In this document: one piece after another, positions 1-64,000 of the stretch | Layout: every line of letters starts with the position of its first letter | Numbering within the stretch: position 1 is the stretch's first letter | Assembly: GCA_913047625.1 (NCBI GenBank) | Contig: CAJWUJ010000002.1 | Coordinates: forward strand, 85,848 to 149,847 | Length of the DNA stretch: 64,000 bases | Source of the DNA: an uncultured Dehalococcoidia bacterium | Lineage (GTDB): Bacteria; Chloroflexota; Dehalococcoidia; Lucifugimonadales; CAJWUJ01 | Reading direction: 5' to 3' | Made by a program: the position numbers and the translations under genes | Notes under the pieces: model-generated | The model's database searches: none | The model's input: only the letters and a program-made list of their open reading frames with translations | Told to the model about the DNA's origin: nothing

Positions 1-534
1 TCCCGTTAGGTGGGTGAATCCAGCAAGAGATGTTAGCACGGGTCCTAGACCCGGCTGGCTAGAGTGTGGCCCACCCCTTCCGAACATTGAAGTACTAAAC
101 ATGATAATAGAGGGATTAATTTTCTGTAATTCAGAGAATCCTAAATTCAGCTTTTCCATGGTTCCTGGAGTAAAGTTTTCAGTTACAACGTCAGCCCAAG
201 AAACGAGTTTCTTGATCACTTCAAGTCCTTCAGGACGTTTGAGATCTACAGTCATAGCCAATTTGTTAGCGTTCATGGTTGCAAAATATCCGCTTCTATT
301 CACCCCAGCTATGCCCTCTTTAAACGGGGTAGCATTACGTAAAATGTCCAGCCGTGAAGGAGTTTCGATTCTGATTACGGTTGCTCCATGATCAGCTAGA
401 TAACGCGTAGTCATTGGTCCTATTGCAACCCAACAGAAATCAAGTATTTTAAGGCCCTCCAATGCCTGTGACTGATAGGAATAAGATAGGTCTGATGAAG
501 AGGACGTATTATGATTTGAGGTATTTTTAGCCAA
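1..534 (-). CDS. Class III CoA-transferase (CaiB/BaiF family), partial, runs off the left edge; absent from the ORF track
   Basis: Manual translation from TTG at 534 gives ...ALEGLKILDFCWVAIGPMTTRYLADHGATVIRIE...FATMNANKLAMTVDLKRPEG..., the typical family N-terminus. The frame is open to position 1 and overlaps the upstream gene's stop (TTGGCTAA). Confidence 0.9.
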   Translation of the reverse strand, partial: MAKNTSNHNTSSSSDLSYSYQSQALEGLKILDFCWVAIGPMTTRYLADHGATVIRIETPSRLDILRNATPFKEGIAGVNRSGYFATMNANKLAMTVDLKRPEGLEVIKKLVSWADVVTENFTPGTMEKLNLGFSELQKINPSIIMFSTSMFGRGGPHSSQPGLGPVLTSLAGFTHLTG

Positions 535-1759
535 TTACTCGTTCCTTTCTAAGTTGGGAGAGCTGTTTCAAGGTATAGTGTAGTTCGTCAATGTAGATAT
601 CTTTGTTGTGTTGCCCTAAGGTTGGGGCTGGCTGGGGTGACCGAAGCGCTTTTCCAGATGCTTTTAAGAAAGCACCTGGAAGTGTTACCGCAGCATCAAT
701 TTGAGGATGATAAACAGTATGGAAGTATTGACGTGCTGACAGCTGTTCATAGGTTGTGAGATCTTCCATAGTATTAACTGGGAACAGCATAATTTTACGC
801 TCAATAGACCCTTCAAACAATTCTTTTTTGGTCATCGTTTTGAAGAACAAACTTAGATCATTCTCTAGTCCATCCAGCAGTTCCTGCGTGAATGTACCAT
901 ATTGAACTTCTTCCCATTTGGTTTCTACTAGGATTTTGCTTTTTTGGCCTTTGGTCAGCATCCATTCAGAGAGTGCTTTCATCTCTCTGGCAGCGGAGAT
1001 ACCACCAGTCACAATAAAATTGACGTATCCATCAGCGCATTCCCAGTTGATTCTCATTTTAAATTTTCCGAGGTCTCGGTAGGGACCTGATCTTTCAAGA
1101 TTTTTGTGGGTGAGTTGCCATGTTGCGGGAGCTTGAGCAAGTGTACGCGCTACTGCTTGTTGGCAGGATACGTCCACGAATTGTCCACGGCCTGTTTTTC
1201 GGCGCGAATAATGGGCGAGCATTGCCCCGGCAGCGGCAGCGGCAGATCCAAGTTCATAGAATTGGGGCAAAGAGATCCGTGTGGGGGGTCTATCAGCGTC
1301 TCCTGTTAACCACATCATGCCACCAAGGGCTATGCCAGTGAGGTCTGAATGGCTCACGTTTCCCAAGGGGCCTGTTTGGCCAAAAGGGGTAATAGAGACC
1401 ATTATTAACGTGGGATTAAGTGAGCGTAAAAAAGAATAACCTAGTTTCATCTTTTCCATATGACCTGGTGAATAGGATTCAATCAGGAAGTCTGCGTTGG
1501 AAAGAAGCTGTAAGAAGATTTTCCTTCCTTCAGGATGTGCGATGTCTAGGGTGATGCTCCTTTTACCTGACGAGTATGCCAGCCAGTGAAGACTGTGTTC
1601 ACGGGTAGCAGTATCGTGAGCGAACGGGGTAACGTTACGGGAAGGGGCTCCTTCTAGTGGTTCTACCTTTACAACATCTGCTCCGAGATCTGCAAGAATT
1701 TTACCGCACAGATCTCCTTGTTCGTTGCTTAAGTCTAGAACACGATATTTTGACAGCAT
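527..1759 (-). CDS. Class III CoA-transferase (CaiB/BaiF family), BbsE-like subunit
   Basis: RVLDLS..LADLGADVVKVEP, GKRSITLD, SITPFGQTGP and APTLGQHN motifs. Confidence 0.9.
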   Translation of the reverse strand: MLSKYRVLDLSNEQGDLCGKILADLGADVVKVEPLEGAPSRNVTPFAHDTATREHSLHWLAYSSGKRSITLDIAHPEGRKIFLQLLSNADFLIESYSPGHMEKMKLGYSFLRSLNPTLIMVSITPFGQTGPLGNVSHSDLTGIALGGMMWLTGDADRPPTRISLPQFYELGSAAAAAGAMLAHYSRRKTGRGQFVDVSCQQAVARTLAQAPATWQLTHKNLERSGPYRDLGKFKMRINWECADGYVNFIVTGGISAAREMKALSEWMLTKGQKSKILVETKWEEVQYGTFTQELLDGLENDLSLFFKTMTKKELFEGSIERKIMLFPVNTMEDLTTYEQLSARQYFHTVYHPQIDAAVTLPGAFLKASGKALRSPQPAPTLGQHNKDIYIDELHYTLKQLSQLRKERVIG

Positions 1760-1809
1760 AAGGTTTCTTGTAAGGTTACTTGACTATGTTTTCGGTAAAT
1801 TGGATTTAA

Positions 1810-1835
1810 CGTCCCCCCGATAGGGTGGGGGGACG
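1810..1835. repeat. 9-bp GC-rich inverted repeat in a divergent intergenic region
   Basis: CGTCCCCCC-gatagggt-GGGGGGACG. Confidence 0.7.
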
Positions 1836-1987
1836 GCGTAAGTTTATAGGCACTTTGGAGATTCATGCAAGGGACAAAACGGGTTAATATCTTGCGGATT
1901 CAGCTGATTCGGTTTACATTTTGCCAGAACAAGGTAAATGTCGGCGGAAAGCTTACGTAAATTTCTCTATTGAGGATGGTGATTACT

Positions 1988-3439
1988 ATGGTAACCCAAG
2001 TGGATTGTTTAGTCAGTGGGGGACTTCTTGTCACAGGAAAAGGTGTGGAACGTGCGGATATTGCTATCAAGGACGGTATCATTATAGAGATATCCCAGGA
2101 AATAAAAGAAGTTCAAGCCTCACGAACGATAGATGCTCATAACAAATATGTGTTGCCTGGGGCAATTGATGCTCATTGTCACCCAGTCTATGCCGATAAA
2201 ATGGATACGATGTCGCTTTGTGCAGCGTATGGCGGTATTACAACATTAATACCGTTTATAGGAAATAATAAAGCCTGGGGATATAGTGGCCGAACTGATG
2301 ACGTGGTTAAACGGTTTATTGAAGATAGCCTACGAGATTCCCTGCTAGATTTTGCGGTTCATGGTATTTTCACGGTGGCAGATTGCGACACTGTGCAGAG
2401 CTCGGTACCTGCATTGATCAAAATGGGAGTTACATCATTCAAGATGTATATGGCATATTCACGAAGAGGCATGCAAATTCCTGACGAAACTATTGTGACT
2501 GTTATGGATTTAGCAGCAAAAGACGGTGGTATTACCATGGTGCATGCGGAGACGGGATGTTGTATTGATTATCTCATTGATATGTTTATCGCTGAAGGAA
2601 AGGTACAACCGCAATATTTTTTGCCATCACAACCTAGTCTGCTCGAAATGGAAGCAGTGACCAGAGTGGCAACTTTTTCAGCAGTAACAGGGTGTCCTCT
2701 TTATCCCGTACATTTGAGTGCTAAGGAAACTCCGGCAGTGTTGAATTACTTCAAAGAATTGGACAAGGCCCCTCTGTTTGGCGAAACTTGCCCTCATTAC
2801 CTTACCTTGACCAATGATTTGGTATTGGAGCAAGGGAATTTGGCAAAATGTGGTCCTCCTCTTCGAGAATCAGAGGACAACAAGGCCATGTGGGAGGCCG
2901 TTGCAAATGGTTTAATCAGCACGGTTGCTTCAGATTCCTGCAACTTGAGTTCGGCGATGAAAAAGACTGGGGGGATGACCTCTCAGGTTCCGACGGCTGA
3001 TAAAGAATATGAGGAAACATTCAATATTTTTGAGGGCTCGTTTGGATTGAATACTATAGAATTTATGGTTCCCGTGGTGTGGAGTAGAGGCGTTAATACC
3101 GGACTGATTACATTACCTCGGCTTGTTCAGGTACTCTGTGAAAATCCAGCAAAGATTTTTGGTTTGTATCCTCAGAAAGGAGCGCTGGCAGTGGGTTCGG
3201 ATGCCGATGTGGTTATTTGGGATCCTTCTAAGCAGCACACTATTTCTCGTCCCCACGGGAATGGCGACTTCACGAGCTTTGAGGGATTCGAGCTATTGGG
3301 AATGCCTGTCCTTGTAATGCAAAGAGGGAATTCGATTATTGAAGATGGACAGGTGGTAGGCAAGCCAGGGAAGGCACGATTCTTGCGATCCGACCCGAAT
3401 GTATCTGCATATGCCCAGAAGGGATACAAAGTGATTTAA
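1988..3439 (+). CDS. Cyclic amidohydrolase (dihydropyrimidinase/hydantoinase/allantoinase family)
   Basis: PGAIDAHCH metal motif, FKMYMAY carbamylated Lys, VHAE, VHLS, ETCPHYL, NPAKIFGL..KG...GSDADVVIWD. Start chosen at ATG 1988; the ORF track starts at 1970. Confidence 0.88.
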   Translation: MVTQVDCLVSGGLLVTGKGVERADIAIKDGIIIEISQEIKEVQASRTIDAHNKYVLPGAIDAHCHPVYADKMDTMSLCAAYGGITTLIPFIGNNKAWGYSGRTDDVVKRFIEDSLRDSLLDFAVHGIFTVADCDTVQSSVPALIKMGVTSFKMYMAYSRRGMQIPDETIVTVMDLAAKDGGITMVHAETGCCIDYLIDMFIAEGKVQPQYFLPSQPSLLEMEAVTRVATFSAVTGCPLYPVHLSAKETPAVLNYFKELDKAPLFGETCPHYLTLTNDLVLEQGNLAKCGPPLRESEDNKAMWEAVANGLISTVASDSCNLSSAMKKTGGMTSQVPTADKEYEETFNIFEGSFGLNTIEFMVPVVWSRGVNTGLITLPRLVQVLCENPAKIFGLYPQKGALAVGSDADVVIWDPSKQHTISRPHGNGDFTSFEGFELLGMPVLVMQRGNSIIEDGQVVGKPGKARFLRSDPNVSAYAQKGYKVI

Positions 3440-3496
3440 AGGCCTGTTAGGATACTCGTTATATCAATCATTCAATTACAACATAAATAAGTTACA

Positions 3497-4414
3497 GTGA
3501 CTGAAAGAATAATAATTACAGGAAGTTCCGGATTAATTGGGAGAAGTCTCGTGCAAGAACTTTTTGCCCGAGGGTATACACCTATTTGCATAGGACGGAA
3601 GCTTGGAACTTCTAAGCAAGGACTTGTGCACCAGGATGGAGATAGAAGCATATCACGTTATACATGGGATATGCTTAATACTCTGTCGTTTAGAAGACAG
3701 ATTGATGGGGCGAGAGCCGTAATTCACTTGGCTGGTGAGCCCGTTGCTGGTTTGATGACACCTTGGAAGAAAAGACGTATTCTGGACAGCAGAGTTAAAA
3801 CTGCAGATTCTTTAATTAATGTCTTGCAATCTTTAGATCACAGGCCACCTTTTTTTATATCTGCGAGTGCTGTTGGGTACTATGGCAATAGAGGCGATAC
3901 AGTATTGTCGGAGTCGTCTGATCCCGGGAAAGGTTTTCTGAGTGATGTTTGCATGGCTTGGGAAGAAGTTGCATTCAAAGCTGAGAATGAAGGATGTCGT
4001 TCATCAGTGCTCAGGTTAGGCTTGGTATTTGGCAGGAACGGAGGGATCTTACCTATCCTTAAAAATTTGGTAAAGGTAGGTGTGGGGAAAATGGGACCGG
4101 GTACTCAATGGTGGCCCTGGATTCATGTTGAGGATGTCACGAGAATTATAGTCCAGATTCTAGAGCAAGAGTGGCGAGGCCCTATTAATGCTGTTGCTCC
4201 AGAATCTACAACACAACTTACTATTGCAAACGGTTTGTCGGCAGCTTTGAATCGGAAAACTGTATTTCAGATACCTGAGTTTATGTTGAAACTGTCAGGA
4301 GATTTGTCATCAGAGGTGCTGAACAGTAAAAAGGTTAAGCCTCAGGCTTTGCTTGATAGAGGTTTTGTTTTTAATTATCCTACTCTTGAGCAAGCTTTGG
4401 CAGACTTGATGTAA
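3497..4414 (+). CDS. NAD-dependent epimerase family protein (TIGR01777/YfcH-like)
   Basis: ITGSSGLIG, HLAGE, SASAVGYYG, WPWIHVED, INAVAP. Confidence 0.9.
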   Translation: MTERIIITGSSGLIGRSLVQELFARGYTPICIGRKLGTSKQGLVHQDGDRSISRYTWDMLNTLSFRRQIDGARAVIHLAGEPVAGLMTPWKKRRILDSRVKTADSLINVLQSLDHRPPFFISASAVGYYGNRGDTVLSESSDPGKGFLSDVCMAWEEVAFKAENEGCRSSVLRLGLVFGRNGGILPILKNLVKVGVGKMGPGTQWWPWIHVEDVTRIIVQILEQEWRGPINAVAPESTTQLTIANGLSAALNRKTVFQIPEFMLKLSGDLSSEVLNSKKVKPQALLDRGFVFNYPTLEQALADLM

Positions 4415-4453
4415 GGTTTTAGATAGTTTTTTATTTAGGATGCATATTGACAT

Positions 4454-4996
4454 ATGAGCAATGGAACTGACTTTACAATGACTCGCTTAATAAAACGTAG
4501 TGTGATTGTGCATCAACCGATCGAAAAGGTGTTTGAGTTTTTTGCTGATGCTGCGAACTTAGAGGTTTTGACGCCCTATTGGCTACATTTCAAAATTATT
4601 TCAGCTCTGCCAATTAACATGGGAACAGGAACACTAATTGATTATAAGTTGAAAGTTAAGGGGTTGCCTATTAGTTGGCGCAGTGAAATTTTGGACTGGA
4701 ATCCACCATTCATATTTGTAGACAGGCAAATCAAAGGTCCTTATGAGATGTGGGTTCATACACATACATTTACCGAAATAAACAATGGGACACTCGTGGA
4801 TGACGAAGTAGTTTACAAGGTTCCCGGAGATGGTTTGATAGAACACTGTTTTCGGAGTCAATGGACTATTATTAGGATGGGAGGGCATCTTTTAAAAGCG
4901 GTTACTTTCTCTGTGGCGTTAATAGTACGGAGGGATCTCGAGAAGATTTTTGATTATAGAACACGTAAGTTGCAAAAATATTTCGGGATAGAGTGA
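4454..4996 (+). CDS. SRPBCC (START-like) family protein
   Basis: VFEFFADAANLEVLTP, FVDRQIKGPY.MWVHTH, IFDYR. Such proteins are commonly paired with TIGR01777 epimerases. Confidence 0.85.
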   Translation: MSNGTDFTMTRLIKRSVIVHQPIEKVFEFFADAANLEVLTPYWLHFKIISALPINMGTGTLIDYKLKVKGLPISWRSEILDWNPPFIFVDRQIKGPYEMWVHTHTFTEINNGTLVDDEVVYKVPGDGLIEHCFRSQWTIIRMGGHLLKAVTFSVALIVRRDLEKIFDYRTRKLQKYFGIE

Positions 4997-5012
4997 TGCT
5001 CTTGAAAGCTAC

Positions 5013-6074
5013 TTAGGACGAGTGATAAGGAATTAGCTTAGAACCTTCTTCCGTATCAGTCACGCGCCAACCCATCTCTTGAATTTGGTTGCGAAGTAAA
5101 TCAGCTAGTGCCCAATTACCTGTTTTTCGGGCCTGCTCACGTGAAGCACAGGTGTCGAGCACCATTTTGGAGGGTTGGCTAGAAAGAGAAGTGTGAGTCT
5201 GGAGTTTAGTCAGCCAAGGGAGAGCTGATTTATAGTTCGCACGCCGCGGCTTTGGAATGGATAGTTGGCCTAATTCTGATATAGAAAAGGACCCGCTGGT
5301 GAATATTCTAGGCTTTTTTCGATGAGAGATTATTGTAACTGAACCTTTACCAACGACGTGGCATTGTTTGTCTTTCATATTGATAATCAAAGCAGTATGC
5401 TCGTCGATGCCAACCACGGTTGTAGAAACTTCCAGTAAGTTGCTTAATTGTTTGAATCGTTGCGCTCCCATGTAGCAATGGCTAGTATCTAATTCGTTGC
5501 CTCCCTCAAGATTATTCCAGTGAGGGATGAAGGTTATGTTTAAACCGTATGTACCAAGAAGATCTAACCCCTGTGTCCAGTGTAGTGTTTCCCCAGATTT
5601 ATAGATTTCATATACTGGTAAGGCATATTTGCCCATTGCGATTGTAGCTGCACTTGCTAGAACCAGATGAGTTCCTGCGTTATGCTTTTGAGTCAGTACA
5701 TCCCAAGCAAAACTGTTCTTTAGTTGCCTGACAGTGTAGGTAGGGCTTCCGGGTCCCAAGAAAATAACATTGGCATTTGGTACAGTACCCATGAGTTTCT
5801 TGAGCACACTCGAGGAGGAGCCTTTGATTCGACGCAGTGGAACTTGGTTCACTATTGGCTTATGGTTACGAAGATGGCTTTCGAGAAATTGCCCGATTTT
5901 ACCGGCTACAATGGCTGAATTAGGCTGAAAACCCGCAGGAGTTTCCCAGATAGAAACATTTACAGAGGTGGATATTTGCCCAAAGATATGGTCATAAACT
6001 TTTCGGCCGCTTGGAGCTATCTCCCCTGATCCAAAAAGAGCTATTAATCCAGGATTTGGTATTGAATCCACCAT
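5013..6074 (-). CDS. Peptidase S51/cyanophycinase-like protein with C-terminal CysRS-like anticodon-binding domain
   Basis: LFGSGE, FLGPGSP, LASAAT (nucleophile Ser), IPHW, GIDEHTA. The tail REQARKTGNWALADLLRNQIQEMGWRVTDTEEG resembles the CysRS C-terminus. Confidence 0.75.
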   Translation of the reverse strand: MVDSIPNPGLIALFGSGEIAPSGRKVYDHIFGQISTSVNVSIWETPAGFQPNSAIVAGKIGQFLESHLRNHKPIVNQVPLRRIKGSSSSVLKKLMGTVPNANVIFLGPGSPTYTVRQLKNSFAWDVLTQKHNAGTHLVLASAATIAMGKYALPVYEIYKSGETLHWTQGLDLLGTYGLNITFIPHWNNLEGGNELDTSHCYMGAQRFKQLSNLLEVSTTVVGIDEHTALIINMKDKQCHVVGKGSVTIISHRKKPRIFTSGSFSISELGQLSIPKPRRANYKSALPWLTKLQTHTSLSSQPSKMVLDTCASREQARKTGNWALADLLRNQIQEMGWRVTDTEEGSKLIPYHSS

Positions 6075-6184
6075 AGAATATTACTTGGTTCGAAGTGTTT
6101 TTTCCAAGAATGTTCAAAAGTTATTAGGTTTAGAAAAGATAAGCCCAATCCTTTTGCTTCATATTGCGATTTGAGGGAATTCAA

Positions 6185-6262
6185 TGGCGACCCGGAGGGG
6201 ATTCGAACCCCCGATCTCAGCCTTGACAGGGCTGTGTGTTAGGCCAACTACACCACCGGGCC
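6185..6262 (-). tRNA. tRNA-Asp (anticodon GTC), CCA encoded
   Basis: Reverse complement GGCCCGGTGGTGTAGTTGGCCTAACACACAGCCCTGTCAAGGCTGAGATCGGGGGTTCGAATCCCCTCCGGGTCGCCA folds into a full cloverleaf with TTCGAA T-loop and G discriminator. Confidence 0.97.
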
Positions 6263-6351
6263 ACTAAGCAATTCCAGATGTGCATTTCAGCAGGAATTAT
6301 TATAGCTTATTCTGCGGTAAAACGGTATCTTTTAAACTATGTAGTAGGTTG

Positions 6352-6380
6352 TTGACAAGGTAATTAAGAATTGCTATCCT
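6352..6380 (+). promoter_or_regulatory. Sigma70-type promoter of rpoBC
   Basis: TTGACA (6352-6357), 17-nt spacer, TGn-extended TATCCT (6375-6380), about 150 nt upstream of rpoB. Confidence 0.7.
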
Positions 6381-6531
6381 GTACTTTGTGTCTAAAAAAA
6401 GGTGCCTTTTTTTTTCTCGCTCACAATACGACTCAGTCTCTGAAGCAGAGCATTGTGTATTTTTTCCGGATTCTCAGCTAGGCTCAGGTCTTATTAAAAC
6501 CTCACTTCACTAACTAGTAAGGAGCTATTTG

Positions 6532-9500
6532 ATGGCATTGTCTTCTTTCTCGCCAATTATTGAACCCTCATGGAACTACAAGGATTATGCTCAGAATCCT
6601 AGAGTTTTACCCGTTCCTAATTTAATTCAAGTGCAACTGAAATCTTTTGAATGGCTCCAGACTTTGGGGATCCGAGAGCTTCTTGATGAAATTAGTCCTA
6701 TCGAAGACTTGACTGGAGGGAAATTCGAACTACATTTTGGGGTTCATGAATTTCAGGATCCTAAATATAGCGCTGAGGAGTGTAGGACAAAAGAAGTCAC
6801 TTATGAAAGTGCTCTTTATGTGACCGTTAGATTGGTCTTTAAGGAAACGGGAGAGATTAAGGAACAAAAGTTGTTTATGGGTAATATCCCGTTAATGACC
6901 GACAAGGGAACCTACATTATCAATGGTGCTGAACGCGTAGTGGTTAGCCAGTTAGTGCGATCTCCAGGCGTTTATTTTACAGAGACTAAAGATCCTTCAA
7001 CGGGTCGTTCTTTGTGCTATGCCAAGCTTATACCGTACAGGGGTGCATGGCTGGAATTTGAGACAAGTAATCGTGATTTAATCCATGTGAAGGTGGATAG
7101 AAAGCGGAAAGCTTCTGTAACGACCCTGCTTCGTGCATTGGGATATTCTACCGACGAAGAAATCCTTGGAATGTTCAAGGATGTTGAAAAGGGGAAGGAT
7201 CGAAAATTCATTGAGTCAACTCTCGAGAAGGATACCCCGGCCCAGACGGTTGATGATGCTTTACTGGAGTTTTACCGGAGGCTCAAGCCAGGAGAGCCAC
7301 CTAGTCTTGCTAATGCCAAGTTATTGATGGAGAACCTCTTTTTTAATCCTAGACGCTACGATCTTGGTAGAGTAGGTCGATATAAAATCAACAAGAGACT
7401 CCATCTTGATACGCCGGAATCAACTCGAACTCTTACCAGGGAAGATTTCATACAGCTGATTAAGGCTATGATTGAGGTTAATAATGGAGCATCTGGAGAT
7501 GATATTGATCACTTAGGTAATCGAAGGGTAAGAGCAGTGGGCGAGCTGATCCAAAATCAGCTAAGAATTGGTCTTCTGCGTATGGAAAGAGTTGTCAAAG
7601 AACGGATGACTATTATAGATCCCGAAAGAGCAACTCCCAGTGCCCTCACCAATATTAGGCCGGTTGCTGCATCGATCAAGGAATTCTTTGGTGGTTCTCA
7701 ATTGTCGCAATTTATGGATCAGACCAATCCTCTCGCAGAATTAACTCATAAAAGAAGATTATCTGCACTAGGTCCAGGAGGTCTTAATAGAGAACGTGCA
7801 GGCTTTGATGTCCGAGATGTACACCATTCCCATTACGGAAGAATTTGCCCTATTGAAACTCCAGAAGGACCCAATATTGGCTTGTTAGGTTCATTGGCTA
7901 CATATGCTAAGACGAATGAATACGGATTCATTGAGACACCGTATAGAAAAGTGCTGAAATCATTAAAAAATAACGATGAAGATCTTATGGGTAGGACTTT
8001 AGAGCAGGACGTAATCACAAAAGATGGTAAGAAATTAGCAGAACGTGGAACAGTCATTTCTAAGGAATTAAAACAACAGATTGCTCGAATAAAACCTCAA
8101 GATATAAGGGTTACTCCCTATCTTTCTGATAATGAGCAAGATGTTGTTTATATGTCTGCTGATGACGAGGAGCAATTTATTATTGGGCAGGCGAATTCAA
8201 AAATAGGTGAAAAAAACCAATTAGAAGAACCTTATCTCGAAGCAAGAAAGAAAGATGAATTTATTGTTGAATCTGCCGAAAACGTTGACTTTCTAGATGT
8301 TTCTCCTATGCAAATGGTAAGTGTATCTACTTCCTTGATTCCGTTTTTGGAACATGATGACGCAAACAGAGCGTTGATGGGTTCCAATATGCAGCGACAG
8401 GCTGTTCCATTGCTTTTACCGGATGCTCCTCTTGTAGGGACTGGTATGGAAGCACGCGTAGCGTTGGATAGCGGTCAAGTGGTGTTGGCAAAAGCTGAGG
8501 GTGTTGTGGTTTCATCAACTTCAAAAGAGATTGTGATTGAAGATAAAGATGGTAAAACACATTCGCATTCGTTAATCAAATTCTTGCGGAGTAATCAAGG
8601 TACTTGTATCACGCAAAGGCCAATTGTTTACAAAGGTGACAAAGTTAAGCTGGGAACCCCTTTGGCTGATAGCTCGTCTACTGATAAGGGTAATTTGGCT
8701 TTAGGGCAAAATGTTTTGGTGGCATTTATGTCGTGGGAGGGCTTTAATTACGAAGATGCCATTATTATAAGCGAGCGTCTTGTTAGAGATGATAAATTTA
8801 CTTCTGTTCATATAGAGAAACATGAAGTTGAAGCTAGGGATACCAAGCTTGGTCAAGAGGAAATAACCAGAGACATTCCTAATGTTGGTGATGAAAGTCT
8901 GAGAAATTTGGATGAAGATGGGATTATCTGTATTGGTGCGGAAGTGGTGGCTGGAGATATATTGGTTGGCAAGATTACCCCTAAAGGAGAAACTGAGTTA
9001 ACTGCTGAAGAAAAACTTTTACGGGCGATTTTTGGCGAGAAAGCAAGAGATGTAAAAGATACATCCTTACGCGTGCCTCATGGAGAGAAAGGAAAAGTCA
9101 TTGATGTCAAGGTTATTTCTCGAGAGGGTAAGTCTGATCTTTCTGCAGGGGTGAACAAGTTAGTTCGGGTTTGGATTGCCCAAACTCGCAAAGTCTCCGA
9201 AGGCGATAAAATGGCAGGAAGACATGGCAACAAAGGAGTTATATCAAAAATTTTACCTATTGAGGACATGCCTTATTTGCCGGATGGTACTCCAGTGGAC
9301 ATTATATTAAACCCTATAGGAGTGCCTTCTCGGATGAATCTGGGTCAGGTTCTTGAAACACATCTTGGTTTAGCAGCAAAGACTATGAACTTCCGAGTAA
9401 AAAGTCCAGTTTTTGATAGTGCTCAGGATACAGATATTGATGATGCATTGGCTCGGTTATGGATATACCAGAACTCCGGAGGTATAGATAGTGAATCAGG

Positions 9501-10500
9501 AACCATAAACATGGAGCGGGTTGGTGTATGGTTGGCTGACTACGGAATTTCAGAAGGAATATTAGATGAATCAAAGTCTAGTGGAACCCTAAGGGATGCA
9601 GCGTTAACAATTTGGTTGAAGCAACAATCAACCTCCGTACCTAAGGAATCATCAGAACTATACGAAAAAGCTATGCAGCTTGCTAGGGAAAACAGTCGAG
9701 AAGCACCTCCGATTTTTGGGAAGTCGGTTTTGTATGATGGTCGTAGCGGTGAGAGATTTGATCAGCCGGTTTCTGTTGGCTATGTCTATATGATGAAATT
9801 AATTCATTTGGTAGAAGATAAAATCCATGCCAGATCTACCGGTCCTTATTCCTTGATTACCCAGCAACCCTTGGGTGGTAAAGCCCAATTTGGTGGCCAA
9901 CGTTTTGGTGAAATGGAAGTATGGGCTTTAGAGGCTTACAGCTCAGCATATAATCTTCAGGAAATGTTGACCGTTAAATCTGATGACGTTGTTGGGCGTG
10001 TTAAGACCTATGAGGCAGTGGTTAAAGGTGAAGACATTTCCAGCCCTGGGATCCCAGAGTCTTTTCATGTTTTAGTTAAGGAACTGCAGAGTTTGGGTTT
10101 GGCTGTGGAACTCTTTCGAGATCCTGTATCAGAGGCACAAGACCTCTCTGTTTCTTCAGAATCTAATGATATCGAGCAGTCTCTCTTAGAAACAGATCAG
10201 GGAGAACCTCAGCCTGCTTCATCTCTGGAAGAAGCCCTCTTGACCGATATAAAAAAGGAAGAAGTCACATCTGATGGTTCTGGAACTTTGGAAGAAGCAC
10301 TGATGGTTGATATAACGGAAACTACGAAAGAAATGAAGGATGAAGGTGAAGAACCAGAGGCTGAGACCACTGTTGAAGAACCAGCGGTCGAGACTTCTAA
10401 TGAAGCTGATATACCGATATTAGATGAATTGTTAGAAGATTCTCCGGGCATTCCTCCAGCAAATACAGAAGAAGGTGACGCTGATGATACAGACAAGTAA
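6532..10500 (+). CDS. rpoB: DNA-directed RNA polymerase subunit beta
   Basis: [61 protein letters not shown] precedes ATG 6532. Confidence 0.99.
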
Positions 10501-13500
10501 TATACCAGATTACGCAGGAATTAAGATTTCTCTCGCGTCCCCAGAGCTGATTAGAGGATGGTCTTATGGAGAAGTATCTAAGCCTGAGACAGTGAACTAT
10601 CGTACTCTCCGCCCAGAAAAAGATGGGTTATTTTGCGAGAGAATATTTGGTCCAACGAAAGATTGGGAGTGTTACTGTGGTAAATATAAGAAAATACGTT
10701 ACAAGGGTGTCATTTGTGATCGTTGCGGAGTAGAAGTGGCAAGAGCCAAAGTTCGAAGAGAGAGGATGGGTCACATTCAGCTCGCAGCCCCTGTCTCGCA
10801 TATATGGTTCACCAGAGGAACTCCGAGTAGGCTTGGAGTATTACTTGACTTATCACCACGAAACTTAGAAAGGGTCTTGTATTTCGCACAGTACGTCATC
10901 ATTAGCATAGATGAAGACAGTAAGGAAAAACTAGTGACTAGAATTCAAGAAGAAGGTATCGAGTATAAGGCAAGGCTGCAGGAAAAAGTTAACAGTTTAA
11001 AGAGTGTTGCTTCTTCAAAAGATGATGCCATAAATACTAATCTATCTTCTGAAAATATTGACTCTTCCGAAACAAGTGACAATATTCTCGATCCCGAAGC
11101 AGGTGATCATCAAGAAGATCCTTTTGGAGATTTGGATCTCAGTAGTGAGGAGAAAATCCAGGATGCTTTCAATAAGATTGACTCAGATACTCAAGATAAA
11201 ATTGAGCGTATGGAAGCGCTAGCTCCATTGCAGATGCTGTCAGAAAGCCGTTTCAGGGAATTACGTGATGAGTTTGGGGATGTATTTATTGCTGGTATGG
11301 GAGCTGAAGCTATTCTAGATATTTTGCAGAGAGTAAATCTGCAATCTTTATATCAAGAACTGCAAGAAGAAATTGCTTCTACTACAGGTCAAAGACGAAA
11401 GAAAGCGATTAAGCGACTTAAGGTAGTAAAGTCTTTATACCACAGTAACAATAAACCTGAATGGATGATTCTTAAAACTCTGCCAGTTCTCCCGCCAGAG
11501 CTTCGACCAATGGTACAACTCGATGGTGGAAGATTTGCCACCAGTGATTTAAATGATTTATACAGAAGAGTCATTAATCGAAATAATCGACTTAAGAGGT
11601 TGTTAGAATTAGGCGCGCCTGAAATTATAGTTCGTAACGAAAAAAGAATGCTGCAGGAGTCAGTGGATGCATTGATAGACAACGGTCGTAGGGGACGAAC
11701 AATCGCAGGCAGTCACAATCATAAATTAAAATCGCTTTCCGACTTATTGAGAGGCAAACAAGGAAGATTTCGCCAGAACTTGTTGGGCAAAAGAGTTGAC
11801 TATAGTGGGCGGTCAGTGATTGTAGTTGGTCCCTCCTTGGAGCTGCATCAATGCGGTTTACCTAAGAAGATGGCATTGGAGCTTTTTAAGCCATTTGTTA
11901 TGAACAAGCTGGTTGAACAAGGATTAGCACATAACATTAAGAGTGCAAGAAGAATGGTTGAGCGAGTTAGGCCGGAAGTCTGGGATATTCTCGAAGACAT
12001 AATTAAGACCAGACCAGTTCTGCTTAACCGAGCTCCTACGTTACATAGATTAGGCATTCAAGCCTTTCAACCAGTGCTTGTTGAAGGCAGTGCTATTCAG
12101 ATCCATCCACTAGTGTGCACCGCATTCAATGCCGATTTTGATGGTGACCAGATGGCTGTTCACGTTCCATTGTCAACAGAAGCTGTACTGGAGGCTCGGC
12201 GTATTATGTTGAGTACTAATAATATGCTTTCTCCAAGTTCTGGCGAGCCCATAGTAGCACCTACTTTGGATATGGTTCTTGGTTCTTATTATTTAACGAT
12301 GCTTCGTACAGGAGCGACAGGCGAAGGTAAACGGTTTCTTAATAAGGAAGAGGCAAGGTTATACGGCGATCTTGGCCTTGTCGATTTGCATGCTGAAATT
12401 GTCGTTCAGGATGATGGGAGTGGGACGCAACTTAAAACAACAATTGGCAGAATTATTTTCAATGAGGCTATTCCTAAAGAAGTAGGTTTCTATAACCGCT
12501 TAGTTGATAAACAGTCAATAAAAGAAATTGTATCTGATTGTTATCGACTACTTGGAAACGAAGGAACAGCAAAAGTTCTGGACAAAATTAAGGATGTAGG
12601 ATTTAGATATGCAACACAATCGGGTATCACTATAGCAATTAACGACATAACGGTATCTAAAGAGAAAGCTGCAATGATTGATAAGGCTTCTGAAAAGATA
12701 GCAAACTTACAGGAGCAATACGGTGACGGTTTGCTCACGCCCGATGAGAGGTACAAGCGAGCTGTAGATATATGGACTGAGGTTAGTGATGATATGACTT
12801 CCTTGATTGAGAAAACCATGCCTAACTATGGTGGGATCTATTTCATGGCTCAGTCAGGAGCTAAGGGTAATATAGCTCAGGTCAAACAAATGGCTGGGAT
12901 GCGAGGATTAATGAGCAATGCTCGAGGTAAGGTATTGGATTTGCCAATCAAATCCAGTTTCCGGGAAGGATTAACAGTGCTGGAGTACTTTATTTCTACT
13001 CATGGAGCTCGGAAAGGATTGGCAGATACGGCTTTGCGTACGGCTGACAGTGGATATCTAACTCGTAGACTCATAGATATTGCACAGGAAATTATTGTTT
13101 TGGAAACAGACTGCGGAACGGAAAAAGGAGTTTGGGTTATTTCTGAAACAGCAGAAGAAGATATTATGGTAGCCAGTTTTGAAGAGCGCTTAATTGGCCG
13201 TCATTTGGCAGAAGATTTAGTACATCCCAAAACCGGTAAGATCATCGGAAATAGAAACCAAGAGATTGACGAAGATATGGCAAGCAAGTTAACCCCAGCT
13301 AAGGTTGAGGCTGTTTTTGTAAGGTCAACTTTGTTATGCGAATCTGAAAAAGGTGCTTGCCAGTTGTGTTACGGGCGAAGTTTGGCTACGGGCAGAAGTG
13401 TTATGCTTGGAGAGGCAGTAGGGATAATTGCTGCCCAGTCAATTGGTGAACCAGGTACGCAGCTTACAATGAGAACTTTTCATACTGGGGGCGTTGCTGG

Positions 13501-14653
13501 AGTTGACATTACCAGTGGACTACCTCGTGTTGAAGAATTGTTTGAGGCAAGAGTGCCTAAAAGTAAAGCATTACTATCAGAAATTGAAGGAAATGTAGAA
13601 GTTTTTGATAGTGGAATTTTGATAGGGACTGACTCAGCATTGCCTTCTGGCGGGCTGAAACCTCCTATTTCTGAGGGTAAGGTGGTTCGAGTAACTAATG
13701 AGATTCCTTATTCAGAAGAATATAGAATACCTAGAGGATATAAGCCTTCAGTAGTTGATGGTGCTTGGGTAGAGAGTGACGCGGTTTTGGTGACCAAACC
13801 CCGAGTTGCTAAAGAATCTAAGTTATTGAATGAGTCCACCGATGGTTCGGTGCGTTCGAGCAACGCAGGTACAGTTAAAGTAATGAAGACCAAAATAAAG
13901 CTATTTTGGGACGAAAGTGATAGTCGGGATTATCCAGTACCAGCCACGGCAAACCTTGTAGTAAAGACGGGAGAGACTGTGCGTGCTGGTCAACCTTTGA
14001 CCAAGGGTCAACGGGATCCACACGATATTCTCAGGATCCAAGGAAGAGAAGCAGTGGAACGTTATTTGAGGCAACAGGTTCAAACGGTCTATATGAACCA
14101 AGGGGTGTCTATTAATGATAAACATATTGAGGTTATTGTAAGGCAGATGCTTCGTCGAGTACGGGTAGACTTTTCAGGTGACACTGAGTTATTACCAGGC
14201 CAACTAGTTGACAGGCTGACTATTGAAAGAACTAACGCAAAGATATTGGCGGAAGGGGGAGAACCTGCTACAGCGAGCCCCGTTCTTCTTGGGGTTACTC
14301 GAGCTTCTCTAAATACGGATAGTTTCCTTGCGGCAGCTTCATTCCAAGAGACTGCGAGAGTATTGACTGAAGCAACTATTACAGGTTCTATGGATTCCCT
14401 ACAGGGATTAAAAGAAAATGTGATCATCGGTCGATTGATACCAGCTCGATTTGACTTGTCAGAAGAAGGTAGGATTAGGCTTGGATTCGATAAACTTGAA
14501 GAAGAAAGGTCAAATAAAAAGGCTCAATACGAGTCTTTAGGTGAGCCAAATGAGATGGCTACTTCTGAGGAAGAAGAATTGCAAAAACAGCTTATCGGAG
14601 ATGATACCGGGTTGGGTGATGAAGTGCAGCCAACAGAATCCTTTCTAGACTAA
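10484..14653 (+). CDS. rpoC: DNA-directed RNA polymerase subunit beta'
   Basis: Zinc finger CYCGKY...CDRC, catalytic [20 protein letters not shown]. Overlaps the rpoB stop; the ORF track's GTG start at 10475 is an alternative. Confidence 0.99.
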
Positions 14654-14687
14654 ATACCTGACCTATATTTTTAAACTAAGATTTCAT

Positions 14688-15677
14688 CTATTCCAGATCA
14701 GTGAGATTGTTCTTGACTGTTTTCAAAAAACTAGCTGCAGGTGCGCCATCTACAACTTGATGATCAAAGGTTATACTAAGACTTGCTACTGTTCTGATAG
14801 CAATCTCTTCATTAACTACCAATGGTCTTTTAATACTTCTACCTATTCCAAGAATAGCTAGCTCCGGTGGATTAATTATCGGAGTAAACGCGTCTATATC
14901 ATATGATGCGAGGGAAGAGACGGTAAATGTTCCGTTTGTAACATCTTGGTAGTCGAGGGTTCCGTCCCTTGCTTTCTTGGAAAGAACGAATAGTTCTTCA
15001 GCTATGCTAGCGACGCTTTTTAAATTGGCGTTTTGGATTACAGGTACGATGAGACCCTTATCAATAGAAACTGCCACTCCCACATTGATATCGGTAGATA
15101 ATGTTAACCTACTGTTTTCATAAGTCCCATTGAGATCAGGATGTAGTTCTAGTGCTTTTGCTGCTGCCTTTATGATTAGATGCAGGCTTCGTATCCGAGC
15201 TTTCGGGTATTTTGTATTGAGATTCTTTTGATACAACTCCATATCTGTTAGATCAGCTTCAGTCATTAAAGTAATTTGAGCCATACTTGTCAGGCTATGC
15301 ATCATATTTGTTGCAATAGTTTTTCTTAAGCCACTTAATTCGTTATTTATCTGTCGACTATTAGTGCTCTGTCTAGTTGTTGGACGTGGACGCTTGTTCG
15401 CCTCTTGTTGATTTGTGACAACTTTAGTTTTAGAGATAATACCTAGTGTATCTCCTACGGATATGAGTTCACCTATTTGATGATTTTGTTCCTTAAGAAA
15501 GCCATTACAAGGAGCAATAACAGTAAAATTGATCTTTGCAGATTCTACTTCTAGGAGAGGCTCATTTTTTTTCACAATTTCCCCAATGTTTTTATGCCAG
15601 TGGGTAATTGTGGCCTTAACCATATCTGTATTCCAGGCATTTAGAATTATTTTAGTTGTGATTTGCTTTGCACTCAT
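14688..15677 (-). CDS. 2-oxo acid dehydrogenase E2 (dihydrolipoamide acyltransferase) family protein
   Basis: Lipoyl domain EVESAK, GTFTVSSL, TPIINPPELAILG, FDHQVVDGA. Confidence 0.88.
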   Translation of the reverse strand: MSAKQITTKIILNAWNTDMVKATITHWHKNIGEIVKKNEPLLEVESAKINFTVIAPCNGFLKEQNHQIGELISVGDTLGIISKTKVVTNQQEANKRPRPTTRQSTNSRQINNELSGLRKTIATNMMHSLTSMAQITLMTEADLTDMELYQKNLNTKYPKARIRSLHLIIKAAAKALELHPDLNGTYENSRLTLSTDINVGVAVSIDKGLIVPVIQNANLKSVASIAEELFVLSKKARDGTLDYQDVTNGTFTVSSLASYDIDAFTPIINPPELAILGIGRSIKRPLVVNEEIAIRTVASLSITFDHQVVDGAPAASFLKTVKNNLTDLE

Positions 15678-15815
15678 TTGAATTAGATTGTACGAATAAA
15701 AAGACCGTTTGGAAAGTTAGGGTTCAGTAGGATTGCATTCAAAATCACTGCTGACTGGCGTAACTTGTGTTAGAATACCCGCTTATGAGGTCAATATTTA
15801 AAATAATGAATATTA

Positions 15816-17426
15816 ATGGGAGTCAAGAAATTGGATCACGGTAAAAGTGAATTTGGTCTTGATATTCATGGTATCTCTCATGAGGGGTCTAGTTTTTGGA
15901 ATCTCGATGTCAAGGCTTTGTATAAGAGTGCCTTAGCACAAGGGAATGCAGTTCTGGCCCATGGTGATTCTTTAGTTGTCACTACAGGAAAGTATACCGG
16001 GAGGTCTCCCAAAGACAAGTTTATCGTGTGTGATGAAACTACTAAGGATGTAGTGTGGTGGCAAGGGGGCAATCAATCATTTAGCCCCGAGCAATTCGAT
16101 TCTCTTCATGACAAAGTGCTTGCGTATTTAGGGTCACAAGATTTATTTATTCAGGATTGTTTTGTGGGTGCGGATTCTGAATATAGGCTCAAATTAAGAG
16201 TCATTACTCATTCTGCTTGGCATTCCTTATTTGCGCGTAACATGTTTATTATCCCTGAGGTAAATCAGTTAGCCTCCCATAACCCAGATTTTACAGTTCT
16301 TCACTGTCCAGGTTTCAAGGCTGATCCTACTGTGGATAGTACTAATTCAGAAGCTTTTATAGTTATAAATTTTAATAAGAAGATCGTTATGATAGGTGGC
16401 ACAGAGTACGCCGGTGAAATCAAGAAATCGATCTTCACTGTTATGAACTACATATTGCCAGAAAAGGATGTCTTCCCCATGCATTGTGCTGCGAATGGGG
16501 AGCCCAAGAACGGTGATGTGGCTTTGTTTTTTGGCCTTTCCGGTACTGGTAAAACAACTTTATCTGTGACTAATGACAGGATATTGATAGGGGATGATGA
16601 GCATGGATGGACCCCTGATAGTGTATTCAATTTCGAAGGCGGATGTTATGCGAAGGTGATTCGACTATCCGCTGAAGCAGAGCCTGAGATTTTCGAACGA
16701 ACTAGGTCTTTTGGAACAGTCTTAGAGAATGTTGTTATGGATAGCAGTACAGGGATTTTAGATCTTGACGATGACTCTATTACTGAAAACACTAGGGGAT
16801 CATACCCTCTTAGTTCCTTGTCCAATGTCTCGAGTACCGGTTGCGGGAAGCAGCCGAATTATATTTTCTTTCTTACCGCGGATGCTTTTGGAGTTTTACC
16901 GCCATTAGCTCAGCTAACAATCAATCAAGCAATGTATTATTTTATTTCTGGATACACTGCAAAGTTGGCAGGTACTGAAAGAGGGGTTATACAGCCCGAA
17001 GCAACCTTTAGTACTTGTTTTGGCGCTCCTTTTATGCCTAGGCATCCCAGCACGTATGCGGCGTTACTGGGTCAGCGCATGTTAAACGATAATGTACAAG
17101 CTTGGCTTGTTAACACCGGTTGGAGTGGAGGTCCATATGGGATTGGAGAAAGGGTTAAAATTGCACACACTAGAGCAATGATTAGAGCGGTTCTCAGTGG
17201 GAGCATGGACTCTGTCCCAACAGTTGAAGATCCTATTTTCAGAGTTGATGTCCCAGTATCCTGTCCTGATGTTCCTGATTCAATATTGAGACCCCGGGAT
17301 ACGTGGCCGAATCCTGATGGTTATGATGAACAGGCTAAACTCTTGGCTAGAATGTTCCAAGACAATTTTTCCAGCTTTGCAGATCAGGTATCTCTTGAAG
17401 TGTTAAACTCCGGTCCTCAATCTTAA
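15816..17426 (+). CDS. pckA: Phosphoenolpyruvate carboxykinase (ATP)
   Basis: TGRSPKDKFIV, FFGLSGTGKTTLS, LIGDDEHGW, NFEGGCYAK. Confidence 0.98.
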   Translation: MGVKKLDHGKSEFGLDIHGISHEGSSFWNLDVKALYKSALAQGNAVLAHGDSLVVTTGKYTGRSPKDKFIVCDETTKDVVWWQGGNQSFSPEQFDSLHDKVLAYLGSQDLFIQDCFVGADSEYRLKLRVITHSAWHSLFARNMFIIPEVNQLASHNPDFTVLHCPGFKADPTVDSTNSEAFIVINFNKKIVMIGGTEYAGEIKKSIFTVMNYILPEKDVFPMHCAANGEPKNGDVALFFGLSGTGKTTLSVTNDRILIGDDEHGWTPDSVFNFEGGCYAKVIRLSAEAEPEIFERTRSFGTVLENVVMDSSTGILDLDDDSITENTRGSYPLSSLSNVSSTGCGKQPNYIFFLTADAFGVLPPLAQLTINQAMYYFISGYTAKLAGTERGVIQPEATFSTCFGAPFMPRHPSTYAALLGQRMLNDNVQAWLVNTGWSGGPYGIGERVKIAHTRAMIRAVLSGSMDSVPTVEDPIFRVDVPVSCPDVPDSILRPRDTWPNPDGYDEQAKLLARMFQDNFSSFADQVSLEVLNSGPQS

Positions 17427-17463
17427 GAATGTAAGCAATTAATTCCTGCGTCAAAGGATATTC

Positions 17464-18609
17464 ATGCTACTACCTATAGGAGAGAATGATTTGTACAAAC
17501 ACGATAACCTAGGGGTTGCTTGGGTCAGTGGAATTACAGCCGAATCGCAAGGTATAGCTCGTACTTCAGGAGTCTGCTCTGGTGACTTGGAAGAACAGAC
17601 CAAGAAAGCCTATAAAAACTTAGAGCTAGTTTTAAGTAGAACTGGTCATACTCTAAAAGATATAACCAAAATAATCTACTATATTGATCCCCGTGCAGTT
17701 CCCGCATTTAATCAAGCTATTGGTGTCAGGGCAGAGCTTTTTGGAATTGATCAATTGCCAGCTGTTACGGCAGTCGCGGTTCATTCTCTAATCGATAAGG
17801 GAGCCTTGGTGAAAATTGAGGCGATAGCAGATCGAAATGGCAAAAAAACCGTACATTATCCAGATCAGAGGAATGACTGGAAATTGCCCTACAAACCATG
17901 CTGGGACGGAGGCAATGTACTATGGGTAGCTGGATTAGTAGCTCGGTCATATGATAGCTTGGGCGTGCCTTTATGGCCTTCAAATTTAGTCGGTCAAACT
18001 GAGGCTATCTATAGAAGAGCTGAGATAATGTTAAGCCGTGCGGGATTACAGTTCAGTGATGTAGTTAATTTAGTAGACTATGTTGTTCCAGAAGGATATA
18101 AAGATTATCAACAGGCGAATCAGGTACGGAAGAAGTATTTTAAAGACCAACCACCAGCTTGCACTACGGTCGTAGTTGACAAGCTTCTAGCAGATGACGC
18201 CTTAGTAGAGACTGACATGTTTGCGGTTCGTGATGGTAACAGAGTTGATATTTCACTTACATCTACTTCAAGTATTTCACCTGATGGAGTCAAGAAAGGA
18301 TCATTAGTGTTCATTGGAGGTCAGGTAGCTAGTGATTTATCTCCTAAGGATACCAAGGTACAAGCTACAGAATGTCTGAATAACATTGATGGTTTGTTGG
18401 AACAAGCTGGGGGGAATAAACAGAATATTACTCGCCTTGTAGCCTATATATCCGAGCAGGCTTTTGGTGATTATGACGAGGTACTAGGAGCAATTGAGCA
18501 CTATTTTTCTGGCAGCCCACCTTCTGTTACTGCTGTTGCTGTACAAAACCTTTCAGACCCCAATCAAAACATCATGATGAATGCTGTGGCTGATTTAAGC
18601 ACTGACTAA
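17464..18609 (+). CDS. Three-domain Rid (YjgF/YER057c/UK114) family protein
   Basis: Three tandem repeats of xSG/xGG...Q(T/A)...L..AG...P(A/S)xTxVxV. Confidence 0.8.
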   Translation: MLLPIGENDLYKHDNLGVAWVSGITAESQGIARTSGVCSGDLEEQTKKAYKNLELVLSRTGHTLKDITKIIYYIDPRAVPAFNQAIGVRAELFGIDQLPAVTAVAVHSLIDKGALVKIEAIADRNGKKTVHYPDQRNDWKLPYKPCWDGGNVLWVAGLVARSYDSLGVPLWPSNLVGQTEAIYRRAEIMLSRAGLQFSDVVNLVDYVVPEGYKDYQQANQVRKKYFKDQPPACTTVVVDKLLADDALVETDMFAVRDGNRVDISLTSTSSISPDGVKKGSLVFIGGQVASDLSPKDTKVQATECLNNIDGLLEQAGGNKQNITRLVAYISEQAFGDYDEVLGAIEHYFSGSPPSVTAVAVQNLSDPNQNIMMNAVADLSTD

Positions 18610-18633
18610 ACGTCACCTTGGTAACCCGTCACC

Positions 18634-20361
18634 CTATTTAGAGCGCAGTTTTTCGGTACCTCTCCAGTCTATCGAACGATTATCAGGCATTATTGCGACG
18701 GCATATACATCCTTAGCTCGCTCAATAGATACCTTTTCTTCTATAACGTCCCAGAGAACCAGTTCAGGATCTCTCTGCTTGGGATCGCCCCAGCCACCAG
18801 CTCCTGGCCATTCAATTTTCAGCCAGTCACCTGCATTTACCGTTTCTAAGAATTTCGTTGGCATCTTTTTGACCTGTCCTTGTTTCGAGACAGAGATTTT
18901 GGTTGACTGAGAGGAAGAACCTCCGTTTAAACCATAAGGAGAACTTTTTTGTCTATCAGATCTCAATTGAATAACTGTGTCGTCTAACAAATACGTGTAT
19001 TTTCTAACCATTGCCAGACCACCTCTGTGTAAGCCTGCTCCCTCAGAATTAGGAACCATACCGTATTCCTCAATGCGAATAGGTTGTTCAATTTCCATAG
19101 TTTCCGATGGTATATTAGCTAGGTTCGACACGTTAGTCCCCTGAGCGTCTAAGCCATCCAATGTAGGAGACCCTCCCCTGGCAGTTTCATTATGAAATTC
19201 TAATTGTACCCATGGTTTCCATGGGGTTTTGCTTTTATCATAGCCTCCTGCCCCAACTCCTACTTCAGCTCCGCCTGGGCAGGCAAAAACTTTGTCAGGT
19301 AACATTTGTGCAAATGCGCCGTATAGTACATGTGTAATTCGTCTACACCCCAAAGCTCGGGCTGCAACCGGGGCTGGTGGTAAAGGATTTGTGAATGTTC
19401 CTTCCGGGGATGTAATAGTAACTGGTCTGAAATAACCAGCAGTGTTTGGTATATCTCCCCCTATAACGCTTCGCATGACGGCATAGACCATAGCTTTTGT
19501 GGTAGCAAATACCGGTTGAATAGAACCTTTGCACTGGGGAGATGTGCCTGTAAAGTCTACCCACAAGTGATCACCTTTTTTCGTTATTGTAGTTACAATA
19601 GATATCTGATCGTCTGTGAAGCCATCATCATCGATGTAATCGGTGAAGGACCACGTTCCCTCTGGCCATTCTGATATAGCTTTGCGTATAGCCATTTCAG
19701 TATAGTCAAGGAGTTCGTTGATGGTGGTTTCTAGTTCTTCAGCACCGTATCGTGCAATCAGTTTTCGATACTCTTGCTCGCCAAAATGCAAAGATGCAAC
19801 TTGCCCGCGAATATCTCCTAAGACGATGTCAGGCACTCGAACAGCTTTTTCAATTATTCGGAAGAGAGTCTCATTGGGCTCACCTTTTTCATATAGCTTC
19901 AAAGGAGGGATCCGTAGGCCTTCCTGATAAATTTCTGATGAGTCGCAAGCGTTACCTCCTGCTACTCTACCTCCGATATCGGTTTGATGAGCCATTGAGC
20001 ACAAATAAGCTGTAATATGACCACCTTCGAAGACTGGCTTGAATAGGAATATATCTGGAAGATGGCTTGCTCCTTCGTAGGGATCATTGCTTGCTAATAT
20101 ATCTTCTGGATATATTCTGCCTTCATACCGTTCCAGGCAGGCTTTTAAGGCAGGCATCATTCCCCCAAGGTGAATTGGGGTACATGCTCCTTGACCAACG
20201 AGTTCGCCGTCACAGTTAAGGACACCTGTAGAAAAATCCAAACTTGTTCTTACTACTGATGATCTTGAAGTCCGTACAACTGTTAGGGCCATGCCATCAG
20301 CTATGCTTTCGAGATTATTTTTGATAATCTCCATCTTGATTGGGTCTGTTACCTTAAGCAT
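18634..20361 (-). CDS. hyuB: Hydantoinase B/oxoprolinase family protein
   Basis: NDPYEGASHLPD, HQTDIGG, EIYQEGLRIPP, GAGGWGDP. Confidence 0.9.
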   Translation of the reverse strand: MLKVTDPIKMEIIKNNLESIADGMALTVVRTSRSSVVRTSLDFSTGVLNCDGELVGQGACTPIHLGGMMPALKACLERYEGRIYPEDILASNDPYEGASHLPDIFLFKPVFEGGHITAYLCSMAHQTDIGGRVAGGNACDSSEIYQEGLRIPPLKLYEKGEPNETLFRIIEKAVRVPDIVLGDIRGQVASLHFGEQEYRKLIARYGAEELETTINELLDYTEMAIRKAISEWPEGTWSFTDYIDDDGFTDDQISIVTTITKKGDHLWVDFTGTSPQCKGSIQPVFATTKAMVYAVMRSVIGGDIPNTAGYFRPVTITSPEGTFTNPLPPAPVAARALGCRRITHVLYGAFAQMLPDKVFACPGGAEVGVGAGGYDKSKTPWKPWVQLEFHNETARGGSPTLDGLDAQGTNVSNLANIPSETMEIEQPIRIEEYGMVPNSEGAGLHRGGLAMVRKYTYLLDDTVIQLRSDRQKSSPYGLNGGSSSQSTKISVSKQGQVKKMPTKFLETVNAGDWLKIEWPGAGGWGDPKQRDPELVLWDVIEEKVSIERAKDVYAVAIMPDNRSIDWRGTEKLRSK

Positions 20362-20514
20362 GTCATACTCCTACGATTGAGTTACCTTTAGAGCCTATCT
20401 TAGATTATTGAATGGCTAGTTGCAAAGATTTTGTTAAGATAGAGTCAAATATTGTTCTACTAGCAACCTATTTAAGAGAAATAACCTTAAAACACAAAGA
20501 GAAAGTTAACATTT

Positions 20515-22575
20515 ATGACTAATAGATTAATCAATGAAAGTAGTCCTTATTTACAGCAACATGCGCAAAATCCGGTTGAATGGTATCCATGGGGCGAAGA
20601 AGCATTGAACAAAGCTATAGCGGAAGGAAAACCTATGCTACTAAGCATTGGTTATTCTGCCTGTCATTGGTGTCATGTTATGGAGCGCGAGTCGTTTGAG
20701 GACAGAGACGTTGCTGCAATAATGAACAAATGGTTTGTTAATATCAAGGTTGACCGGGAAGAGCGTCCTGATTTGGATAGCATCTATATGTTAGCCGTAC
20801 AAAGTATGACTGGTAGTGGTGGATGGCCTCTTACTGTGTTCCTAACCAGTGATGGCAAACCTTTTTTTGGTGGTACTTATTTTCCCCCAACCGATCGACA
20901 TGGCTTACCTTCGTTTACAAAAGTTTTAACTACTATAGGAGAACTCTATCACCAAGAACCGGAAAAAGTTGCCGAAAACGCAGAACAAGTGATTAATCAT
21001 CTTCAAAAAATCCTTAGTAGTGGTGCAAATAGTGAAAAAACTCAAGTGCACGATAGTCAAATACATCAAGCAATTCAGGGTTTAAAGAATTCTTTTGATT
21101 GGGAACACGGAGGACTAGGTACTGCTCCTAAATTCCCTCAGCCTTTAGTGCATGAGTTTATGCTGCAATACGCGGATCGATTTAAGGATGAAGATGCATT
21201 GAATATGGTTCTTCAATCGCTGGATGCAATGTCAGCAGGCGGGATTTATGACCAGATTGGAGGAGGGTTCCACCGTTATTCCACCGATAGATCCTGGTTG
21301 GTTCCTCATTTTGAGAAAATGCTATATGACAATGCTTTGCTTAGTTCACTATACCTTAATGCTTACCGTATTACAGGACTATTACAATACGAGAAAGTTG
21401 TAACAGAAACATTGGACTATGTGATAAGGGAAATGATTAGTGATAATGGAGGGTTTTTTGCAGCCCAAGATGCTGATAGTGAAGGTGTTGAAGGAAAGTA
21501 CTTTGTTTGGACAAGCGATGAAATCATTTGTGAGCTTGGACGTTCTGACGGAGAAATACTGTGCCAATATTTTGGCGTTATTGATGGAGGAAACTTTGAA
21601 GGCAATTCAATCCTCCATAAGGTTACAACGGAAAACGAATTAGCAGCAATCCATAATATGACTATAGTTAAACTTAGAGAGATTCTTGATAAAGGGAAAA
21701 TGCATCTCTTGAATATACGATATCAGAGAATCCCTCCAGCTTGTGATGACAAGATCATCGTCGCATGGAATGGATTCATGATGCGTGCTTTTGCTGAGGC
21801 TGGATCAGTATTGCAAAGCAGTCAATACACGAATGTGGCACTGCGTAACGCTGAATTCTTGCTAGAGAATTTGTCTGACGATGGCATCTTATGTAGAGTT
21901 ATCACGGAGGGATCTCCAAAGGGTGAAGGGTACTTAGAGGATTACGCATCCTTGATTGATGGTTTGTTGGCAGTGTATAGGTGTACCCTTAATTTAGAGT
22001 GGCTTACTCAGGCGGATGCGTTGGCACAAACAATGATTAGACTTTTCTGGGATGAAGAAAGCAAAAGTTTTTATGACACTGGGATCAATCATGAGAAGTT
22101 AGTGGTTCGACCTAGAGATTATTTTGATAATGCTGTTCCGTGCGGGACATCACTCGCTGTGAATGCCTTACTACAACTTGGATCAATGACTTTAAGTAAA
22201 AGATATCGAGAGATTGCTGACACTGTCTTATCTGGCAAGAATACGTTCGCTGCTAATAATCCATTTGCAATGAGCAATTTGCTTAGAGGTCTCGATTTTC
22301 ATTTGGCACCCCCATCTGAGATTGTTCTTGTTGGGAGTAACCGTCAGCTAGATGAGTCTGCTTTGCTGTATGGATGTCATAAACGATATATGCCAAATAC
22401 AGTTATAGCTGGTGGTGATCCATCTCATCCAGCTTATGCTACTTTCCCTCTTATGGAAGATAAGAGTTTGGTGGGCAACGAGGTCACAGCGTACATTTGC
22501 CGGGATTATACCTGCGGGCCACCTATCACGGAATTAAATGAGCTAGAAAGCTATCTCACGTTAAGAGAAAAGTAG
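20515..22575 (+). CDS. Thioredoxin-domain protein, YyaL/SSP411 family
   Basis: [45 protein letters not shown]. Confidence 0.95.
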
Positions 22576-22604
22576 CTTGACTGGTAATTATTATTTGAGT
22601 TATT

Positions 22605-24716
22605 TTGACTGAATGGAAGGGTGTTTTGAATAAAGTTAGTTTTGGAGTAGATGTAGGAGGAACCTTCACGGATTTCGTGGTATTCAACCATGAGACCAAG
22701 AAATATTCGCTCGGCAAACGGTTGAGCACGCCTGAAAATCCGAGTAAGGGTATTTTGGCAGGTGTTCAGGACTTGCTTGAGCTATTGAATATTCCTGCGA
22801 GTGCGATTGAGCATGTAATACACGGTACAACTATGGTCGCTAACAAGATCATCGAGCGCAAAGGAGCTAAGGTTGGCTTAATTTCTACAGAAGGATTCCG
22901 GGACAACTTGGAACTTGGTAGAGAGCAACGGTATGATATGTATGATCTTTTTATTAGAAGAGCGGAACCTTTGGTTCCTCGCTATTTGCGGCGTACGATT
23001 TTTGAGCGTGTCGACTGGGAAGGGAATACACTCAGGCCTATCAAAATTGATCAACTTGATTCTATTTCTGAACTCTTTACTAAAGAGGGCGTGCAAGCTG
23101 TAGCTATTTCTTTAATGCATTCTTACCGGAATCCTGAACATGAGCAGAAGATTCGTGATCACTTGAAGCGGCTGAATCCTGATCTGTATGTTTCTATTTC
23201 ATCTGAGGTATCTCCCGAGGTGCGGGAGCATCAGCGGACTTCGACAACTGTTACTAACGCGTATGTGCAACCTGTAGTAGATCTGTATCTGAATGACTTG
23301 CAGCAAGGATTTAAAGAGCTGGGCTCAAAAGGGACTATTTACATTATGCTGTCAGGAGGAGGAGTTACGACTGTAGACGTTGCTACGTCGGTTCCGGTCA
23401 GAATGGTGGAGTCAGGACCAGCTGCGGGTGCTATTGCTGGATCTTACTATGGCAAATTGAGGAATGAAGAGAACGTTGTGTCTTTTGATATGGGAGGAAC
23501 TACGGCAAAAATATGTCTGATTAATAATAACGTCCCTTCCACTACAAGCGAAATCGAAGTTGCGAGAGAGCACCGATTCAAAAAAGGTAGTGGATTAATA
23601 CTCAAGGTTCCTTCCATAGAAATGATTGAAATAGGCGCGGGAGGAGGAAGTATCGCCCATCTAGATTCTATGGGACTGCTTAAAATTGGTCCGGAGAGTG
23701 CAGGAGCTGATCCTGGGCCAGTCTCATACGGACTAGGGGGGACTTCACCCACGGTAACTGACGCGGATCTAGTACTAGGTTTCTTGAATCCTGAGTACTT
23801 CTTGGGCGGGGAAATGCAATTAGATGCCACTAAGGCAGGAGAAATCATTAAACAAACAATCGGTGATCCTTTGAATTTGGATGCTGTCCAGGCAGCTCAA
23901 GGTGTTAATGAGGTCGTGAATGAAAACATGGCGAGTGCTGCGAGAGTGTATGCTGCTGAGCAGGGTGTTGATATTCGAAAATATGCTATGGTTGCATTTG
24001 GGGGAGCTGGTCCTGTTCATGCCTATAAGGTTGCGAAACTCCTGGGTATTCCCCGGGTGATTTGTCCTCTCGGAGCAGGGGTGATGTCATCCGTTGGTAT
24101 GTTGGTCGCGCCTAAGTCTTTCGATTTTGTGCAGAGCTATATTAGCCGAGTAGATTCCCTTGACTGGGATTATTTGGATAACATGTACAGTGGAATGGAA
24201 TCTCATGCAAAAGATATTTTGACGTCCGCTGGCGTTCCTATCAGTGACATTATTTTGACTAGAAGTGCTGACATGCGGTATGTCGGACAGGGTTTTGAAA
24301 TCAGTGTACCTATTCCTGAAGGATCATTTAAGGGAGGAAAGAGTGACCAATTCACTTCCGCGTTTAATACAACGTACGAAAATCTCTTCAAGAGGTATTT
24401 GACGCATGTTCCGGTGGAGGCTATTACGTGGAGATTGAAGGCTTCTGAGCCGACACCGATGCCACAATTGCTCTTTGATATCCCCACACCCGAAACAAAG
24501 AATGGACGGGTAAAAGGTACGCGACCTATCTACATGTCAGAGAAAGCATCGTTTGAAGATGTTCCTGTGTACGATCGGTATGCTTTGGAGCCTGGATTCG
24601 AATTTGCAGGGCCTGCTCTTGTTGAAGAAAAAGAATCGACAGTGTATGCGGGACCAGATTGTAAATGCACAGTTGATGAACAGCTTAATTTAATTATGGA
24701 GATCGTGTACAAATGA
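22605..24716 (+). CDS. hyuA: Hydantoinase A/oxoprolinase family ATP-binding subunit
   Basis: VDVGGTFTD, ESGPAAG, DMGGTT, IGAGGGSIA, GPESAGADPGP. Confidence 0.92.
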   Translation: MTEWKGVLNKVSFGVDVGGTFTDFVVFNHETKKYSLGKRLSTPENPSKGILAGVQDLLELLNIPASAIEHVIHGTTMVANKIIERKGAKVGLISTEGFRDNLELGREQRYDMYDLFIRRAEPLVPRYLRRTIFERVDWEGNTLRPIKIDQLDSISELFTKEGVQAVAISLMHSYRNPEHEQKIRDHLKRLNPDLYVSISSEVSPEVREHQRTSTTVTNAYVQPVVDLYLNDLQQGFKELGSKGTIYIMLSGGGVTTVDVATSVPVRMVESGPAAGAIAGSYYGKLRNEENVVSFDMGGTTAKICLINNNVPSTTSEIEVAREHRFKKGSGLILKVPSIEMIEIGAGGGSIAHLDSMGLLKIGPESAGADPGPVSYGLGGTSPTVTDADLVLGFLNPEYFLGGEMQLDATKAGEIIKQTIGDPLNLDAVQAAQGVNEVVNENMASAARVYAAEQGVDIRKYAMVAFGGAGPVHAYKVAKLLGIPRVICPLGAGVMSSVGMLVAPKSFDFVQSYISRVDSLDWDYLDNMYSGMESHAKDILTSAGVPISDIILTRSADMRYVGQGFEISVPIPEGSFKGGKSDQFTSAFNTTYENLFKRYLTHVPVEAITWRLKASEPTPMPQLLFDIPTPETKNGRVKGTRPIYMSEKASFEDVPVYDRYALEPGFEFAGPALVEEKESTVYAGPDCKCTVDEQLNLIMEIVYK

Positions 24717-26368
24717 CGCAACATCAAGTAAACATTGATCCTATCAGCCTTGAAATTTATTGGAATCGTCTTATTTCGATATGTGATCAAGGGGCTGCTA
24801 ATCTTGAACGTGCAGCGTTTTCTACAATCATACGTGAATCGAATGATTATACTGTTGTGCTACTCGATTCCAACGGAGATTCCCTGGCCGAGAATAGGGC
24901 GACAATAGGAGCGTTCGCTGGTTGCTTGCCCAGAACTATGAAGCACTTACTGAAAATTTTCCCAATAGAGTCGTGGGAACCTGGAGATGTCGTAATTAGC
25001 AATGACCCTTGGATAGGTACAGGGCATCGACCAGATGTGACTGTTGTGGCACCCATCTTTTACAAAGATAAGATCATTGCGTTCACTGGGAACACAGGAC
25101 ACTGGGCTGATGTCGGGGGAACAATTTTCTCTGCTGATGCTAAGTCAGTTTTTGAAGAAGGGATAGGACTCCCCCCGATGAAGATCGTAAACAAAGGTAT
25201 TCCAGATGCTACTTTGGTAAATTTAATTAAGTCTAACGTCAGAGTTCCGGACATGGTACTAGGAGATCTTTATGCCCAAATTGCCACGGTAGAGATCTGT
25301 AGCGACTTAGTAGTAGAATTTGTCAGTCAGAGTGGATTCGAAGATCTCTCTATTCTTAGTGTTGCGATTATGAGTAGAGCAGAGGTCGCGATGAAGGCAG
25401 CAATCGAAACAGTTCCCGATGGGACATATCGTTCTACAGTATCTTTAGATGGTTACGATACCCCTCTTTTCATCAAGTGTGCGATAAAAGTAGACGGTAC
25501 ATCCATTGAAGTTGACTATGATGGTACCTCAGATCAAATCACTCAAGGTAGTACGAATGTAGTATTGACGTATGCGATGGCATGGACTTGTTATACCCTT
25601 AAATGCGTGCTAGATCCCAGTACTCTTCGCAATGAAGGATCGTATAGACCGATAGGAATACAGGCTCCTTTGGGTTGCATACTGAATTGCGAATATCCGT
25701 CGCCAGTGAATGCGAGACACCTAATGGGAAGGTGCATTAGTTCAGCAATAACAATGGCATTAGCGCCGATTTTGCCTGAAAAAGTTATAGCTGAATGCGG
25801 TAGCACACCTGATCTTACGGCAGTGTTTGAAGGCTTCGATAAGAGGAAGGATCCTTTTAGTTTTATGCTTATGACCTCGGGTGGCATGGGAGCAAGTGCT
25901 CACGGTGATGGGCTTGCTTGTACTCCGTTTCCTCAGAATGTGGCAGCTGCCTCAATTGAAATTATGGAAGCAATGTCTCCTTTGCTGGTATGGGAAAGGG
26001 AAATTCGAAAAGACTCTGCTGGTAACGGTAAACACCGAGGTGGTTACGGCCAAGTGCTAGTTGTTGAAAATTTGGCACCACATGCAATTAATTTATCCCT
26101 GATAGCAGAGAGAACTAAGAATCCGGCACAAGGCTTGTTTGGTGGATCTTCAGGGGAATCGATTGTGATATCCAAGGTTGGGGAGGACCAACTATTACCT
26201 ACAAAAGCGCGTGTCCAATTGCTTCCGAAAGAAGCTGTCCGAATGGCCCACGGAGGAGGGGGAGGATTCGGTGTTCCAACCGAACGAGATAGAGATCAAG
26301 TTCGAGAAGACCTAAGGAATGAAATCATCTCAGAGCAAACTGCCAGAGATGTGTACGGATTAAAATAA
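24713..26368 (+). CDS. hyuB: Hydantoinase B/oxoprolinase family protein
   Basis: NDPWIGTGHRPD, HWADVGG, GGGGFG. ATGA overlap with hyuA. Confidence 0.9.
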   Translation: MTQHQVNIDPISLEIYWNRLISICDQGAANLERAAFSTIIRESNDYTVVLLDSNGDSLAENRATIGAFAGCLPRTMKHLLKIFPIESWEPGDVVISNDPWIGTGHRPDVTVVAPIFYKDKIIAFTGNTGHWADVGGTIFSADAKSVFEEGIGLPPMKIVNKGIPDATLVNLIKSNVRVPDMVLGDLYAQIATVEICSDLVVEFVSQSGFEDLSILSVAIMSRAEVAMKAAIETVPDGTYRSTVSLDGYDTPLFIKCAIKVDGTSIEVDYDGTSDQITQGSTNVVLTYAMAWTCYTLKCVLDPSTLRNEGSYRPIGIQAPLGCILNCEYPSPVNARHLMGRCISSAITMALAPILPEKVIAECGSTPDLTAVFEGFDKRKDPFSFMLMTSGGMGASAHGDGLACTPFPQNVAAASIEIMEAMSPLLVWEREIRKDSAGNGKHRGGYGQVLVVENLAPHAINLSLIAERTKNPAQGLFGGSSGESIVISKVGEDQLLPTKARVQLLPKEAVRMAHGGGGGFGVPTERDRDQVREDLRNEIISEQTARDVYGLK

Positions 26369-26390
26369 GTAAAGATTCCTCTTTGCTCTA

Positions 26391-28004
26391 TTAGTAAGCT
26401 TTCGTAACACTTCCTCCACCAGCTCTTGGATCTGAGCCGCCTCGGATAGTCCCCTCAATGTTTTCTGCAATTTGTACTCTCGCCATCATTGGATGAAGGG
26501 CAAGGGGTTCCTTACTTGTCACATGTCCATACTGTTCCAGTTGGTTAGTGTAGTCAGTACGGATACCTGCTTCTAAGAATACTTTACCGCCTTCACAATG
26601 TATTCGAGAGGCTGACACTGCTTCAGTTGGTGTCATATTGAAATCTAATAAGTTTACAATTGCTTGAAAAACTGCACTAACGATTACCGCACCGCCAGGC
26701 GCGCCAACAGCTGTAACTGGTGTGCCTTTGCTGTCGCAAATAAGAGTTGGGACCATGTTTGTTCCTCTTGCTTTGCCCGGAGCAATAGAATTCAATTTTC
26801 CAGGAGCTGGGTCAGCCAGATTCATACCGTTATTGAAAACGAAACCTAATCCAGGTGTTACCACGCCGGATGCCCATCCTAAAGTATGGGTAACACAGAA
26901 TATATTTCCTTGTTTGTCCAGTACATTAACGTGGGTGGTATCACCTTTTTCAAAGGCATTTCTTCCACTTGTCATGATGCCTTTCCTGATTTGATCCTGT
27001 TGTTGTGAAATTCGTGCTGGATCCAGAACAACCTCTCTTACTGGTACCTGCACGAAATCTGGATCGCCGTTATATTCGAGACGATCTTTATGTGCGAGCG
27101 ACATAGCTGACGTTATAATATGTAGATATTCGGGGCTATTGTGATCCATTGAACCTAGATTAAATGGTTCAACTAAAGCAAGTAACTGCAGTACTGTCAT
27201 GCCTGTATTTGGTGCTGGTACTGCGGCAATTTTTGTGCCGTGGTAGCTACCCCACAAAGGCTCAGCAATTTTTGGTTTGTAAGACTGTAGATCTTTAAGG
27301 GTTACGAAACCGTTGTTGGATTCCATATCCTGTGCGATTGCTCTGGCTATATCACCTCGGTAAAATTCATCAACCCCTTTGTTGGCTATGATATCTAAGG
27401 TGTTTGATAAATCATTTAGCGGGATCGTATCTCCCACGTAGTAGAGAGACTTATCTGGTTTGAGGAATGCCTTTGTGCAAGCCGCTGTTGCCAGAACTCG
27501 CTCCTCTCCCGTAATAGTCGTTCCGGGCATGGGCTTTTGGTAAAAAGTTTCTAATGCAGTATTTACTTTGGTGCCAAGTTTTGCTTGGGCAATAGCTGGT
27601 GCGAGTAGTTCTTTCCATGGCATGGAGCAAAATCTTTTATGAATCTCAGCGAACCCTGCAAGTGATGTAGGAATCATTACAGATTGATGACCAATTTCAT
27701 TGCGCAGGTCATCAAAGGTGAAGATACTGGATACCTCACTTCGAGTGTACTTGTCCTTTGCCCACATGTCGGGCTGTACTTTTGCGCCTGCTTGAGTAGC
27801 GAAGTCAACAACTGTTAATTTTTTTGACTGGTTATCCCAAATTTGGCCAATTCCGAAGCCCCCCGGGCCACACATAAATGGATCTGAAACCCATTGAGTG
27901 AAGGCAGTAGCTAGTCCCGCGTCGAATGCGTTACCTCCTGCCTCTAAGATTTGAGCTCCTACTTCTCCCGCAACTGGTTGTGGGCATGTAACGATTCCTC
28001 TCAT
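26391..28004 (-). CDS. ggt: Gamma-glutamyltransferase family Ntn-hydrolase
   Basis: GGNAFDA, autocleavage site DTTHVNVLD, GAPGG oxyanion motif, GGSDPR. Confidence 0.88.
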   Translation of the reverse strand: MRGIVTCPQPVAGEVGAQILEAGGNAFDAGLATAFTQWVSDPFMCGPGGFGIGQIWDNQSKKLTVVDFATQAGAKVQPDMWAKDKYTRSEVSSIFTFDDLRNEIGHQSVMIPTSLAGFAEIHKRFCSMPWKELLAPAIAQAKLGTKVNTALETFYQKPMPGTTITGEERVLATAACTKAFLKPDKSLYYVGDTIPLNDLSNTLDIIANKGVDEFYRGDIARAIAQDMESNNGFVTLKDLQSYKPKIAEPLWGSYHGTKIAAVPAPNTGMTVLQLLALVEPFNLGSMDHNSPEYLHIITSAMSLAHKDRLEYNGDPDFVQVPVREVVLDPARISQQQDQIRKGIMTSGRNAFEKGDTTHVNVLDKQGNIFCVTHTLGWASGVVTPGLGFVFNNGMNLADPAPGKLNSIAPGKARGTNMVPTLICDSKGTPVTAVGAPGGAVIVSAVFQAIVNLLDFNMTPTEAVSASRIHCEGGKVFLEAGIRTDYTNQLEQYGHVTSKEPLALHPMMARVQIAENIEGTIRGGSDPRAGGGSVTKAY

Positions 28005-28079
28005 TGTTGTTTGCTCCCTAAGTAAATTTGCTGTAGTTTTATATTACGTTATATCGAAACCTTTTGCTACTGAACTTTA

Positions 28080-28967
28080 TTGTCATGTAGGCCTGATACT
28101 TTGTTATTACAAGATGCAATAACTCATATTAATGATATTGGAATACACTATCGTTACAAAGGTACCAGTGTAAGTCAGTGCTTAGTTTTTCTACATGGAT
28201 TGGCTTCAACCTGTCGCATTTGGGATAAAACAATCGAACACCTTCCTGATCTGTCAGTAATTTCGGTTGATCAGCGAGGACACGGGGAAACCCAAAAACC
28301 TCAAGGGGATTACGGTTTCAAGACCTTTGTAAAGGATCTTCATGGTCTCATTGAAAGTCATGAGATTTCTAGACCTGTGGTGATCGGACATTCATGGGGT
28401 GGTTGTGTTGCTATTGAATATGCGGCTCAGTATCCGAATAGAATTGCGGGGTTGGTTTTATTAGATGGCGGGTTCTATGATTTCCAAAACGAACCTGGGG
28501 CTAATTGGGAGGATCTTGCGATGAAGCTGGCGCCACCAGACTTCACTGGAGTGAATATAAGTACCCTACTTGATCGCGTAAAAGCTGGAGGAGTATTTGG
28601 TACTTGGGATGAAACCCTGGAGAGTTCTATTAAGTCCAACTTTCTAATAGATCAGGGAGGTTTTTTCAAGGCCCGATTGGACAGGGTTAACCATATGAAG
28701 ATATTAAAGGCAATTTGGAATCAAGATGTTGCTAGTTTGTATCGTAAAATAGAATGCCCCACACTCATCGTTGCTGCAAGGAGAAACTCTGATGACGACA
28801 AAGAAAACAATTTTATCCGGCACAAAATGCGCACTGTCCCGATAGCAGGTGCAAACATAACGAAAAGCGAGATTGTATGGTTTGAAGATTCTGTTCATGA
28901 TATCCCGTTGCAACATCCTAAAATCCTAGCTGATTGCATTGCTGACTTTGCTAGTAAATTAGAGTAA
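28080..28967 (+). CDS. Alpha/beta fold hydrolase
   Basis: LHGL, DQRGHG, GHSWGG nucleophile, C-terminal HDIPL. Start codon uncertain. Confidence 0.9.
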   Translation: MSCRPDTLLLQDAITHINDIGIHYRYKGTSVSQCLVFLHGLASTCRIWDKTIEHLPDLSVISVDQRGHGETQKPQGDYGFKTFVKDLHGLIESHEISRPVVIGHSWGGCVAIEYAAQYPNRIAGLVLLDGGFYDFQNEPGANWEDLAMKLAPPDFTGVNISTLLDRVKAGGVFGTWDETLESSIKSNFLIDQGGFFKARLDRVNHMKILKAIWNQDVASLYRKIECPTLIVAARRNSDDDKENNFIRHKMRTVPIAGANITKSEIVWFEDSVHDIPLQHPKILADCIADFASKLE

Positions 28968-29017
28968 TTCCATATAACATTCGGATAAAATGATTCAGAA
29001 CAAAGTATCAGGACCTA
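28088..29017. repeat. Pair of inverted repeats (14-bp perfect core) flanking the hydrolase gene
   Basis: CCTGATACTTTGTT (28092-28105) and AACAAAGTATCAGG (28999-29012). The match extends by TAGG/CCTA with one indel. Confidence 0.7.
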
Positions 29018-29059
29018 TTACGGATGGGTATCGATATATGAAAAGTAAGGAGAGAATTA

Positions 29060-31117
29060 ATGGCATTTGAATTGTGGCTGGAGACTCGATCAGTGAATCC
29101 TTTTGCAGGTGGAAAACATTTTGGATCTGTGGGAGCGTATGACCTCATTAGTGGCGTAGCTCACTACAGTGTTGATCCCAGTGAAACAAAAGAGGTTGTA
29201 GATATTGGGAAGGTACCTACTAATGCTGATGGTAAAGTGGAATTCACCGCAGATGTACACATACTAAAACCTAGAAATTTAGCAAATTGGAACAGACGAA
29301 TATTCTATGATGTCATTAATCGAGGGAACGTTTGGAACTGCCTCTATTTCAATGATGCCTTTCCGGAAATTGCTGAGTCTGGTGAGTTTTCAAGCTACGG
29401 AAATAACCCTAACACAGAAAGACATGCCGGGAATGGCTTTTTAATGAGGCAAGGGTATGCTGTTGTCTGGTCAGGCTGGGACGGAGTTATTTTACCGGTA
29501 GATGATCGGGTAACCCTAACTGTGCCTCACGCCACCGAAGGTAATCAACCACTTACGGGCGTCGTGCGAACAGAGCTTTCCGCAAATGCTGCTGGAGTGC
29601 ATAGTTTGCCCCTGTCAGGGAATGTGTATTCCTGCTCTTATGAGCCAGTTATTAATCCTGAGATTGAGCCTGTTTTAACATTTCGAGAAAATGAAACTGA
29701 TCCTCGTATGACTATTCCGAACGACCGCTGGAGCTTCCAGTTTCCTGGAAGTCACGAGATCGACGGCAGGAAAGTAGATCCTGTTCCCTTAACTTCTCTT
29801 TTTGTTGAAGATGGATTTAATCCAGGGTGGTTATATGAACTCATATATGAGGCAAAAGACCCACCAGTTCTGGGTCTTGGGTTTGTTGCAGTCCGTAATC
29901 TTATTGACTACCTGAAGTACTGGGAGAAAGATAGCAGAGGGAACGAGAATCCTCTCTATGAAGGTTCTGTTCGAACTGAGTACGCGTACACCTGGGGCTT
30001 ATCACAGGGTGGGAGATTCCTGAGGGATTTTGTGTACTTGGGTTTTAACGAAAATGAACAAGAAGAAAAGATCTTTGACGGTGTTTGGGTTGACGGTTCT
30101 GGTAGTGGAAGGATGTTTTTCAATCATCGGTTTGGTCAACCAGGACGCAGGAATAAGCAACACGAAGAACACTTATTCCCTGTGGATATATTTCCCTTAT
30201 CGTACAGTCCAACAAATAGTCCGAAAGACAATCGTACAGATAGTATCTGTCTAAGACCAAAGACCGATCCATTGATTTTTCATACGAACAGTTCTACTGA
30301 CTACTGGCAGAGAAGAGCTTCCTTGGTGCATACCTCCCCGAAAGGCGAGGACTTGGTGGATCCGGAAAATGTTCGGTTCTATCTTTTTGCTAGTGCTCAG
30401 CATTTTATTCCGCCTGGTGGGATTATCACGGAAGGAGTGTGGCAACATCATCCAAACCTCATGGTAGTTACGTCGATTATGAGAGCACTGCTAGTAGCTT
30501 TAGATGAGTGGGTGTCAGGAGTGGCAGACCCTCCAAAGAGCCAAGTTCCTATGGTAGCGGAACAGACGTTAACCAGTCCATCCGAAGTCTCCTCTCGTTT
30601 CCCGAGTGGTAATTTTGCCAGATGTCCTGATTTCAATAATCGGTTGCATGAAATTGATTGTGGACCAGAATTCCAAAACGGAATCGTTACGAATAACCCT
30701 CCGATAGTAGATAAGAACATTGAATATGCAGTTTTAGTACCTAACGTGGATGTTGATGGTCATGATTTAGCCGGTATTAAAAGCCCAGAAATTCAAAATC
30801 CGGTTGGAACCCACGTAGGGTGGAACTGGAGAAAAGAAGGGTTTGTACCTACCGCGCTCGCTGGGACTATGGGGTCCTTTTTACCTTTTAGTAGAACAAA
30901 GGCTGACCGCATTGATGCACAGGATGCCAGACTTTCAATTGAGGAACGCTATAAAGATCACGAAACGTATGTTCAGCAGATAGCTAGTTCAGCTCAGTCT
31001 TTAGAGGCACAAAGGTTTCTACTTAGGGAAGATGTAGAGCGGTATGTGCTGGCTGCAAAGAAACGGAATCCCTTAGATCAGGATGTTGAGCTTGGTCCAT
31101 TTATTTTGCCTTGGTGA
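29060..31117 (+). CDS. Alpha/beta hydrolase domain protein (Abhydrolase_10-like)
   Basis: YDVINRG, GLSQGGRFLRDF, DYWQRRASLVHT, VDVDGHDLAGI, SIEERY. Paralogue of 56168..58174. Confidence 0.8.
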   Translation: MAFELWLETRSVNPFAGGKHFGSVGAYDLISGVAHYSVDPSETKEVVDIGKVPTNADGKVEFTADVHILKPRNLANWNRRIFYDVINRGNVWNCLYFNDAFPEIAESGEFSSYGNNPNTERHAGNGFLMRQGYAVVWSGWDGVILPVDDRVTLTVPHATEGNQPLTGVVRTELSANAAGVHSLPLSGNVYSCSYEPVINPEIEPVLTFRENETDPRMTIPNDRWSFQFPGSHEIDGRKVDPVPLTSLFVEDGFNPGWLYELIYEAKDPPVLGLGFVAVRNLIDYLKYWEKDSRGNENPLYEGSVRTEYAYTWGLSQGGRFLRDFVYLGFNENEQEEKIFDGVWVDGSGSGRMFFNHRFGQPGRRNKQHEEHLFPVDIFPLSYSPTNSPKDNRTDSICLRPKTDPLIFHTNSSTDYWQRRASLVHTSPKGEDLVDPENVRFYLFASAQHFIPPGGIITEGVWQHHPNLMVVTSIMRALLVALDEWVSGVADPPKSQVPMVAEQTLTSPSEVSSRFPSGNFARCPDFNNRLHEIDCGPEFQNGIVTNNPPIVDKNIEYAVLVPNVDVDGHDLAGIKSPEIQNPVGTHVGWNWRKEGFVPTALAGTMGSFLPFSRTKADRIDAQDARLSIEERYKDHETYVQQIASSAQSLEAQRFLLREDVERYVLAAKKRNPLDQDVELGPFILPW

Positions 31118-31219
31118 CTCTAGAACCGTAAAATAAGTCTCCGTACTCAACAATATAATGAGGTTTATTCTCTGAATAACCACTTGTGATAATCTAAGCA
31201 CTACTCATGGAGGATTGCT

Positions 31220-32413
31220 ATGTTGAAGGCAACTCAAGACCTTATATTGCCTACGGCTGTTATAGGCTCATTTCCTAGGCCTTCTTGGTATACCGAGAGT
31301 CTAAACGGCAGGTCATTTAAGAAAGCAATGGGTGATGCGTTGTTCCGGGAGCAATACCTGGACACTTTGGCTTGCGTCATTAATACACAAGAATCGGCTG
31401 GTTTGGATATTGTAACCGATGGAGATACTCGGTTCGATCTTGCTGTGGGTGGAAAATCATGGCATTTCTATCCTATTGAACGAATTGAAGGAGTGACGGA
31501 AACGAGGGATGGTTCACCAGTGTTTACGAAAACCGCCGGTAAAGGTCCTGGCGATATACTATGGGAAGTTGCGGAAGCCTATCAGCCTGGTGTTGTTACC
31601 CAGCCTTTGGCGCGGGGACCGCTTGAGTATGCGGCCTTGTGGAAGGTTGCCAAGCGATTCACTGATAAACCCGTAAAATTTGGAGCTGTCAGTGCGCAGT
31701 GTATTCCTGGCATGCTTTGGAATAACTATTATGATCAATTCAATGATTTGATTAATGCTCTAGTTACGATCATGAACGCAGAATTTCGAGAATTGGCTGA
31801 AGCTGGATGTGAAATTATTCAAGTTGAAGAACCAAGGATTCACATGGCAACAGCAAACACGAAAGGCAAGAACAAAGATGTAGAGTTTTACATCGATGCG
31901 TTCAATAGGGAAGTAGAGGGCGTAAATGCTGAAATATGGGCGCATACATGTTGGGGTAACCCTAACCAGCAGAGAATTTTCTGGGATGTTCCTAGTTATG
32001 AAAAAGCTATTCCGTATATGCTGGAACTGAATGCTGATGTAATTACCTTTGAATGTGCAAGTACTCTCGGTAGAGACCTTCCTCATTTTGCAAAATATAA
32101 AACAGATAAGAAAATTGGTATTGGAGTTATTTCCCACACAAATACGGTGGTCGAACCTCCAAGTTTTGTTGCAGAGTTAATACGCTACGCCTTGAAGTTC
32201 ATACCCCCCGAACGGTTAGTGTTAACCACTGATTGCGGATTTGGTAGAGAAGGATTATCAAGGAGAATTGCTTACTACAAATGTGTTTCTCTTGTCATGG
32301 GCGCGAATATAGTAAGGAAAGAATTGGGTTTACCCGAAGTCAGGGTGCGGGCGGCTGACCCTACTGTCTACTTTGCTGATCGAGATACTTTGCTGGGTCA
32401 GGATCGAGCATAA
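31220..32413 (+). CDS. Cobalamin-independent methionine synthase II (core MetE / epoxyalkane:CoM transferase-like) zinc protein
   Basis: IGSFPRP, GLDIVTDG, zinc ligands HTCWGN, E, TDCGFG. Single-barrel length. Confidence 0.85.
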   Translation: MLKATQDLILPTAVIGSFPRPSWYTESLNGRSFKKAMGDALFREQYLDTLACVINTQESAGLDIVTDGDTRFDLAVGGKSWHFYPIERIEGVTETRDGSPVFTKTAGKGPGDILWEVAEAYQPGVVTQPLARGPLEYAALWKVAKRFTDKPVKFGAVSAQCIPGMLWNNYYDQFNDLINALVTIMNAEFRELAEAGCEIIQVEEPRIHMATANTKGKNKDVEFYIDAFNREVEGVNAEIWAHTCWGNPNQQRIFWDVPSYEKAIPYMLELNADVITFECASTLGRDLPHFAKYKTDKKIGIGVISHTNTVVEPPSFVAELIRYALKFIPPERLVLTTDCGFGREGLSRRIAYYKCVSLVMGANIVRKELGLPEVRVRAADPTVYFADRDTLLGQDRA

Positions 32414-32454
32414 GGACTCGATCATATTTCGCTGTTTAACTTAAGGAGGATTAA

Positions 32455-33540
32455 GTGATGACTACATCTGGAGAACGTCGGTCTACTCATCCGTTCTATA
32501 TGTATGAAGCTATTCATGATCAACCTCGCGTGATAGCAGAACTGCTGGATCGTGAAAAGGATGCGGTTATTTCAGCTGCAGGTATGCTAAAAGAGTCCTC
32601 TCGGATTCATTTGGTTGGGATTGGTACTTCATGGCATGCATCGTTAGTGGCAGAGTACATGTTTAAAACGTTTGGGCAGAGGATTGATGCATGTGCTTGG
32701 AATGCTTTTGAATTTTGCACGAAGACACCTCCATTGAGTAAAGAGGATATAGTTATTGTTTTTACGCATCGCGGGTTCAAGCTCTACCCGATACAAGCTC
32801 TTGATATAGCGAAAGCGAGTCCCTGTAAAGTTATTGTAATTACTAGCACAGAATCGAAAGTTGATTTAACCAAGATTGATCAAGTCATTTACACAAGCTA
32901 TCCTGATCCATCATCTGCGTTCACCGTAAGCCATACAGCAGCTATGACGATTGCCTGTATGCTGGTTACCCACTTAACTGGTAACTCCATGTTGGTTAAT
33001 GCCCTGCATCAGCTTCCGGCCGCAGTCGCAAAAAGCCTGGAAAGTGATGAGCAAATAAAGAGTCTCGCTCAGAACTATAGAGACAGTACATGGTTTTGCT
33101 TTGCTGGATGGGGATCGAATAGTGCAACTGCATATGAGGTAGCACTGAAAATTAATGAAGCAGCGTATTCCGTGACTACAGGTTTTCAGCTTGAGCAGTT
33201 TTTGCATGGGCCGTTTGTAGCTATGACTACAGGCTGTTTTCTAAGTCTTATAATTCCTGGAGAAGCTGGGCGTGCACGGTCAATAGAAATTGCTAGGGCT
33301 GCTAAAACCGTAGGGGCGGATGTCATTGCTTTGAGTGGCGGTTCCGACAGTAATCTTACCGAAGTAGTAGACGATGTTATTGAATTACCGGTTGTACCTG
33401 AAATTTTGGAACCCATAGTGTATTTGGTTCCTTTGCAACTATTTACATACTGGTTAGCTGTTTCATTAAAAAGGAATCCTGATGTATTCCGTTTGGATGA
33501 TCCCAAGCGTCAGGCTGCGAGAAAACTGTACACTCTATAG
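32455..33540 (+). CDS. Double-SIS sugar-phosphate isomerase/deaminase (GlmS isomerase-domain-like, no glutaminase domain)
   Basis: EAIHDQP, GIGTSWHA, EVALKINE, QFLHGP, PLQLFTY...NPD. Confidence 0.85.
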   Translation: MMTTSGERRSTHPFYMYEAIHDQPRVIAELLDREKDAVISAAGMLKESSRIHLVGIGTSWHASLVAEYMFKTFGQRIDACAWNAFEFCTKTPPLSKEDIVIVFTHRGFKLYPIQALDIAKASPCKVIVITSTESKVDLTKIDQVIYTSYPDPSSAFTVSHTAAMTIACMLVTHLTGNSMLVNALHQLPAAVAKSLESDEQIKSLAQNYRDSTWFCFAGWGSNSATAYEVALKINEAAYSVTTGFQLEQFLHGPFVAMTTGCFLSLIIPGEAGRARSIEIARAAKTVGADVIALSGGSDSNLTEVVDDVIELPVVPEILEPIVYLVPLQLFTYWLAVSLKRNPDVFRLDDPKRQAARKLYTL

Positions 33541-33567
33541 GATAGAACTATAAAAAGGAGCTTCACA

Positions 33568-34569
33568 ATGGATGGTAAACGGTTAGGAGTAGCCGCAATG
33601 GCAGGCAGTTCCGCGGAAGTTGTTTCACGGATTGAGCTGTTTGAGCAAATGGGTATTTCAGCCGCGTGGCTGACTACTGGTGGCACTATGCCGGATGGGA
33701 TTACATTGTTCTCGGCTGCAGCAGTGAAAACAAACAAAATCCTTATGGGAACGTGTATTACACCTACCTATCCCCGGCATCCTCTTACGGCAATACAACA
33801 GATAAGAGTCGTTACGAGTTTAGCACCAGGAAGATTTCGCTTAGGATTAGGTCCCAGTCATCGAGTCATAGTGGAACCAACCTATGGATACTCTTTCGGC
33901 AAGCCAATTACTAATTTGAAGGAGTATATACATATTATTCGGTCGTTAATTAATCACAATGAAATTGATTTTGATGGGCATGAATGGAATGCCCATGCTC
34001 AGTTTGGGCCTGACTTTGATTCTGGCGAACGGGATGCATTAGCTCAAATGCCGATTATGGCTTCCGCTTTACGTCCCAAGTCGTATGAAGTTTGTGGCGC
34101 AGTATCGGATGGGGCAATCAGCTGGGTCTGTCCTGGGGAATACTTAAATAGCATTGCTCTACCGTCTCTAGAGTTGGGAGCACAACAAGCAGGGAGGGCA
34201 ACTCCTCCTCTTGTTGCTCATGCTCCAGTCTGTGTTCACGATAATCTTGAAGAAGGAAGAATAGCAGCAAGAGAGCAGCTCGCCCGATATCCAAAGTCGC
34301 CTTTGTATCAGGAAATGTTTGCCGAATCAGGTCACCCTGAGGCTAGGAACGGTTTATGGAGTGATGGGATGCTGGATGATGTGGTGTTTATTGGTGACGA
34401 GGAAACAGTTACTTTTAAATTAAAGAGACTCTTTGATCTAGGGGCAACGGAGATCATTGCACATCCTGTGGTTGCAGGTGGTGATCAATCCCAATCTCTT
34501 CAAAGAACACTTAAGTTACTTGCTAGTTTGTGTAAACGCTTGGACGAACAGAACGAATTCTCATTATGA
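33568..34569 (+). CDS. LLM-class flavin (probably F420)-dependent oxidoreductase
   Basis: PTYPRHP, GRFRLGLGPSH, ASALRPK. Confidence 0.88.
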   Translation: MDGKRLGVAAMAGSSAEVVSRIELFEQMGISAAWLTTGGTMPDGITLFSAAAVKTNKILMGTCITPTYPRHPLTAIQQIRVVTSLAPGRFRLGLGPSHRVIVEPTYGYSFGKPITNLKEYIHIIRSLINHNEIDFDGHEWNAHAQFGPDFDSGERDALAQMPIMASALRPKSYEVCGAVSDGAISWVCPGEYLNSIALPSLELGAQQAGRATPPLVAHAPVCVHDNLEEGRIAAREQLARYPKSPLYQEMFAESGHPEARNGLWSDGMLDDVVFIGDEETVTFKLKRLFDLGATEIIAHPVVAGGDQSQSLQRTLKLLASLCKRLDEQNEFSL

Positions 34570-34593
34570 AGAATTGAATCTCTGAGCGAATAG

Positions 34594-35835
34594 TTACTGC
34601 TGGCTGATACGATCAGGTTTACGTAACACAACAATGGCAAGACTGAGTGCGAGAAATAACAGGCCGCTTATCATCAACGCGGTGGATACCCCTGCATAAG
34701 ATGAGAGTGCTCCTGTAAACAAACCTCCGATTGAAGTGATTCCCCAGCTTAACTGATGGATGCTCATGACTCTTCCCCGGTACTGATCCTCCACACTTTG
34801 TTGGATAAAAGCATTGTTTGACGTTCTGAATACTGCAGTGAACAAACCGAGGATGCAGATTGCTGCTACCGAGAATAATAATGTTGTTGTTTGGGAAAAT
34901 AAAATCAGCCCTGCACCAGTTCCAATTGCTACTATAGATTGCACTGTCCAAGGACTAGTTTTAGCTTTTAAGAATCCTGTTGTTCCTGTTCCTATAATGC
35001 CCCCAATACCGAGACCAAAAAGTAAAGTACTGTAGCTTTCTACTTCACCAGAGAGAATCTGATCTACAAATGCTGGAAGTACCGTTGTAAACGAATAACC
35101 GAAAATCCCGCCACTCGCTGATAGAAGGAGTAATCCAGAAATGAGGCGGTGATGTCGGACATATGAAAGCCCGGCCAGAAGGTTTTCCCACGTTGACCCT
35201 ATTGCTTGAGATTCTCGAACTTTGAGTTGTTTCATCATGAACAATGTTATAACCGTAACGACGTATGTGACGCCTATAACTATAAAGATGCTTGCTATAC
35301 CCAAGGTGCTAACAAGGGGACCAAAGAAAGCGGGGCCAATAACTGATGAAGCGCCAAAAATAATGGAATAGAGAACAATTGCTTCTAGCAATCGGGATTT
35401 GGGGACGATATCAGCAATAATAGACTGTCGTGCCGGTATGTCGAATGCCAGAAGCATACCTGTAAGAAATGCGATTGTGATGAGCAGCCATGGGGTCATG
35501 AGATTAGAAATAATAAGAGCTGCTGTTACAAAAGCTTGAAGAGCAAATAGGGATCTAGTAAATCGAATGGTTTGAAGACGGTTAAATTTATCGGCAAGAA
35601 CACCTCCCCACATAGAGAATATAAGGATTGGAATAGTGTTAGCGAACGTTAATAGTCCCAGCATTGTTGCTGAACCAGTGAGAAGATGCATGAGCCATAG
35701 TCTTCCAGAGATAAGGATCCACATGCCTAGGTTGGAGAAAACGGCACCTATCCAAAACAGTCGATATTCTCTTTCTCTAAGGATGCTAATGATCGAAAAG
35801 GACTTTTGTATAAAGTAGGAGAGAATATTAAACAT
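34594..35835 (-). CDS. MFS transporter
   Basis: About 12 hydrophobic segments, GGVLADKFNR, FDIPARQS, YRGRVMS. Confidence 0.92.
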   Translation of the reverse strand: MFNILSYFIQKSFSIISILREREYRLFWIGAVFSNLGMWILISGRLWLMHLLTGSATMLGLLTFANTIPILIFSMWGGVLADKFNRLQTIRFTRSLFALQAFVTAALIISNLMTPWLLITIAFLTGMLLAFDIPARQSIIADIVPKSRLLEAIVLYSIIFGASSVIGPAFFGPLVSTLGIASIFIVIGVTYVVTVITLFMMKQLKVRESQAIGSTWENLLAGLSYVRHHRLISGLLLLSASGGIFGYSFTTVLPAFVDQILSGEVESYSTLLFGLGIGGIIGTGTTGFLKAKTSPWTVQSIVAIGTGAGLILFSQTTTLLFSVAAICILGLFTAVFRTSNNAFIQQSVEDQYRGRVMSIHQLSWGITSIGGLFTGALSSYAGVSTALMISGLLFLALSLAIVVLRKPDRISQQ

Positions 35836-35856
35836 CCACTTTGATAGGGTTTATTA

Positions 35857-36225
35857 GTGACATGGACATATTCAAACACACATACTACCCTTTGGGAATT
35901 AGATTCTGTATTCTTTATAGCTGTTTCTGATTGTAAGGCTGTGATGGAAATATTGAGCAGGATGATCGAAGATTACGATGATATTGGTAATACGGTTGAT
36001 GAACTTGCTTCATTTTCTGACCCAAGAGAGCCTAACTGGGTCGACGAAAAAGGCCAGATTATTACGGACAAGGGTCCTCAAATGAATTTCGGCAAATACT
36101 CAGGATGCCTCGTATCTGAAGTCAATGATCGCGAATATCTTGAGTGGGTCTTAAGAGCTGATTTCGATGCTTCGGTCAAGGCTGTTATCAAGCAACACCA
36201 GAAAATTTTAACTAATGGAAGCTAA
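35857..36225 (+). pseudogene. C-terminal remnant of a DnaQ-like 3'-5' exonuclease
   Basis: AVSDCKAVMEIL (tail of the ExoIII motif), WVD..G, MNFGKYSG, YLEWVLRADF match the C-terminal half of such exonucleases. ExoI/II motifs are absent. Confidence 0.55.
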
Positions 36226-36336
36226 CGATTCACAAAACGTCGTTTAGGAACTACGATACTTCTTGTAGTTGGTAAGATATTGATCCTTGCTGTAGACTGG
36301 TAGCACCTTATTATTATCCGCGAAGGAGAAATTATC

Positions 36337-37203
36337 ATGGATGATGATCAAACCTTTTTGTTCCTGTTAGCTACCCTTTGGTTTGCGCAAGCGTTATGGG
36401 TGTTGTTTGACGTATCAGAAACTAAAAAACGCTTACCAGTAGCGATAGCATGGGGTCTGGGGTGTTTGGTACTGCCAGTCATTGGAATGATTGGGTATTT
36501 ATTGAAAAAACAAGACGATGTTGCTAAACCTGTAGGCAACATTGTTATGCGGCAATATTGGTTCACAGTGTCGTTTACTTTTTTAGCTATGCTGTTTGTG
36601 GGAGTGGCCCAAACAGGAAGTTCGGTACTGCAAATGGCTTTGGAAAACACGCCAGATAGATCGTTGGGAGTTCGAGAAGATTTAGCATGGAGCCTAGCTG
36701 TAGTTACAATAGCGTTGCCTGCCTGGCTGTTCCATTATATTCGTGCCCGAAGCTATCTTCGTAATTTGGTAAGCGATTATGAATTCCAGGCTACCTTTCT
36801 CATTAGAAAGACGATGCTTGTTGTAACGATGGGAATCTCCGGTTTTCTGGTTATTGGTATTTTGTTTTTCTATGTGTTTGCATTTTTCAGGACGCTCCTT
36901 GGAGTTTCAAATGTACCTGCTGCGGAATACGGAGGACCAATTGCATGGCTAGCCACTGCATCGTTTACCCTTGCTTTTGCATATCTTTTCGTTTACAGGG
37001 GTGCAGAATATAAAGCCTTAGCGAACCGATTTCTTCAAGTGGAAGATGCTCCGGAGGAGCCAGAGGTAGAATCATCATCAACTGAGGGTAATACTACGCA
37101 CACTTCAGTTTGTGGTTCATGCAAGTTATCAGTGGATCCCAGCGATAAATTCTGCGGAGCTCACGGTGTTCCTATTAGTGAGAGTCCGTGTTTATTTAAA
37201 TAG
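36337..37203 (+). CDS. Membrane protein with DUF5671-like segment and C-terminal zinc ribbon
   Basis: About 6 TM helices, LAWSLA...LPAWLFHY, CGSC...FCGAHG. SD GAAGGAG upstream. Confidence 0.6.
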   Translation: MDDDQTFLFLLATLWFAQALWVLFDVSETKKRLPVAIAWGLGCLVLPVIGMIGYLLKKQDDVAKPVGNIVMRQYWFTVSFTFLAMLFVGVAQTGSSVLQMALENTPDRSLGVREDLAWSLAVVTIALPAWLFHYIRARSYLRNLVSDYEFQATFLIRKTMLVVTMGISGFLVIGILFFYVFAFFRTLLGVSNVPAAEYGGPIAWLATASFTLAFAYLFVYRGAEYKALANRFLQVEDAPEEPEVESSSTEGNTTHTSVCGSCKLSVDPSDKFCGAHGVPISESPCLFK

Positions 37204-37227
37204 AAGGAGCTTTTTGCGAGGTTTGTT

Positions 37228-37626
37228 ATGAGTGTTAGTTTCGGTCATGTTCATGTTAAAAGCCCAAATCCTCACGAAACAGCCGCATGGTATATCGAAA
37301 TGCTGGATGCGGAGTACGTCGAAGAAATTGATGTGGATGGAGCACTGTTCGTCCGCATTCGTTTGGGAGGCGTAATGTGTAATGTTTCTAGTCCAGCTCC
37401 TGGGCAACATCTTAATGACTCAAGCATAGATCTTCGATATGGGCTGGAGCATTTTGGTTTACGAGTTGATGATATCGAGGTTGTGATTGCTAAAATGAAA
37501 CAAGCAGGAGTGCCTATTTTACAGGACATAAAAAAAACGACTTCTGGCAACCGTATCGCTTTTGTGCATGGACCTGATAACGTCATGATTGAGTTGAGTC
37601 AGTATCATGCTGGGTTTAAATCATAG
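37228..37626 (+). CDS. VOC (glyoxalase-like) family protein
   Basis: FGHVHV, GLEHFGLRVDD, FVHGPDNVMIEL. Confidence 0.9.
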   Translation: MSVSFGHVHVKSPNPHETAAWYIEMLDAEYVEEIDVDGALFVRIRLGGVMCNVSSPAPGQHLNDSSIDLRYGLEHFGLRVDDIEVVIAKMKQAGVPILQDIKKTTSGNRIAFVHGPDNVMIELSQYHAGFKS

Positions 37627-37631
37627 GATTG

Positions 37632-38255
37632 CTAGGTTGACGGACTACTGTTGATCTGGTTTGGTGTGTTTATACCGCCTGAGAGTACCAAAGACATTGC
37701 GGTTTGAACTGAGAGATCTGTGTCTCGAACTTCTTTCAATGGTAAGAGAGTCACAAATCCAGAGTTCGGTGTTGGTGCCGTTGGAATATAGACGATAGCG
37801 AACGGTTGATCCGCTTCATTCTTAGTGAGCCCAGTGAGGAATCCGATAGACCAAAGGCCTTTCCGTGGATGTTCAATCATAACAACTCTTTTAAACCCGG
37901 TAGTGCTACTGCCTGAAAAAGACTCAATAAGTAAACGTGCCGAAGAGTAAACTGCCCGTACTATTGGAGTTCGTAACAGAAGAGACTGTGAAAACTTAAT
38001 CACTTTTCGTCCCAAAATATTTGCGCTCAATAACCCTGCAAGGTAGATGAGTATGAACAGTGCAATTAATCCTAATCCCGGAATTTCTCTTCCTATGAGA
38101 CTATCAATAGTGGGTTTCAACACACCGTCGATAGCATCAAAGAGGATTTTCAGCAGCAGATAGGTTATTACTATGGGGATTAAGATGAAGAGTCCAGCAG
38201 CAAACACCTTTCGTAAATGTTTACTGCATTTTGATAACATATTTGTAATAATCAC
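37632..38255 (-). CDS. DUF502 family membrane protein
   Basis: AGLFILIPIVIT, PIVRAVY, YIPTAPTPNSGF, VLSGG. Confidence 0.9.
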   Translation of the reverse strand: MIITNMLSKCSKHLRKVFAAGLFILIPIVITYLLLKILFDAIDGVLKPTIDSLIGREIPGLGLIALFILIYLAGLLSANILGRKVIKFSQSLLLRTPIVRAVYSSARLLIESFSGSSTTGFKRVVMIEHPRKGLWSIGFLTGLTKNEADQPFAIVYIPTAPTPNSGFVTLLPLKEVRDTDLSVQTAMSLVLSGGINTPNQINSSPST

Positions 38256-38300
38256 AAGAAAGCCTTCGCTGGACGATATTGGTTTGGAAACTAGCCTAAG

Positions 38301-39143
38301 TTATGCAACGGGCATGGCGTGAGATACTCCGATCATACTATCTCTCGTTACTAATTTGGCAGCTTGGTCCTCTGAGAGACTTTCAACACCTTCAGGTATT
38401 TTGGGAATAACTAAGTAACGTACGTCTGCTGTGCTATCCACTACTCGCAGTTTTACCTGTTCATCTAGGGGTAATCCCATTTCTAAAAGTACCTGTCGAG
38501 GTTCGGCTACGACCCTTTGCCTATACACCATGCTCTTATACCATTCTGGTGGTTCTCCGAGGAGAGCTCTTGGATAACAGGAGCATAACGTACATACCAC
38601 CACATGATGGAGAGTAGGGGTGTTTTCTACTATGCGGAACTCCACATGCTCTTCCAGTGCTATGCCCATTTCACTGATAGCGGAACGAGCATCACTCAGA
38701 AGTCTGTTCTTGTAATCAATATCCAACCATGCTTTAGCCACAACACTGGCTCCGAGAGCGTGCGTGCGTTTTTCGTTGGTTGACACCTGGTCTTGAATTT
38801 CCTGATATGAGGTTATATTTTTAGCTACTAAAAGTGAAGCAAAGGCTCGTACAGCGTTTTCATAGGTTGAATGCTCTGGAATTTGCATAGTATCTATTTG
38901 CTCTTGAATTTCACTTTGCACAAGAACGTTTTTTTCCACGCAAATGGCAATCAATGCCCGAATGCGGTTTTCAAAGTATGGATCATAAGGCGTGTTAAAG
39001 TCCTCTATTGTTCTACGGACTTCGTCTGTAGTCAGGATACTCTGCCGCCGAAGAATTTCACTCAAGGCTATGGCTTGTTTGTCATATTGGGAAAGTTCGT
39101 GTTCGCTGGTATCGATGTATGGACCGTGGTGTACATTAGACAT
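38301..39143 (-). CDS. Cobalt nitrile hydratase alpha / thiocyanate hydrolase gamma subunit with fused N-terminal ScnB-like (beta) domain
   Basis: VVCTLCSCYPR metal motif, VVAKAW, PEWYKS, VTRDSMIGV. The first ~87 aa carry DEVRRTIE...YFE...VEK. Confidence 0.88.
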   Translation of the reverse strand: MSNVHHGPYIDTSEHELSQYDKQAIALSEILRRQSILTTDEVRRTIEDFNTPYDPYFENRIRALIAICVEKNVLVQSEIQEQIDTMQIPEHSTYENAVRAFASLLVAKNITSYQEIQDQVSTNEKRTHALGASVVAKAWLDIDYKNRLLSDARSAISEMGIALEEHVEFRIVENTPTLHHVVVCTLCSCYPRALLGEPPEWYKSMVYRQRVVAEPRQVLLEMGLPLDEQVKLRVVDSTADVRYLVIPKIPEGVESLSEDQAAKLVTRDSMIGVSHAMPVA

Positions 39144-39164
39144 ATTTGCGTACCTCTCAGGGAG

Positions 39165-39458
39165 TTATTTTTTTGGACCGGGACTTAACCAGTGTTCAAA
39201 GATATCCATCATTAGTTCATCCGAAGGCAAGATATCTTTGCTTATTTCCACGTCTGTATACTTGAAGAGAACAGAATAGAGTGTTTGTTCAGGAAGTCCA
39301 TTGTTTCCGTATGCAAGTTGCTCCGGATTCTTAAATTTACCATGAATTTTTTCGATTCGGCCTTCCTTTCCGTAGATATAGCTGGGAGTACGGTGGTGGT
39401 GAGTAACCTTGCGAGATTGAACTATTACAGTATCCCCGATTCCAAACTGTTGTCCCAT
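39165..39458 (-). CDS. SH3-like nitrile hydratase beta C-terminal / thiocyanate hydrolase alpha subunit
   Basis: FGIGDTV, HHRTPSYIYGKEG, NPEQLAYG, LYSVLF, DIFEHWL. SD GGAGG precedes ATG 39458; the ORF track starts at 39479. Confidence 0.88.
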   Translation of the reverse strand: MGQQFGIGDTVIVQSRKVTHHHRTPSYIYGKEGRIEKIHGKFKNPEQLAYGNNGLPEQTLYSVLFKYTDVEISKDILPSDELMMDIFEHWLSPGPKK

Positions 39459-39502
39459 ACAGTTGCCTCCAAATTTCATTGTACTAGAAAACCGGACATT
39501 TA

Positions 39503-39847
39503 TCAGTCAAAAATACTAAGAGGGAATGTGAGTTGAAGAAGGGGCCCTTCCTGATTCATTCCGTACACATCTGTATCTCCTGGACTTCCTGAAGGATAGT
39601 GTCTCTTGAGAGTTGCCTTTATAGCGTGCAAGCTGTCGATATGTTCGAGGACTACTACTTCGCTTTCACTGATGTTATATACTTCGGAAATAGTGCCCTT
39701 TGTTATTAAATTATTATCTTTGATTGCATAATAGCTAGAGGAATCCCGAAATATAATATCAAGGGTGATAAGAAAAGGACCTGCATTCTTACTTCTGATA
39801 ACAGAACAAAGATCTTCTAGATGTACATTATTGGAATCCGACATCAT
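39503..39847 (-). CDS. DUF4387 family protein
   Basis: IRSKNAGPFLITLDIIF, SGSPGDTDVYG. Confidence 0.88.
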   Translation of the reverse strand: MMSDSNNVHLEDLCSVIRSKNAGPFLITLDIIFRDSSSYYAIKDNNLITKGTISEVYNISESEVVVLEHIDSLHAIKATLKRHYPSGSPGDTDVYGMNQEGPLLQLTFPLSIFD

Positions 39848-41245
39848 TTAACCAGCCTGTGTTATTTTGATGTCAAAAAGCTCAAGCGGATCACTTATCG
39901 GCATCTGATGATAAATTGTAGTTTCGAAAGTTTCTCCGACATCGATAACATTTGGTGAAAATAAGTAACCTACATTTCCTGCGGTAGTGGTACGGTCTCG
40001 ATAACGAGAAAATGCTATTTTTAAGGATAAGTCTTCTGCGATGTCATGCGAGAGTTGCTGAGTTTCTGAGACAATATCAAGCACAATGCCGATTTCAGTA
40101 GGATGAGAAGAAAGAGGTTCTCGAAGCCCCAGAACAGCTCCTTTCCCATAAACATGATAACGGATAGAAAATTGGCCAGCGGTTTGAAAACTTGCTTCAG
40201 CACTACGCTTTTCTTGTGCTAGGATTTCATCTATCTGCTCTATCATTCGGTGATTTCGTGCTCCGAGAATTGCTATCGTCCTGTATCCTAAGAAAGACAC
40301 TCCTTCGAGTAAAACCGTATAAGCCTGCTCGGTGAATTTAGTTCCAGAGACTCTAACGGTGCTTGGTGTTTCTTGAGAAAAAACAGTTGCATGTTTTTCA
40401 AGAAGGCCACCAGGGAGTTCTACGATGGCATGTGACTCTCGTTCATACAGTGAATGGGCGGTCGCAGACTCTACGGAACAAATCATCCCAGGATGCCCGG
40501 GCTGAAGAGTAAAGTGATCATCATGCATAGTACCTACAATAGGAATTCTGTTAGGGCCCAAGACTTTTGTAACTCCTGTGGTATCCGTCAAGGCGGATTC
40601 ACCGCATTCCATGATATCGCCCATATGGATGGAGAGTCCTTTGTCAAACCCTAACATTACAGGATACGCACCGATTGCGCATGAATCTGCCGCTCTTCCT
40701 GCGAGCACAACCTGTGCCCCCTGCTGCAGCGTTTCTATGATCGGTTCGACCCCCATCATAGCCACTATAGTTCTCGCCTGTTCCACTTGTTCAGTAGTGA
40801 GTAAGTCACCGAGGAGGGTCGTTGGTACCTTTGGCATTTTTGTGCCTTTGAGAAGGGCGTTTTTTACGGTTTGTTTCTCGATATCTGAATAAATGGTGCC
40901 TACTGGAAAACTGATACTGTTTTCTTGGGCGATTTTCATTACAAGGTCAAGGGTGAAGTCAACGTGAGCATTCGCACCTGATCCTCCCGAAGAGCCAAGG
41001 ATAAAAGGGATACCTCGTTTATGTACTGCTTCCACGAGAATGATTTCCAAATCCCTTCGCAGATTTGTGAGTGGACTGTGCGGTTTGCCAGTTCCTAGAT
41101 ACCAAGGCCCGATGTCGAAAGATCCGCCGTCCACAGCGACAACGTCTGGTTTATTGGCGTCAAGCGCTTCAATAAATGCTTCTTTGAAGATGCCCCTATT
41201 TCCGATACATCCTGTCGGTGTTAAAACGGTTACCGTATTCATCAC
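39848..41245 (-). CDS. AtuA-like (DUF1446, acyclic terpene utilization family) protein
   Basis: DGGSFDIGPWYLG, GSSGGSG, VAMMGVEP, AGRAADS, ECG, HSLYE. Abuts the DUF4387 gene. Confidence 0.8.
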   Translation of the reverse strand: MMNTVTVLTPTGCIGNRGIFKEAFIEALDANKPDVVAVDGGSFDIGPWYLGTGKPHSPLTNLRRDLEIILVEAVHKRGIPFILGSSGGSGANAHVDFTLDLVMKIAQENSISFPVGTIYSDIEKQTVKNALLKGTKMPKVPTTLLGDLLTTEQVEQARTIVAMMGVEPIIETLQQGAQVVLAGRAADSCAIGAYPVMLGFDKGLSIHMGDIMECGESALTDTTGVTKVLGPNRIPIVGTMHDDHFTLQPGHPGMICSVESATAHSLYERESHAIVELPGGLLEKHATVFSQETPSTVRVSGTKFTEQAYTVLLEGVSFLGYRTIAILGARNHRMIEQIDEILAQEKRSAEASFQTAGQFSIRYHVYGKGAVLGLREPLSSHPTEIGIVLDIVSETQQLSHDIAEDLSLKIAFSRYRDRTTTAGNVGYLFSPNVIDVGETFETTIYHQMPISDPLELFDIKITQAG

Positions 41246-41250
41246 AGGCC

Positions 41251-41279
41251 AATATAGCGTGTCAGTCTAAGACCGTCAA
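41251..41279 (-). promoter_or_regulatory. Sigma70-type promoter giving a probably leaderless transcript
   Basis: On the minus strand TTGACG-17 nt-TATATT, ending 5 nt before GTGATG. No SD sequence. Confidence 0.6.
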
Positions 41280-41373
41280 AAGCAGTCTGCTCTCGGGACT
41301 TGATTTACGAGTATATCTTGGAAGTTAGGAAGAAAATCTGTATATTGTGGATATTGGTGGAGGATACGGTTTT

Positions 41374-42363
41374 ATGAATAGCAAAACTAAGATTCCAAAA
41401 GTGAAAGTACTAGCTACTGGTGGAACAATAGCCAATAAAATTGATAAAGATGTGGGAGGAGGGGTTCCAACCTTGACTGGTGAAGACTTGATTGAATCTA
41501 TACCAGATGTTGAAACTTTGGCGGATGTTCATGTCGAACAAGTACTGAATGTGGGGAGCCATTTGTTGTCTCCGAACGATATCTTGAAAGTTCGGAACAA
41601 ATGTAGAGAATCATTGAATGATGGGTTTGACGGCATAGTGGTAACGATTGGCACTGCAACAATGGCTGAGTATGCATATATGCTTTCTATCACCCTCGAT
41701 ACCGACAGACCTGTGGTGCTAACGGGTGCAATGAGGAATATCTCATTACTCGGTGCCGACGGAATCAGAAATCTGGCAGATGCTATTCGTCTCGCCGGAT
41801 CACGTCAAGAGTTCAATCTCGGAGTGGTTGTTTGTATGCAAGGTGAAATATTTCATCCGCATGACGTTAATAAAATTCATGCCCAGAAGACAGAAGCATT
41901 TGGTTCATCTTTTGGGCCGCTCGGGGTCATTTTACCAGGCAGAATTGTGATGTATCGTAAACCGTTAATGAATCAATATATACCAGTGGAATCATTGACT
42001 AAACGCGTAGAGATTATTGTTGCTGAAGAAGGGGGAGACGGCTCTCTTCTAGACTTTGCATCAGAGAAAGCGGATGGTCTTGTTTTAGTGGGATTTCCTC
42101 CTGGAAATGTTTCGCCGGGTATGAATAAAGCTATAGAAAAGGCATTGCTGCAGGGTGTCCCTATTGTTCTGGTTCATCGTGCAATAGGAGGGGTTTTGAA
42201 TCAAGGATTTCACTCTGATGGAGGACCTGAAGCGCAGTTATTGGGAGCAGGAGCCCTGCCGGGAGGAAGTCTTACAGCAGCTAAAGCTCGTCTGAAATTG
42301 ATGCTAGCATTGAGTTATACGCAAGACAAAGGTGAGTTACGGAAGTTATTTCAAAATTATTAG
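41374..42363 (+). CDS. Asparaginase/glutaminase family protein (divergent)
   Basis: ATGGTIA, PVVLTGAMR, DGIRNL, KARLKLMLAL. HGTDT is replaced by IGTAT. SD GGAGG precedes ATG 41374. Confidence 0.85.
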   Translation: MNSKTKIPKVKVLATGGTIANKIDKDVGGGVPTLTGEDLIESIPDVETLADVHVEQVLNVGSHLLSPNDILKVRNKCRESLNDGFDGIVVTIGTATMAEYAYMLSITLDTDRPVVLTGAMRNISLLGADGIRNLADAIRLAGSRQEFNLGVVVCMQGEIFHPHDVNKIHAQKTEAFGSSFGPLGVILPGRIVMYRKPLMNQYIPVESLTKRVEIIVAEEGGDGSLLDFASEKADGLVLVGFPPGNVSPGMNKAIEKALLQGVPIVLVHRAIGGVLNQGFHSDGGPEAQLLGAGALPGGSLTAAKARLKLMLALSYTQDKGELRKLFQNY

Positions 42364-43589
42364 TATGAACGTTGCTTGCTAAGAATTTCACTTGTTTGCT
42401 TCCGAAGTTCAGGCACCAATAAGAACACTAGAAGCCCTAAAAGTAAACCAGTGCCAGCGGAAATAGCCATGGCATTATTTGCGCCGATAAAACTGGCAAT
42501 TACTCCGACTTCAAGATTTCCTATCGACCAGGTTCCTTGTGCAAAAAGCATGGCCCCAACAGCGAATCCTTGCATTGATTTTGGCGGGAAGACTAGCATG
42601 AGGGTGAATTGCATGATGGCATATCCTGATAAAGCTAGCCCAGAAATACCTACAAATGCCAGGGCAACAAAATAATTGCTGGACAGAGAAAAGAGAAGAA
42701 TTGCGGTGCAAAATCCGAGCATTCCAAACAGGAAATAGCGTCCGTGATAGTTAATTTTGGGTCGACTAACAAAAACTAAGCAACCTATTAGTGCACCGAG
42801 TCCTTCAGCTGACACTAGCATACCGGCAAGTACTTGGCTAACATTAAGAGTTTCCTCTGCTATGACTGGGATGAACTGGGCGTAAGGAGCAATAAATGTA
42901 TTAAGAATTACACTTGCTAATAGAGCTCCGATAAGGTGTTTAGTGGTCAAAACATACTTGAGGGCACTTTTTATCGGTGGCTGGCTATTTTGCAGTTTTT
43001 CCTTGCTAGCAGGATCATGCACTACTTTCACAAAATATAGGAAAAAGAGTCCTAACAAGTAGAAAGTTGCTACCATTAAATACGCTTGACTGAGACCAAA
43101 CTGGACAGCAACAAAACCACCTGTGAAGGGACCAATAAACCTACCCCCAAAAAGAGCAACGAGGTCTAGGGACATCGCACCAGTGATTTGTTCCTGACCC
43201 ATAATGTCATGAGTCAACGGTCTTCTCGATGTGTAGTCTCCAGCCCAGCCGGTACCCATTACGAGAGTAACTGCCACGATCCACCATAACGACATAATGT
43301 CAGCTAGGAGGAATAATCCTGTAAGTAACATGCCAGAAAATTGAACTGCTTGTACCACTGTAAGCATTTTTTTTCTGTTGACTCGGTCAGCTATTCTTCC
43401 TAGAGGAATGCCGAGAATGGGTAGAGGTATAATTCTAAGGAATGTTGCTAAGCCAACCCAGAACACAGAGTCTGTGATATCGAGGACTAGCAGTGCAAGA
43501 AGAAATAACTCGGTCCATCGGGCGGTATACCAAAAGCATGCTGCTAGCCACAAAGCCCGATAATTTTGATTCGTAAGTGCATGAACCAT
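42360..43589 (-). CDS. MFS transporter
   Basis: About 12 TM segments, GRIADRVNRK. Confidence 0.92.
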   Translation of the reverse strand: MVHALTNQNYRALWLAACFWYTARWTELFLLALLVLDITDSVFWVGLATFLRIIPLPILGIPLGRIADRVNRKKMLTVVQAVQFSGMLLTGLFLLADIMSLWWIVAVTLVMGTGWAGDYTSRRPLTHDIMGQEQITGAMSLDLVALFGGRFIGPFTGGFVAVQFGLSQAYLMVATFYLLGLFFLYFVKVVHDPASKEKLQNSQPPIKSALKYVLTTKHLIGALLASVILNTFIAPYAQFIPVIAEETLNVSQVLAGMLVSAEGLGALIGCLVFVSRPKINYHGRYFLFGMLGFCTAILLFSLSSNYFVALAFVGISGLALSGYAIMQFTLMLVFPPKSMQGFAVGAMLFAQGTWSIGNLEVGVIASFIGANNAMAISAGTGLLLGLLVFLLVPELRKQTSEILSKQRSY

Positions 43590-43592
43590 GGC

Positions 43593-43955
43593 TTAGTCAG
43601 GATTCTTATCCAGAAATTTACTAAAGATATCATCTGTCTTTTTAGCCATGATAAAGTCATTTCGGTGCAGATTGCGGATTTTGTGGGTCCACCAGGAAAC
43701 GCTCACCTTGCCCCATTCCAGTATTATGCGCGGATGATGCCCTTGTTCTTCAGCAAGCGATGCGATTGCCATGGTGAAGTCAGTTGGTGCGGAAAATCCT
43801 TTGAAAGAAAATAAGCGAGTCAACTGAGGAACTTCCTTTTCGCTGGTTATTTCCCAGTCAGGTATTTCAGGGAGAAGGTTATTGATTTCTGCTTGAGTTA
43901 CCTTTGGGGAATCTGCTCTGCAGGCAACGCATTTCTCTGATCCTAGTTGTGACAT
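43593..43955 (-). CDS. phhB: Pterin-4-alpha-carbinolamine dehydratase
   Basis: AEEQGHHP, WWTHKI, LHRNDFIMAKK. Confidence 0.92.
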   Translation of the reverse strand: MSQLGSEKCVACRADSPKVTQAEINNLLPEIPDWEITSEKEVPQLTRLFSFKGFSAPTDFTMAIASLAEEQGHHPRIILEWGKVSVSWWTHKIRNLHRNDFIMAKKTDDIFSKFLDKNPD

Positions 43956-44088
43956 GTATATTCCTTTGTAGTATGGTGCGGAGGGAAGGCAACCAATTAC
44001 GAATGTTATTTATTTGTTCTGTCGAATAGCCTAGCTACCTATATACAATACTTTAGTCGATCGGGTCAACAAACCCTGAAAGGAGCTT

Positions 44089-44577
44089 ATGATCAAGTGG
44101 ATTAATCACACCTGCTTTATTGTGAAGGATCTTGAAAAGTCATTGGTTTTCTACCGTGATTTGTTAGGAATGACGGTTGAACGTGAAGAGTTTCGGGATC
44201 AGGGGTCTGCTGGATCGTTCGGCGCAGCTCTCTTTGGTCAAGAACAAGTTCGGTATAACATGGTCTACCTAGGTATTGGGGATATGAGACATTCAGTGGA
44301 ATTGGTGCAGTTTTTTGATCCTGTTCCAGAGCAGCTTGACCAGGGAAGGCCTGTCGATATTGGATCGGGTCATTTAGGAATCATAGTGGAGGACTTGGAT
44401 GACGTGTATGCTCGTTTATCAGCAGAGGGAGTAGAGTTTTTGACCCCTCCTCAGGTTCGTAATGACAAGCCAGCTTATCCTTGGGCAAGAAAAGGTGCAT
44501 TTGCTAAAGATCCCGATGGAAATTGGTTGGAATTCCTAGAACGTTCGGAGCCTACAGAGCAAACAAGCGTCGTTTAA
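44089..44577 (+). CDS. VOC family protein
   Basis: INHTCFIVKDLEKSLVFY, HLGIIVEDLD, DPDGNWLE. Confidence 0.9.
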   Translation: MIKWINHTCFIVKDLEKSLVFYRDLLGMTVEREEFRDQGSAGSFGAALFGQEQVRYNMVYLGIGDMRHSVELVQFFDPVPEQLDQGRPVDIGSGHLGIIVEDLDDVYARLSAEGVEFLTPPQVRNDKPAYPWARKGAFAKDPDGNWLEFLERSEPTEQTSVV

Positions 44578-44598
44578 TATCAGTAAGAAAGAGGTGAC

Positions 44599-45483
44599 TT
44601 GATGAGTACGTTACAACAATTCTCCTCAATAGAGGACATTATCCTGTCCCATCACGGTGAAGGCAGAAAAAAATCGATTGAAGGTATGGCTCAACTCAAA
44701 TCCCTCTTGCCGGCAGACTTCTGTCGGGATGCAGCTCGGTTTTTGTATGAATTACCCGGGTTGGTTATGGTGGTAACAGGTTTTTATGAGCCAGTTCCTC
44801 AAACAATTGAAACAGACGGACCTCCTGGGGCTATAGCAATCGGAAATGCGTTACGAAAACTTGGCCGGGAGGTGATATACATCAGCGACAAATATGCTGT
44901 TGATTACCTAAGGACGTTGGGAGGTGGAAGCGATGTTGTTGAATACCCTATTGCAGACCATGAGGACAGCCGCGATTTTGCATCGAATCTCCTGTCCACC
45001 TACAATCCAGCTGTAGTTGTTGGTATCGAACGCTGTAGTCTGACTGATGATGGTAACTATTACAACATGTCTTTTCAGAACTTGTCAGCATTTACAGCAA
45101 AGACGGATTATTTATTTACTCAGCATTCTCATACTATCGGTATAGGTGATGGCGGAAATGAAATTGGTATGGGTAATTTATATAATGCTATAGCCAGCAT
45201 TCCTTCATTGCCCAAAAAGCCTGCTGTAACAGGATCAACACACTTAATTATCTCTAGCGTTTCTAATTGGGCTGGCTACGGCCTAGCGGCGGCTTTGTCG
45301 CAGGTATCTGGGAAGGATGTCAGTACTAGTCGTATAGAGGCGGAGTCAGTAATAAATGCCATGATTGAACTAGGTGCAGTTGACGGTGAATTATTGGAAC
45401 CTATTCCATGGGTAGATGGGTTTTCACTGGATGAAAATTTAGAGATTGTTGATCAGTTGCTAGCATGTTCAAATACCATGTAG
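44599..45483 (+). CDS. D-glutamate cyclase-like (DUF4392) protein
   Basis: VTGF, ETDGPPGA, GIER, GIGDGGNEIGMG, SVSNWAGY. Confidence 0.85.
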   Translation: MMSTLQQFSSIEDIILSHHGEGRKKSIEGMAQLKSLLPADFCRDAARFLYELPGLVMVVTGFYEPVPQTIETDGPPGAIAIGNALRKLGREVIYISDKYAVDYLRTLGGGSDVVEYPIADHEDSRDFASNLLSTYNPAVVVGIERCSLTDDGNYYNMSFQNLSAFTAKTDYLFTQHSHTIGIGDGGNEIGMGNLYNAIASIPSLPKKPAVTGSTHLIISSVSNWAGYGLAAALSQVSGKDVSTSRIEAESVINAMIELGAVDGELLEPIPWVDGFSLDENLEIVDQLLACSNTM

Positions 45484-45557
45484 GATTCTACATCCAGGTT
45501 CGTAAATAAGGGTTCCTAAATAGAAGTATCAGTAAATTGGATTGAGAGGAGATAAAA

Positions 45558-46610
45558 ATGTCTGGAGAAGGATTAAAAGGGAAAGTTGTGACAGTATCAG
45601 GGCCGGTTGACAGCAATAAATTGGGAGTCACATTACCCCACGAACACTTTTTTTACGACAGTCGTTCTAGATTTGTGGAACCTGAAGATGAGATCGGTAA
45701 GGAGTACGCACATCAGTCGGTTACCTTGGAAAATGTAGGCTGGATCACTAAGAATTGGATTAATAATATTGACAATCTCGTGGTAGATGATGAAGCTGTG
45801 GCAATTACAGAAGCACAGCTGTTTAAGGATGTCGGAGGAGGTACGATTGTTGATGTGACCAATGTGGGTCAACCTCGCAATCCTGGGGCTCTTTGTCGTA
45901 TAGCGCAGGCTACCGGATTAGATATTGTGATGGGATCGGGATACTATTTCGGCTATTTTCATCCTGGGGATATGGATTCCCGTACAGAAGATGATATTAC
46001 TAAAGAAATTATTTCTGACCTAACTGTGGGTGTAGACGGTACTGGTGTCAAGGCCGGATTGATCGGTGAAGTTGGCTTCTCAACACCTTTTGATCCCAAT
46101 GAAATAAAATCTCTTCGTGCTAGTGTGGCAGCACAAAAGGAATGTGGCGTAGCACTATCTATTCATCCGGGGCCTGGTGCAGATTCGCCTTTCCAGATTA
46201 TTGATATGCTTGAGGAAGCTGGTGCAGATTTAAGTCGTGTGGTGATGGGTCACATTGAACGCTCATCTCTAGATATGGATGGAATTTTAAAAGTTGCGAG
46301 TCGTGGTTGCTATGTGGAATTTGACTGGTTTGGCACGTTAAATCCTGCATATCCGTATGGACCTGTTGATGTTCCCAGCGATAGTGTGCGAATCAAGCAG
46401 ATTAGGAAATTAATAGCGGAAGGCCATCTTGATCAGGTGTTGGTCTCACATGACGTGTGCTTTAAAATGAGAATGGCCTGTTACGGTGGTCCAGGGTATG
46501 CTCATATTTCCAAGTACGTGGTCCAATGGATGGATGAGATGGGTATCACCCCAGATGAGATAGAATCTCTGACCAAGGCAAATCCGCAAAGAATGCTGGC
46601 AGTCATCTAG
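45558..46610 (+). CDS. Phosphotriesterase-related (PHP-type) amidohydrolase
   Basis: TLPHEH, GGGTIVDVT, GLIGEVG, SIHP, MGH, VSHD, NPQRML. Confidence 0.92.
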   Translation: MSGEGLKGKVVTVSGPVDSNKLGVTLPHEHFFYDSRSRFVEPEDEIGKEYAHQSVTLENVGWITKNWINNIDNLVVDDEAVAITEAQLFKDVGGGTIVDVTNVGQPRNPGALCRIAQATGLDIVMGSGYYFGYFHPGDMDSRTEDDITKEIISDLTVGVDGTGVKAGLIGEVGFSTPFDPNEIKSLRASVAAQKECGVALSIHPGPGADSPFQIIDMLEEAGADLSRVVMGHIERSSLDMDGILKVASRGCYVEFDWFGTLNPAYPYGPVDVPSDSVRIKQIRKLIAEGHLDQVLVSHDVCFKMRMACYGGPGYAHISKYVVQWMDEMGITPDEIESLTKANPQRMLAVI

Positions 46611-46632
46611 CTCACCTAATATATACCGGCAA

Positions 46633-47061
46633 CTAGATTTTATTATGCTTCAGTGCTTCTAATCCCAGATAATATCCATAGACTCCAAATCCCCATATAA
46701 GCCCTTTACATACTGGATGGATGTGTGAGACTAAGCCTCGGGAACTAGGATTGGAAAAGTGGATTTCGATTACAGGGAAAGTCACTTGAGGGATAGCATT
46801 TTTTAGCGATGGAGCACCTGCTGTGTTTCCTGCGGGATTAATCAGTGCTCCATCGTACTTGTTTTCGTAAGCATCATAGAGTGCATTTACTAATTCCCCT
46901 TCAATGTTTGAATGGAATATGTGGACGTCGACATTTAAAGCAGTTCCATATCCCATAATTTCTTCGTTGATTTCTGGCAGAGTTTTGGTACCGAATAGTT
47001 CTATTTGCGATTTGCCACGCATGTTCATTCCTGCCCCTTGAAGGACTAATATCTTGGTCAT
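46633..47061 (-). CDS. aroQ: Type II 3-dehydroquinate dehydratase homologue (catalytic residues altered)
   Basis: SNIEGELV, INPAG, IEIHFSN, GFGVYGY. The N-terminal catalytic loop is divergent. Confidence 0.65.
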   Translation of the reverse strand: MTKILVLQGAGMNMRGKSQIELFGTKTLPEINEEIMGYGTALNVDVHIFHSNIEGELVNALYDAYENKYDGALINPAGNTAGAPSLKNAIPQVTFPVIEIHFSNPSSRGLVSHIHPVCKGLIWGFGVYGYYLGLEALKHNKI

Positions 47062-47205
47062 GATGTTCTCCTTGTTGCAACGTTCTATAGCGATTGTGCT
47101 TCTAGTATACCCGTAAATATTTCATCAGACAGACCCATTTGCTTTCTTCTCACACCTAAATAGCGTATAGTGATCCCTCAGATTGGATGCATTCCTAGTT
47201 GTCAA

Positions 47206-48198
47206 ATGAAATTAGATAGATACCTTATACCTTCTGTTATTGCTGGCGTCGTTGCTGGACTTGCTCTGGTGATTTCGCTTGTGGGGTTGTTTAGTACTGA
47301 AGGAAATTCTCCGGATCTGGAAGAAGCGTTTCTTGTTGATCTGCCGGAGGATTTTCGAGATCTATCACCTGAAGAAGTTGCGGAGCTTGCAGTAACCCTC
47401 GGAAGGCATCTCGACCGTCTTGATAAAGATATGGATGAATCTTCGAAGTTGCTCTCAGATCGTCTCAGAAAGCTAGAAGAAATTGTGGTATCACAGGAAG
47501 ATTGGACTCGTTGGAGGGATGATCTTCTTTCCATTACCCAGGACGCTGAAACCAACATAGAACGAACTCAATATTTGCTCGATAAGATCCCGCAAGTTTT
47601 CCGAACCACTTTCAGACGTCAGGGCACTGTCCAGTGGGAGGCCAATTGGGAGGGACGATTTACTCCTACCAGCAACTTAGGAAATCTGGATCTTATTACT
47701 GGTTATGACGAGTATAGTGGACCAATTTTTGATCCGGTTAGTGCAAGTGAGTATGAAGGAAGTCTGGGTCAAAGACGGACGGGTGACCAGTCTGATTACT
47801 GGAAAATGGATGAACTTCTTATTCCTTATTCATCCGAAATTGTTGAACAATCTTCTTCCTGTTATCCTGAGGTTCAAGGAAGTTGGGCGTACTCATTAGA
47901 TATCCCAGTAGCACAACAGCAATCCCTAGGATTAACAGACGAGGAATTAGCTTATTTTAATAAGGGAACCTATACCTCAACAAACGTGGTTGTAGCAAAC
48001 TATACTGATGTAAGGCAAGATACCCCAGCCAGATATGTTTTTAGCGGGATGGCACTCAACGTTTCTTATGCTCATATGTTGCTTACGGTTGCGCCTGTAG
48101 TTGACTTCTCAAATCCTGCTACACCATTTCCTGATTTCATGGATTCTATTGATGTCTTTTATCACGTGATCATGGTTTGTATTCGTGATGATCAATAG
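47206..48198 (+). CDS. Hypothetical membrane-anchored protein with coiled-coil
   Basis: N-terminal TM (VIAGVVAGLALVISLVGLF), heptad-like segment, unrecognised acidic C-terminal domain. The ORF track starts at 47170. Confidence 0.6.
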   Translation: MKLDRYLIPSVIAGVVAGLALVISLVGLFSTEGNSPDLEEAFLVDLPEDFRDLSPEEVAELAVTLGRHLDRLDKDMDESSKLLSDRLRKLEEIVVSQEDWTRWRDDLLSITQDAETNIERTQYLLDKIPQVFRTTFRRQGTVQWEANWEGRFTPTSNLGNLDLITGYDEYSGPIFDPVSASEYEGSLGQRRTGDQSDYWKMDELLIPYSSEIVEQSSSCYPEVQGSWAYSLDIPVAQQQSLGLTDEELAYFNKGTYTSTNVVVANYTDVRQDTPARYVFSGMALNVSYAHMLLTVAPVVDFSNPATPFPDFMDSIDVFYHVIMVCIRDDQ

Positions 48199-48200
48199 TA

Positions 48201-49241
48201 TTAAGGGGTCGTAATTCCATAGCGTGTCATCAGGGATGTAATGCTTTTCCAGGTAGCCTCTTCAACAAAAATTCCTTTATCCTTACGTTCTATGGTCGTC
48301 AAATATTCTAATTCTCCAGGGTAATACACCTTATTGCTGTTAGGGGCTAGAGGGGTTTCCTGGAGATATTCTGCGAAAGCAGTGATGTCTTTTGTAAATG
48401 ATTTAAGACTACGGAATGCTTCAACATTGATAGCCATAACGAAGCAACCATCATTATGGATGCCTTCAGGGTCTACACCGAACCCAAGACCAGTGAGAAT
48501 GCCCGATAAAACTTCTACTATAACCGAGAGACCGTAGCCTTTATATCCTTGGTCCCCTCCTATTGGAAGGATAGATCCTCCTAGGTCTAGATCATTCGGA
48601 TTGGTACTTGGACGACCGTTTTTATCAATAATCCATCCCAGGGGAATTGATTCTCCTCGTTGTTTTGCTAGGTCTACTTTGCCTTTAGCTACCGAAGCAG
48701 TAGCTAAATCAATACAAAACGGTCCTGGAAGATTACTTGGGAATGCCATGCACAATGGGTTGGTGCCTAAGCGGGACTCTTTGCCTCCGAACGGTACCAC
48801 ATTCTTGACGGTTCTTCCTGAGTCAGCGGTAATGAAACCTATCATCCCTTCTTGGGCAGCTGTTATAGAGTAAGTTGCTAACCGTCCTATATGACTTTGT
48901 TGGAACACTGAGATGATTCCAACATTTGACTCTTTGGCCTTCCTAATAGCCAGATCCATTGCTTGAGTGGTTATCACATAACCGAATCCCCAATGACCGT
49001 TAATTCGTGCGGTAGTAGAAGTTTCTTGAAGAATTTCTAGCGATGCGTCAGGTAAAATATGCCCCTTTTCGATCCTGTCGATGTAAACCAGTAGTTGGAT
49101 AATTCCATGGGAGTCATGCCCTGAAAGGTTTGCAGAAACAAGGTGCTCTGCAATTAGTTGTGCGTCCTCTTCCTTGACGCGATTGGCCACCAGCAGGCTG
49201 CGGCACACAGATTGGAGGTATTGATGTGAAAAAGTAGGCAT
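48201..49241 (-). CDS. Ldh_2 family (malate/L-lactate/ureidoglycolate dehydrogenase-like) oxidoreductase
   Basis: GHDSHG, HIGR, GTNP, GYKGYGL, YPGE. Confidence 0.9.
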   Translation of the reverse strand: MPTFSHQYLQSVCRSLLVANRVKEEDAQLIAEHLVSANLSGHDSHGIIQLLVYIDRIEKGHILPDASLEILQETSTTARINGHWGFGYVITTQAMDLAIRKAKESNVGIISVFQQSHIGRLATYSITAAQEGMIGFITADSGRTVKNVVPFGGKESRLGTNPLCMAFPSNLPGPFCIDLATASVAKGKVDLAKQRGESIPLGWIIDKNGRPSTNPNDLDLGGSILPIGGDQGYKGYGLSVIVEVLSGILTGLGFGVDPEGIHNDGCFVMAINVEAFRSLKSFTKDITAFAEYLQETPLAPNSNKVYYPGELEYLTTIERKDKGIFVEEATWKSITSLMTRYGITTP

Positions 49242-49247
49242 GTTTAC

Positions 49248-50681
49248 TCACGATATTGGAGGAAGATATTGTGTCCATGGCTGGGCCTCTTCGAAAGCAG
49301 CAGAGGCAGCTAGGACTGTCGACTCATCACCTTTCTTTCCGATGATGTGGAGACCGATAGGCATTCCTTCAGAAGAAAAACCACACGGTACTGTGGCTGC
49401 GGGGTGACCAATGGTATTAATAGGATGGCTGAAAGGCATAAAACCGTAGGGTGGGTTTGGATGAACCGGATGTCCTCCAATCGTCTCGGGAAATGTTCCC
49501 ACTGGAAATGCAGTAACTGGCATGGTAGGTGAAAGTAGTAGGTCAAACTGTTCAAATTCTTGGTTAAATTTAGCTATCATTTGTTCTCGATGACCAAGTG
49601 CCTTAGCATAATGTTCGGCTGTGACTTCGGCACCTGCTTCAAGTTTTGCCTGGTTATACCAGGTGAGGTCATCCTTATTGGTTTGTAGCAATGAACCCGA
49701 GTTGATGTGGGCGTGGGCAGTCCATATAGTCCACCATGTCTCGAAGGTCGCTTCCAGACTGAGATTTGATTCTTCGAGAGAACAGCCGAGTCCCTCAAAG
49801 ACATGTGAAGCCTTAATGGTAGCATTCAACACTTCAGGGTCTGAGTGGATATAACCATAATTAGAGGACCAGCCCAGTTTGAGGCCCTTAACACCTCTTT
49901 CAAGAGCTGCTAGGAAATTAGGTGGCGTTTCTCGCAGAGAACTGGGATCTCGAGGATCATAGCCTGCTAGTACTTGGAGCATCATTGCTGAGTCGTGAAC
50001 TGATCTTGATATTGGACCTTGCTGTCCGAGGAAGTTTGGAAGGTGTGTGCCAGGTACTCCCCCATAGCTGGGAACCCTGCCTTGGGAATTCTTGATTCCG
50101 TAGAGTCCACAAAAACTTCCGGGAATACGTATAGAGCCTCCTCCATCACCCGCAGTTGCCAAAGCACATAGTCCTGCAGCTATGGCAGAACCGCTGCCAC
50201 CACTGGATGCCCCTGAAGTCCGTTCCAGGTTCCAAGGGTTGCGACAGTGATCTCCTAGTTTGTTCTCATTCACTCCCAGCGCGCCGAATTCGGAGGTATT
50301 TGTTTTTCCTAGGATGATGACACCAGCCTTACGTAAACGTTCTACCACAATAGAATCTGCTTTGGGAACATTGTCTTTATATATCAGTGAGCCGAGTGTA
50401 GTTCGAATCCCTTGTGTTTTTTCAAGATCCTTTATCCCGATGGGAAGGCCATGAAGAGGTCCCAGGGCATCCCCTTTCATTACTGCGGTTTCAGCCTTCT
50501 TAGCAGACGCTAAGGCGTCCTCCTGATTTAGAGTCAGATAAGCATTAAGCTGAGAATCCAGCTGATCGATACGTTCCAGGTATACATTGGTGAGTTCAAT
50601 AGGCGATACTTGTTTTTGGCTTACCATTCGTGCTAATTTCCAGGCAGGAGTGAATGCGAGATCTTGATTCGTAGTTGACAT
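49248..50681 (-). CDS. Amidase signature family protein
   Basis: IGIKDL, GKTNTSEFG, GASSGGS, GDGGGSIRIP (Ser-cisSer-Lys triad). Confidence 0.93.
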   Translation of the reverse strand: MSTTNQDLAFTPAWKLARMVSQKQVSPIELTNVYLERIDQLDSQLNAYLTLNQEDALASAKKAETAVMKGDALGPLHGLPIGIKDLEKTQGIRTTLGSLIYKDNVPKADSIVVERLRKAGVIILGKTNTSEFGALGVNENKLGDHCRNPWNLERTSGASSGGSGSAIAAGLCALATAGDGGGSIRIPGSFCGLYGIKNSQGRVPSYGGVPGTHLPNFLGQQGPISRSVHDSAMMLQVLAGYDPRDPSSLRETPPNFLAALERGVKGLKLGWSSNYGYIHSDPEVLNATIKASHVFEGLGCSLEESNLSLEATFETWWTIWTAHAHINSGSLLQTNKDDLTWYNQAKLEAGAEVTAEHYAKALGHREQMIAKFNQEFEQFDLLLSPTMPVTAFPVGTFPETIGGHPVHPNPPYGFMPFSHPINTIGHPAATVPCGFSSEGMPIGLHIIGKKGDESTVLAASAAFEEAQPWTQYLPPIS

Positions 50682-50773
50682 AAATAGCTCCTAATTAATT
50701 GTACTTTCGATATCGTATATCAAATGTGACAAGGCGCGTCAATGACACTCAAGGAACATAGCCGTTTACGTGG

Positions 50774-51991
50774 CTAAATAATGCCAGCCTTGTTTAGTTT
50801 TTCTAGTTCGTCCAGTGAAATACCTAGATAATCGTGAAAAACTTCTTGATTATGCTGACCCAAGGTGGGACCAGAAAACTGTATATGACCAGGTGTTGAA
50901 CTGAAGTGCGGCACGGGTGATGGCATTTTAATTGGACCTAGTATTGGGTGCTCTATTGTCGAAATGTTACCACGATTAATATAGTGAGGATCGTTGAGGA
51001 TATCTGGCGTGGTATATACGGGGAATATAACAGCCCCTGTCGACTCCAGAGCCTGGGTAATTTCATTGGATGTTTTCGTAGTCATCCATTCTTGTATGAT
51101 AATTTCTAATTCTTCTGAGTGTTCCACACGGAGTTTGTTTGTAGTAAACCTCGGATCCTTGATTAGCGTATCCGGGTCGATGGCTTTTGCAAGATTTTCC
51201 CAGGTTCCTTGGGAATTCGCGGATAAGGCTAACCATTGGTTATCGTTGGATTGAAAGATTCCTCTTGGTGATGCGTCTGCAAATCGGCTTCCAATTCTAG
51301 ATGCAACCAAACCCAGTTGATCATACTGGATAATATTTGGTATAAGGAGACGGAAGAGAGGTTCATACAGACTGATATCAATTTCCTGACCTTTATGTTC
51401 TCGCTGGGTTTTTTGCTTCAAGAGGGCCATGAGTATCGACATAGTTGCAAATGTTCCAGCTATTTCATCAGCCAAAGGCATAGGGGGCAGCAGGGGTGGT
51501 AGATTAGGGTAGCCGTTGGAGTTTACAAATCCGCTCATGGCTTCTGCTGCTGAGCCGAATCCTTTTCGTTTGCTGTAAGGACCGGTTTGTCCATATCCTG
51601 TGATGTGAGCGACTATGATTTTGGGATTGACCTTCGCAAGCTGTTCATAGCCTAATCCCCATTTTGCCATAGTGCCAACGCGGAATGATTCTATAAGAAC
51701 GTCAGCTTTTTTTACTAATTTCAGCAAGAGTTCTTTCCCGTCTGGCGTCGATAAGTCTATAGTAACTGACTTTTTATTGCGCCCTATTACAGCCCACCAG
51801 AGGGATTGTCCTTTGTTGAATGGTCCCCAATTACGGATAATATCCCCTTTACTTGGATGTTCGACTTTAATCACGTTTGAGCCGAAATCTGCAAAATGGG
51901 AGGTGCAACTGCCCCCAGCAACGACTTGAGTAAGATCAATGACTGTTACGTTATCAAGAGGGCCAAATATTGTATTGGTTGATGGAGGCAT
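50774..51991 (-). CDS. Class III CoA-transferase (formyl-CoA transferase-like)
   Basis: VIDLT, GRNKKSVTIDL, GYGQTGPY, catalytic Asp in PLADEIAG. Confidence 0.92.
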   Translation of the reverse strand: MPPSTNTIFGPLDNVTVIDLTQVVAGGSCTSHFADFGSNVIKVEHPSKGDIIRNWGPFNKGQSLWWAVIGRNKKSVTIDLSTPDGKELLLKLVKKADVLIESFRVGTMAKWGLGYEQLAKVNPKIIVAHITGYGQTGPYSKRKGFGSAAEAMSGFVNSNGYPNLPPLLPPMPLADEIAGTFATMSILMALLKQKTQREHKGQEIDISLYEPLFRLLIPNIIQYDQLGLVASRIGSRFADASPRGIFQSNDNQWLALSANSQGTWENLAKAIDPDTLIKDPRFTTNKLRVEHSEELEIIIQEWMTTKTSNEITQALESTGAVIFPVYTTPDILNDPHYINRGNISTIEHPILGPIKMPSPVPHFSSTPGHIQFSGPTLGQHNQEVFHDYLGISLDELEKLNKAGII

Positions 51992-52166
51992 AACTCTGTT
52001 ATTTCCCGATGTGTGGCACGCTAGTGATAGTTTCCACTAGACTTTTTGGGTGTTAGTATACAGTGATATATTTGATCATTCGAGATATTTATTAAAGAAA
52101 TACTGCCATCCTGTTATCTATAATGTAAAAAGGCTCCTAAGAATCAATTGTCTGTAAAGGGTTAAT

Positions 52167-53954
52167 ATGGACAACATTAGCAGTTCAGTCGTATTAGAAG
52201 TTTTAAAGAATGCCCTTGAAGGTATTGCGGATGGTATGGCTATCACTGTTGTGAGAACCTCAAGATCCTCTGTAGTCCGTAACGGTTTGGATTTTTCTAC
52301 GGCTTTACTAAATGCAGATGGCAAATTAATTGGTCAGGGTATGTGCCAACCTATCCACTTGGGCGGAATGGAGCCAGCTTTACGTTCTATCCTTGATAAA
52401 TACCAGGGAAATATTTCTCCTGGAGATATTTTAATAAATAACGATCCTTACGAAGGCGGAAGTCATCTTCCTGATATCTTTCAATACAAACCTGTTTTTG
52501 TGGGAGAGACATTAATGGGATTTTGTTGTGCGATGACACATCATACTGATATTGGCGGTCGTGTTGCAGGAGGTAATTCTTCAGATAGTACTGAGATCTA
52601 TCAGGAAGGCTTACGGATTCCCCCGTTAAAACTTTATGACCAGGGTAGTCCTAACGAAGCTTTGATGCGCGTCATTGAGAAGGCAGTCAGGGTTCCAGAT
52701 AAAGTTATGGGAGATCTTTTAGGGCAAGTAGCGGCAATGGAATATGGTGCGGAACAATATTTACAACTAGTGAAGAATTACGGTAGAGAAACACTTTTGC
52801 ATTATCAGAATCAGCTGTTGGAGTATACAGAGTCTCTCATGAGGAAAACCATCAGAACTATGCCGGATGGTCAGTGGCAGTTCACTGATTACATTGATGA
52901 TGATGGGTTTTCCAATACGAAGATTGCCATAGTTGTTAGCCTGAGTAAGAAAGATGATCAGATCGTAGTAAATTTTGAAGGAACATCCTCCCAGTGTACG
53001 GGAGCAATACAACCAGTATTTGCGACAACGCAGGGTATGGTGTATTCAGCAGTTAGAAACGTTGTTGCTGCTTTGGGAGTGGACATTCCAAATACGTCTG
53101 GTTATTTTAATCCTATAAAAGTTCTTGCGCCTGAAGGAACGTTTGTTAATCCTAACCTACCAGCACCAGTAGCAGCGCGCAATCTGGGGTGCATTAGAGT
53201 ACATCAGGCTGTGATGGGGGCTTTTGCCCAGATGTTGCCTGAAAGGATTTATGCATGTTCAGGAGGAGCAGAATATCTCTGCACACTTTCTGGTTATGAC
53301 CGGACTGTCATCCCTTGGCAAGCGTGGGTTCAAATTGAAGCTTCTAACGAGTTTGGATCAGGAGGCTATCCTTGGCGAGATGGTATTGATGGAGAGTCTG
53401 CAGGATCAACCAATATTGCGAATATCCCGTCCGAAATCATGGAAGTGGATAATCCAGTAATGATTGAGCAATACGGGATGGTATCGGATATGGAGGGAGC
53501 GGGGAAATATCGTGGATGCGTCGGTATGGTACGGGCTTATAAAATACTGGAAGATAATGTAATGGTACAAATTCGAAGTGATCGTGCCAAATCGTCTTCC
53601 TATGGATTATTTGGTGGGCAAAGTCCTGGGAATACTCAGATTGTTATAGAACGTGGTTCCACTACGGAAGTTAAGGAATCTAAGTTTATTGATAATCTGA
53701 ATACAGGAGATCGGTTAATAGCAGTACTTCCCGGCGGAGGAGGCTGGGGACTACCATATGAAAGAGATATAGACCTGGTGTTAAACGATGTGCGTTTGGG
53801 GAAACTAAGCTTTGAAAGAGCAGAAACTGTTTACGGTGTTGCAATTAAACAGTCTGGATTAGAATTTTGGGTGGACGAACAGTTAACCAATGAGAATAGG
53901 AGATCTATTTGTAATGACTATCTGAGTGACTCATGTCGGGAGAAACAAGCCTGA
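52167..53954 (+). CDS. hyuB: Hydantoinase B/oxoprolinase family protein
   Basis: NDPYEGGSHLPD, HHTDIGG, GGGGWG. Close paralogue of 18634..20361. Confidence 0.9.
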   Translation: MDNISSSVVLEVLKNALEGIADGMAITVVRTSRSSVVRNGLDFSTALLNADGKLIGQGMCQPIHLGGMEPALRSILDKYQGNISPGDILINNDPYEGGSHLPDIFQYKPVFVGETLMGFCCAMTHHTDIGGRVAGGNSSDSTEIYQEGLRIPPLKLYDQGSPNEALMRVIEKAVRVPDKVMGDLLGQVAAMEYGAEQYLQLVKNYGRETLLHYQNQLLEYTESLMRKTIRTMPDGQWQFTDYIDDDGFSNTKIAIVVSLSKKDDQIVVNFEGTSSQCTGAIQPVFATTQGMVYSAVRNVVAALGVDIPNTSGYFNPIKVLAPEGTFVNPNLPAPVAARNLGCIRVHQAVMGAFAQMLPERIYACSGGAEYLCTLSGYDRTVIPWQAWVQIEASNEFGSGGYPWRDGIDGESAGSTNIANIPSEIMEVDNPVMIEQYGMVSDMEGAGKYRGCVGMVRAYKILEDNVMVQIRSDRAKSSSYGLFGGQSPGNTQIVIERGSTTEVKESKFIDNLNTGDRLIAVLPGGGGWGLPYERDIDLVLNDVRLGKLSFERAETVYGVAIKQSGLEFWVDEQLTNENRRSICNDYLSDSCREKQA

Positions 53955-53962
53955 GATAAAAA

Positions 53963-54964
53963 TCATCCCTCTTGAAGTCGAATAGTTGGAAGGTCAATCA
54001 CTGTTAGAAGACCCGCTGGAGCACTAGCCATACTATACAGAGTGTTAGCAACCATTCCTATTGTGGCACTGTCTCCGAAGATACCCCCATGAATTTTCAT
54101 ATCTATTGAGGGAGTGGCGTCAATATAGGTCGCATCAACACTGTCTTCGGCGCCTACATACATATAGAGTTCCAGTGTAATCACTGTTCTCCCATTTCGT
54201 ATCCCGGTTGAAATTTGGTGAACTCCAGCTGCTTCGTCAGGTTGGACTGTGAGATACGGTGTCTGCACCATCTTTTTACTGATGACTGGTTCGATGCTTT
54301 CGGTAATGGTATCCAGTTTCCATCCCAGTCCATAGGCGAGAAGTGCTAGAGACTCTTCCATACCGACATGTCTTATTGACCCGTCAGCAGCCTTGTCTCT
54401 AAATTCTTTTTCACTCAAACCAGCTCCAACTTTTCGTTGCAGAGGCAATCTCCGTTTACCAGCATCTACAATTCGAGTGACGGTAACACTATTGATGCCA
54501 GATACTGGTCCGGTGAGTGCTACAGGAAGAAGATCCATTACGTAGCCAGGATTGACCCCAGTTCCTACGAGAGTTGCATTATGTTTTTTAGCAAGAACGT
54601 GTAGTTTGTCAGCAGCAGTCTTATGTCTGTGCCAGGGGAATGCCATCTCTTCACACGTAGAAACCACGGAAATTCCTGACTCAACAGCGGGTTTGATTTG
54701 GTCGCTAGTGGTCAAAAATGACGAACTTGCTGTGTGAAGTAGAACATCAGCTGGAGTTTGCTGTAGTACCTCTTCAAGAGATGCTTTTACAGGAATACCA
54801 AGAGGTTTGCTCATCTGGGCTACTTTTCCGATATCTTTCCCGACTTTGTCAGGATCAACATCAACAGCCCCTACTACTACCAAGTTTCTTCTTGAGGCAA
54901 GAAGTTTGGTTAACTCAACACCGATGGAACCAAGGCCCATTTGCACTACTCTAATTTGACTCAT
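53963..54964 (-). CDS. DapB-like / 2,4-diaminopentanoate dehydrogenase family NAD(P) oxidoreductase
   Basis: MGLGSIG, VVSTCEE, GTGVNPG, RRLPLQRKVGAG, GDSAT. Confidence 0.8.
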   Translation of the reverse strand: MSQIRVVQMGLGSIGVELTKLLASRRNLVVVGAVDVDPDKVGKDIGKVAQMSKPLGIPVKASLEEVLQQTPADVLLHTASSSFLTTSDQIKPAVESGISVVSTCEEMAFPWHRHKTAADKLHVLAKKHNATLVGTGVNPGYVMDLLPVALTGPVSGINSVTVTRIVDAGKRRLPLQRKVGAGLSEKEFRDKAADGSIRHVGMEESLALLAYGLGWKLDTITESIEPVISKKMVQTPYLTVQPDEAAGVHQISTGIRNGRTVITLELYMYVGAEDSVDATYIDATPSIDMKIHGGIFGDSATIGMVANTLYSMASAPAGLLTVIDLPTIRLQEG

Positions 54965-55084
54965 TATATAGTCCTTTAGAAGTGGTTTTATGTTGGATTA
55001 GCTGATAACACTATCTTAACACATTCAATATCTAAGTGCTAACATCAAGAGGGAGTCCTTGATGTTTTTAGAAGGTTATGGGTA

Positions 55085-55125
55085 ACATCCACTTGAAATT
55101 TGCCTAGCTGTTTTCAAGTGGATGT
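55085..55125 (-). terminator. 14-bp stem-loop just downstream of the RidA gene (terminator-like)
   Basis: ACATCCACTTGAAA-13 nt-TTTCAAGTGGATGT, 9 nt after the stop codon. No clear U-tract. Confidence 0.5.
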
Positions 55126-55134
55126 CTACTCACT

Positions 55135-55518
55135 TTAGTCAGGAATGCATGCAGTGCACATGATTTCTACAAGTAGCTCAGGCCTGTTAAGCATTACTTC
55201 TACCGTTGCTCTGGCGGGCTTATCACTAGTGAAGTACTCATTATAGACTTCGTTGTATCCACCAAGATCCTCTCGTTTGGTAAGGAATGTGGTGACTGTC
55301 AAAACGTTTTCTAGAGATGACCCTGCAGCTTCCAGTATCAACTTGAGCCTTTCAATTGTATAACGGGTTTGTTCTCGAACATCTTTCCCAAGCTGACCTG
55401 AGACTGGGTCTGTTCCAGTGTTGCCTGAGACAAAAACGAGGTTTCCAAATCTTGTTGCATGTGAAAGATTGGCATTAGGTCCGAACTGTTCGACTGTGAT
55501 GGTTTCTTTCTTTGGCAT
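55135..55518 (-). CDS. RidA family protein
   Basis: VFVSG, EAAGSSLENV, PARAT with the catalytic Arg, LVEI. Confidence 0.92.
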   Translation of the reverse strand: MPKKETITVEQFGPNANLSHATRFGNLVFVSGNTGTDPVSGQLGKDVREQTRYTIERLKLILEAAGSSLENVLTVTTFLTKREDLGGYNEVYNEYFTSDKPARATVEVMLNRPELLVEIMCTACIPD

Positions 55519-55646
55519 AGTAATTCCTCCAATAGTAATTAAGACGTGCCCAGTTTATCTTCGAGGAGCTATCGTGTAAATGGTTACTTATTTTGAGATA
55601 TCTTTATTTATATACATGTGGAGCTTTTTGATATTAGTAGCTATGA

Positions 55647-56102
55647 CTATGTGATACGGTTGAGCAAATCTTCAATAGCTTCTGTAGTATTCATGTCCTG
55701 TTCCCATGCTAAGATAAATCCGTTTTCGTCTATAACGACAGCTGGCCTACGCCCTTCTTCCGATTTCTTAACATATCGGTCTCCATCAGGATCGGACATT
55801 TCCAATGCTGCTCCAACCTTTCTTCCGACATCTTGAAGAACTTTAAATGGGAGGTTTTCTTTTTCGACCCATTCTTTGTTGACTTGAGCTCCTTTATCAT
55901 TCATACCGTAGATAACGATATCATGTTGGCTGAATTTATCGGCTAACTCACGGTAGCCGTGTGCCATACGTGTTCAGTTACCACCTCCAGGGCTTGTAAA
56001 AAAGTAAAGCCAAATTTTCTTACCCCGCAGACTGCGGGAGTCGACCTCATTGCCACAACAGTCAGTTAGGGTAAAATCGGGTGCTTTTTCACCTATGTTC
56101 AT
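55647..56102 (-). CDS. Peroxiredoxin/BCP-like (AhpC-TSA) protein, probable selenoprotein with in-frame UGA at codon 43
   Basis: MNIGEKAPDFTLTD...LRGRKFGLYFFTSPGGGN[TGA]TRMAHGYREL...LPFKVLQD...RRPAVVIDENG. One frame throughout; SD GAGGA upstream. Confidence 0.85.
55940..55959 (-). promoter_or_regulatory. Candidate bacterial SECIS hairpin
   Basis: CGGCTA-CCGTGAGT-TAGCCG begins 14 nt after the in-frame UGA (55974-55976). Confidence 0.5.
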
Positions 56103-56167
56103 CACTTGTCCTCACTTTGATAGTTAATTTATTTGGTACCAGCAAAATATGTAAAGGCATTCTGAAA

Positions 56168-58174
56168 CTATAGTGTATCAAATATAGGCGTTTTGCGGGC
56201 TGATGCTATATAACGATCTACGTCTTCTTGAAGCAGGAGACCGTCTTTATGTAGTTCTCTTGCCGCTTGGACTACAGCCTTAATGTATTGATCCTTTGAA
56301 GAAAATCTTTCCTGAACTGATAACCGTGGATCAGCGTTAGCAAGCCGTTCCGCTTTAGATAGGCTAAAAGGAAAGTAGCTTCCTGTAGTGCCGGTAGGTG
56401 CATTTTCAGCATAGCCAGGCAATCGCATATTCCAACCTGTGTAGGTTGCTAGTGCGACTGTTACATCAGGAGTGCGAATCCCAGCTATCTCGTTCCCATC
56501 GTCATCAACTTGTGAAACATAGATAGGGTATTCCTTATCAAGGAGTTCTATAGGAGGTTCCTGTTCTAGGATGCCTTCCTTGAAGTTAGATCCGTGATCT
56601 TGAAAATGGACTCGGTTGATTAAGAAAGAGCAGAATACCCCCGGTATGGAAGGAAATTTGTCTCTTATTTGGTTAGCCTTGACAGCAGATTCATCGGATA
56701 AAACAGGGACTCTGCTTGAAGGAGGAGAAGTCTCTTTCCGTACCCATTGATCAAGTCTGTCTAGGAGGGCTCGTAGCAGAGGTGTGGAGTTAAGTGGATT
56801 TGGTTTATAACGCGTATGTCCAGCAATTTCAGCTACCAATGGATCGAGGTTTCCTGGTAACGGATCTGCAAAGTGCTGGGAACTCGCGAACAAAAATACA
56901 CGGGCTTTCTCGTTTTCTGGCAGGGCATTGCCATTAAAATCAGTGTGTACGAGAGATCCACGCCTATCCCAATATTCTGAGGATGTTTGAGTATGAATGA
57001 CCAGAGGATCGGTTTCAGGCCGCTTGAGGATTCCATCCTCTATATCACTGAATGGATCCGTGAGTACGGAGTAGGCGAAGGGAAATTGATCTGAAGGGTA
57101 CAGATGTTCTGCGTGCTTCAATGGAAATCTACCTGGCTGGGCGAACCGGTAATTTAAACAGACTCGTCCTCCTCCCGCAACGTGGGGAAAGATTCCGTCG
57201 AAAACTTTTTGCTGGTTGGGTGCTGCATTGTAACCTTGGTAAACGAATTCGCGAAGGAATCTACCACTCTGTGATCGTCCCCAAGCATATGCCCTTTCTA
57301 CTGGAGCATCTTTGCTGTATAGAGGATTGGGGATCTGATTCGCATCCGCTTTTTCTGATTTCAAGAACCAGATGAGATCGCGGACACCAAGGAAACCTAG
57401 TCCTAGCACAGGCGGATTAATGGCAGTATAGATAAGTTCGTAGATCAGTCCTGGTTTAAAACCTGATCGTAGGTAACAATGTTGATCAGAAGGAACAATT
57501 TGCCCATCAGTCTCTTGGTATCCAAATATCCATTCAGCTGGTTTTATTGGGATTCTTTCATCTTCTTCATACTCCCGATACGTTAGGGAAGCACTTGAGG
57601 TGTCCAGAGATGCCGTCGAGTAACTATCGGTATACGAATTGCCACTCAGTGGAAGGCTAAATACGTCTTGGGTATCAACGATGAACTCCGATCGAACTAG
57701 TCCCTTTATAGGTTGACTGTTATGTGAGGGAATCGGAAGGTGCATAGTCAGTCTATGGTCACCAGAGCTAAGATCCCCCTGCCATCCAGACCAGACGATA
57801 GAATATCCTCTCCTCATCAAATAACCATTCCCAGCATGTTCAGCAAGCATAGGTTTATTGCTGTGAACGGCATCGTTCATGAACTGCAGTAACCTTTTAT
57901 TACCTCGGTTGTTAACGTCATATATTAACGTTCCGTTTCCGCGGTCAAGAAAAAGTGGTTTTAGCATATAGAAATCTGTTGAGAATTCCACTAATCCCTC
58001 AGAATTGGTTGGAGCAAGGTTCAAGTCGACGATGGAGGCGTTCGTTGGGTTTTCTGGGTTAACAGAAAATAGAACAGTTCCTGAAATACATTCATACGAC
58101 CCAACGTCTCCAAACAGCGCACCGTTTGCGAAGGGTTCTCTGTTCACTATTTGTAGCCGAATTTGTGTGTCCAT
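56168..58174 (-). CDS. Alpha/beta hydrolase domain protein (Abhydrolase_10-like)
   Basis: YDVNNRG, GRSQSGRFLREF, EYWDRRGSLVHT, DDDGNEIAGIR. Confidence 0.8.
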   Translation of the reverse strand: MDTQIRLQIVNREPFANGALFGDVGSYECISGTVLFSVNPENPTNASIVDLNLAPTNSEGLVEFSTDFYMLKPLFLDRGNGTLIYDVNNRGNKRLLQFMNDAVHSNKPMLAEHAGNGYLMRRGYSIVWSGWQGDLSSGDHRLTMHLPIPSHNSQPIKGLVRSEFIVDTQDVFSLPLSGNSYTDSYSTASLDTSSASLTYREYEEDERIPIKPAEWIFGYQETDGQIVPSDQHCYLRSGFKPGLIYELIYTAINPPVLGLGFLGVRDLIWFLKSEKADANQIPNPLYSKDAPVERAYAWGRSQSGRFLREFVYQGYNAAPNQQKVFDGIFPHVAGGGRVCLNYRFAQPGRFPLKHAEHLYPSDQFPFAYSVLTDPFSDIEDGILKRPETDPLVIHTQTSSEYWDRRGSLVHTDFNGNALPENEKARVFLFASSQHFADPLPGNLDPLVAEIAGHTRYKPNPLNSTPLLRALLDRLDQWVRKETSPPSSRVPVLSDESAVKANQIRDKFPSIPGVFCSFLINRVHFQDHGSNFKEGILEQEPPIELLDKEYPIYVSQVDDDGNEIAGIRTPDVTVALATYTGWNMRLPGYAENAPTGTTGSYFPFSLSKAERLANADPRLSVQERFSSKDQYIKAVVQAARELHKDGLLLQEDVDRYIASARKTPIFDTL

Positions 58175-58243
58175 AGTTGAATGATTTTACTAGAAAATAG
58201 TCGATAAGGGATAGCTATTAATCTGTTTTGTGCCTCATGAGCA

Positions 58244-59317
58244 CTAATTGGATAAGTTTTGTGCCATTGAAAGGAATTTATTTGCTTCGGGTCCTATTCG
58301 TTGTGCCCAATCATCGATGCTACCTTTCAATAGCTGGGTTAGTTCTGCTGCCATTGCTTCAGACAGAGGTGATGGGGAGAAAGTGTTTTTGGACCCGAAA
58401 CGAGTATCACTTCCTTGCTCCATTTGTGTCATCCAGAAATTTCTATTCATTGCAGATAATTCAAGTCCAACTGAGTTTAGAATAGTCATTGTATCGTCGG
58501 GGATAGAAAAATGAGCATCAACATTAAAAACAGACTCAGCGTACCCTCCACAGGCAGGAAGAACAGTGTAATAGGGAGTGATCTCTTGAAAGTCATTTGA
58601 TGCAGCGGCAGAAATGCTAGTAATTGCCGCATCAACCTGTCCATCTTTGAGAGATTGGTAAGTGTCTTCCCAGGGTATTTGAGAAGCTGTTATCCCTAGG
58701 GAAGATAATTGGTTTACCCCAAGGGCTGTATTATGACGAATCTTCATATCGAGAAAGCTTTGAATGTCCGTAAGTGGTTCTTTTGTGAAAATTGCTTGTT
58801 GGGGGTAGGTGAAAGAGCCATAACTAGGATCAATTATAAGTCTGTGGTCATTGTCATATATTTCACTGCGCAACGGTTTAGTCGCGTAAAACATGTCCTC
58901 AGCTTGGTCATATGATGTACACAGTCCCATGAGATGATAGATATTCATTTCCGGAGAATCTAGAGTCAGATACATTGGAACTGTTTCCCACATAGCAAAG
59001 ACTCCTTCTCTAACAAGGTTTATCCCGTGACCTCCGGAATATCCTAGGGTGTCGTAATTTGTGTACGTTATCTGGAAATAGTTAGCAGTGAGTTTTTGGA
59101 GCCGCGCGTTTGCAGCTGAATGATTTTGAGCTATTGGGTGTGTAGCATTGTAGATTCCTCCCCATGTCCATTTTACATTTGCAGGCACATTTTTTTGCTG
59201 AGGTATGGGAATCGGTTGTACAGATATATCCTTGGATTCCGTAGGTGCTCCACATCCAGCCAGTAGTGAATGGAAAATGCAGCAAAACAGAATCAGAAGT
59301 GTGCTGAATTTTTTCAT
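58244..59317 (-). CDS. dctP: TRAP transporter substrate-binding lipoprotein (DctP-like)
   Basis: Lipobox LAGC, MKIR, IPWEDTYQSLKDGQVDA. Confidence 0.75.
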   Translation of the reverse strand: MKKFSTLLILFCCIFHSLLAGCGAPTESKDISVQPIPIPQQKNVPANVKWTWGGIYNATHPIAQNHSAANARLQKLTANYFQITYTNYDTLGYSGGHGINLVREGVFAMWETVPMYLTLDSPEMNIYHLMGLCTSYDQAEDMFYATKPLRSEIYDNDHRLIIDPSYGSFTYPQQAIFTKEPLTDIQSFLDMKIRHNTALGVNQLSSLGITASQIPWEDTYQSLKDGQVDAAITSISAAASNDFQEITPYYTVLPACGGYAESVFNVDAHFSIPDDTMTILNSVGLELSAMNRNFWMTQMEQGSDTRFGSKNTFSPSPLSEAMAAELTQLLKGSIDDWAQRIGPEANKFLSMAQNLSN

Positions 59318-59434
59318 AAAGTAGCGTAGTTACGAAGGTTACGAGTTTGTCGTCTAGCGTTAACCAGTACGATATCCTGATTATACAAGTGATGAAGATT
59401 CAGTGCGAGTAGATGGAAAGAAACATCTAGATTC

Positions 59435-60049
59435 TTAGTCTGTCCAGTTTATAACCATATCGCGCTGTTTTTGGTTCTGTGGAGACGCTCTAAACTTGCT
59501 TGCCGTGTTATTCCGAAGGCTGTCCAATAATAACAGTGCCTCATCCCCGGAATATCCATGTCTAGCTAGATAGCATCCTACAACTAAACCGGTTCGTCCT
59601 AGTCCGCGAAAACAGTGAAGGTATATAGGTTGATTCTTTTTGATTTTGTCATCTATGCAATTCAGAATTGCTTGCATGAATGATTTTGAAGGGACGTTGC
59701 GATCCATGATGGGGAACCTGTGATGCTGGATAATCATGTTTTGGTTTGTGGCAAGCTGATCGAGCTTGTCAAAATACTCGAAGCGTTCATTAGTTTCTGT
59801 GAGATCGATAATATGTTTTATGTTTGCATTTATAATAGACTGATGTCGTTGTTTAGAGGTATGAAAATAATGGTACTTGGTTTTATGGAGACCAACGATA
59901 GTGTGCGTACAGGAAATAAGCGTTGTTAGAGGATTATATGAATAGTGCGTTCCTGGATAGTCACCTGCTAGGAATTTATTTGGTACGACCCAGTACGAGA
60001 AAGGATTAGGATTGTGATTGGTTTGATTAGCATCCATGATGTGCACCAA
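59435..60049 (-). CDS. Protein-tyrosine/dual-specificity phosphatase family protein
   Basis: SYWVVP..LAGDYP, IDLTE, FPIMD, CX5R motif HCFRGLGRTG. Confidence 0.85.
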   Translation of the reverse strand: MVHIMDANQTNHNPNPFSYWVVPNKFLAGDYPGTHYSYNPLTTLISCTHTIVGLHKTKYHYFHTSKQRHQSIINANIKHIIDLTETNERFEYFDKLDQLATNQNMIIQHHRFPIMDRNVPSKSFMQAILNCIDDKIKKNQPIYLHCFRGLGRTGLVVGCYLARHGYSGDEALLLLDSLRNNTASKFRASPQNQKQRDMVINWTD

Positions 60050-60080
60050 ACATTATACGAATTAAGAGAAAGGTTCAATA

Positions 60081-60638
60081 ATGCAAGATGATAAATTAAG
60101 TAGATTAATATGGATCGATCTTGAAATGACTGGTCTTCGTGATGAGGACGTGATTGTTGAGATTGCAACGCTTGTCACTGATGCATTTCTTAATGTTTTG
60201 GCAGAAGGTCCTGAAATTGCAATTTTTAGAACTGAGGAAGAATTAACTGGGATTGATCCTTGGGTGAAAGAACAACATACATCTTCGGGGCTATTAACTC
60301 GCGTGAAAGCGTCTGAAATTACTCTCCAAGAGGCTGAAAAACAAACATTAACATTTCTATCAGCTTGGGCAGAACCAGGTACTTTGCCTTTGTGTGGCAA
60401 CTCAGTATCAACTGACCGTAGGTTTATCCGCAAGGAAATGCCAGGTCTCGATCAATTCTTGCACTACAGGATTGTTGATGTGTCGACTGTCAAAGAACTG
60501 GTTCACAGGTGGTATCCTGAGATGATCGCTCCTGAAAAACAATCATCTCACACGGCTCTGGCTGATATCAGAGAAAGTATCGAAGAATTATTATGGTACA
60601 GGAATAATGTCTTTTTACCATCCAAACCTGACGCGTAA
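60081..60638 (+). CDS. orn: Oligoribonuclease
   Basis: WIDLEMTGL, HTSSGL, LCGNSV..DRRF, HYRIVDVSTVKEL, HTALADIRESIEEL. Confidence 0.96.
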   Translation: MQDDKLSRLIWIDLEMTGLRDEDVIVEIATLVTDAFLNVLAEGPEIAIFRTEEELTGIDPWVKEQHTSSGLLTRVKASEITLQEAEKQTLTFLSAWAEPGTLPLCGNSVSTDRRFIRKEMPGLDQFLHYRIVDVSTVKELVHRWYPEMIAPEKQSSHTALADIRESIEELLWYRNNVFLPSKPDA

Positions 60639-60639
60639 A

Positions 60640-62385
60640 TTAGCGGTCAAGAATTGGGAGGAGTATATGCGACGGGTAACTTGTAGTATGTAATACGGTT
60701 TGGGTAGCTTTTATAACATCTGCACTCTCGCCTAGTGGCAGCCCTGTGTTTGCATTGGCATTGTAGCGAGGGAAATTACTCGATGATATTTCTAAACGGA
60801 TTCGATGGCCAGCTTTGAATAGATTACTGGTAGATTTTAAATCAATGGTGTAACGATACACTGTACCAGGATCAATAAGTTCTTGTTGTGATGTACCATT
60901 CCTGTAGCGAGCTCTGATAATTCCCTCCGCTATATTCTTGGCAGTGCCACATTCGGTAACCTCGACAAGTTTGGCGGTGAAATCGGTATCTATTGCTGTC
61001 GTTGCGGCGTAGAGTACCACGGCAACTGGACCTGTAACCTCGGTATCCTGTTCTAGGACTGGGCTTGTATAGACAAGTACATCGTCTCTAGTTTCTACTT
61101 CCGATTGGTCAAATGGGCCCGCTGGTTCTGTAATAGCGTAGCAGCACAAGTTCCCTCCTCTTGTAGGAACAGGATTGAGAGGATCGAAGACGAAAGTGTC
61201 CTCGGGTTCATCTTGTGGTGATTGTCTAGTTAATGAGCCGTCTCCATGTAGGGAGTTGGCTTTCCCTTTACTGTGTAGGAAATACTCTAAATACTGTATG
61301 TCTGCGGGTGGCCATTGGGATTCTTCTCTCCACTCGTTCTTACCCATAACAAAAATTTTGACCGCGGGCTCGGATAAGATTCCTGTATCTTCTTCCTTCA
61401 ACCACTGATCAAACCAGCGCAGTTGGGCTCCGTCAGAGTCTATAAGAGCCTTTAAACCAAAATCAAAAGAACCAGTTTGATTACTGAAAGGGAATGGAGT
61501 ATGAGCCCATGGACCGATAAGAAGTTTTTGTGAGGAACGAGCAATGTCACTACCACCGTTCGCTTGCATGCCTACAAAATTTTTAAGCGTTCCACCGATG
61601 AAAATATCGTACCAGCCGCCGTAGTTGAATGCAGGAACAGTCACTGCACTATAATTGTCCTCAATTTTCCATGGTTTCCAGTAATCATCATCTGTTTCGT
61701 GTTTGATCCAGTCATAGTAGTATGGAGCAAGTCCTTCGCGTTTGAGAGGTGGAAAGTCCATTAATGGAAGGTGGCGCATGTATTCAACAAGATTGTTGTT
61801 TGCCTCTACTAATTTTGACCGGTCATTAAGTGCGGCTGGTAGATGACTAGAAATGCGCTGAAGATTTGCTAAAGTCAACTGACTGGTAGCCCATGATGCC
61901 GCGAACCATAGCTGGAAAGCTCCCCCTTCATATGTCCAACCGTCGTAGTATTGTGACGCGGTTACGCCGGGTGCCAGAGCTTTTAGGTAACCTGGTGTGG
62001 CAATTGCAGCTAGCCACTGTGTAGCACCAACGTACGATCTGCCGTACATGCCGACAGAACCAGTGGACCATGACTGAGTCCCGCACCAGTCAATGGTATC
62101 AACTCCGTCTGATGTTTCATCTTTAAAATTGTAGAAAACACCTTCAGATGCAAATCTGCCTCGAACATCTTGAATAACTACAGCATACCCGGAGGAAGCT
62201 GCTCTGATAGGATCAATGGTGAAGACGGAACCAAGACGGTTCGACTTATCATAGGGTGTCCTTTGGAGGAGAACAGGATGTTTTTCCCTACTATCGGGAC
62301 GATAAACATCTGCACGAAGCAGTGTGCCGTCACGCATTGGGATGTTTACATTTTGGTCTACAACGATAGAAGAGTATTGCGCCAT
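60640..62385 (-). CDS. CocE/NonD family serine hydrolase
   Basis: MRDG..LRADVYRP, QDVRGRFASEG, GRSYVG, GGWYD, GPWAH, ISSSNFPR. Confidence 0.93.
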   Translation of the reverse strand: MAQYSSIVVDQNVNIPMRDGTLLRADVYRPDSREKHPVLLQRTPYDKSNRLGSVFTIDPIRAASSGYAVVIQDVRGRFASEGVFYNFKDETSDGVDTIDWCGTQSWSTGSVGMYGRSYVGATQWLAAIATPGYLKALAPGVTASQYYDGWTYEGGAFQLWFAASWATSQLTLANLQRISSHLPAALNDRSKLVEANNNLVEYMRHLPLMDFPPLKREGLAPYYYDWIKHETDDDYWKPWKIEDNYSAVTVPAFNYGGWYDIFIGGTLKNFVGMQANGGSDIARSSQKLLIGPWAHTPFPFSNQTGSFDFGLKALIDSDGAQLRWFDQWLKEEDTGILSEPAVKIFVMGKNEWREESQWPPADIQYLEYFLHSKGKANSLHGDGSLTRQSPQDEPEDTFVFDPLNPVPTRGGNLCCYAITEPAGPFDQSEVETRDDVLVYTSPVLEQDTEVTGPVAVVLYAATTAIDTDFTAKLVEVTECGTAKNIAEGIIRARYRNGTSQQELIDPGTVYRYTIDLKSTSNLFKAGHRIRLEISSSNFPRYNANANTGLPLGESADVIKATQTVLHTTSYPSHILLPILDR

Positions 62386-62486
62386 TCAGGGTTCCTCCTT
62401 GCCTTGAATAGATGTATAGAAGAATATACTGTAGGTTCTACTAAAGCACAAGAACAGTCTTTTCTGTGAACACCAAGGCCTCAGTT

Positions 62487-62981
62487 TTAATGTACTAGGG
62501 TTTTCTTCATAGTGCAGTGTCGAATTCCAACCTCATCAAAAGGACGTCCGTCTTGTCGGTATCCAAGATATGAATAGAACTCCTTAACATACTCTTGGGC
62601 GTGTAAAACTATTTCCTGAAGATTTTTTTTACGAGCTTTATGTTCCAAAAAACCTAGGATAAGACTTCCTACACCTTGACGCCGGAAGGAAGGGTCAACA
62701 GCCATTCTACCAATAGATCCCGTTGTCTTTGAGACCGTGATAAGTCTGCCGGTACCAATAACTGTCTCAGCACTTGTTACTATCGCATGGAGTGCATCTT
62801 GGTCTAGTTCGTCAAGTTCGATTTCTGCAGAAATGCCTTGTTCATCTACGAAAACCGTGTGTCGAAGTTGATATACAGCTTTTCGTTCTGACAGAGACGT
62901 CACTTCTTTGATGCTGTAAGGTCTTGATTGCATAGTCATTATCGTGTCGGTATGGTCAATATTACATAAAGTAAGATCCAA
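62487..62981 (-). CDS. GNAT N-acetyltransferase (YjcF/ElaA-like)
   Basis: LRHTVFVDEQG, IGRMAV...RRQGVG, LHAQ, FY. Confidence 0.9.
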   Translation of the reverse strand: MDLTLCNIDHTDTIMTMQSRPYSIKEVTSLSERKAVYQLRHTVFVDEQGISAEIELDELDQDALHAIVTSAETVIGTGRLITVSKTTGSIGRMAVDPSFRRQGVGSLILGFLEHKARKKNLQEIVLHAQEYVKEFYSYLGYRQDGRPFDEVGIRHCTMKKTLVH

Positions 62982-62984
62982 TGG

Positions 62985-63539
62985 TTATGAAAAAATACTT
63001 TGGAATACAAAAGAACAACTGACAGCGACGGCATATCCGGCTACTACAACCAGAATAGCTCTAATAGTTGACTTGTAGTCCAGTGCAGCTCGCACGGCTA
63101 TAACGGTAGCTGCAAGGGTCCAGGAAACGCAGGCTAGCCCAAGCCACAAAGCAAGCACTTCTGCGAACGTGACTACAAGCGGTGTCGAGAATAGAAACAA
63201 GTTAGGTGTTTGAGCAAATCCGATGGTTCGGGCAACCTCGCCCCAAGTGGCTTGTGTTTGATTGGTATTAAAGAGAGTTACGCCTATAACATAGATGACT
63301 CCTGCTAAAAGAGCCCAGTAGATGATACCTTGCACTACGGCGAAGAGAGTATCACTTATAGACCAGCTGACTGGAACAGAGGAATTGGAATTTTCTAGCA
63401 GTACAAGAAACCAGACAGAAATTGCTAATTGAGAGAGCACAACAACGAGTACCGCTTGTATCGTTGCTCCTCGATCAGATTCAATCTCTTCATAGATTTC
63501 ATCTTTTAATAGTAAGGCACCAATTATGCGTCTCAGCAT
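62985..63539 (-). CDS. Yip1 family membrane protein
   Basis: YEEIESD, about 5 TM segments, RTIGFAQTP, AVRAALD. Confidence 0.75.
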   Translation of the reverse strand: MLRRIIGALLLKDEIYEEIESDRGATIQAVLVVVLSQLAISVWFLVLLENSNSSVPVSWSISDTLFAVVQGIIYWALLAGVIYVIGVTLFNTNQTQATWGEVARTIGFAQTPNLFLFSTPLVVTFAEVLALWLGLACVSWTLAATVIAVRAALDYKSTIRAILVVVAGYAVAVSCSFVFQSIFS

Positions 63540-63599
63540 TTCCGTAAACTCCGATCAAGGTTGTTTTTGAGGTGACTTGATGGTTTTCTCCAGCGAGTA

Positions 63600-64000
63600 C
63601 TATTCTGCAGTCCATCCCCCATCAATAACCAGTTCAGACCCAGTGACAAAAGAAGACTCATCACTCGCGAGATAGACAGCTCCATAAGCAATATCTTCTC
63701 CTGTACCAATCCGTCCTAGTGGAATTTTGTCGAGATGGCTTTTAAGAGTCGAAGTTCCAGGTTTGAGACGCTCGTTAGTGAATGGAGTGAGAACAACGCC
63801 AGGGTGAATGGAATTAACGCGGATATGTTCGTGAGCATGCCTGATTGCAGTAACCTTGGAAAAAATACGCACTGCTCCTTTAGACGTTTGGTAGGCGGGT
63901 GAACTAAGTTTACTTCCTACCATTCCCATCTGAGAAGAAAGATTTATAATAGATCCTCCTCCATTACTGCGCATTGCAGGAATGACCGATTTTGTCCCCA
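63600..64000 (-). CDS. SDR family oxidoreductase, partial (starts beyond the right edge)
   Basis: GSIINLSS, YQTSK (YxxxK), IRVNSIHPG, GSELVIDGG. The frame is open to the window edge. Confidence 0.92.
   Translation of the reverse strand, partial: GTKSVIPAMRSNGGGSIINLSSQMGMVGSKLSSPAYQTSKGAVRIFSKVTAIRHAHEHIRVNSIHPGVVLTPFTNERLKPGTSTLKSHLDKIPLGRIGTGEDIAYGAVYLASDESSFVTGSELVIDGGWTAE

Follow-up and report, generated by a model that had tools for sequence, protein, structure and literature searches.

Genes and features of the locus

The stretch of DNA analyzed here (the window) comprises 64,000 nucleotides of a contig from an uncultured, marine-type Dehalococcoidia bacterium. It contains the two parts of a nitrile hydratase (NHase): one gene encodes the alpha subunit with the N-terminal half of beta (beta-N) joined to its N-terminus, and a separate gene encodes the C-terminal half of beta (beta-C). 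The features are the following:

41347..42363, plus strand (divergent): L-asparaginase/glutaminase-family amidohydrolase (PF00710, 177.1 bits; PF17763, 81.4 bits)
39848..41245, minus strand: CmlA-like AtuA-family protein (PF07287, 60.5 bits; 9erq_A, 291.8 bits, residues 2–463)
39503..39847, minus strand: CmlB-like DUF4387 protein (PF14330, 113.6 bits; 9erq_B, 66.5 bits)
39165..39458, minus strand: beta-C gene, a separate 97-residue SH3-like C-terminal half of NHase beta
38874..39143, minus strand: beta-N part of the fused gene, residues 1–90 (PF21006)
38301..38873, minus strand: alpha domain of the fused gene, residues 91–280 and the stop codon (PF02979)
38568..38594, minus strand: metal-binding motif C184-T-L-C187-S-C189, followed by Y-P-R192
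37632..38255, minus strand: DUF502 membrane protein (PF04367, 94.1 bits)

The whole fused betaN::alpha open reading frame (38301..39143, minus strand) encodes 280 residues. The beta-C gene lies 21 bp upstream of it, the CmlB-like gene ends 23–44 bp before the beta-C start on the same strand, the CmlA-like gene abuts the CmlB-like gene, also on that strand, and the co-oriented DUF502 gene follows 45 bp downstream of the fused gene. The CmlA/CmlB-like genes and the NHase genes possibly form one operon. A scan for terminators between the genes found none, and promoter-like sites in the locus were fewer than in shuffled sequences (4 versus a mean of 7.5), an uninformative outcome. The order beta-C, betaN::alpha, DUF502 is retained in three related loci (L040, L041 and L042). 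"Citramalate lyase subunit A/B" is the name given to CmlA/CmlB by the PDB depositors (9erq/9evf), and no paper turned up in literature searches on DUF4387, or on citramalate lyase combined with AtuA.

Domains and active-site residues of the two chains

The sequence-only reading of this DNA had taken 38301..39143 for a beta N-half joined to a complete alpha chain with CTLCSCYPR. Profile searches bear this out, NHase_beta_N (PF21006) matching residues 16–85 (25.1 bits, E 1.9e-5) and NHase_alpha (PF02979) residues 94–273 (250.3 bits for a cut-off of 27.2), with the strings DEVRRTIE, YFE and CTLCSCYPR at residues 40–47, 56–58 and 184–192, respectively. The junction between both domains is direct, with no His-rich linker. 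Similarly, 39165..39458 had been read as encoding only the C-terminal half of NHase beta, in agreement with the sole Pfam match of the longer frame 39165..39479 (104 residues), which is NHase_beta_C (PF02211, 63.8 bits, residues 10–99), with its alignment to positions 137–225 of the 226 in the nitrile_beta model TIGR03888, and with its PDB match to residues 130–218 of 3qxe_B (38 bits). The ATG at 39458, preceded 7 nt upstream by GGAGG, is the likely start of beta-C and gives 97 residues; an alternative ATG upstream, at 39479, would give 104. The enzyme thus has two chains as proposed, beta-C alone and beta-N fused to alpha.

A Thr in the Cys-Thr-Leu-Cys-Ser-Cys motif marks Co-type NHases, and CTLCSC is invariant in the aligned fused proteins (16/16). 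The best PDB matches of the alpha domain are Co-NHase alpha chains (1v29_A, 184.8 bits), and its score on TIGR01323 nitrile_alph (233.8 bits) narrowly misses the equivalog cut-off of 249.85. The beta-N domain is divergent: taken alone, its scores on the nitrile_beta and nitrile_alph models are 16.7 and 16.6 bits, respectively, with an E-value of 0.033 against the PDB, while phmmer matches it to the stand-alone beta-N of a split-beta locus (L005) with 37.2 bits.

In NHase structures, two conserved beta Arg and a conserved beta Tyr support the oxidised cysteines. R43 of the fused chain corresponds to the conserved Arg in the DE-x-R motif of canonical beta, and is followed by an extra Arg, R44. 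In a MAFFT alignment, Y56 occupies the column of beta-Tyr68, which is the first Tyr of YYxxW, and R60 that of beta-Trp72. In beta-C, the motif H-x-R-T-P (H21, R23, T24 and P25 in the 97-residue numbering) is invariant in 11/11 beta-C chains, R23 being the second conserved active-site Arg of beta; a Trp kept by 10 of 11 aligned chains is missing from this one.

The fusion is a real gene

Sequencing error had been raised as a possible cause of the fusion, and is excluded by its conservation: the fused frame is intact in five other proteins (P0001–P0005, with 98, 86, 73, 52 and 49% identity) and in the metagenome contigs L040 and L041, the latter (86% identity) keeping the beta-C gene upstream; independent contigs with the intact frame range from 86 to 98% identity. 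Relative to L041, dN/dS is 0.088 for the beta-N part and 0.072 for the alpha part (pS 0.49–0.56), so that the fusion is a real gene under purifying selection. What looks like a frame break in L003/L042 is a stretch of masked N. As for its distribution, a scan of genome contigs for the fusion returned one near-identical contig, a metagenome scan with an N-domain alignment two short contigs, and a word-based search with residues 1–92 matched only P0001–P0003.

Relatives and gene layouts

The same betaN::alpha layout is found in 14 of the best 150 representatives of a set clustered at 50% identity. In a quick alpha tree (SH-aLRT support, midpoint root), whose rows leave out the characterised three-subunit enzymes, the fused protein of the window and P0001–P0005 form a clade of six fused proteins (SH-aLRT 96) placed among rows with Arg, Thr or Ile after CSCYP. 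Alphas with Trp at this position, together with their close kin, form a single clade of 28 rows (25 Trp, 2 Ala, 1 Phe; SH-aLRT 99) from which the window protein is excluded. The same division follows gene layout: Trp after CSCYP is absent in all 11 three-gene split-beta loci (L005–7, L010, L022, L045, L048–52) and in 4/4 permuted loci, and is present in 22 of 24 other loci among L005–L033, the two others having Ala. An adjacent beta Arg pair is common to the split and permuted Dehalococcoidia beta-N examined, whatever the alpha residue (Arg, Thr or Ile), with two exceptions (RQ in L010, RI in L022). More restricted is the Arg in the beta-Trp72 column, limited to the small fused clade (5/5 members), whereas Trp is found there in split relatives, in the beta chain of thiocyanate hydrolase (SCNase) and in canonical beta.

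The layouts betaN::alpha, betaC::alpha and permuted betaC-betaN are undescribed, and common in uncultured marine-type Chloroflexota. Single chains that first appeared as "bC-bN-A" among the representatives were rejected as a separate layout, as their weak beta-N match is the N-terminal arm of alpha, making them betaC::alpha fusions. An NHase alpha occurs in about half of the genomes sampled from this order.

Nitrile hydratase or thiocyanate hydrolase?

The enzyme had been labeled thiocyanate-hydrolase-type, with thiocyanate or an anionic nitrile as substrate; as a thiocyanate hydrolase (SCNase), it would use a cationic pocket to turn SCN- into COS and NH3. In the sequence-only reading, the anion pocket of SCNase is made of two adjacent beta Arg and a gamma Arg right after CSCYP (literature searches for papers on these pocket arginines found none). 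Several traits of the locus recall it: as had been noted, the Arg after CSCYP is that of Thiobacillus thioparus SCNase gamma (2dd4_C, ctlcscyprpilg), beta-N has neighboring Arg residues and a further one in the Trp72 column, and beta is split in SCNase too (chains of 126 and 157 residues). The accompanying claim that this Arg stands where NHases have Trp holds relative to the solved Co-NHase alpha chains (cscypw in 1v29_A and 2dpp_A, cscypr in the window). Arg also follows CSCYP in Rhizobium, Microvirga and Streptomyces loci of three-subunit NHases. This residue is not diagnostic of SCNase, because 68 of the 119 nearest homologues have it (50 others having Thr and one Ile), and the split-beta clade as a whole shares both this Arg and the adjacent Arg pair.

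Profile scores do not sustain the label, since TIGR01323, the NHase model, gives the alpha domain a higher score than TIGR03887 thiocyan_alph does (171.6 bits for a cut-off of 291.45), and the match of this domain to SCNase 2dd4_C reaches 144.5 bits versus 358 bits for plasmid scnC genes. SCNase gamma forms a separate long branch (length 1.85) in the quick tree, away from the clade of the window protein. In the MAFFT alignment, the extra Arg precedes the conserved one in SCNase (2dd4_B, R90-R91-R92) and follows it in the window (R43-R44). Both the N-terminal extension of SCNase beta and the longer loop of SCNase gamma are absent here. A search of the genome for a COS hydrolase had also been suggested; the family of this enzyme (beta-class carbonic anhydrase, PF00484) gave no match at E<=0.01 in the 91%-complete assembly, while 9 of 14 control genomes match. 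A thiocyanate hydrolase is accordingly highly improbable, and the layout is best seen as a new arrangement of a known enzyme type.

Activator and partner genes

No activator gene had been seen next to the NHase genes, and this absence extends to the whole genome of the bacterium (1.55 Mb, 91% complete), in which the activator model TIGR03889 has no match at E<=1. Other alpha or beta-N genes gave no match in this genome either, and amidase-signature matches amount to 11.

Could the N-terminal domain itself be a fused activator, as in the described alpha-activator fusion of the archaeon A07HB70? Activators share homology with beta N-halves, and the two cross-match; AnhD of Streptomyces canus holds both roles according to passages of PMC7329996. 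In addition, a related betaN::alpha fusion with a His linker (L058 and L059) has no beta-C gene within 1.5 kb. The domain nevertheless groups with beta and not with P14K-type activators, a question that the sequence-only reading had raised: residues 1–92 match nitrile_beta (TIGR03888, 16.7 bits) and not nitrile_acc (TIGR03889), and the controls behave as expected, 3/3 annotated activators scoring higher on nitrile_acc, and 2/2 canonical beta N-halves and 3/3 stand-alone beta-N scoring higher on nitrile_beta. Several further points go against a fused activator: the beta-C gene stands 21 bp upstream and is kept in L041, the genome shows no other beta-N match, a lone 108-residue beta-C frame occurs on a separate contig of another genome (G798), and the structural model sets residues 38–47 against beta-C. 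A fused activator thus appears improbable, and the N-terminal domain is best regarded as the missing half of beta.

Model of the complex and proposed mechanism

The predicted complex of beta-C with the fused chain has an ipSAE of 0.90 versus 0.01 for the best control, although similar complexes have been solved, so that this score may reflect memory of them; among solved complexes 58 of 80 attain this ipSAE mark, among mismatched pairs 2 of 110. At least 93% of contacts are shared between runs, and the partner pLDDT is at least 89. Residues 21 and 23–25 of beta-C contact alpha residues 185–186, and beta-N residues 38–47 contact beta-C.

Given the domain make-up, conserved catalytic residues, purifying selection, conserved adjacency and clade membership described above, the locus probably encodes a functional Co-type NHase of the activator-free split-beta lineage, with two chains instead of three. 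Its assembly, cobalt use, activity and substrate can be inferred as follows. The 97-residue beta-C would pack on the 280-residue betaN::alpha chain, thereby rebuilding the usual alpha-beta protomer, and the CTLCSC loop of alpha would bind Co(III) via oxidised cysteines held by R43 of beta-N and R23 of beta-C. The nitrile would then be hydrated to the amide, from which one of the many amidases of the genome could free ammonium. Regarding cobalt loading, passages of PMC7329996 describe the three-subunit NHase of S. canus as having no activator, its beta-N subunit AnhD acting as swapping and metal chaperone; by analogy, the fused beta-N part probably replaces the missing activator.

Which substrate?

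Passages of PMC7193024 list beta Y68 and W72 as residues of the substrate-binding pocket. As Arg occupies both the alpha-Trp and the beta-Trp72 positions of this pocket, a polar or anionic nitrile is predicted as a more likely substrate than a hydrophobic one. The neighborhood also makes an anionic nitrile possible, because of the CmlA/CmlB-like pair upstream and the adjacent asparaginase.

A refinement of the two-chain NHase reading would hence be a hydratase for an anionic (carboxylate-bearing) nitrile feeding a local pathway, in which the nitrile acid would be converted into an amide acid, then by the asparaginase-family enzyme or an amidase into a dicarboxylate and ammonium, the dicarboxylate being finally cleaved by the co-oriented CmlA/CmlB-like lyase. 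The Trp to Arg change after CSCYP, the Arg at the beta-Trp72 column throughout the fused clade, the two same-strand genes directly upstream (homologues of 9erq chains A and B) and the divergently transcribed asparaginase are all consistent with such a route. However, in two other genomes (G586 and G667; L073 and L074) the cmlAB-like pair has different neighbors, with neither NHase nor asparaginase beside it, and NHase neighbors vary in split-beta relatives (L036–L039). Since the NHase neighborhood is not conserved in other lineages, the locus neighbors say little about the substrate. Moreover, Arg after CSCYP also occurs in the Microvirga and Streptomyces three-subunit loci, and the characterised enzymes of these genera hydrate neutral nitriles according to passages of PMC7329996 and PMC11573777, and the PDB deposition is the only source of the name citramalate lyase, no paper having been found. 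On balance this local pathway is unlikely. Going further, the multi-Arg pocket (alpha R192, beta R60 and R44) may have evolved for a natural nitrile bearing a carboxylate, for instance beta-cyanoalanine or one of the cyano-hydroxy acids, as part of one marine pathway with the CmlA/CmlB-like lyase and the asparaginase, beta-N serving as a built-in cobalt chaperone; this is a speculative and quite unlikely scenario.

Implications

NHases are major industrial catalysts, whose engineering is limited by the need for a separate activator and two well-matched subunits. A natural, selected combination of betaN::alpha with a small beta-C and no activator would offer another way of NHase assembly and cobalt loading. 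The Arg-for-Trp changes provide two simple mutational tests of substrate charge preference in the NHase family. From an ecological point of view, the frequency of NHase alpha in this order (about half of its sampled genomes) and the 11 amidases found here suggest that the turnover of nitriles and amides may account for a substantial but little-studied share of how dissolved organic nitrogen is used.

Comparison with known systems

On sequence grounds, the window enzyme is grouped with split-beta NHases that lack an activator, of the S. canus AnhD/E/A type. This placement goes through plasmid loci of the same genus and gene order as the characterised three-subunit enzymes of S. canus, S. rimosus and M. 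flocculans. In S. canus CGMCC 13662 (AnhD-AnhE-AnhA) and S. rimosus (toyocamycin NHase ToyJKL), beta is divided into N- and C-halves as here, alpha is of the Co-type (CTLCSC), and no activator gene is present, as in the window; a Streptomyces plasmid locus of AnhDEA gene order resembles the window in its alpha (CSCYPR) and in its beta-N (EEKRR). In contrast, the AnhDEA/ToyJKL type consists of three separate chains, while the fusion of beta-N to the N-terminus of alpha leaves only two here; the gene order is betaN-betaC-alpha for the AnhDEA type, and betaC followed by betaN::alpha in the window; and the window has Arg and not Trp at the beta-Trp72 column.

In the plasmid three-subunit NHase of Microvirga flocculans CGMCC 1.16731, beta is likewise split but nothing is fused, and the two beta genes are separated by the alpha gene, an order unlike that of the window; passages of PMC11573777 report activity of this enzyme on the neutral nitrile flonicamid. 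In plasmid loci of Microvirga terrae and Rhizobium, ordered betaC-alpha-betaN, alpha contains CSCYPR as in the window, the best plasmid match to the window alpha being the Rhizobium locus (50.5% identity). These Microvirga/Rhizobium loci adjoin aquaporin and cobalt-transporter genes, whereas none occurs in the window flanks scanned (35857..50597). PnhA of Ensifer adhaerens was considered as another three-subunit example and set aside, its paper describing an alpha-beta-activator system.

T. thioparus ScnABC (2dd4) shares with the window a split beta, a Co-type gamma with CSCYPR and an Arg-rich beta N-half, but all three of its chains are separate, against two here. SCNase beta carries some 40 additional residues at its N-terminus (HDVGG from residue 44, the equivalent His being residue 5 in the window) and keeps Trp at the Trp72 column where the window has Arg, and the SCNase gamma match (2dd4_C) spans 189 residues versus 178 in the window.

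NHase parts combined in one polypeptide, as in the window, are finally known from the beta-alpha fusion of Monosiga brevicollis and the alpha-activator fusion of the halophilic archaeon A07HB70. The eukaryotic beta-alpha fusion is presented in passages of PMC7193024 and PMC11573777 as having no known activator. The Monosiga brevicollis form includes a whole beta and a His-rich linker, whereas the window fusion holds only the beta N-half, without His linker and with a separate beta-C; in A07HB70, alpha is described in a review as fused to the activator.

Architecture of the gene pair

The window holds a predicted two-gene cobalt-type nitrile hydratase (NHase), and both of its genes sit on the minus strand:

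39165..39479, minus strand: beta-C ORF, 104 aa, whose sole match is the C-terminal SH3-like half of NHase beta
38301..39143, minus strand: betaN::alpha ORF, 280 aa, two domains, 21 bases downstream of beta-C

The beta-C ORF scores 63.8 bits against PF02211, covers positions 137-225 of 226 in TIGR03888, and aligns to residues 130-218 of PDB 3qxe_B. Since a GGAGG lies 7 nt upstream of the ATG at 39458, the 97-aa form adopted in the sequence-only reading is the likelier product. All 11 aligned chains share the H-x-R-T-P motif, in which R23 is the second conserved Arg. The window chain (39165..39458, minus strand) stands apart at the column of residue 71: it carries Glu (DVE) there, in contrast to the Trp (xVW) of 10 of the 11 chains in the alignment, and it also lacks the Tyr located three columns further on.

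The N-terminal part of the fused ORF is recognised over residues 16-85 by NHase_beta_N (PF21006, 25.1 bits), and its residues 18-85 align to residues 27-97 of Comamonas NHase beta, with R43 at the Arg conserved in the DE-x-R motif and Y56 at the conserved Tyr. The NHase_alpha match (PF02979, 250.3 bits) spans residues 94-273, which contain the Co-type motif C184-T-L-C-S-C189 followed by Y-P-R192, an Arg aligned to the Trp of solved Co-NHases. The window's own assembly (1.55 Mb, 42 contigs, 91% complete) yields a single match each for NHase alpha, beta-N and beta-C, all of them the window genes.

The N-terminal domain could alternatively be an NHase activator. NCBIfam controls tell the two apart: nitrile_acc scores higher in 3/3 annotated activators, and nitrile_beta in 2/2 canonical beta N-halves and 3/3 stand-alone beta-N proteins. 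Window residues 1-92 give a weak nitrile_beta match (16.7 bits) and no nitrile_acc match, and thus side with beta, as first proposed; the domain also scores 37.2 bits against the stand-alone beta-N of locus L005. Since a beta-C gene lies alongside and the genome has no other beta-N, the fused domain must, as predicted from sequence, supply the beta N-half. The earlier remark that no activator gene is adjacent holds for the window's whole genome assembly, where none was found; an AnhD-like chaperone role would, by analogy, fit this absence, as AnhD, the beta-N subunit of S. canus NHase, is able to act as a cobalt and swapping chaperone too (PMC7329996). In two related fusions with a His-rich linker (L058, L059), no beta-C was found within 1.5 kb; genome G798 has an isolated beta-C frame (108 aa) on a different contig.

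A complex model of the 280-aa and 97-aa chains scored 0.90 (best control 0.01), a mark met by 58 of 80 solved complexes versus 2 of 110 mismatched pairs, with at least 93% contact agreement between runs and a partner pLDDT of at least 89. It places beta-C residues 21 and 23-25 against alpha residues 185-186, and supports predicted binding of the two chains, although this pass may echo solved NHase alpha-beta structures.

Reality and distribution of the fusion

The betaN::alpha fusion is real. A sequencing error, which the sequence-only reading had named as a possible refutation, is contradicted by intact relatives, by the metagenome contigs L040 and L041, and by low dN/dS. Full-length fused relatives (P0001-P0005) share 98, 86, 73, 52 and 49% identity with the window protein and, together with a second fused group of 315-331 aa with a His-rich linker (P0017, P0025, P0087, P0094), represent 9/120 among the matches listed. 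The ORF is intact on L040 and L041; between the window and L041, pS is 0.49-0.56, synonymous sites being close to saturation, with dN/dS at 0.088 in the beta-N part (residues 1-90) and 0.072 in the alpha part (residues 91-280). A beta-C tail lies directly upstream in L040, L041 and L042, and DUF502 downstream in L040 and L041. An apparent break of the ORF in L003 and L042 is a masked run of N.

Searching 1.84 billion representatives without a profile returned 2545 matches at E<=0.001; the best 150 of these, classed with small custom HMMs, included 14 betaN::alpha proteins (CSCYP followed by Arg in 13 and by Ile in 1), 15 with beta-C ahead of alpha, and 32 full beta::alpha fusions. Some representatives (P0144, P0153, P0156, P0164, P0165; ~316 aa) join betaC to alpha through a His-rich linker, a mirror-image counterpart to the fusion in the window.

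Among the other genomes sampled, NHase alpha is matched in 51/400 from the class and 217/399 from the order, and of these only G733 has the same fused form, on a near-identical contig. Across 29 loci (L005-L033), CSCYPW is present in 22 and CSCYPA in 2, and the beta of these, where detected, is one long reading frame; separate beta-N and beta-C genes precede alpha in 5/29, namely L005, L006, L007 (R after CSCYP), L010 (G) and L022 (Q). In L006 (1702..2281, minus strand; genome G158), two tandem beta-N paralogues (DEHRR, DEGRR) stand ahead of beta-C and alpha. The 10 loci L043-L052 comprise 6 of T type, with beta split as in L005-type loci, and 4 of I type with a permuted ORF running from beta-C to a shortened beta-N, then a stop and alpha; the window therefore shares the order beta-C, beta-N, alpha with these four, but has a different junction fused. 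These circularly permuted beta ORFs (L043 1114..2352, L046 892..2352, L047 1132..2337, L044 1480..2674) end shortly past DESRR, with a same-frame CSCYPI alpha after the stop, and come from four genomes of the window's order (G493, G460, G413, G746), all of family f102.

In a quick tree of alphas (SH-aLRT support only, midpoint root), the window protein and P0001-P0005, all six of them fused, make up one clade (support 96), and the His-linker fusions P0017, P0025 and P0094 a separate one (support 98). Trp-type alphas and close kin group together in a single 28-row clade (25 W, 2 A, 1 F; support 99), which takes in Rhodococcus, Parageobacillus and Halalkalicoccus references. The gamma subunit of thiocyanate hydrolase (SCNase), on a long branch (1.85), is weakly joined to a Rhizobium three-subunit alpha, a placement flagged as a possible long-branch artefact.

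Thiocyanate hydrolase or nitrile hydratase

The initial label, "thiocyanate-hydrolase-type", is not supported: TIGR03887 gives 171.6 bits, short of its 291.45 cut-off, and TIGR01323 gives 233.8 bits, the alpha part scores higher against NHase (184.8 bits) than against SCNase (144.5 bits) in the PDB, alignment comparison finds neither an SCNase-type beta N-terminal extension nor a longer gamma loop in the window proteins, and PF00484 has no match in the window's own, 91% complete genome. Alignments to the Thiobacillus thioparus SCNase were viewed through two scnC-annotated plasmid loci (Roseomonas, Azospirillum).

The Arg after CSCYP was correctly named as an SCNase feature (the solved gamma, 2dd4_C, reads CTLCSCYPRPILG), but it is not diagnostic of SCNase: in the 119 nearest homologues with the motif kept, the residue at this position is Arg in 68, Thr in 50 and Ile in 1. 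A CSCYPR alpha and an EEKRR beta-N also occur in plasmid three-subunit loci of Rhizobium and Microvirga terrae (betaC-alpha-betaN) and of Streptomyces sp. (betaN-betaC-alpha). Such loci are tied by genus and gene order only to the characterised three-subunit NHases of S. canus (ordered as in the Streptomyces sp. plasmid locus) and M. flocculans (alpha between two beta genes), which are reported to hydrate the neutral nitriles acetamiprid, thiacloprid, benzonitrile and flonicamid (PMC7329996; PMC11573777).

The adjacent beta Arg pair is present in split and permuted beta-N whether alpha is of R, T or I type, with L010 (RQ) and L022 (RI) as exceptions. The solved SCNase beta (2dd4_B) reads AEERRRKQN, and MAFFT places the extra Arg before the conserved Arg in SCNase and after it in the window. 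In the complex model, both R43 and R44 are in contact with beta-C, which suggests that they bridge the two beta halves and do not meet the substrate.

In the Roseomonas and Azospirillum plasmids (L034 2532..4181, L035 2539..4181), the scnC-annotated genes (358 bits to the solved gamma) have as partner an unsplit beta-like protein of 283 aa that carries only the annotation "SH3-like domain-containing protein", and therefore the SCNase family is not always three-subunit; cobalt-transporter and TauE/SafE genes lie nearby. In the Rhizobium/Microvirga plasmid loci (L057 1128..2414, L075 1111..2462, L076 772..2097), beta-N bears the same annotation though it is the helical N-half, and genes adjacent to NHase include aquaporin (L057, L076), CbtB (L057) and HoxN/NiCoT (L075, L076).

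Substrate pocket and gene neighbourhood

A feature specific to the window's clade is the Arg (PYFENR, R60) that fills the beta-Trp72 column in 5/5 members; Trp is kept there in canonical beta, in SCNase beta and in the relatives with a split beta. Y68 and W72 are termed pocket residues in a review (PMC7193024), and R60 together with R192 would make the pocket more cationic than in relatives. Two further features of the window are:

39503..41245, minus strand: CmlA/CmlB-like pair (AtuA-family protein and DUF4387 protein), just upstream of the NHase genes
49311..50597, minus strand: amidase-signature match (PF01425)

The first pair is homologous to chains A and B of PDB 9erq (291.8 and 66.5 bits), and also to 9evf, named by the depositors citramalate lyase subunit A (cmlA) and subunit B (cmlB); a literature search found no paper naming this deposited enzyme. 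An asparaginase gene lies near the NHase genes in divergent transcription. These neighbours would allow a route from a nitrile acid through an amide acid to a dicarboxylate and its cleavage, and an anionic nitrile had been suggested as a substrate; we consider this route unlikely because the gene linkage is lineage-specific. The cmlAB-like pair is found again in other surroundings, in G586 (64% identity) and in G667 (36%), and split-beta NHase loci L036-L039 share neither this pair nor the asparaginase gene.

The wider window encodes an amidase, a PTE-family hydrolase, a D-glutamate-cyclase-like protein, an Ldh_2-family dehydrogenase and two MFS transporters, and PF01425 has 11 matches in the 1.55-Mb genome, one inside the window; this amidase-rich stretch and genome look like an amide and lactam scavenging repertoire. 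A luciferase-like gene lies in the same stretch, beside the PTE-family, D-glutamate-cyclase-like and Ldh_2-family genes.

Comparison with known nitrile hydratases

Three-subunit NHases (PMC7329996; PMC11573777; PMC13243292) and eukaryotic beta-alpha fusions have been published, as has one archaeal "alpha fused with the activator", attributed to Guo et al. 2024 in PMC11573777. A search of mainly open-access literature found no betaC + betaN::alpha enzyme described, and betaN::alpha is not among the six NHase gene organisations given in passages of a review (PMC7193024). The combination of betaC with betaN::alpha is a new architecture of a known enzyme, NHase.

Follow-up and report, generated by a model that had tools for sequence, protein, structure and literature searches.

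The window analysed here, a stretch of 64,000 nucleotides from a Dehalococcoidia genome (G000; 1.55 Mb, 42% G+C, 91% complete), carries on its minus strand a frame of 151 codons (55647..56102) that begins with an ATG at 56102, ends with a TAG stop at 55647-55649 and contains a single in-frame TGA at 55974..55976. Translated with TGA as selenocysteine (Sec, U), this frame gives a 151-residue protein with a peroxiredoxin fold, in which the one TGA becomes U43. A Shine-Dalgarno-like GAGGA (56109..56113, minus strand) can be recognized in the sequence 6 nt 5' of the ATG. Ordinary open reading frame calling splits the locus into a 43-aa piece and a 106-aa piece, the second of which (55647..55967, minus strand) starts at Met46, three codons past the TGA. 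An earlier reading of this DNA, made from the letters alone, had taken the 106-aa frame as the C-terminal part of a 151-codon frame with ATG 56102, a Shine-Dalgarno sequence and one TGA, and our analysis agrees: the shorter frame reported by gene callers is a truncation artefact.

The read-through protein matched Pfam AhpC-TSA (PF00578) over residues 3-130 with 74.9 bits (cut-off 26; 7e-21), and the domain therefore spans the stop; Pfam Redoxin also matched. Conservation is found on both sides of the site, with 35 of 42 residues shared with the database protein P0003 before it and 85 of 108 after it. In the codon alignment the residues 5' of the TGA are conserved and their synonymous codons are free to vary (four codons for Gly27, five for Leu32), a pattern pointing to protein-level purifying selection on the 42 upstream codons. 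The sequence-only reading had named a sequencing error, with TGC or TGT in the reads, as one way in which its proposal could fail. Independent contigs that reach the codon carry the TGA. A contig from a single DNA run (X3) equals the window over 55828-56200 with no differences, and two RNA-library contigs, which speak to the presence of the sequence and neither to transcription nor to its level, bridge the TGA with no differences to the window (X14) or with six, none of them within 55940-55976 (X15). Run X9 covers only 56087-56200, short of the TGA site. The TGA does not stem from an error in the assembly.

Scans of genomes, of the class and of sequence collections yielded 43 family loci at the DNA level, of which 39 are distinct. 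The TGA stands in the same column in all 32 distinct TGA-form orthologues, and seven distinct homologues have TGT or TGC there, which answers the concern that close relatives might never carry TGA at this site. Within the same order (201 genomes searched), the ten best matches, G000 included, each had exactly one in-frame TGA; at class level (401 genomes, E <= 1e-25), 16 of 18 matches had one TGA and two had none. In the protein database searched, 36 of 76 matches are 105-107 aa long, and the seven such entries that were aligned all begin at a Met three codons after the TGA site. Eight database proteins have Cys at the site (P0006-9, P0013, P0014, P0021 and P0034). Three full-length entries (P0002, P0003 and P0012) have W, which we infer to be a code-4 translation of the TGA by the annotation pipeline.

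The genome has the equipment for Sec decoding on which the earlier proposal depended. We found selA (528 bits), selB (304 bits) and selD (363 bits), all above curated cut-offs, together with a tRNA-SeC with anticodon tca. Release factor RF2 is encoded as well (468 bits; cut-off 370), and 226 of 956 long frames close with TGA, which has therefore not undergone a general reassignment. Further genes of the genome appear to use the same decoding. A hairpin-based selenoprotein scan passed 69 of 368 candidates and is too unspecific at the scale of the genome; a second filter left 57, and seven of these, picked by motif, were examined. Four genes have an in-frame TGA that is spanned by a Pfam domain: a thioredoxin with UxxC, a TlpA/AhpC-like redoxin with W-U-G-T-C, an Rdx/SelW protein with CxxU and a DSBA-like protein. 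With selD itself, which carries its in-frame TGA N-terminal to its Pfam domains, the other selenoprotein genes number five. Two candidates are unsupported as selenoproteins: the EamA gene at L229, whose TGA precedes the domain, and L230, for which no family matched. Across genomes, selB was above cut-off in eight of eight other TGA-form genomes tested and likewise in two of two Cys-form genomes; because Cys-form genomes have it too, co-occurrence with selB does not discriminate between the forms.

Sec insertion would call for a hairpin 3' of the UGA, and here stability taken by itself carries no information: the 71-nt stretch around the site was not more stable than its shuffles (z = 0.17), 108 of the 200 being at least as stable. 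An Rfam scan of 55000-57000 returned four chance-level matches, none of them relevant. The codon alignment of the 32 Sec forms is more telling, since codons 47-52 are the only ones at which synonymous choice is nearly lost. GCT encodes Ala47 in 20 of 21 sequences, CTC encodes Leu48 in 17 of 19, GGG encodes Gly49 in 31 of 32, TAC encodes Tyr50 in 32 of 32 and GAG encodes Glu52 in 21 of 22, compared with three to six codons and a codon entropy of 1.3-2.2 bits in other Gly, Ala and Leu columns. None of the seven Cys forms has GGG at codon 49. Codons 47-52 hold a hairpin of 8 bp that starts 10 nt past the UGA (for example GCUCUCGG-GUA-CCGAGAGC) and lies within the minimum-energy fold in all 32 Sec forms. 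The energy of the hairpin in this register, called hairpin A below, ranges from -6.4 to -14.1 kcal/mol in Sec forms and from +2.2 to -5.6 in Cys forms, and 90.7% of cells are paired in the 32-row alignment versus 33-49% with a slid partner. Compensatory changes occur at two of the eight pairs (C-G to G-C at columns 23/39; A-U to U-A or U-G at columns 26/36) and, because the rows are related, amount to few evolutionary events.

The bSECIS model, as given in the available part of PMC13188914, has a loop of 3-9 nt, a stem of 4-16 bp, a G in the first two loop positions, a spacing of 16-37 nt and a minimum free energy of -7.5 or below. With G-GUA-C placed 17 nt after the UGA and a stem of 7-8 bp, the family form agrees with that part of the model on every point (PMC13188914). 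The nested Cys forms are without the hairpin, as expected if it serves Sec decoding. The conserved TGA, the Cys homologues and the synonymous-site suppression together lift the site above chance. The hairpin constraint also bears on whether the TGA might be read as a standard amino acid, be it through a reassigned code (Trp or Gly) or through near-cognate read-through. The three database entries with W at the site would suit such decoding. Yet constraint on an RNA hairpin 3' of the TGA is confined to the TGA forms, homologues encode Cys at this position and never Trp or Gly by TGG or GGN, the site is that of the redox-active residue, RF2 is present at 468 bits (cut-off 370) and TGA closes 24% of long open frames. 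We regard decoding as a standard amino acid as extremely improbable.

The window's own version of the hairpin is unusual. Hairpin A (55944..55966, minus strand), in register with the family SECIS, reads UGGC-A-CACGG, loop CUA, CCGUG-A-GUUA; its core stem pairs 55957-55964 with 55946-55953 around a loop at 55954-55956. At -6.4 kcal/mol for the core and -8.0 when extended, it is the weakest stem of the 32 Sec forms. The window alone among these forms writes Gly49 as GGC, the others having GGG, and as a result its loop is CUA and the loop G is gone. The same GGC codon allows a second hairpin to form, hairpin B (55940..55959, minus strand), in which CGGCUA at 55954-55959 pairs with UAGCCG at 55940-55945 around the 8-nt loop CCGUGAGU. 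Hairpin B starts 14 nt past the UGA and has an energy of -8.3 kcal/mol; it overlaps hairpin A, so that the two are mutually exclusive, and they are about isoenergetic (-8.0 versus -8.3).

Both window hairpins pass the spacing, stem and energy values of the bSECIS model, to the extent that the available part of PMC13188914 gives them. A G at loop positions 1-2 is found in neither hairpin A (CUA) nor hairpin B (CCGUGAGU), unless the closing G-C of hairpin A opens. In at least four of the five other selenoprotein genes of the genome the apical loop contains GU (AGUAC, GUU, AGUUA, AGUUG); the loop of hairpin B contains GU and that of hairpin A does not. Hairpin B is the one that the sequence-only reading had put forward as the SECIS. 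It does exist 14 nt past the UGA, but in an alignment read by eye its pairing is missing from the other members, and the SECIS of the family lies at codons 47-52. Hairpin B may nevertheless matter in the lineage of the window, and the two window hairpins could represent an intermediate in hairpin turnover. Genome and metagenome scans for DNA from the sub-lineage of the window (that of the database proteins P0002-P0005, P0010 and P0011) returned no relative closer than 64% identity, and within the genome collection G000 is the sole representative of its family.

The window pairs His48 CAC with Arg51 CGT, where the rest of the clade has Leu CTC with CGA or CGG, and this pairing preserves the hairpin A stem in the window lineage. 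That observation weighs on an account of the locus in which the TGA is a plain stop and the gene a pseudogene or a split gene, with the 42-residue piece, the 106-residue piece or neither being made. Gene callers do give the 106-aa piece, hairpin A of the window, with its loop G missing, has the lowest stability in the family, and the local fold is no better than shuffles. Against a plain stop, besides the preserved stem, stand the recurrence of this TGA in 32 distinct orthologues drawn from several families of the class, purifying selection on the 42 codons upstream, and a genome with Sec machinery and other selenoprotein genes; moreover, the 106-aa piece would be without the active site and strands beta1-beta3. 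A plain stop is thus very unlikely. We are confident that one 151-residue selenoprotein is the best overall explanation of the locus: the hidden selenoprotein gene is almost certainly real, and insertion of Sec at the UGA at 55974-55976, presumably dependent on SelB, can be predicted from the sequence with great confidence.

In an AF2 model of the selenoprotein (pLDDT 93.6), the loop FTSPGG comes after a strand at residues 29-34, and a helix begins at residue 41. In the model Sec43 thereby takes the place of the peroxidatic Cys of peroxiredoxins, in the first turn of helix alpha2. The alignment proposed in the earlier reading, YFFTSPGGGN-U-T with YFYPKDDTPG-C-T of ordinary BCPs, puts the TGA at the same position and was upheld. 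Foldseek gave BCP, Bcp1, Bcp4 and AhpE as the best matches, with TM scores of about 0.85. The distal Arg noted earlier is also kept: R119, the equivalent of the catalytic Arg within RRPAVVID, aligns with the R of RxxF(V/I)ID in BCPs and is invariant in a 56-row alignment.

The loop before Sec departs from the universal motif Pxxx(T/S)xxC. In alignment with 2ywn, 3drn, 5enu and 20 homologues, Thr takes the place of Pro(-7) and Gly that of Thr(-3). The replacement of the motif by a Gly-rich TSPGGGNU, first remarked upon in the window, extends to the family, whose motif is T-S-P-G-G-x-N-[U/C]-T: Pro and Thr are absent from all family members examined, and every one of these reads F-[FY]-T-x-x-G-G-x-N-[C/U]-T. 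The outsiders examined all carry the canonical Y-P-K-D-x-T-x-G-C-T, with no intermediates between the two. At residue 48, the resolving position of CxxxxC, the window has His and all Sec forms have Leu or His, in keeping with the claim that a downstream resolving Cys is missing; within the family, Cys at this position is confined to the basal Cys clade. The CC pair at residues 15-16, to which attention had also been drawn, is present in the window but is not a feature of the family. Of 31 Sec forms, 13 have Cys15, where other clades carry His or Ser, and Cys16 is restricted, among the rows examined, to the window, P0002 and P0003, which belong to the sub-lineage of the window.

The limits of the family are sharp. 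No NCBIfam model, the selenoprotein-specific ones included, scored above its cut-off, the BCP equivalog NF006960 reaching 57.5 bits against 140. Only three of 1.84 billion cluster representatives reach E <= 1e-30; below these, partial family members score about 100 bits and generic peroxiredoxins about 70 or less. The named members are all Dehalococcoidia MAGs, with one named SAR202 cluster. Since the genome also keeps a canonical 2-Cys BCP (G000 C14:275-751), the selenoprotein is an extra, specialized paralogue. The earlier suggestion of a distinct Sec-dependent subfamily is sustained by this boundary and by the derived motif, but the family is not strictly Sec-dependent because Cys-form members exist. 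We conclude that these proteins appear to be a subfamily of their own, derived from BCPs and non-canonical in its active site.

By the established bacterial mechanism, the ribosome would read the UGA at 55974-55976 as selenocysteine, with SelB, loaded with Sec-tRNA(Sec), recruited by a coding-region SECIS hairpin about 10 nt downstream. The product would then probably act as a 1-Sec thiol peroxidase. Its selenolate would attack a hydroperoxide and be converted to a selenenic acid, which would be recycled by an external thiol reductant of the thioredoxin or glutaredoxin type, and the absence of the Thr would be made up for by the high nucleophilicity of Sec. We lean slightly towards peroxide reduction as the chemistry suggested by these sequences. 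It is not to be assumed, because the Thr and Pro of the motif are missing. Gene context offers little guidance: beyond genus-level synteny there is no conserved neighbour to indicate a reductant or a substrate (the largest cluster comprises six of 36 loci, all from one group), and the neighbours in the window, Abhydrolase_10, RidA, a DAP-dehydrogenase-like protein, hydantoinase B and DctP, do not suggest a redox link.

The loss of both the catalytic Thr and the catalytic Pro of PxxxTxxC raises the prospect of a genuine selenoprotein that is not a peroxidase. It would instead be a thiol/selenosulfide oxidoreductase like ResA/TlpA or the Prx-like redoxins, with a single Sec acting on a specific protein or small-molecule disulfide and Cys15 possibly serving as its partner in this order. 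ResA chains are almost as close to the protein as BCPs are, in fold (TM 0.72-0.79) as well as in sequence profile, and NCBIfam ResA is among the profile matches; Cys15 is kept in 13 of 31 Sec forms, and a canonical BCP is already in the genome for peroxide removal. On the other hand, the family has no CxxC or UxxC, Sec being followed by T-R-M, and it retains the BCP hallmarks GYRD/E, LPF and the catalytic Arg. BCPs are its best matches in both sequence and fold, it roots beside the 2-Cys CxxxxC group typical of BCP, and Cys15, replaced by His or Ser in other clades, is not family-wide. We judge an oxidoreductase of this kind to be rather unlikely.

We reconstructed the history of the family with a maximum-likelihood tree of 50 rows, made up of 36 DNA-level sequences, nine database proteins and five BCP outgroups; L065, L149 and L155 were left out. 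The family forms one clade (support 100/100). A clade of 39 rows (98/93) consists of Sec forms except for a single nested Cys subclade, and six Cys forms with CxxxxC lie outside it. At least two changes between Sec and Cys are required by the tree, and its root, placed on a long outgroup branch, is indicative only.

These patterns can be combined into a single account, which we offer tentatively and regard as doubtful when taken as a whole: a mechanistically distinct 1-Sec redoxin that arose from a 2-Cys BCP in four steps. The switch from Cys to Sec may have coincided with the loss of the resolving Cys. The Pro/Thr loop may have given way to a Gly-rich loop with an invariant Asn beside Sec, and catalysis may then rely on the selenolate, this Asn and the Arg, resembling glutathione peroxidase on a peroxiredoxin scaffold. 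One subclade may later have returned to Cys, with its SECIS being lost. Finally, the SECIS of the window may be shifting from the GUA-loop hairpin to an overlapping one six bases downstream, a shift made possible by a single synonymous G-to-C change.

The family has consequences beyond this locus. For annotation, 36 of the 76 database entries are stumps of 105-107 aa and three carry a spurious W, where the true product is a selenoprotein of 151-153 aa. For the study of Sec decoding, it offers a clean case of a coding-region SECIS, detectable by synonymous-site suppression and lost on reversion to Cys. For enzymology, it provides a natural test of how far selenium can replace the conserved Thr and Pro of peroxiredoxins, with matched Sec and Cys forms and a 2-Cys sister group for comparison. 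For ecology, a lineage-specific antioxidant of this type would add to the selenium demand of the abundant marine Dehalococcoidia, which are already reported to be selenoprotein-rich in the available part of PMC13326102.

Among characterized systems, the BCP/PrxQ enzymes, represented in our comparison by the E. coli BCP model 9a4d_B, Sulfolobus Bcp1 (3drn) and Bcp4 (3hjp), 2ywn/4g2e and a Burkholderia protein (5enu), are closely similar. They have the same fold (TM 0.81-0.85; profile E 1e-15 to 1e-20), hold the redox residue at the first turn of alpha2 and share GYRD/E, LPF and the catalytic Arg, and the basal Cys members of the new family keep the CxxxxC pair of atypical 2-Cys BCPs. The new family differs from them in having Sec for the peroxidatic Cys within T-S-P-G-G-x-N-U-T, in Sec forms that are without a resolving Cys and in a longer segment before the Arg. 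AhpE of M. tuberculosis (1xxu, 4x1u) is likewise a small one-domain peroxiredoxin (TM 0.82-0.83), and it has a single redox residue that is recycled by an external thiol. That residue is Cys in AhpE, in contrast to the Sec of the new family, and the active-site motif of AhpE is canonical.

PrxU of Eubacterium acidaminophilum is a peroxiredoxin of the AhpC/Prx1 type and thus belongs to a different subfamily from the new proteins; the window protein scores 17.5 bits against the PrxU model NF040737, for which the cut-off is 270. The likeness lies in the AhpC/TSA fold, in Sec at the peroxidatic position and in the use of a UGA with a SECIS, as far as the available parts of PMC13188914 and PMC2398784 describe them. 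PrxU keeps PxxxTxxU according to the former source (PMC13188914), unlike the new family. The available part of the same survey (PMC13188914) lists a range of other Prx-type selenoprotein families, among them a Prx-like thiol:disulfide oxidoreductase (UxxC/UxxU), a cd02970 Prx-like group (UxxS), Prx-SUH (CxxU), VPGUxxT, TUGYCR and WAxxUGC. They resemble the new family in having a thioredoxin fold or a relationship to AhpC-TSA and in placing Sec in a redox motif (PMC13188914, in part). The new motif, G-G-x-N-U-T-R-[MH], differs from theirs in being without a partner Cys, Ser or second Sec. Against the corresponding models the window protein reached 15.6 bits for TUGYCR (NF053656; cut-off 100) and 27 for WAxxUGC_long (NF041054; cut-off 300), and the Prx-SUH (NF045827) and VPGUxxT models gave no match at E <= 1.

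In the literature on selenocysteine and selenoproteins of SAR202 and Dehalococcoidia, we found neither the motif nor the subfamily described among the matches listed, although BSepDB may catalogue such proteins under 'Prx'. Sec-containing peroxiredoxins with TxxU or PxxxTxxU are listed in selenoproteome surveys (PMC13188914 and PMC2398784, in their available parts), and BSepDB, in the part of PMC13326102 that is available, records 46-49 selenoproteins in Dehalococcoidia MAGs. Neither Sec-peroxiredoxins nor Dehalococcoidia rich in selenoproteins are therefore new in themselves; what appears to be new here is this motif and the subfamily that bears it.

The Sec peroxiredoxin-like gene (window 55647-56102, minus strand) lies between RidA (55135-55518, minus strand) and a 668-aa Abhydrolase_10 protein (56168-58174, minus strand). 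A 2,4-diaminopentanoate-dehydrogenase-like protein (53963-54964, minus strand) and a hydantoinase B/oxoprolinase (52167-53954, plus strand) follow on the RidA side, and a DctP-type TRAP solute-binding protein (58244-59317, minus strand) lies on the other. The setting is one of catabolism of amino acids or organic acids, and no redox link is evident among the neighbours across window 52167-59317.

A contig from an RNA library (run X15), taken as a record of presence, differs from window 55748-56065 at six positions (55808, 55827, 55829, 55875, 55883 and 55992), leaving untouched the TGA (55974-55976) and both overlapping candidate SECIS hairpins (55944-55966 and 55940-55959). Judged by eye from the codons, these differences appear to be a mixture of synonymous and conservative changes.

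Scanning the organism's own genome (G000) for in-frame TGA codons returned 57 candidates, of which 7 were examined. Five further probable selenoprotein genes lie outside the window. These encode a thioredoxin-fold protein with DFULGC (L224:1-495; contig C1:48755-49252), a TlpA/AhpC-like redoxin with KWUGTC (L225:1-777; C9:785-1564), an Rdx/SelW protein with CVPU (L226:1-291; C1:55319-55612) and a DSBA-like protein with FRUPYV (L227:1-597; C1:174236-174835), each with the TGA inside the Pfam domain span, together with selD (L228; C16:10823-11896), in which the TGA precedes the domains on the N-terminal side. GU occurs in the apical loop of a hairpin 3' of the TGA in at least four of these five genes.

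Further genomes of the order hold six Prx-like sequences that match more weakly (28-33% identity) and have one in-frame TGA each, given as genome:contig:positions: G160:C79:4217-4627, G132:C1:1136835-1137221, G109:C11:21970-22377, G178:C49:13566-13949, G148:C1:1816693-1817076 and G082:C61:34249-34542. They may represent a second, distinct Sec-peroxiredoxin family in the bacteria of this order. Separately, a translation-GTPase paralogue (G195:C1:16824-17711) also has one in-frame TGA and scores 181 bits with the selB model, below the cut-off.

Prx-like stretches recur in five very long database proteins of 1004-1717 aa (P0085, P0089, P0099, P0101 and P0207), 4 to 8 separate ones in each, an arrangement that suggests tandem multi-redoxin architectures. 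Outside the window, G000 also encodes a canonical 2-Cys BCP paralogue (C14:275-751; YFYPKDDTPGCTKEAC), so that the Sec form is an addition to the canonical enzyme and not its replacement.
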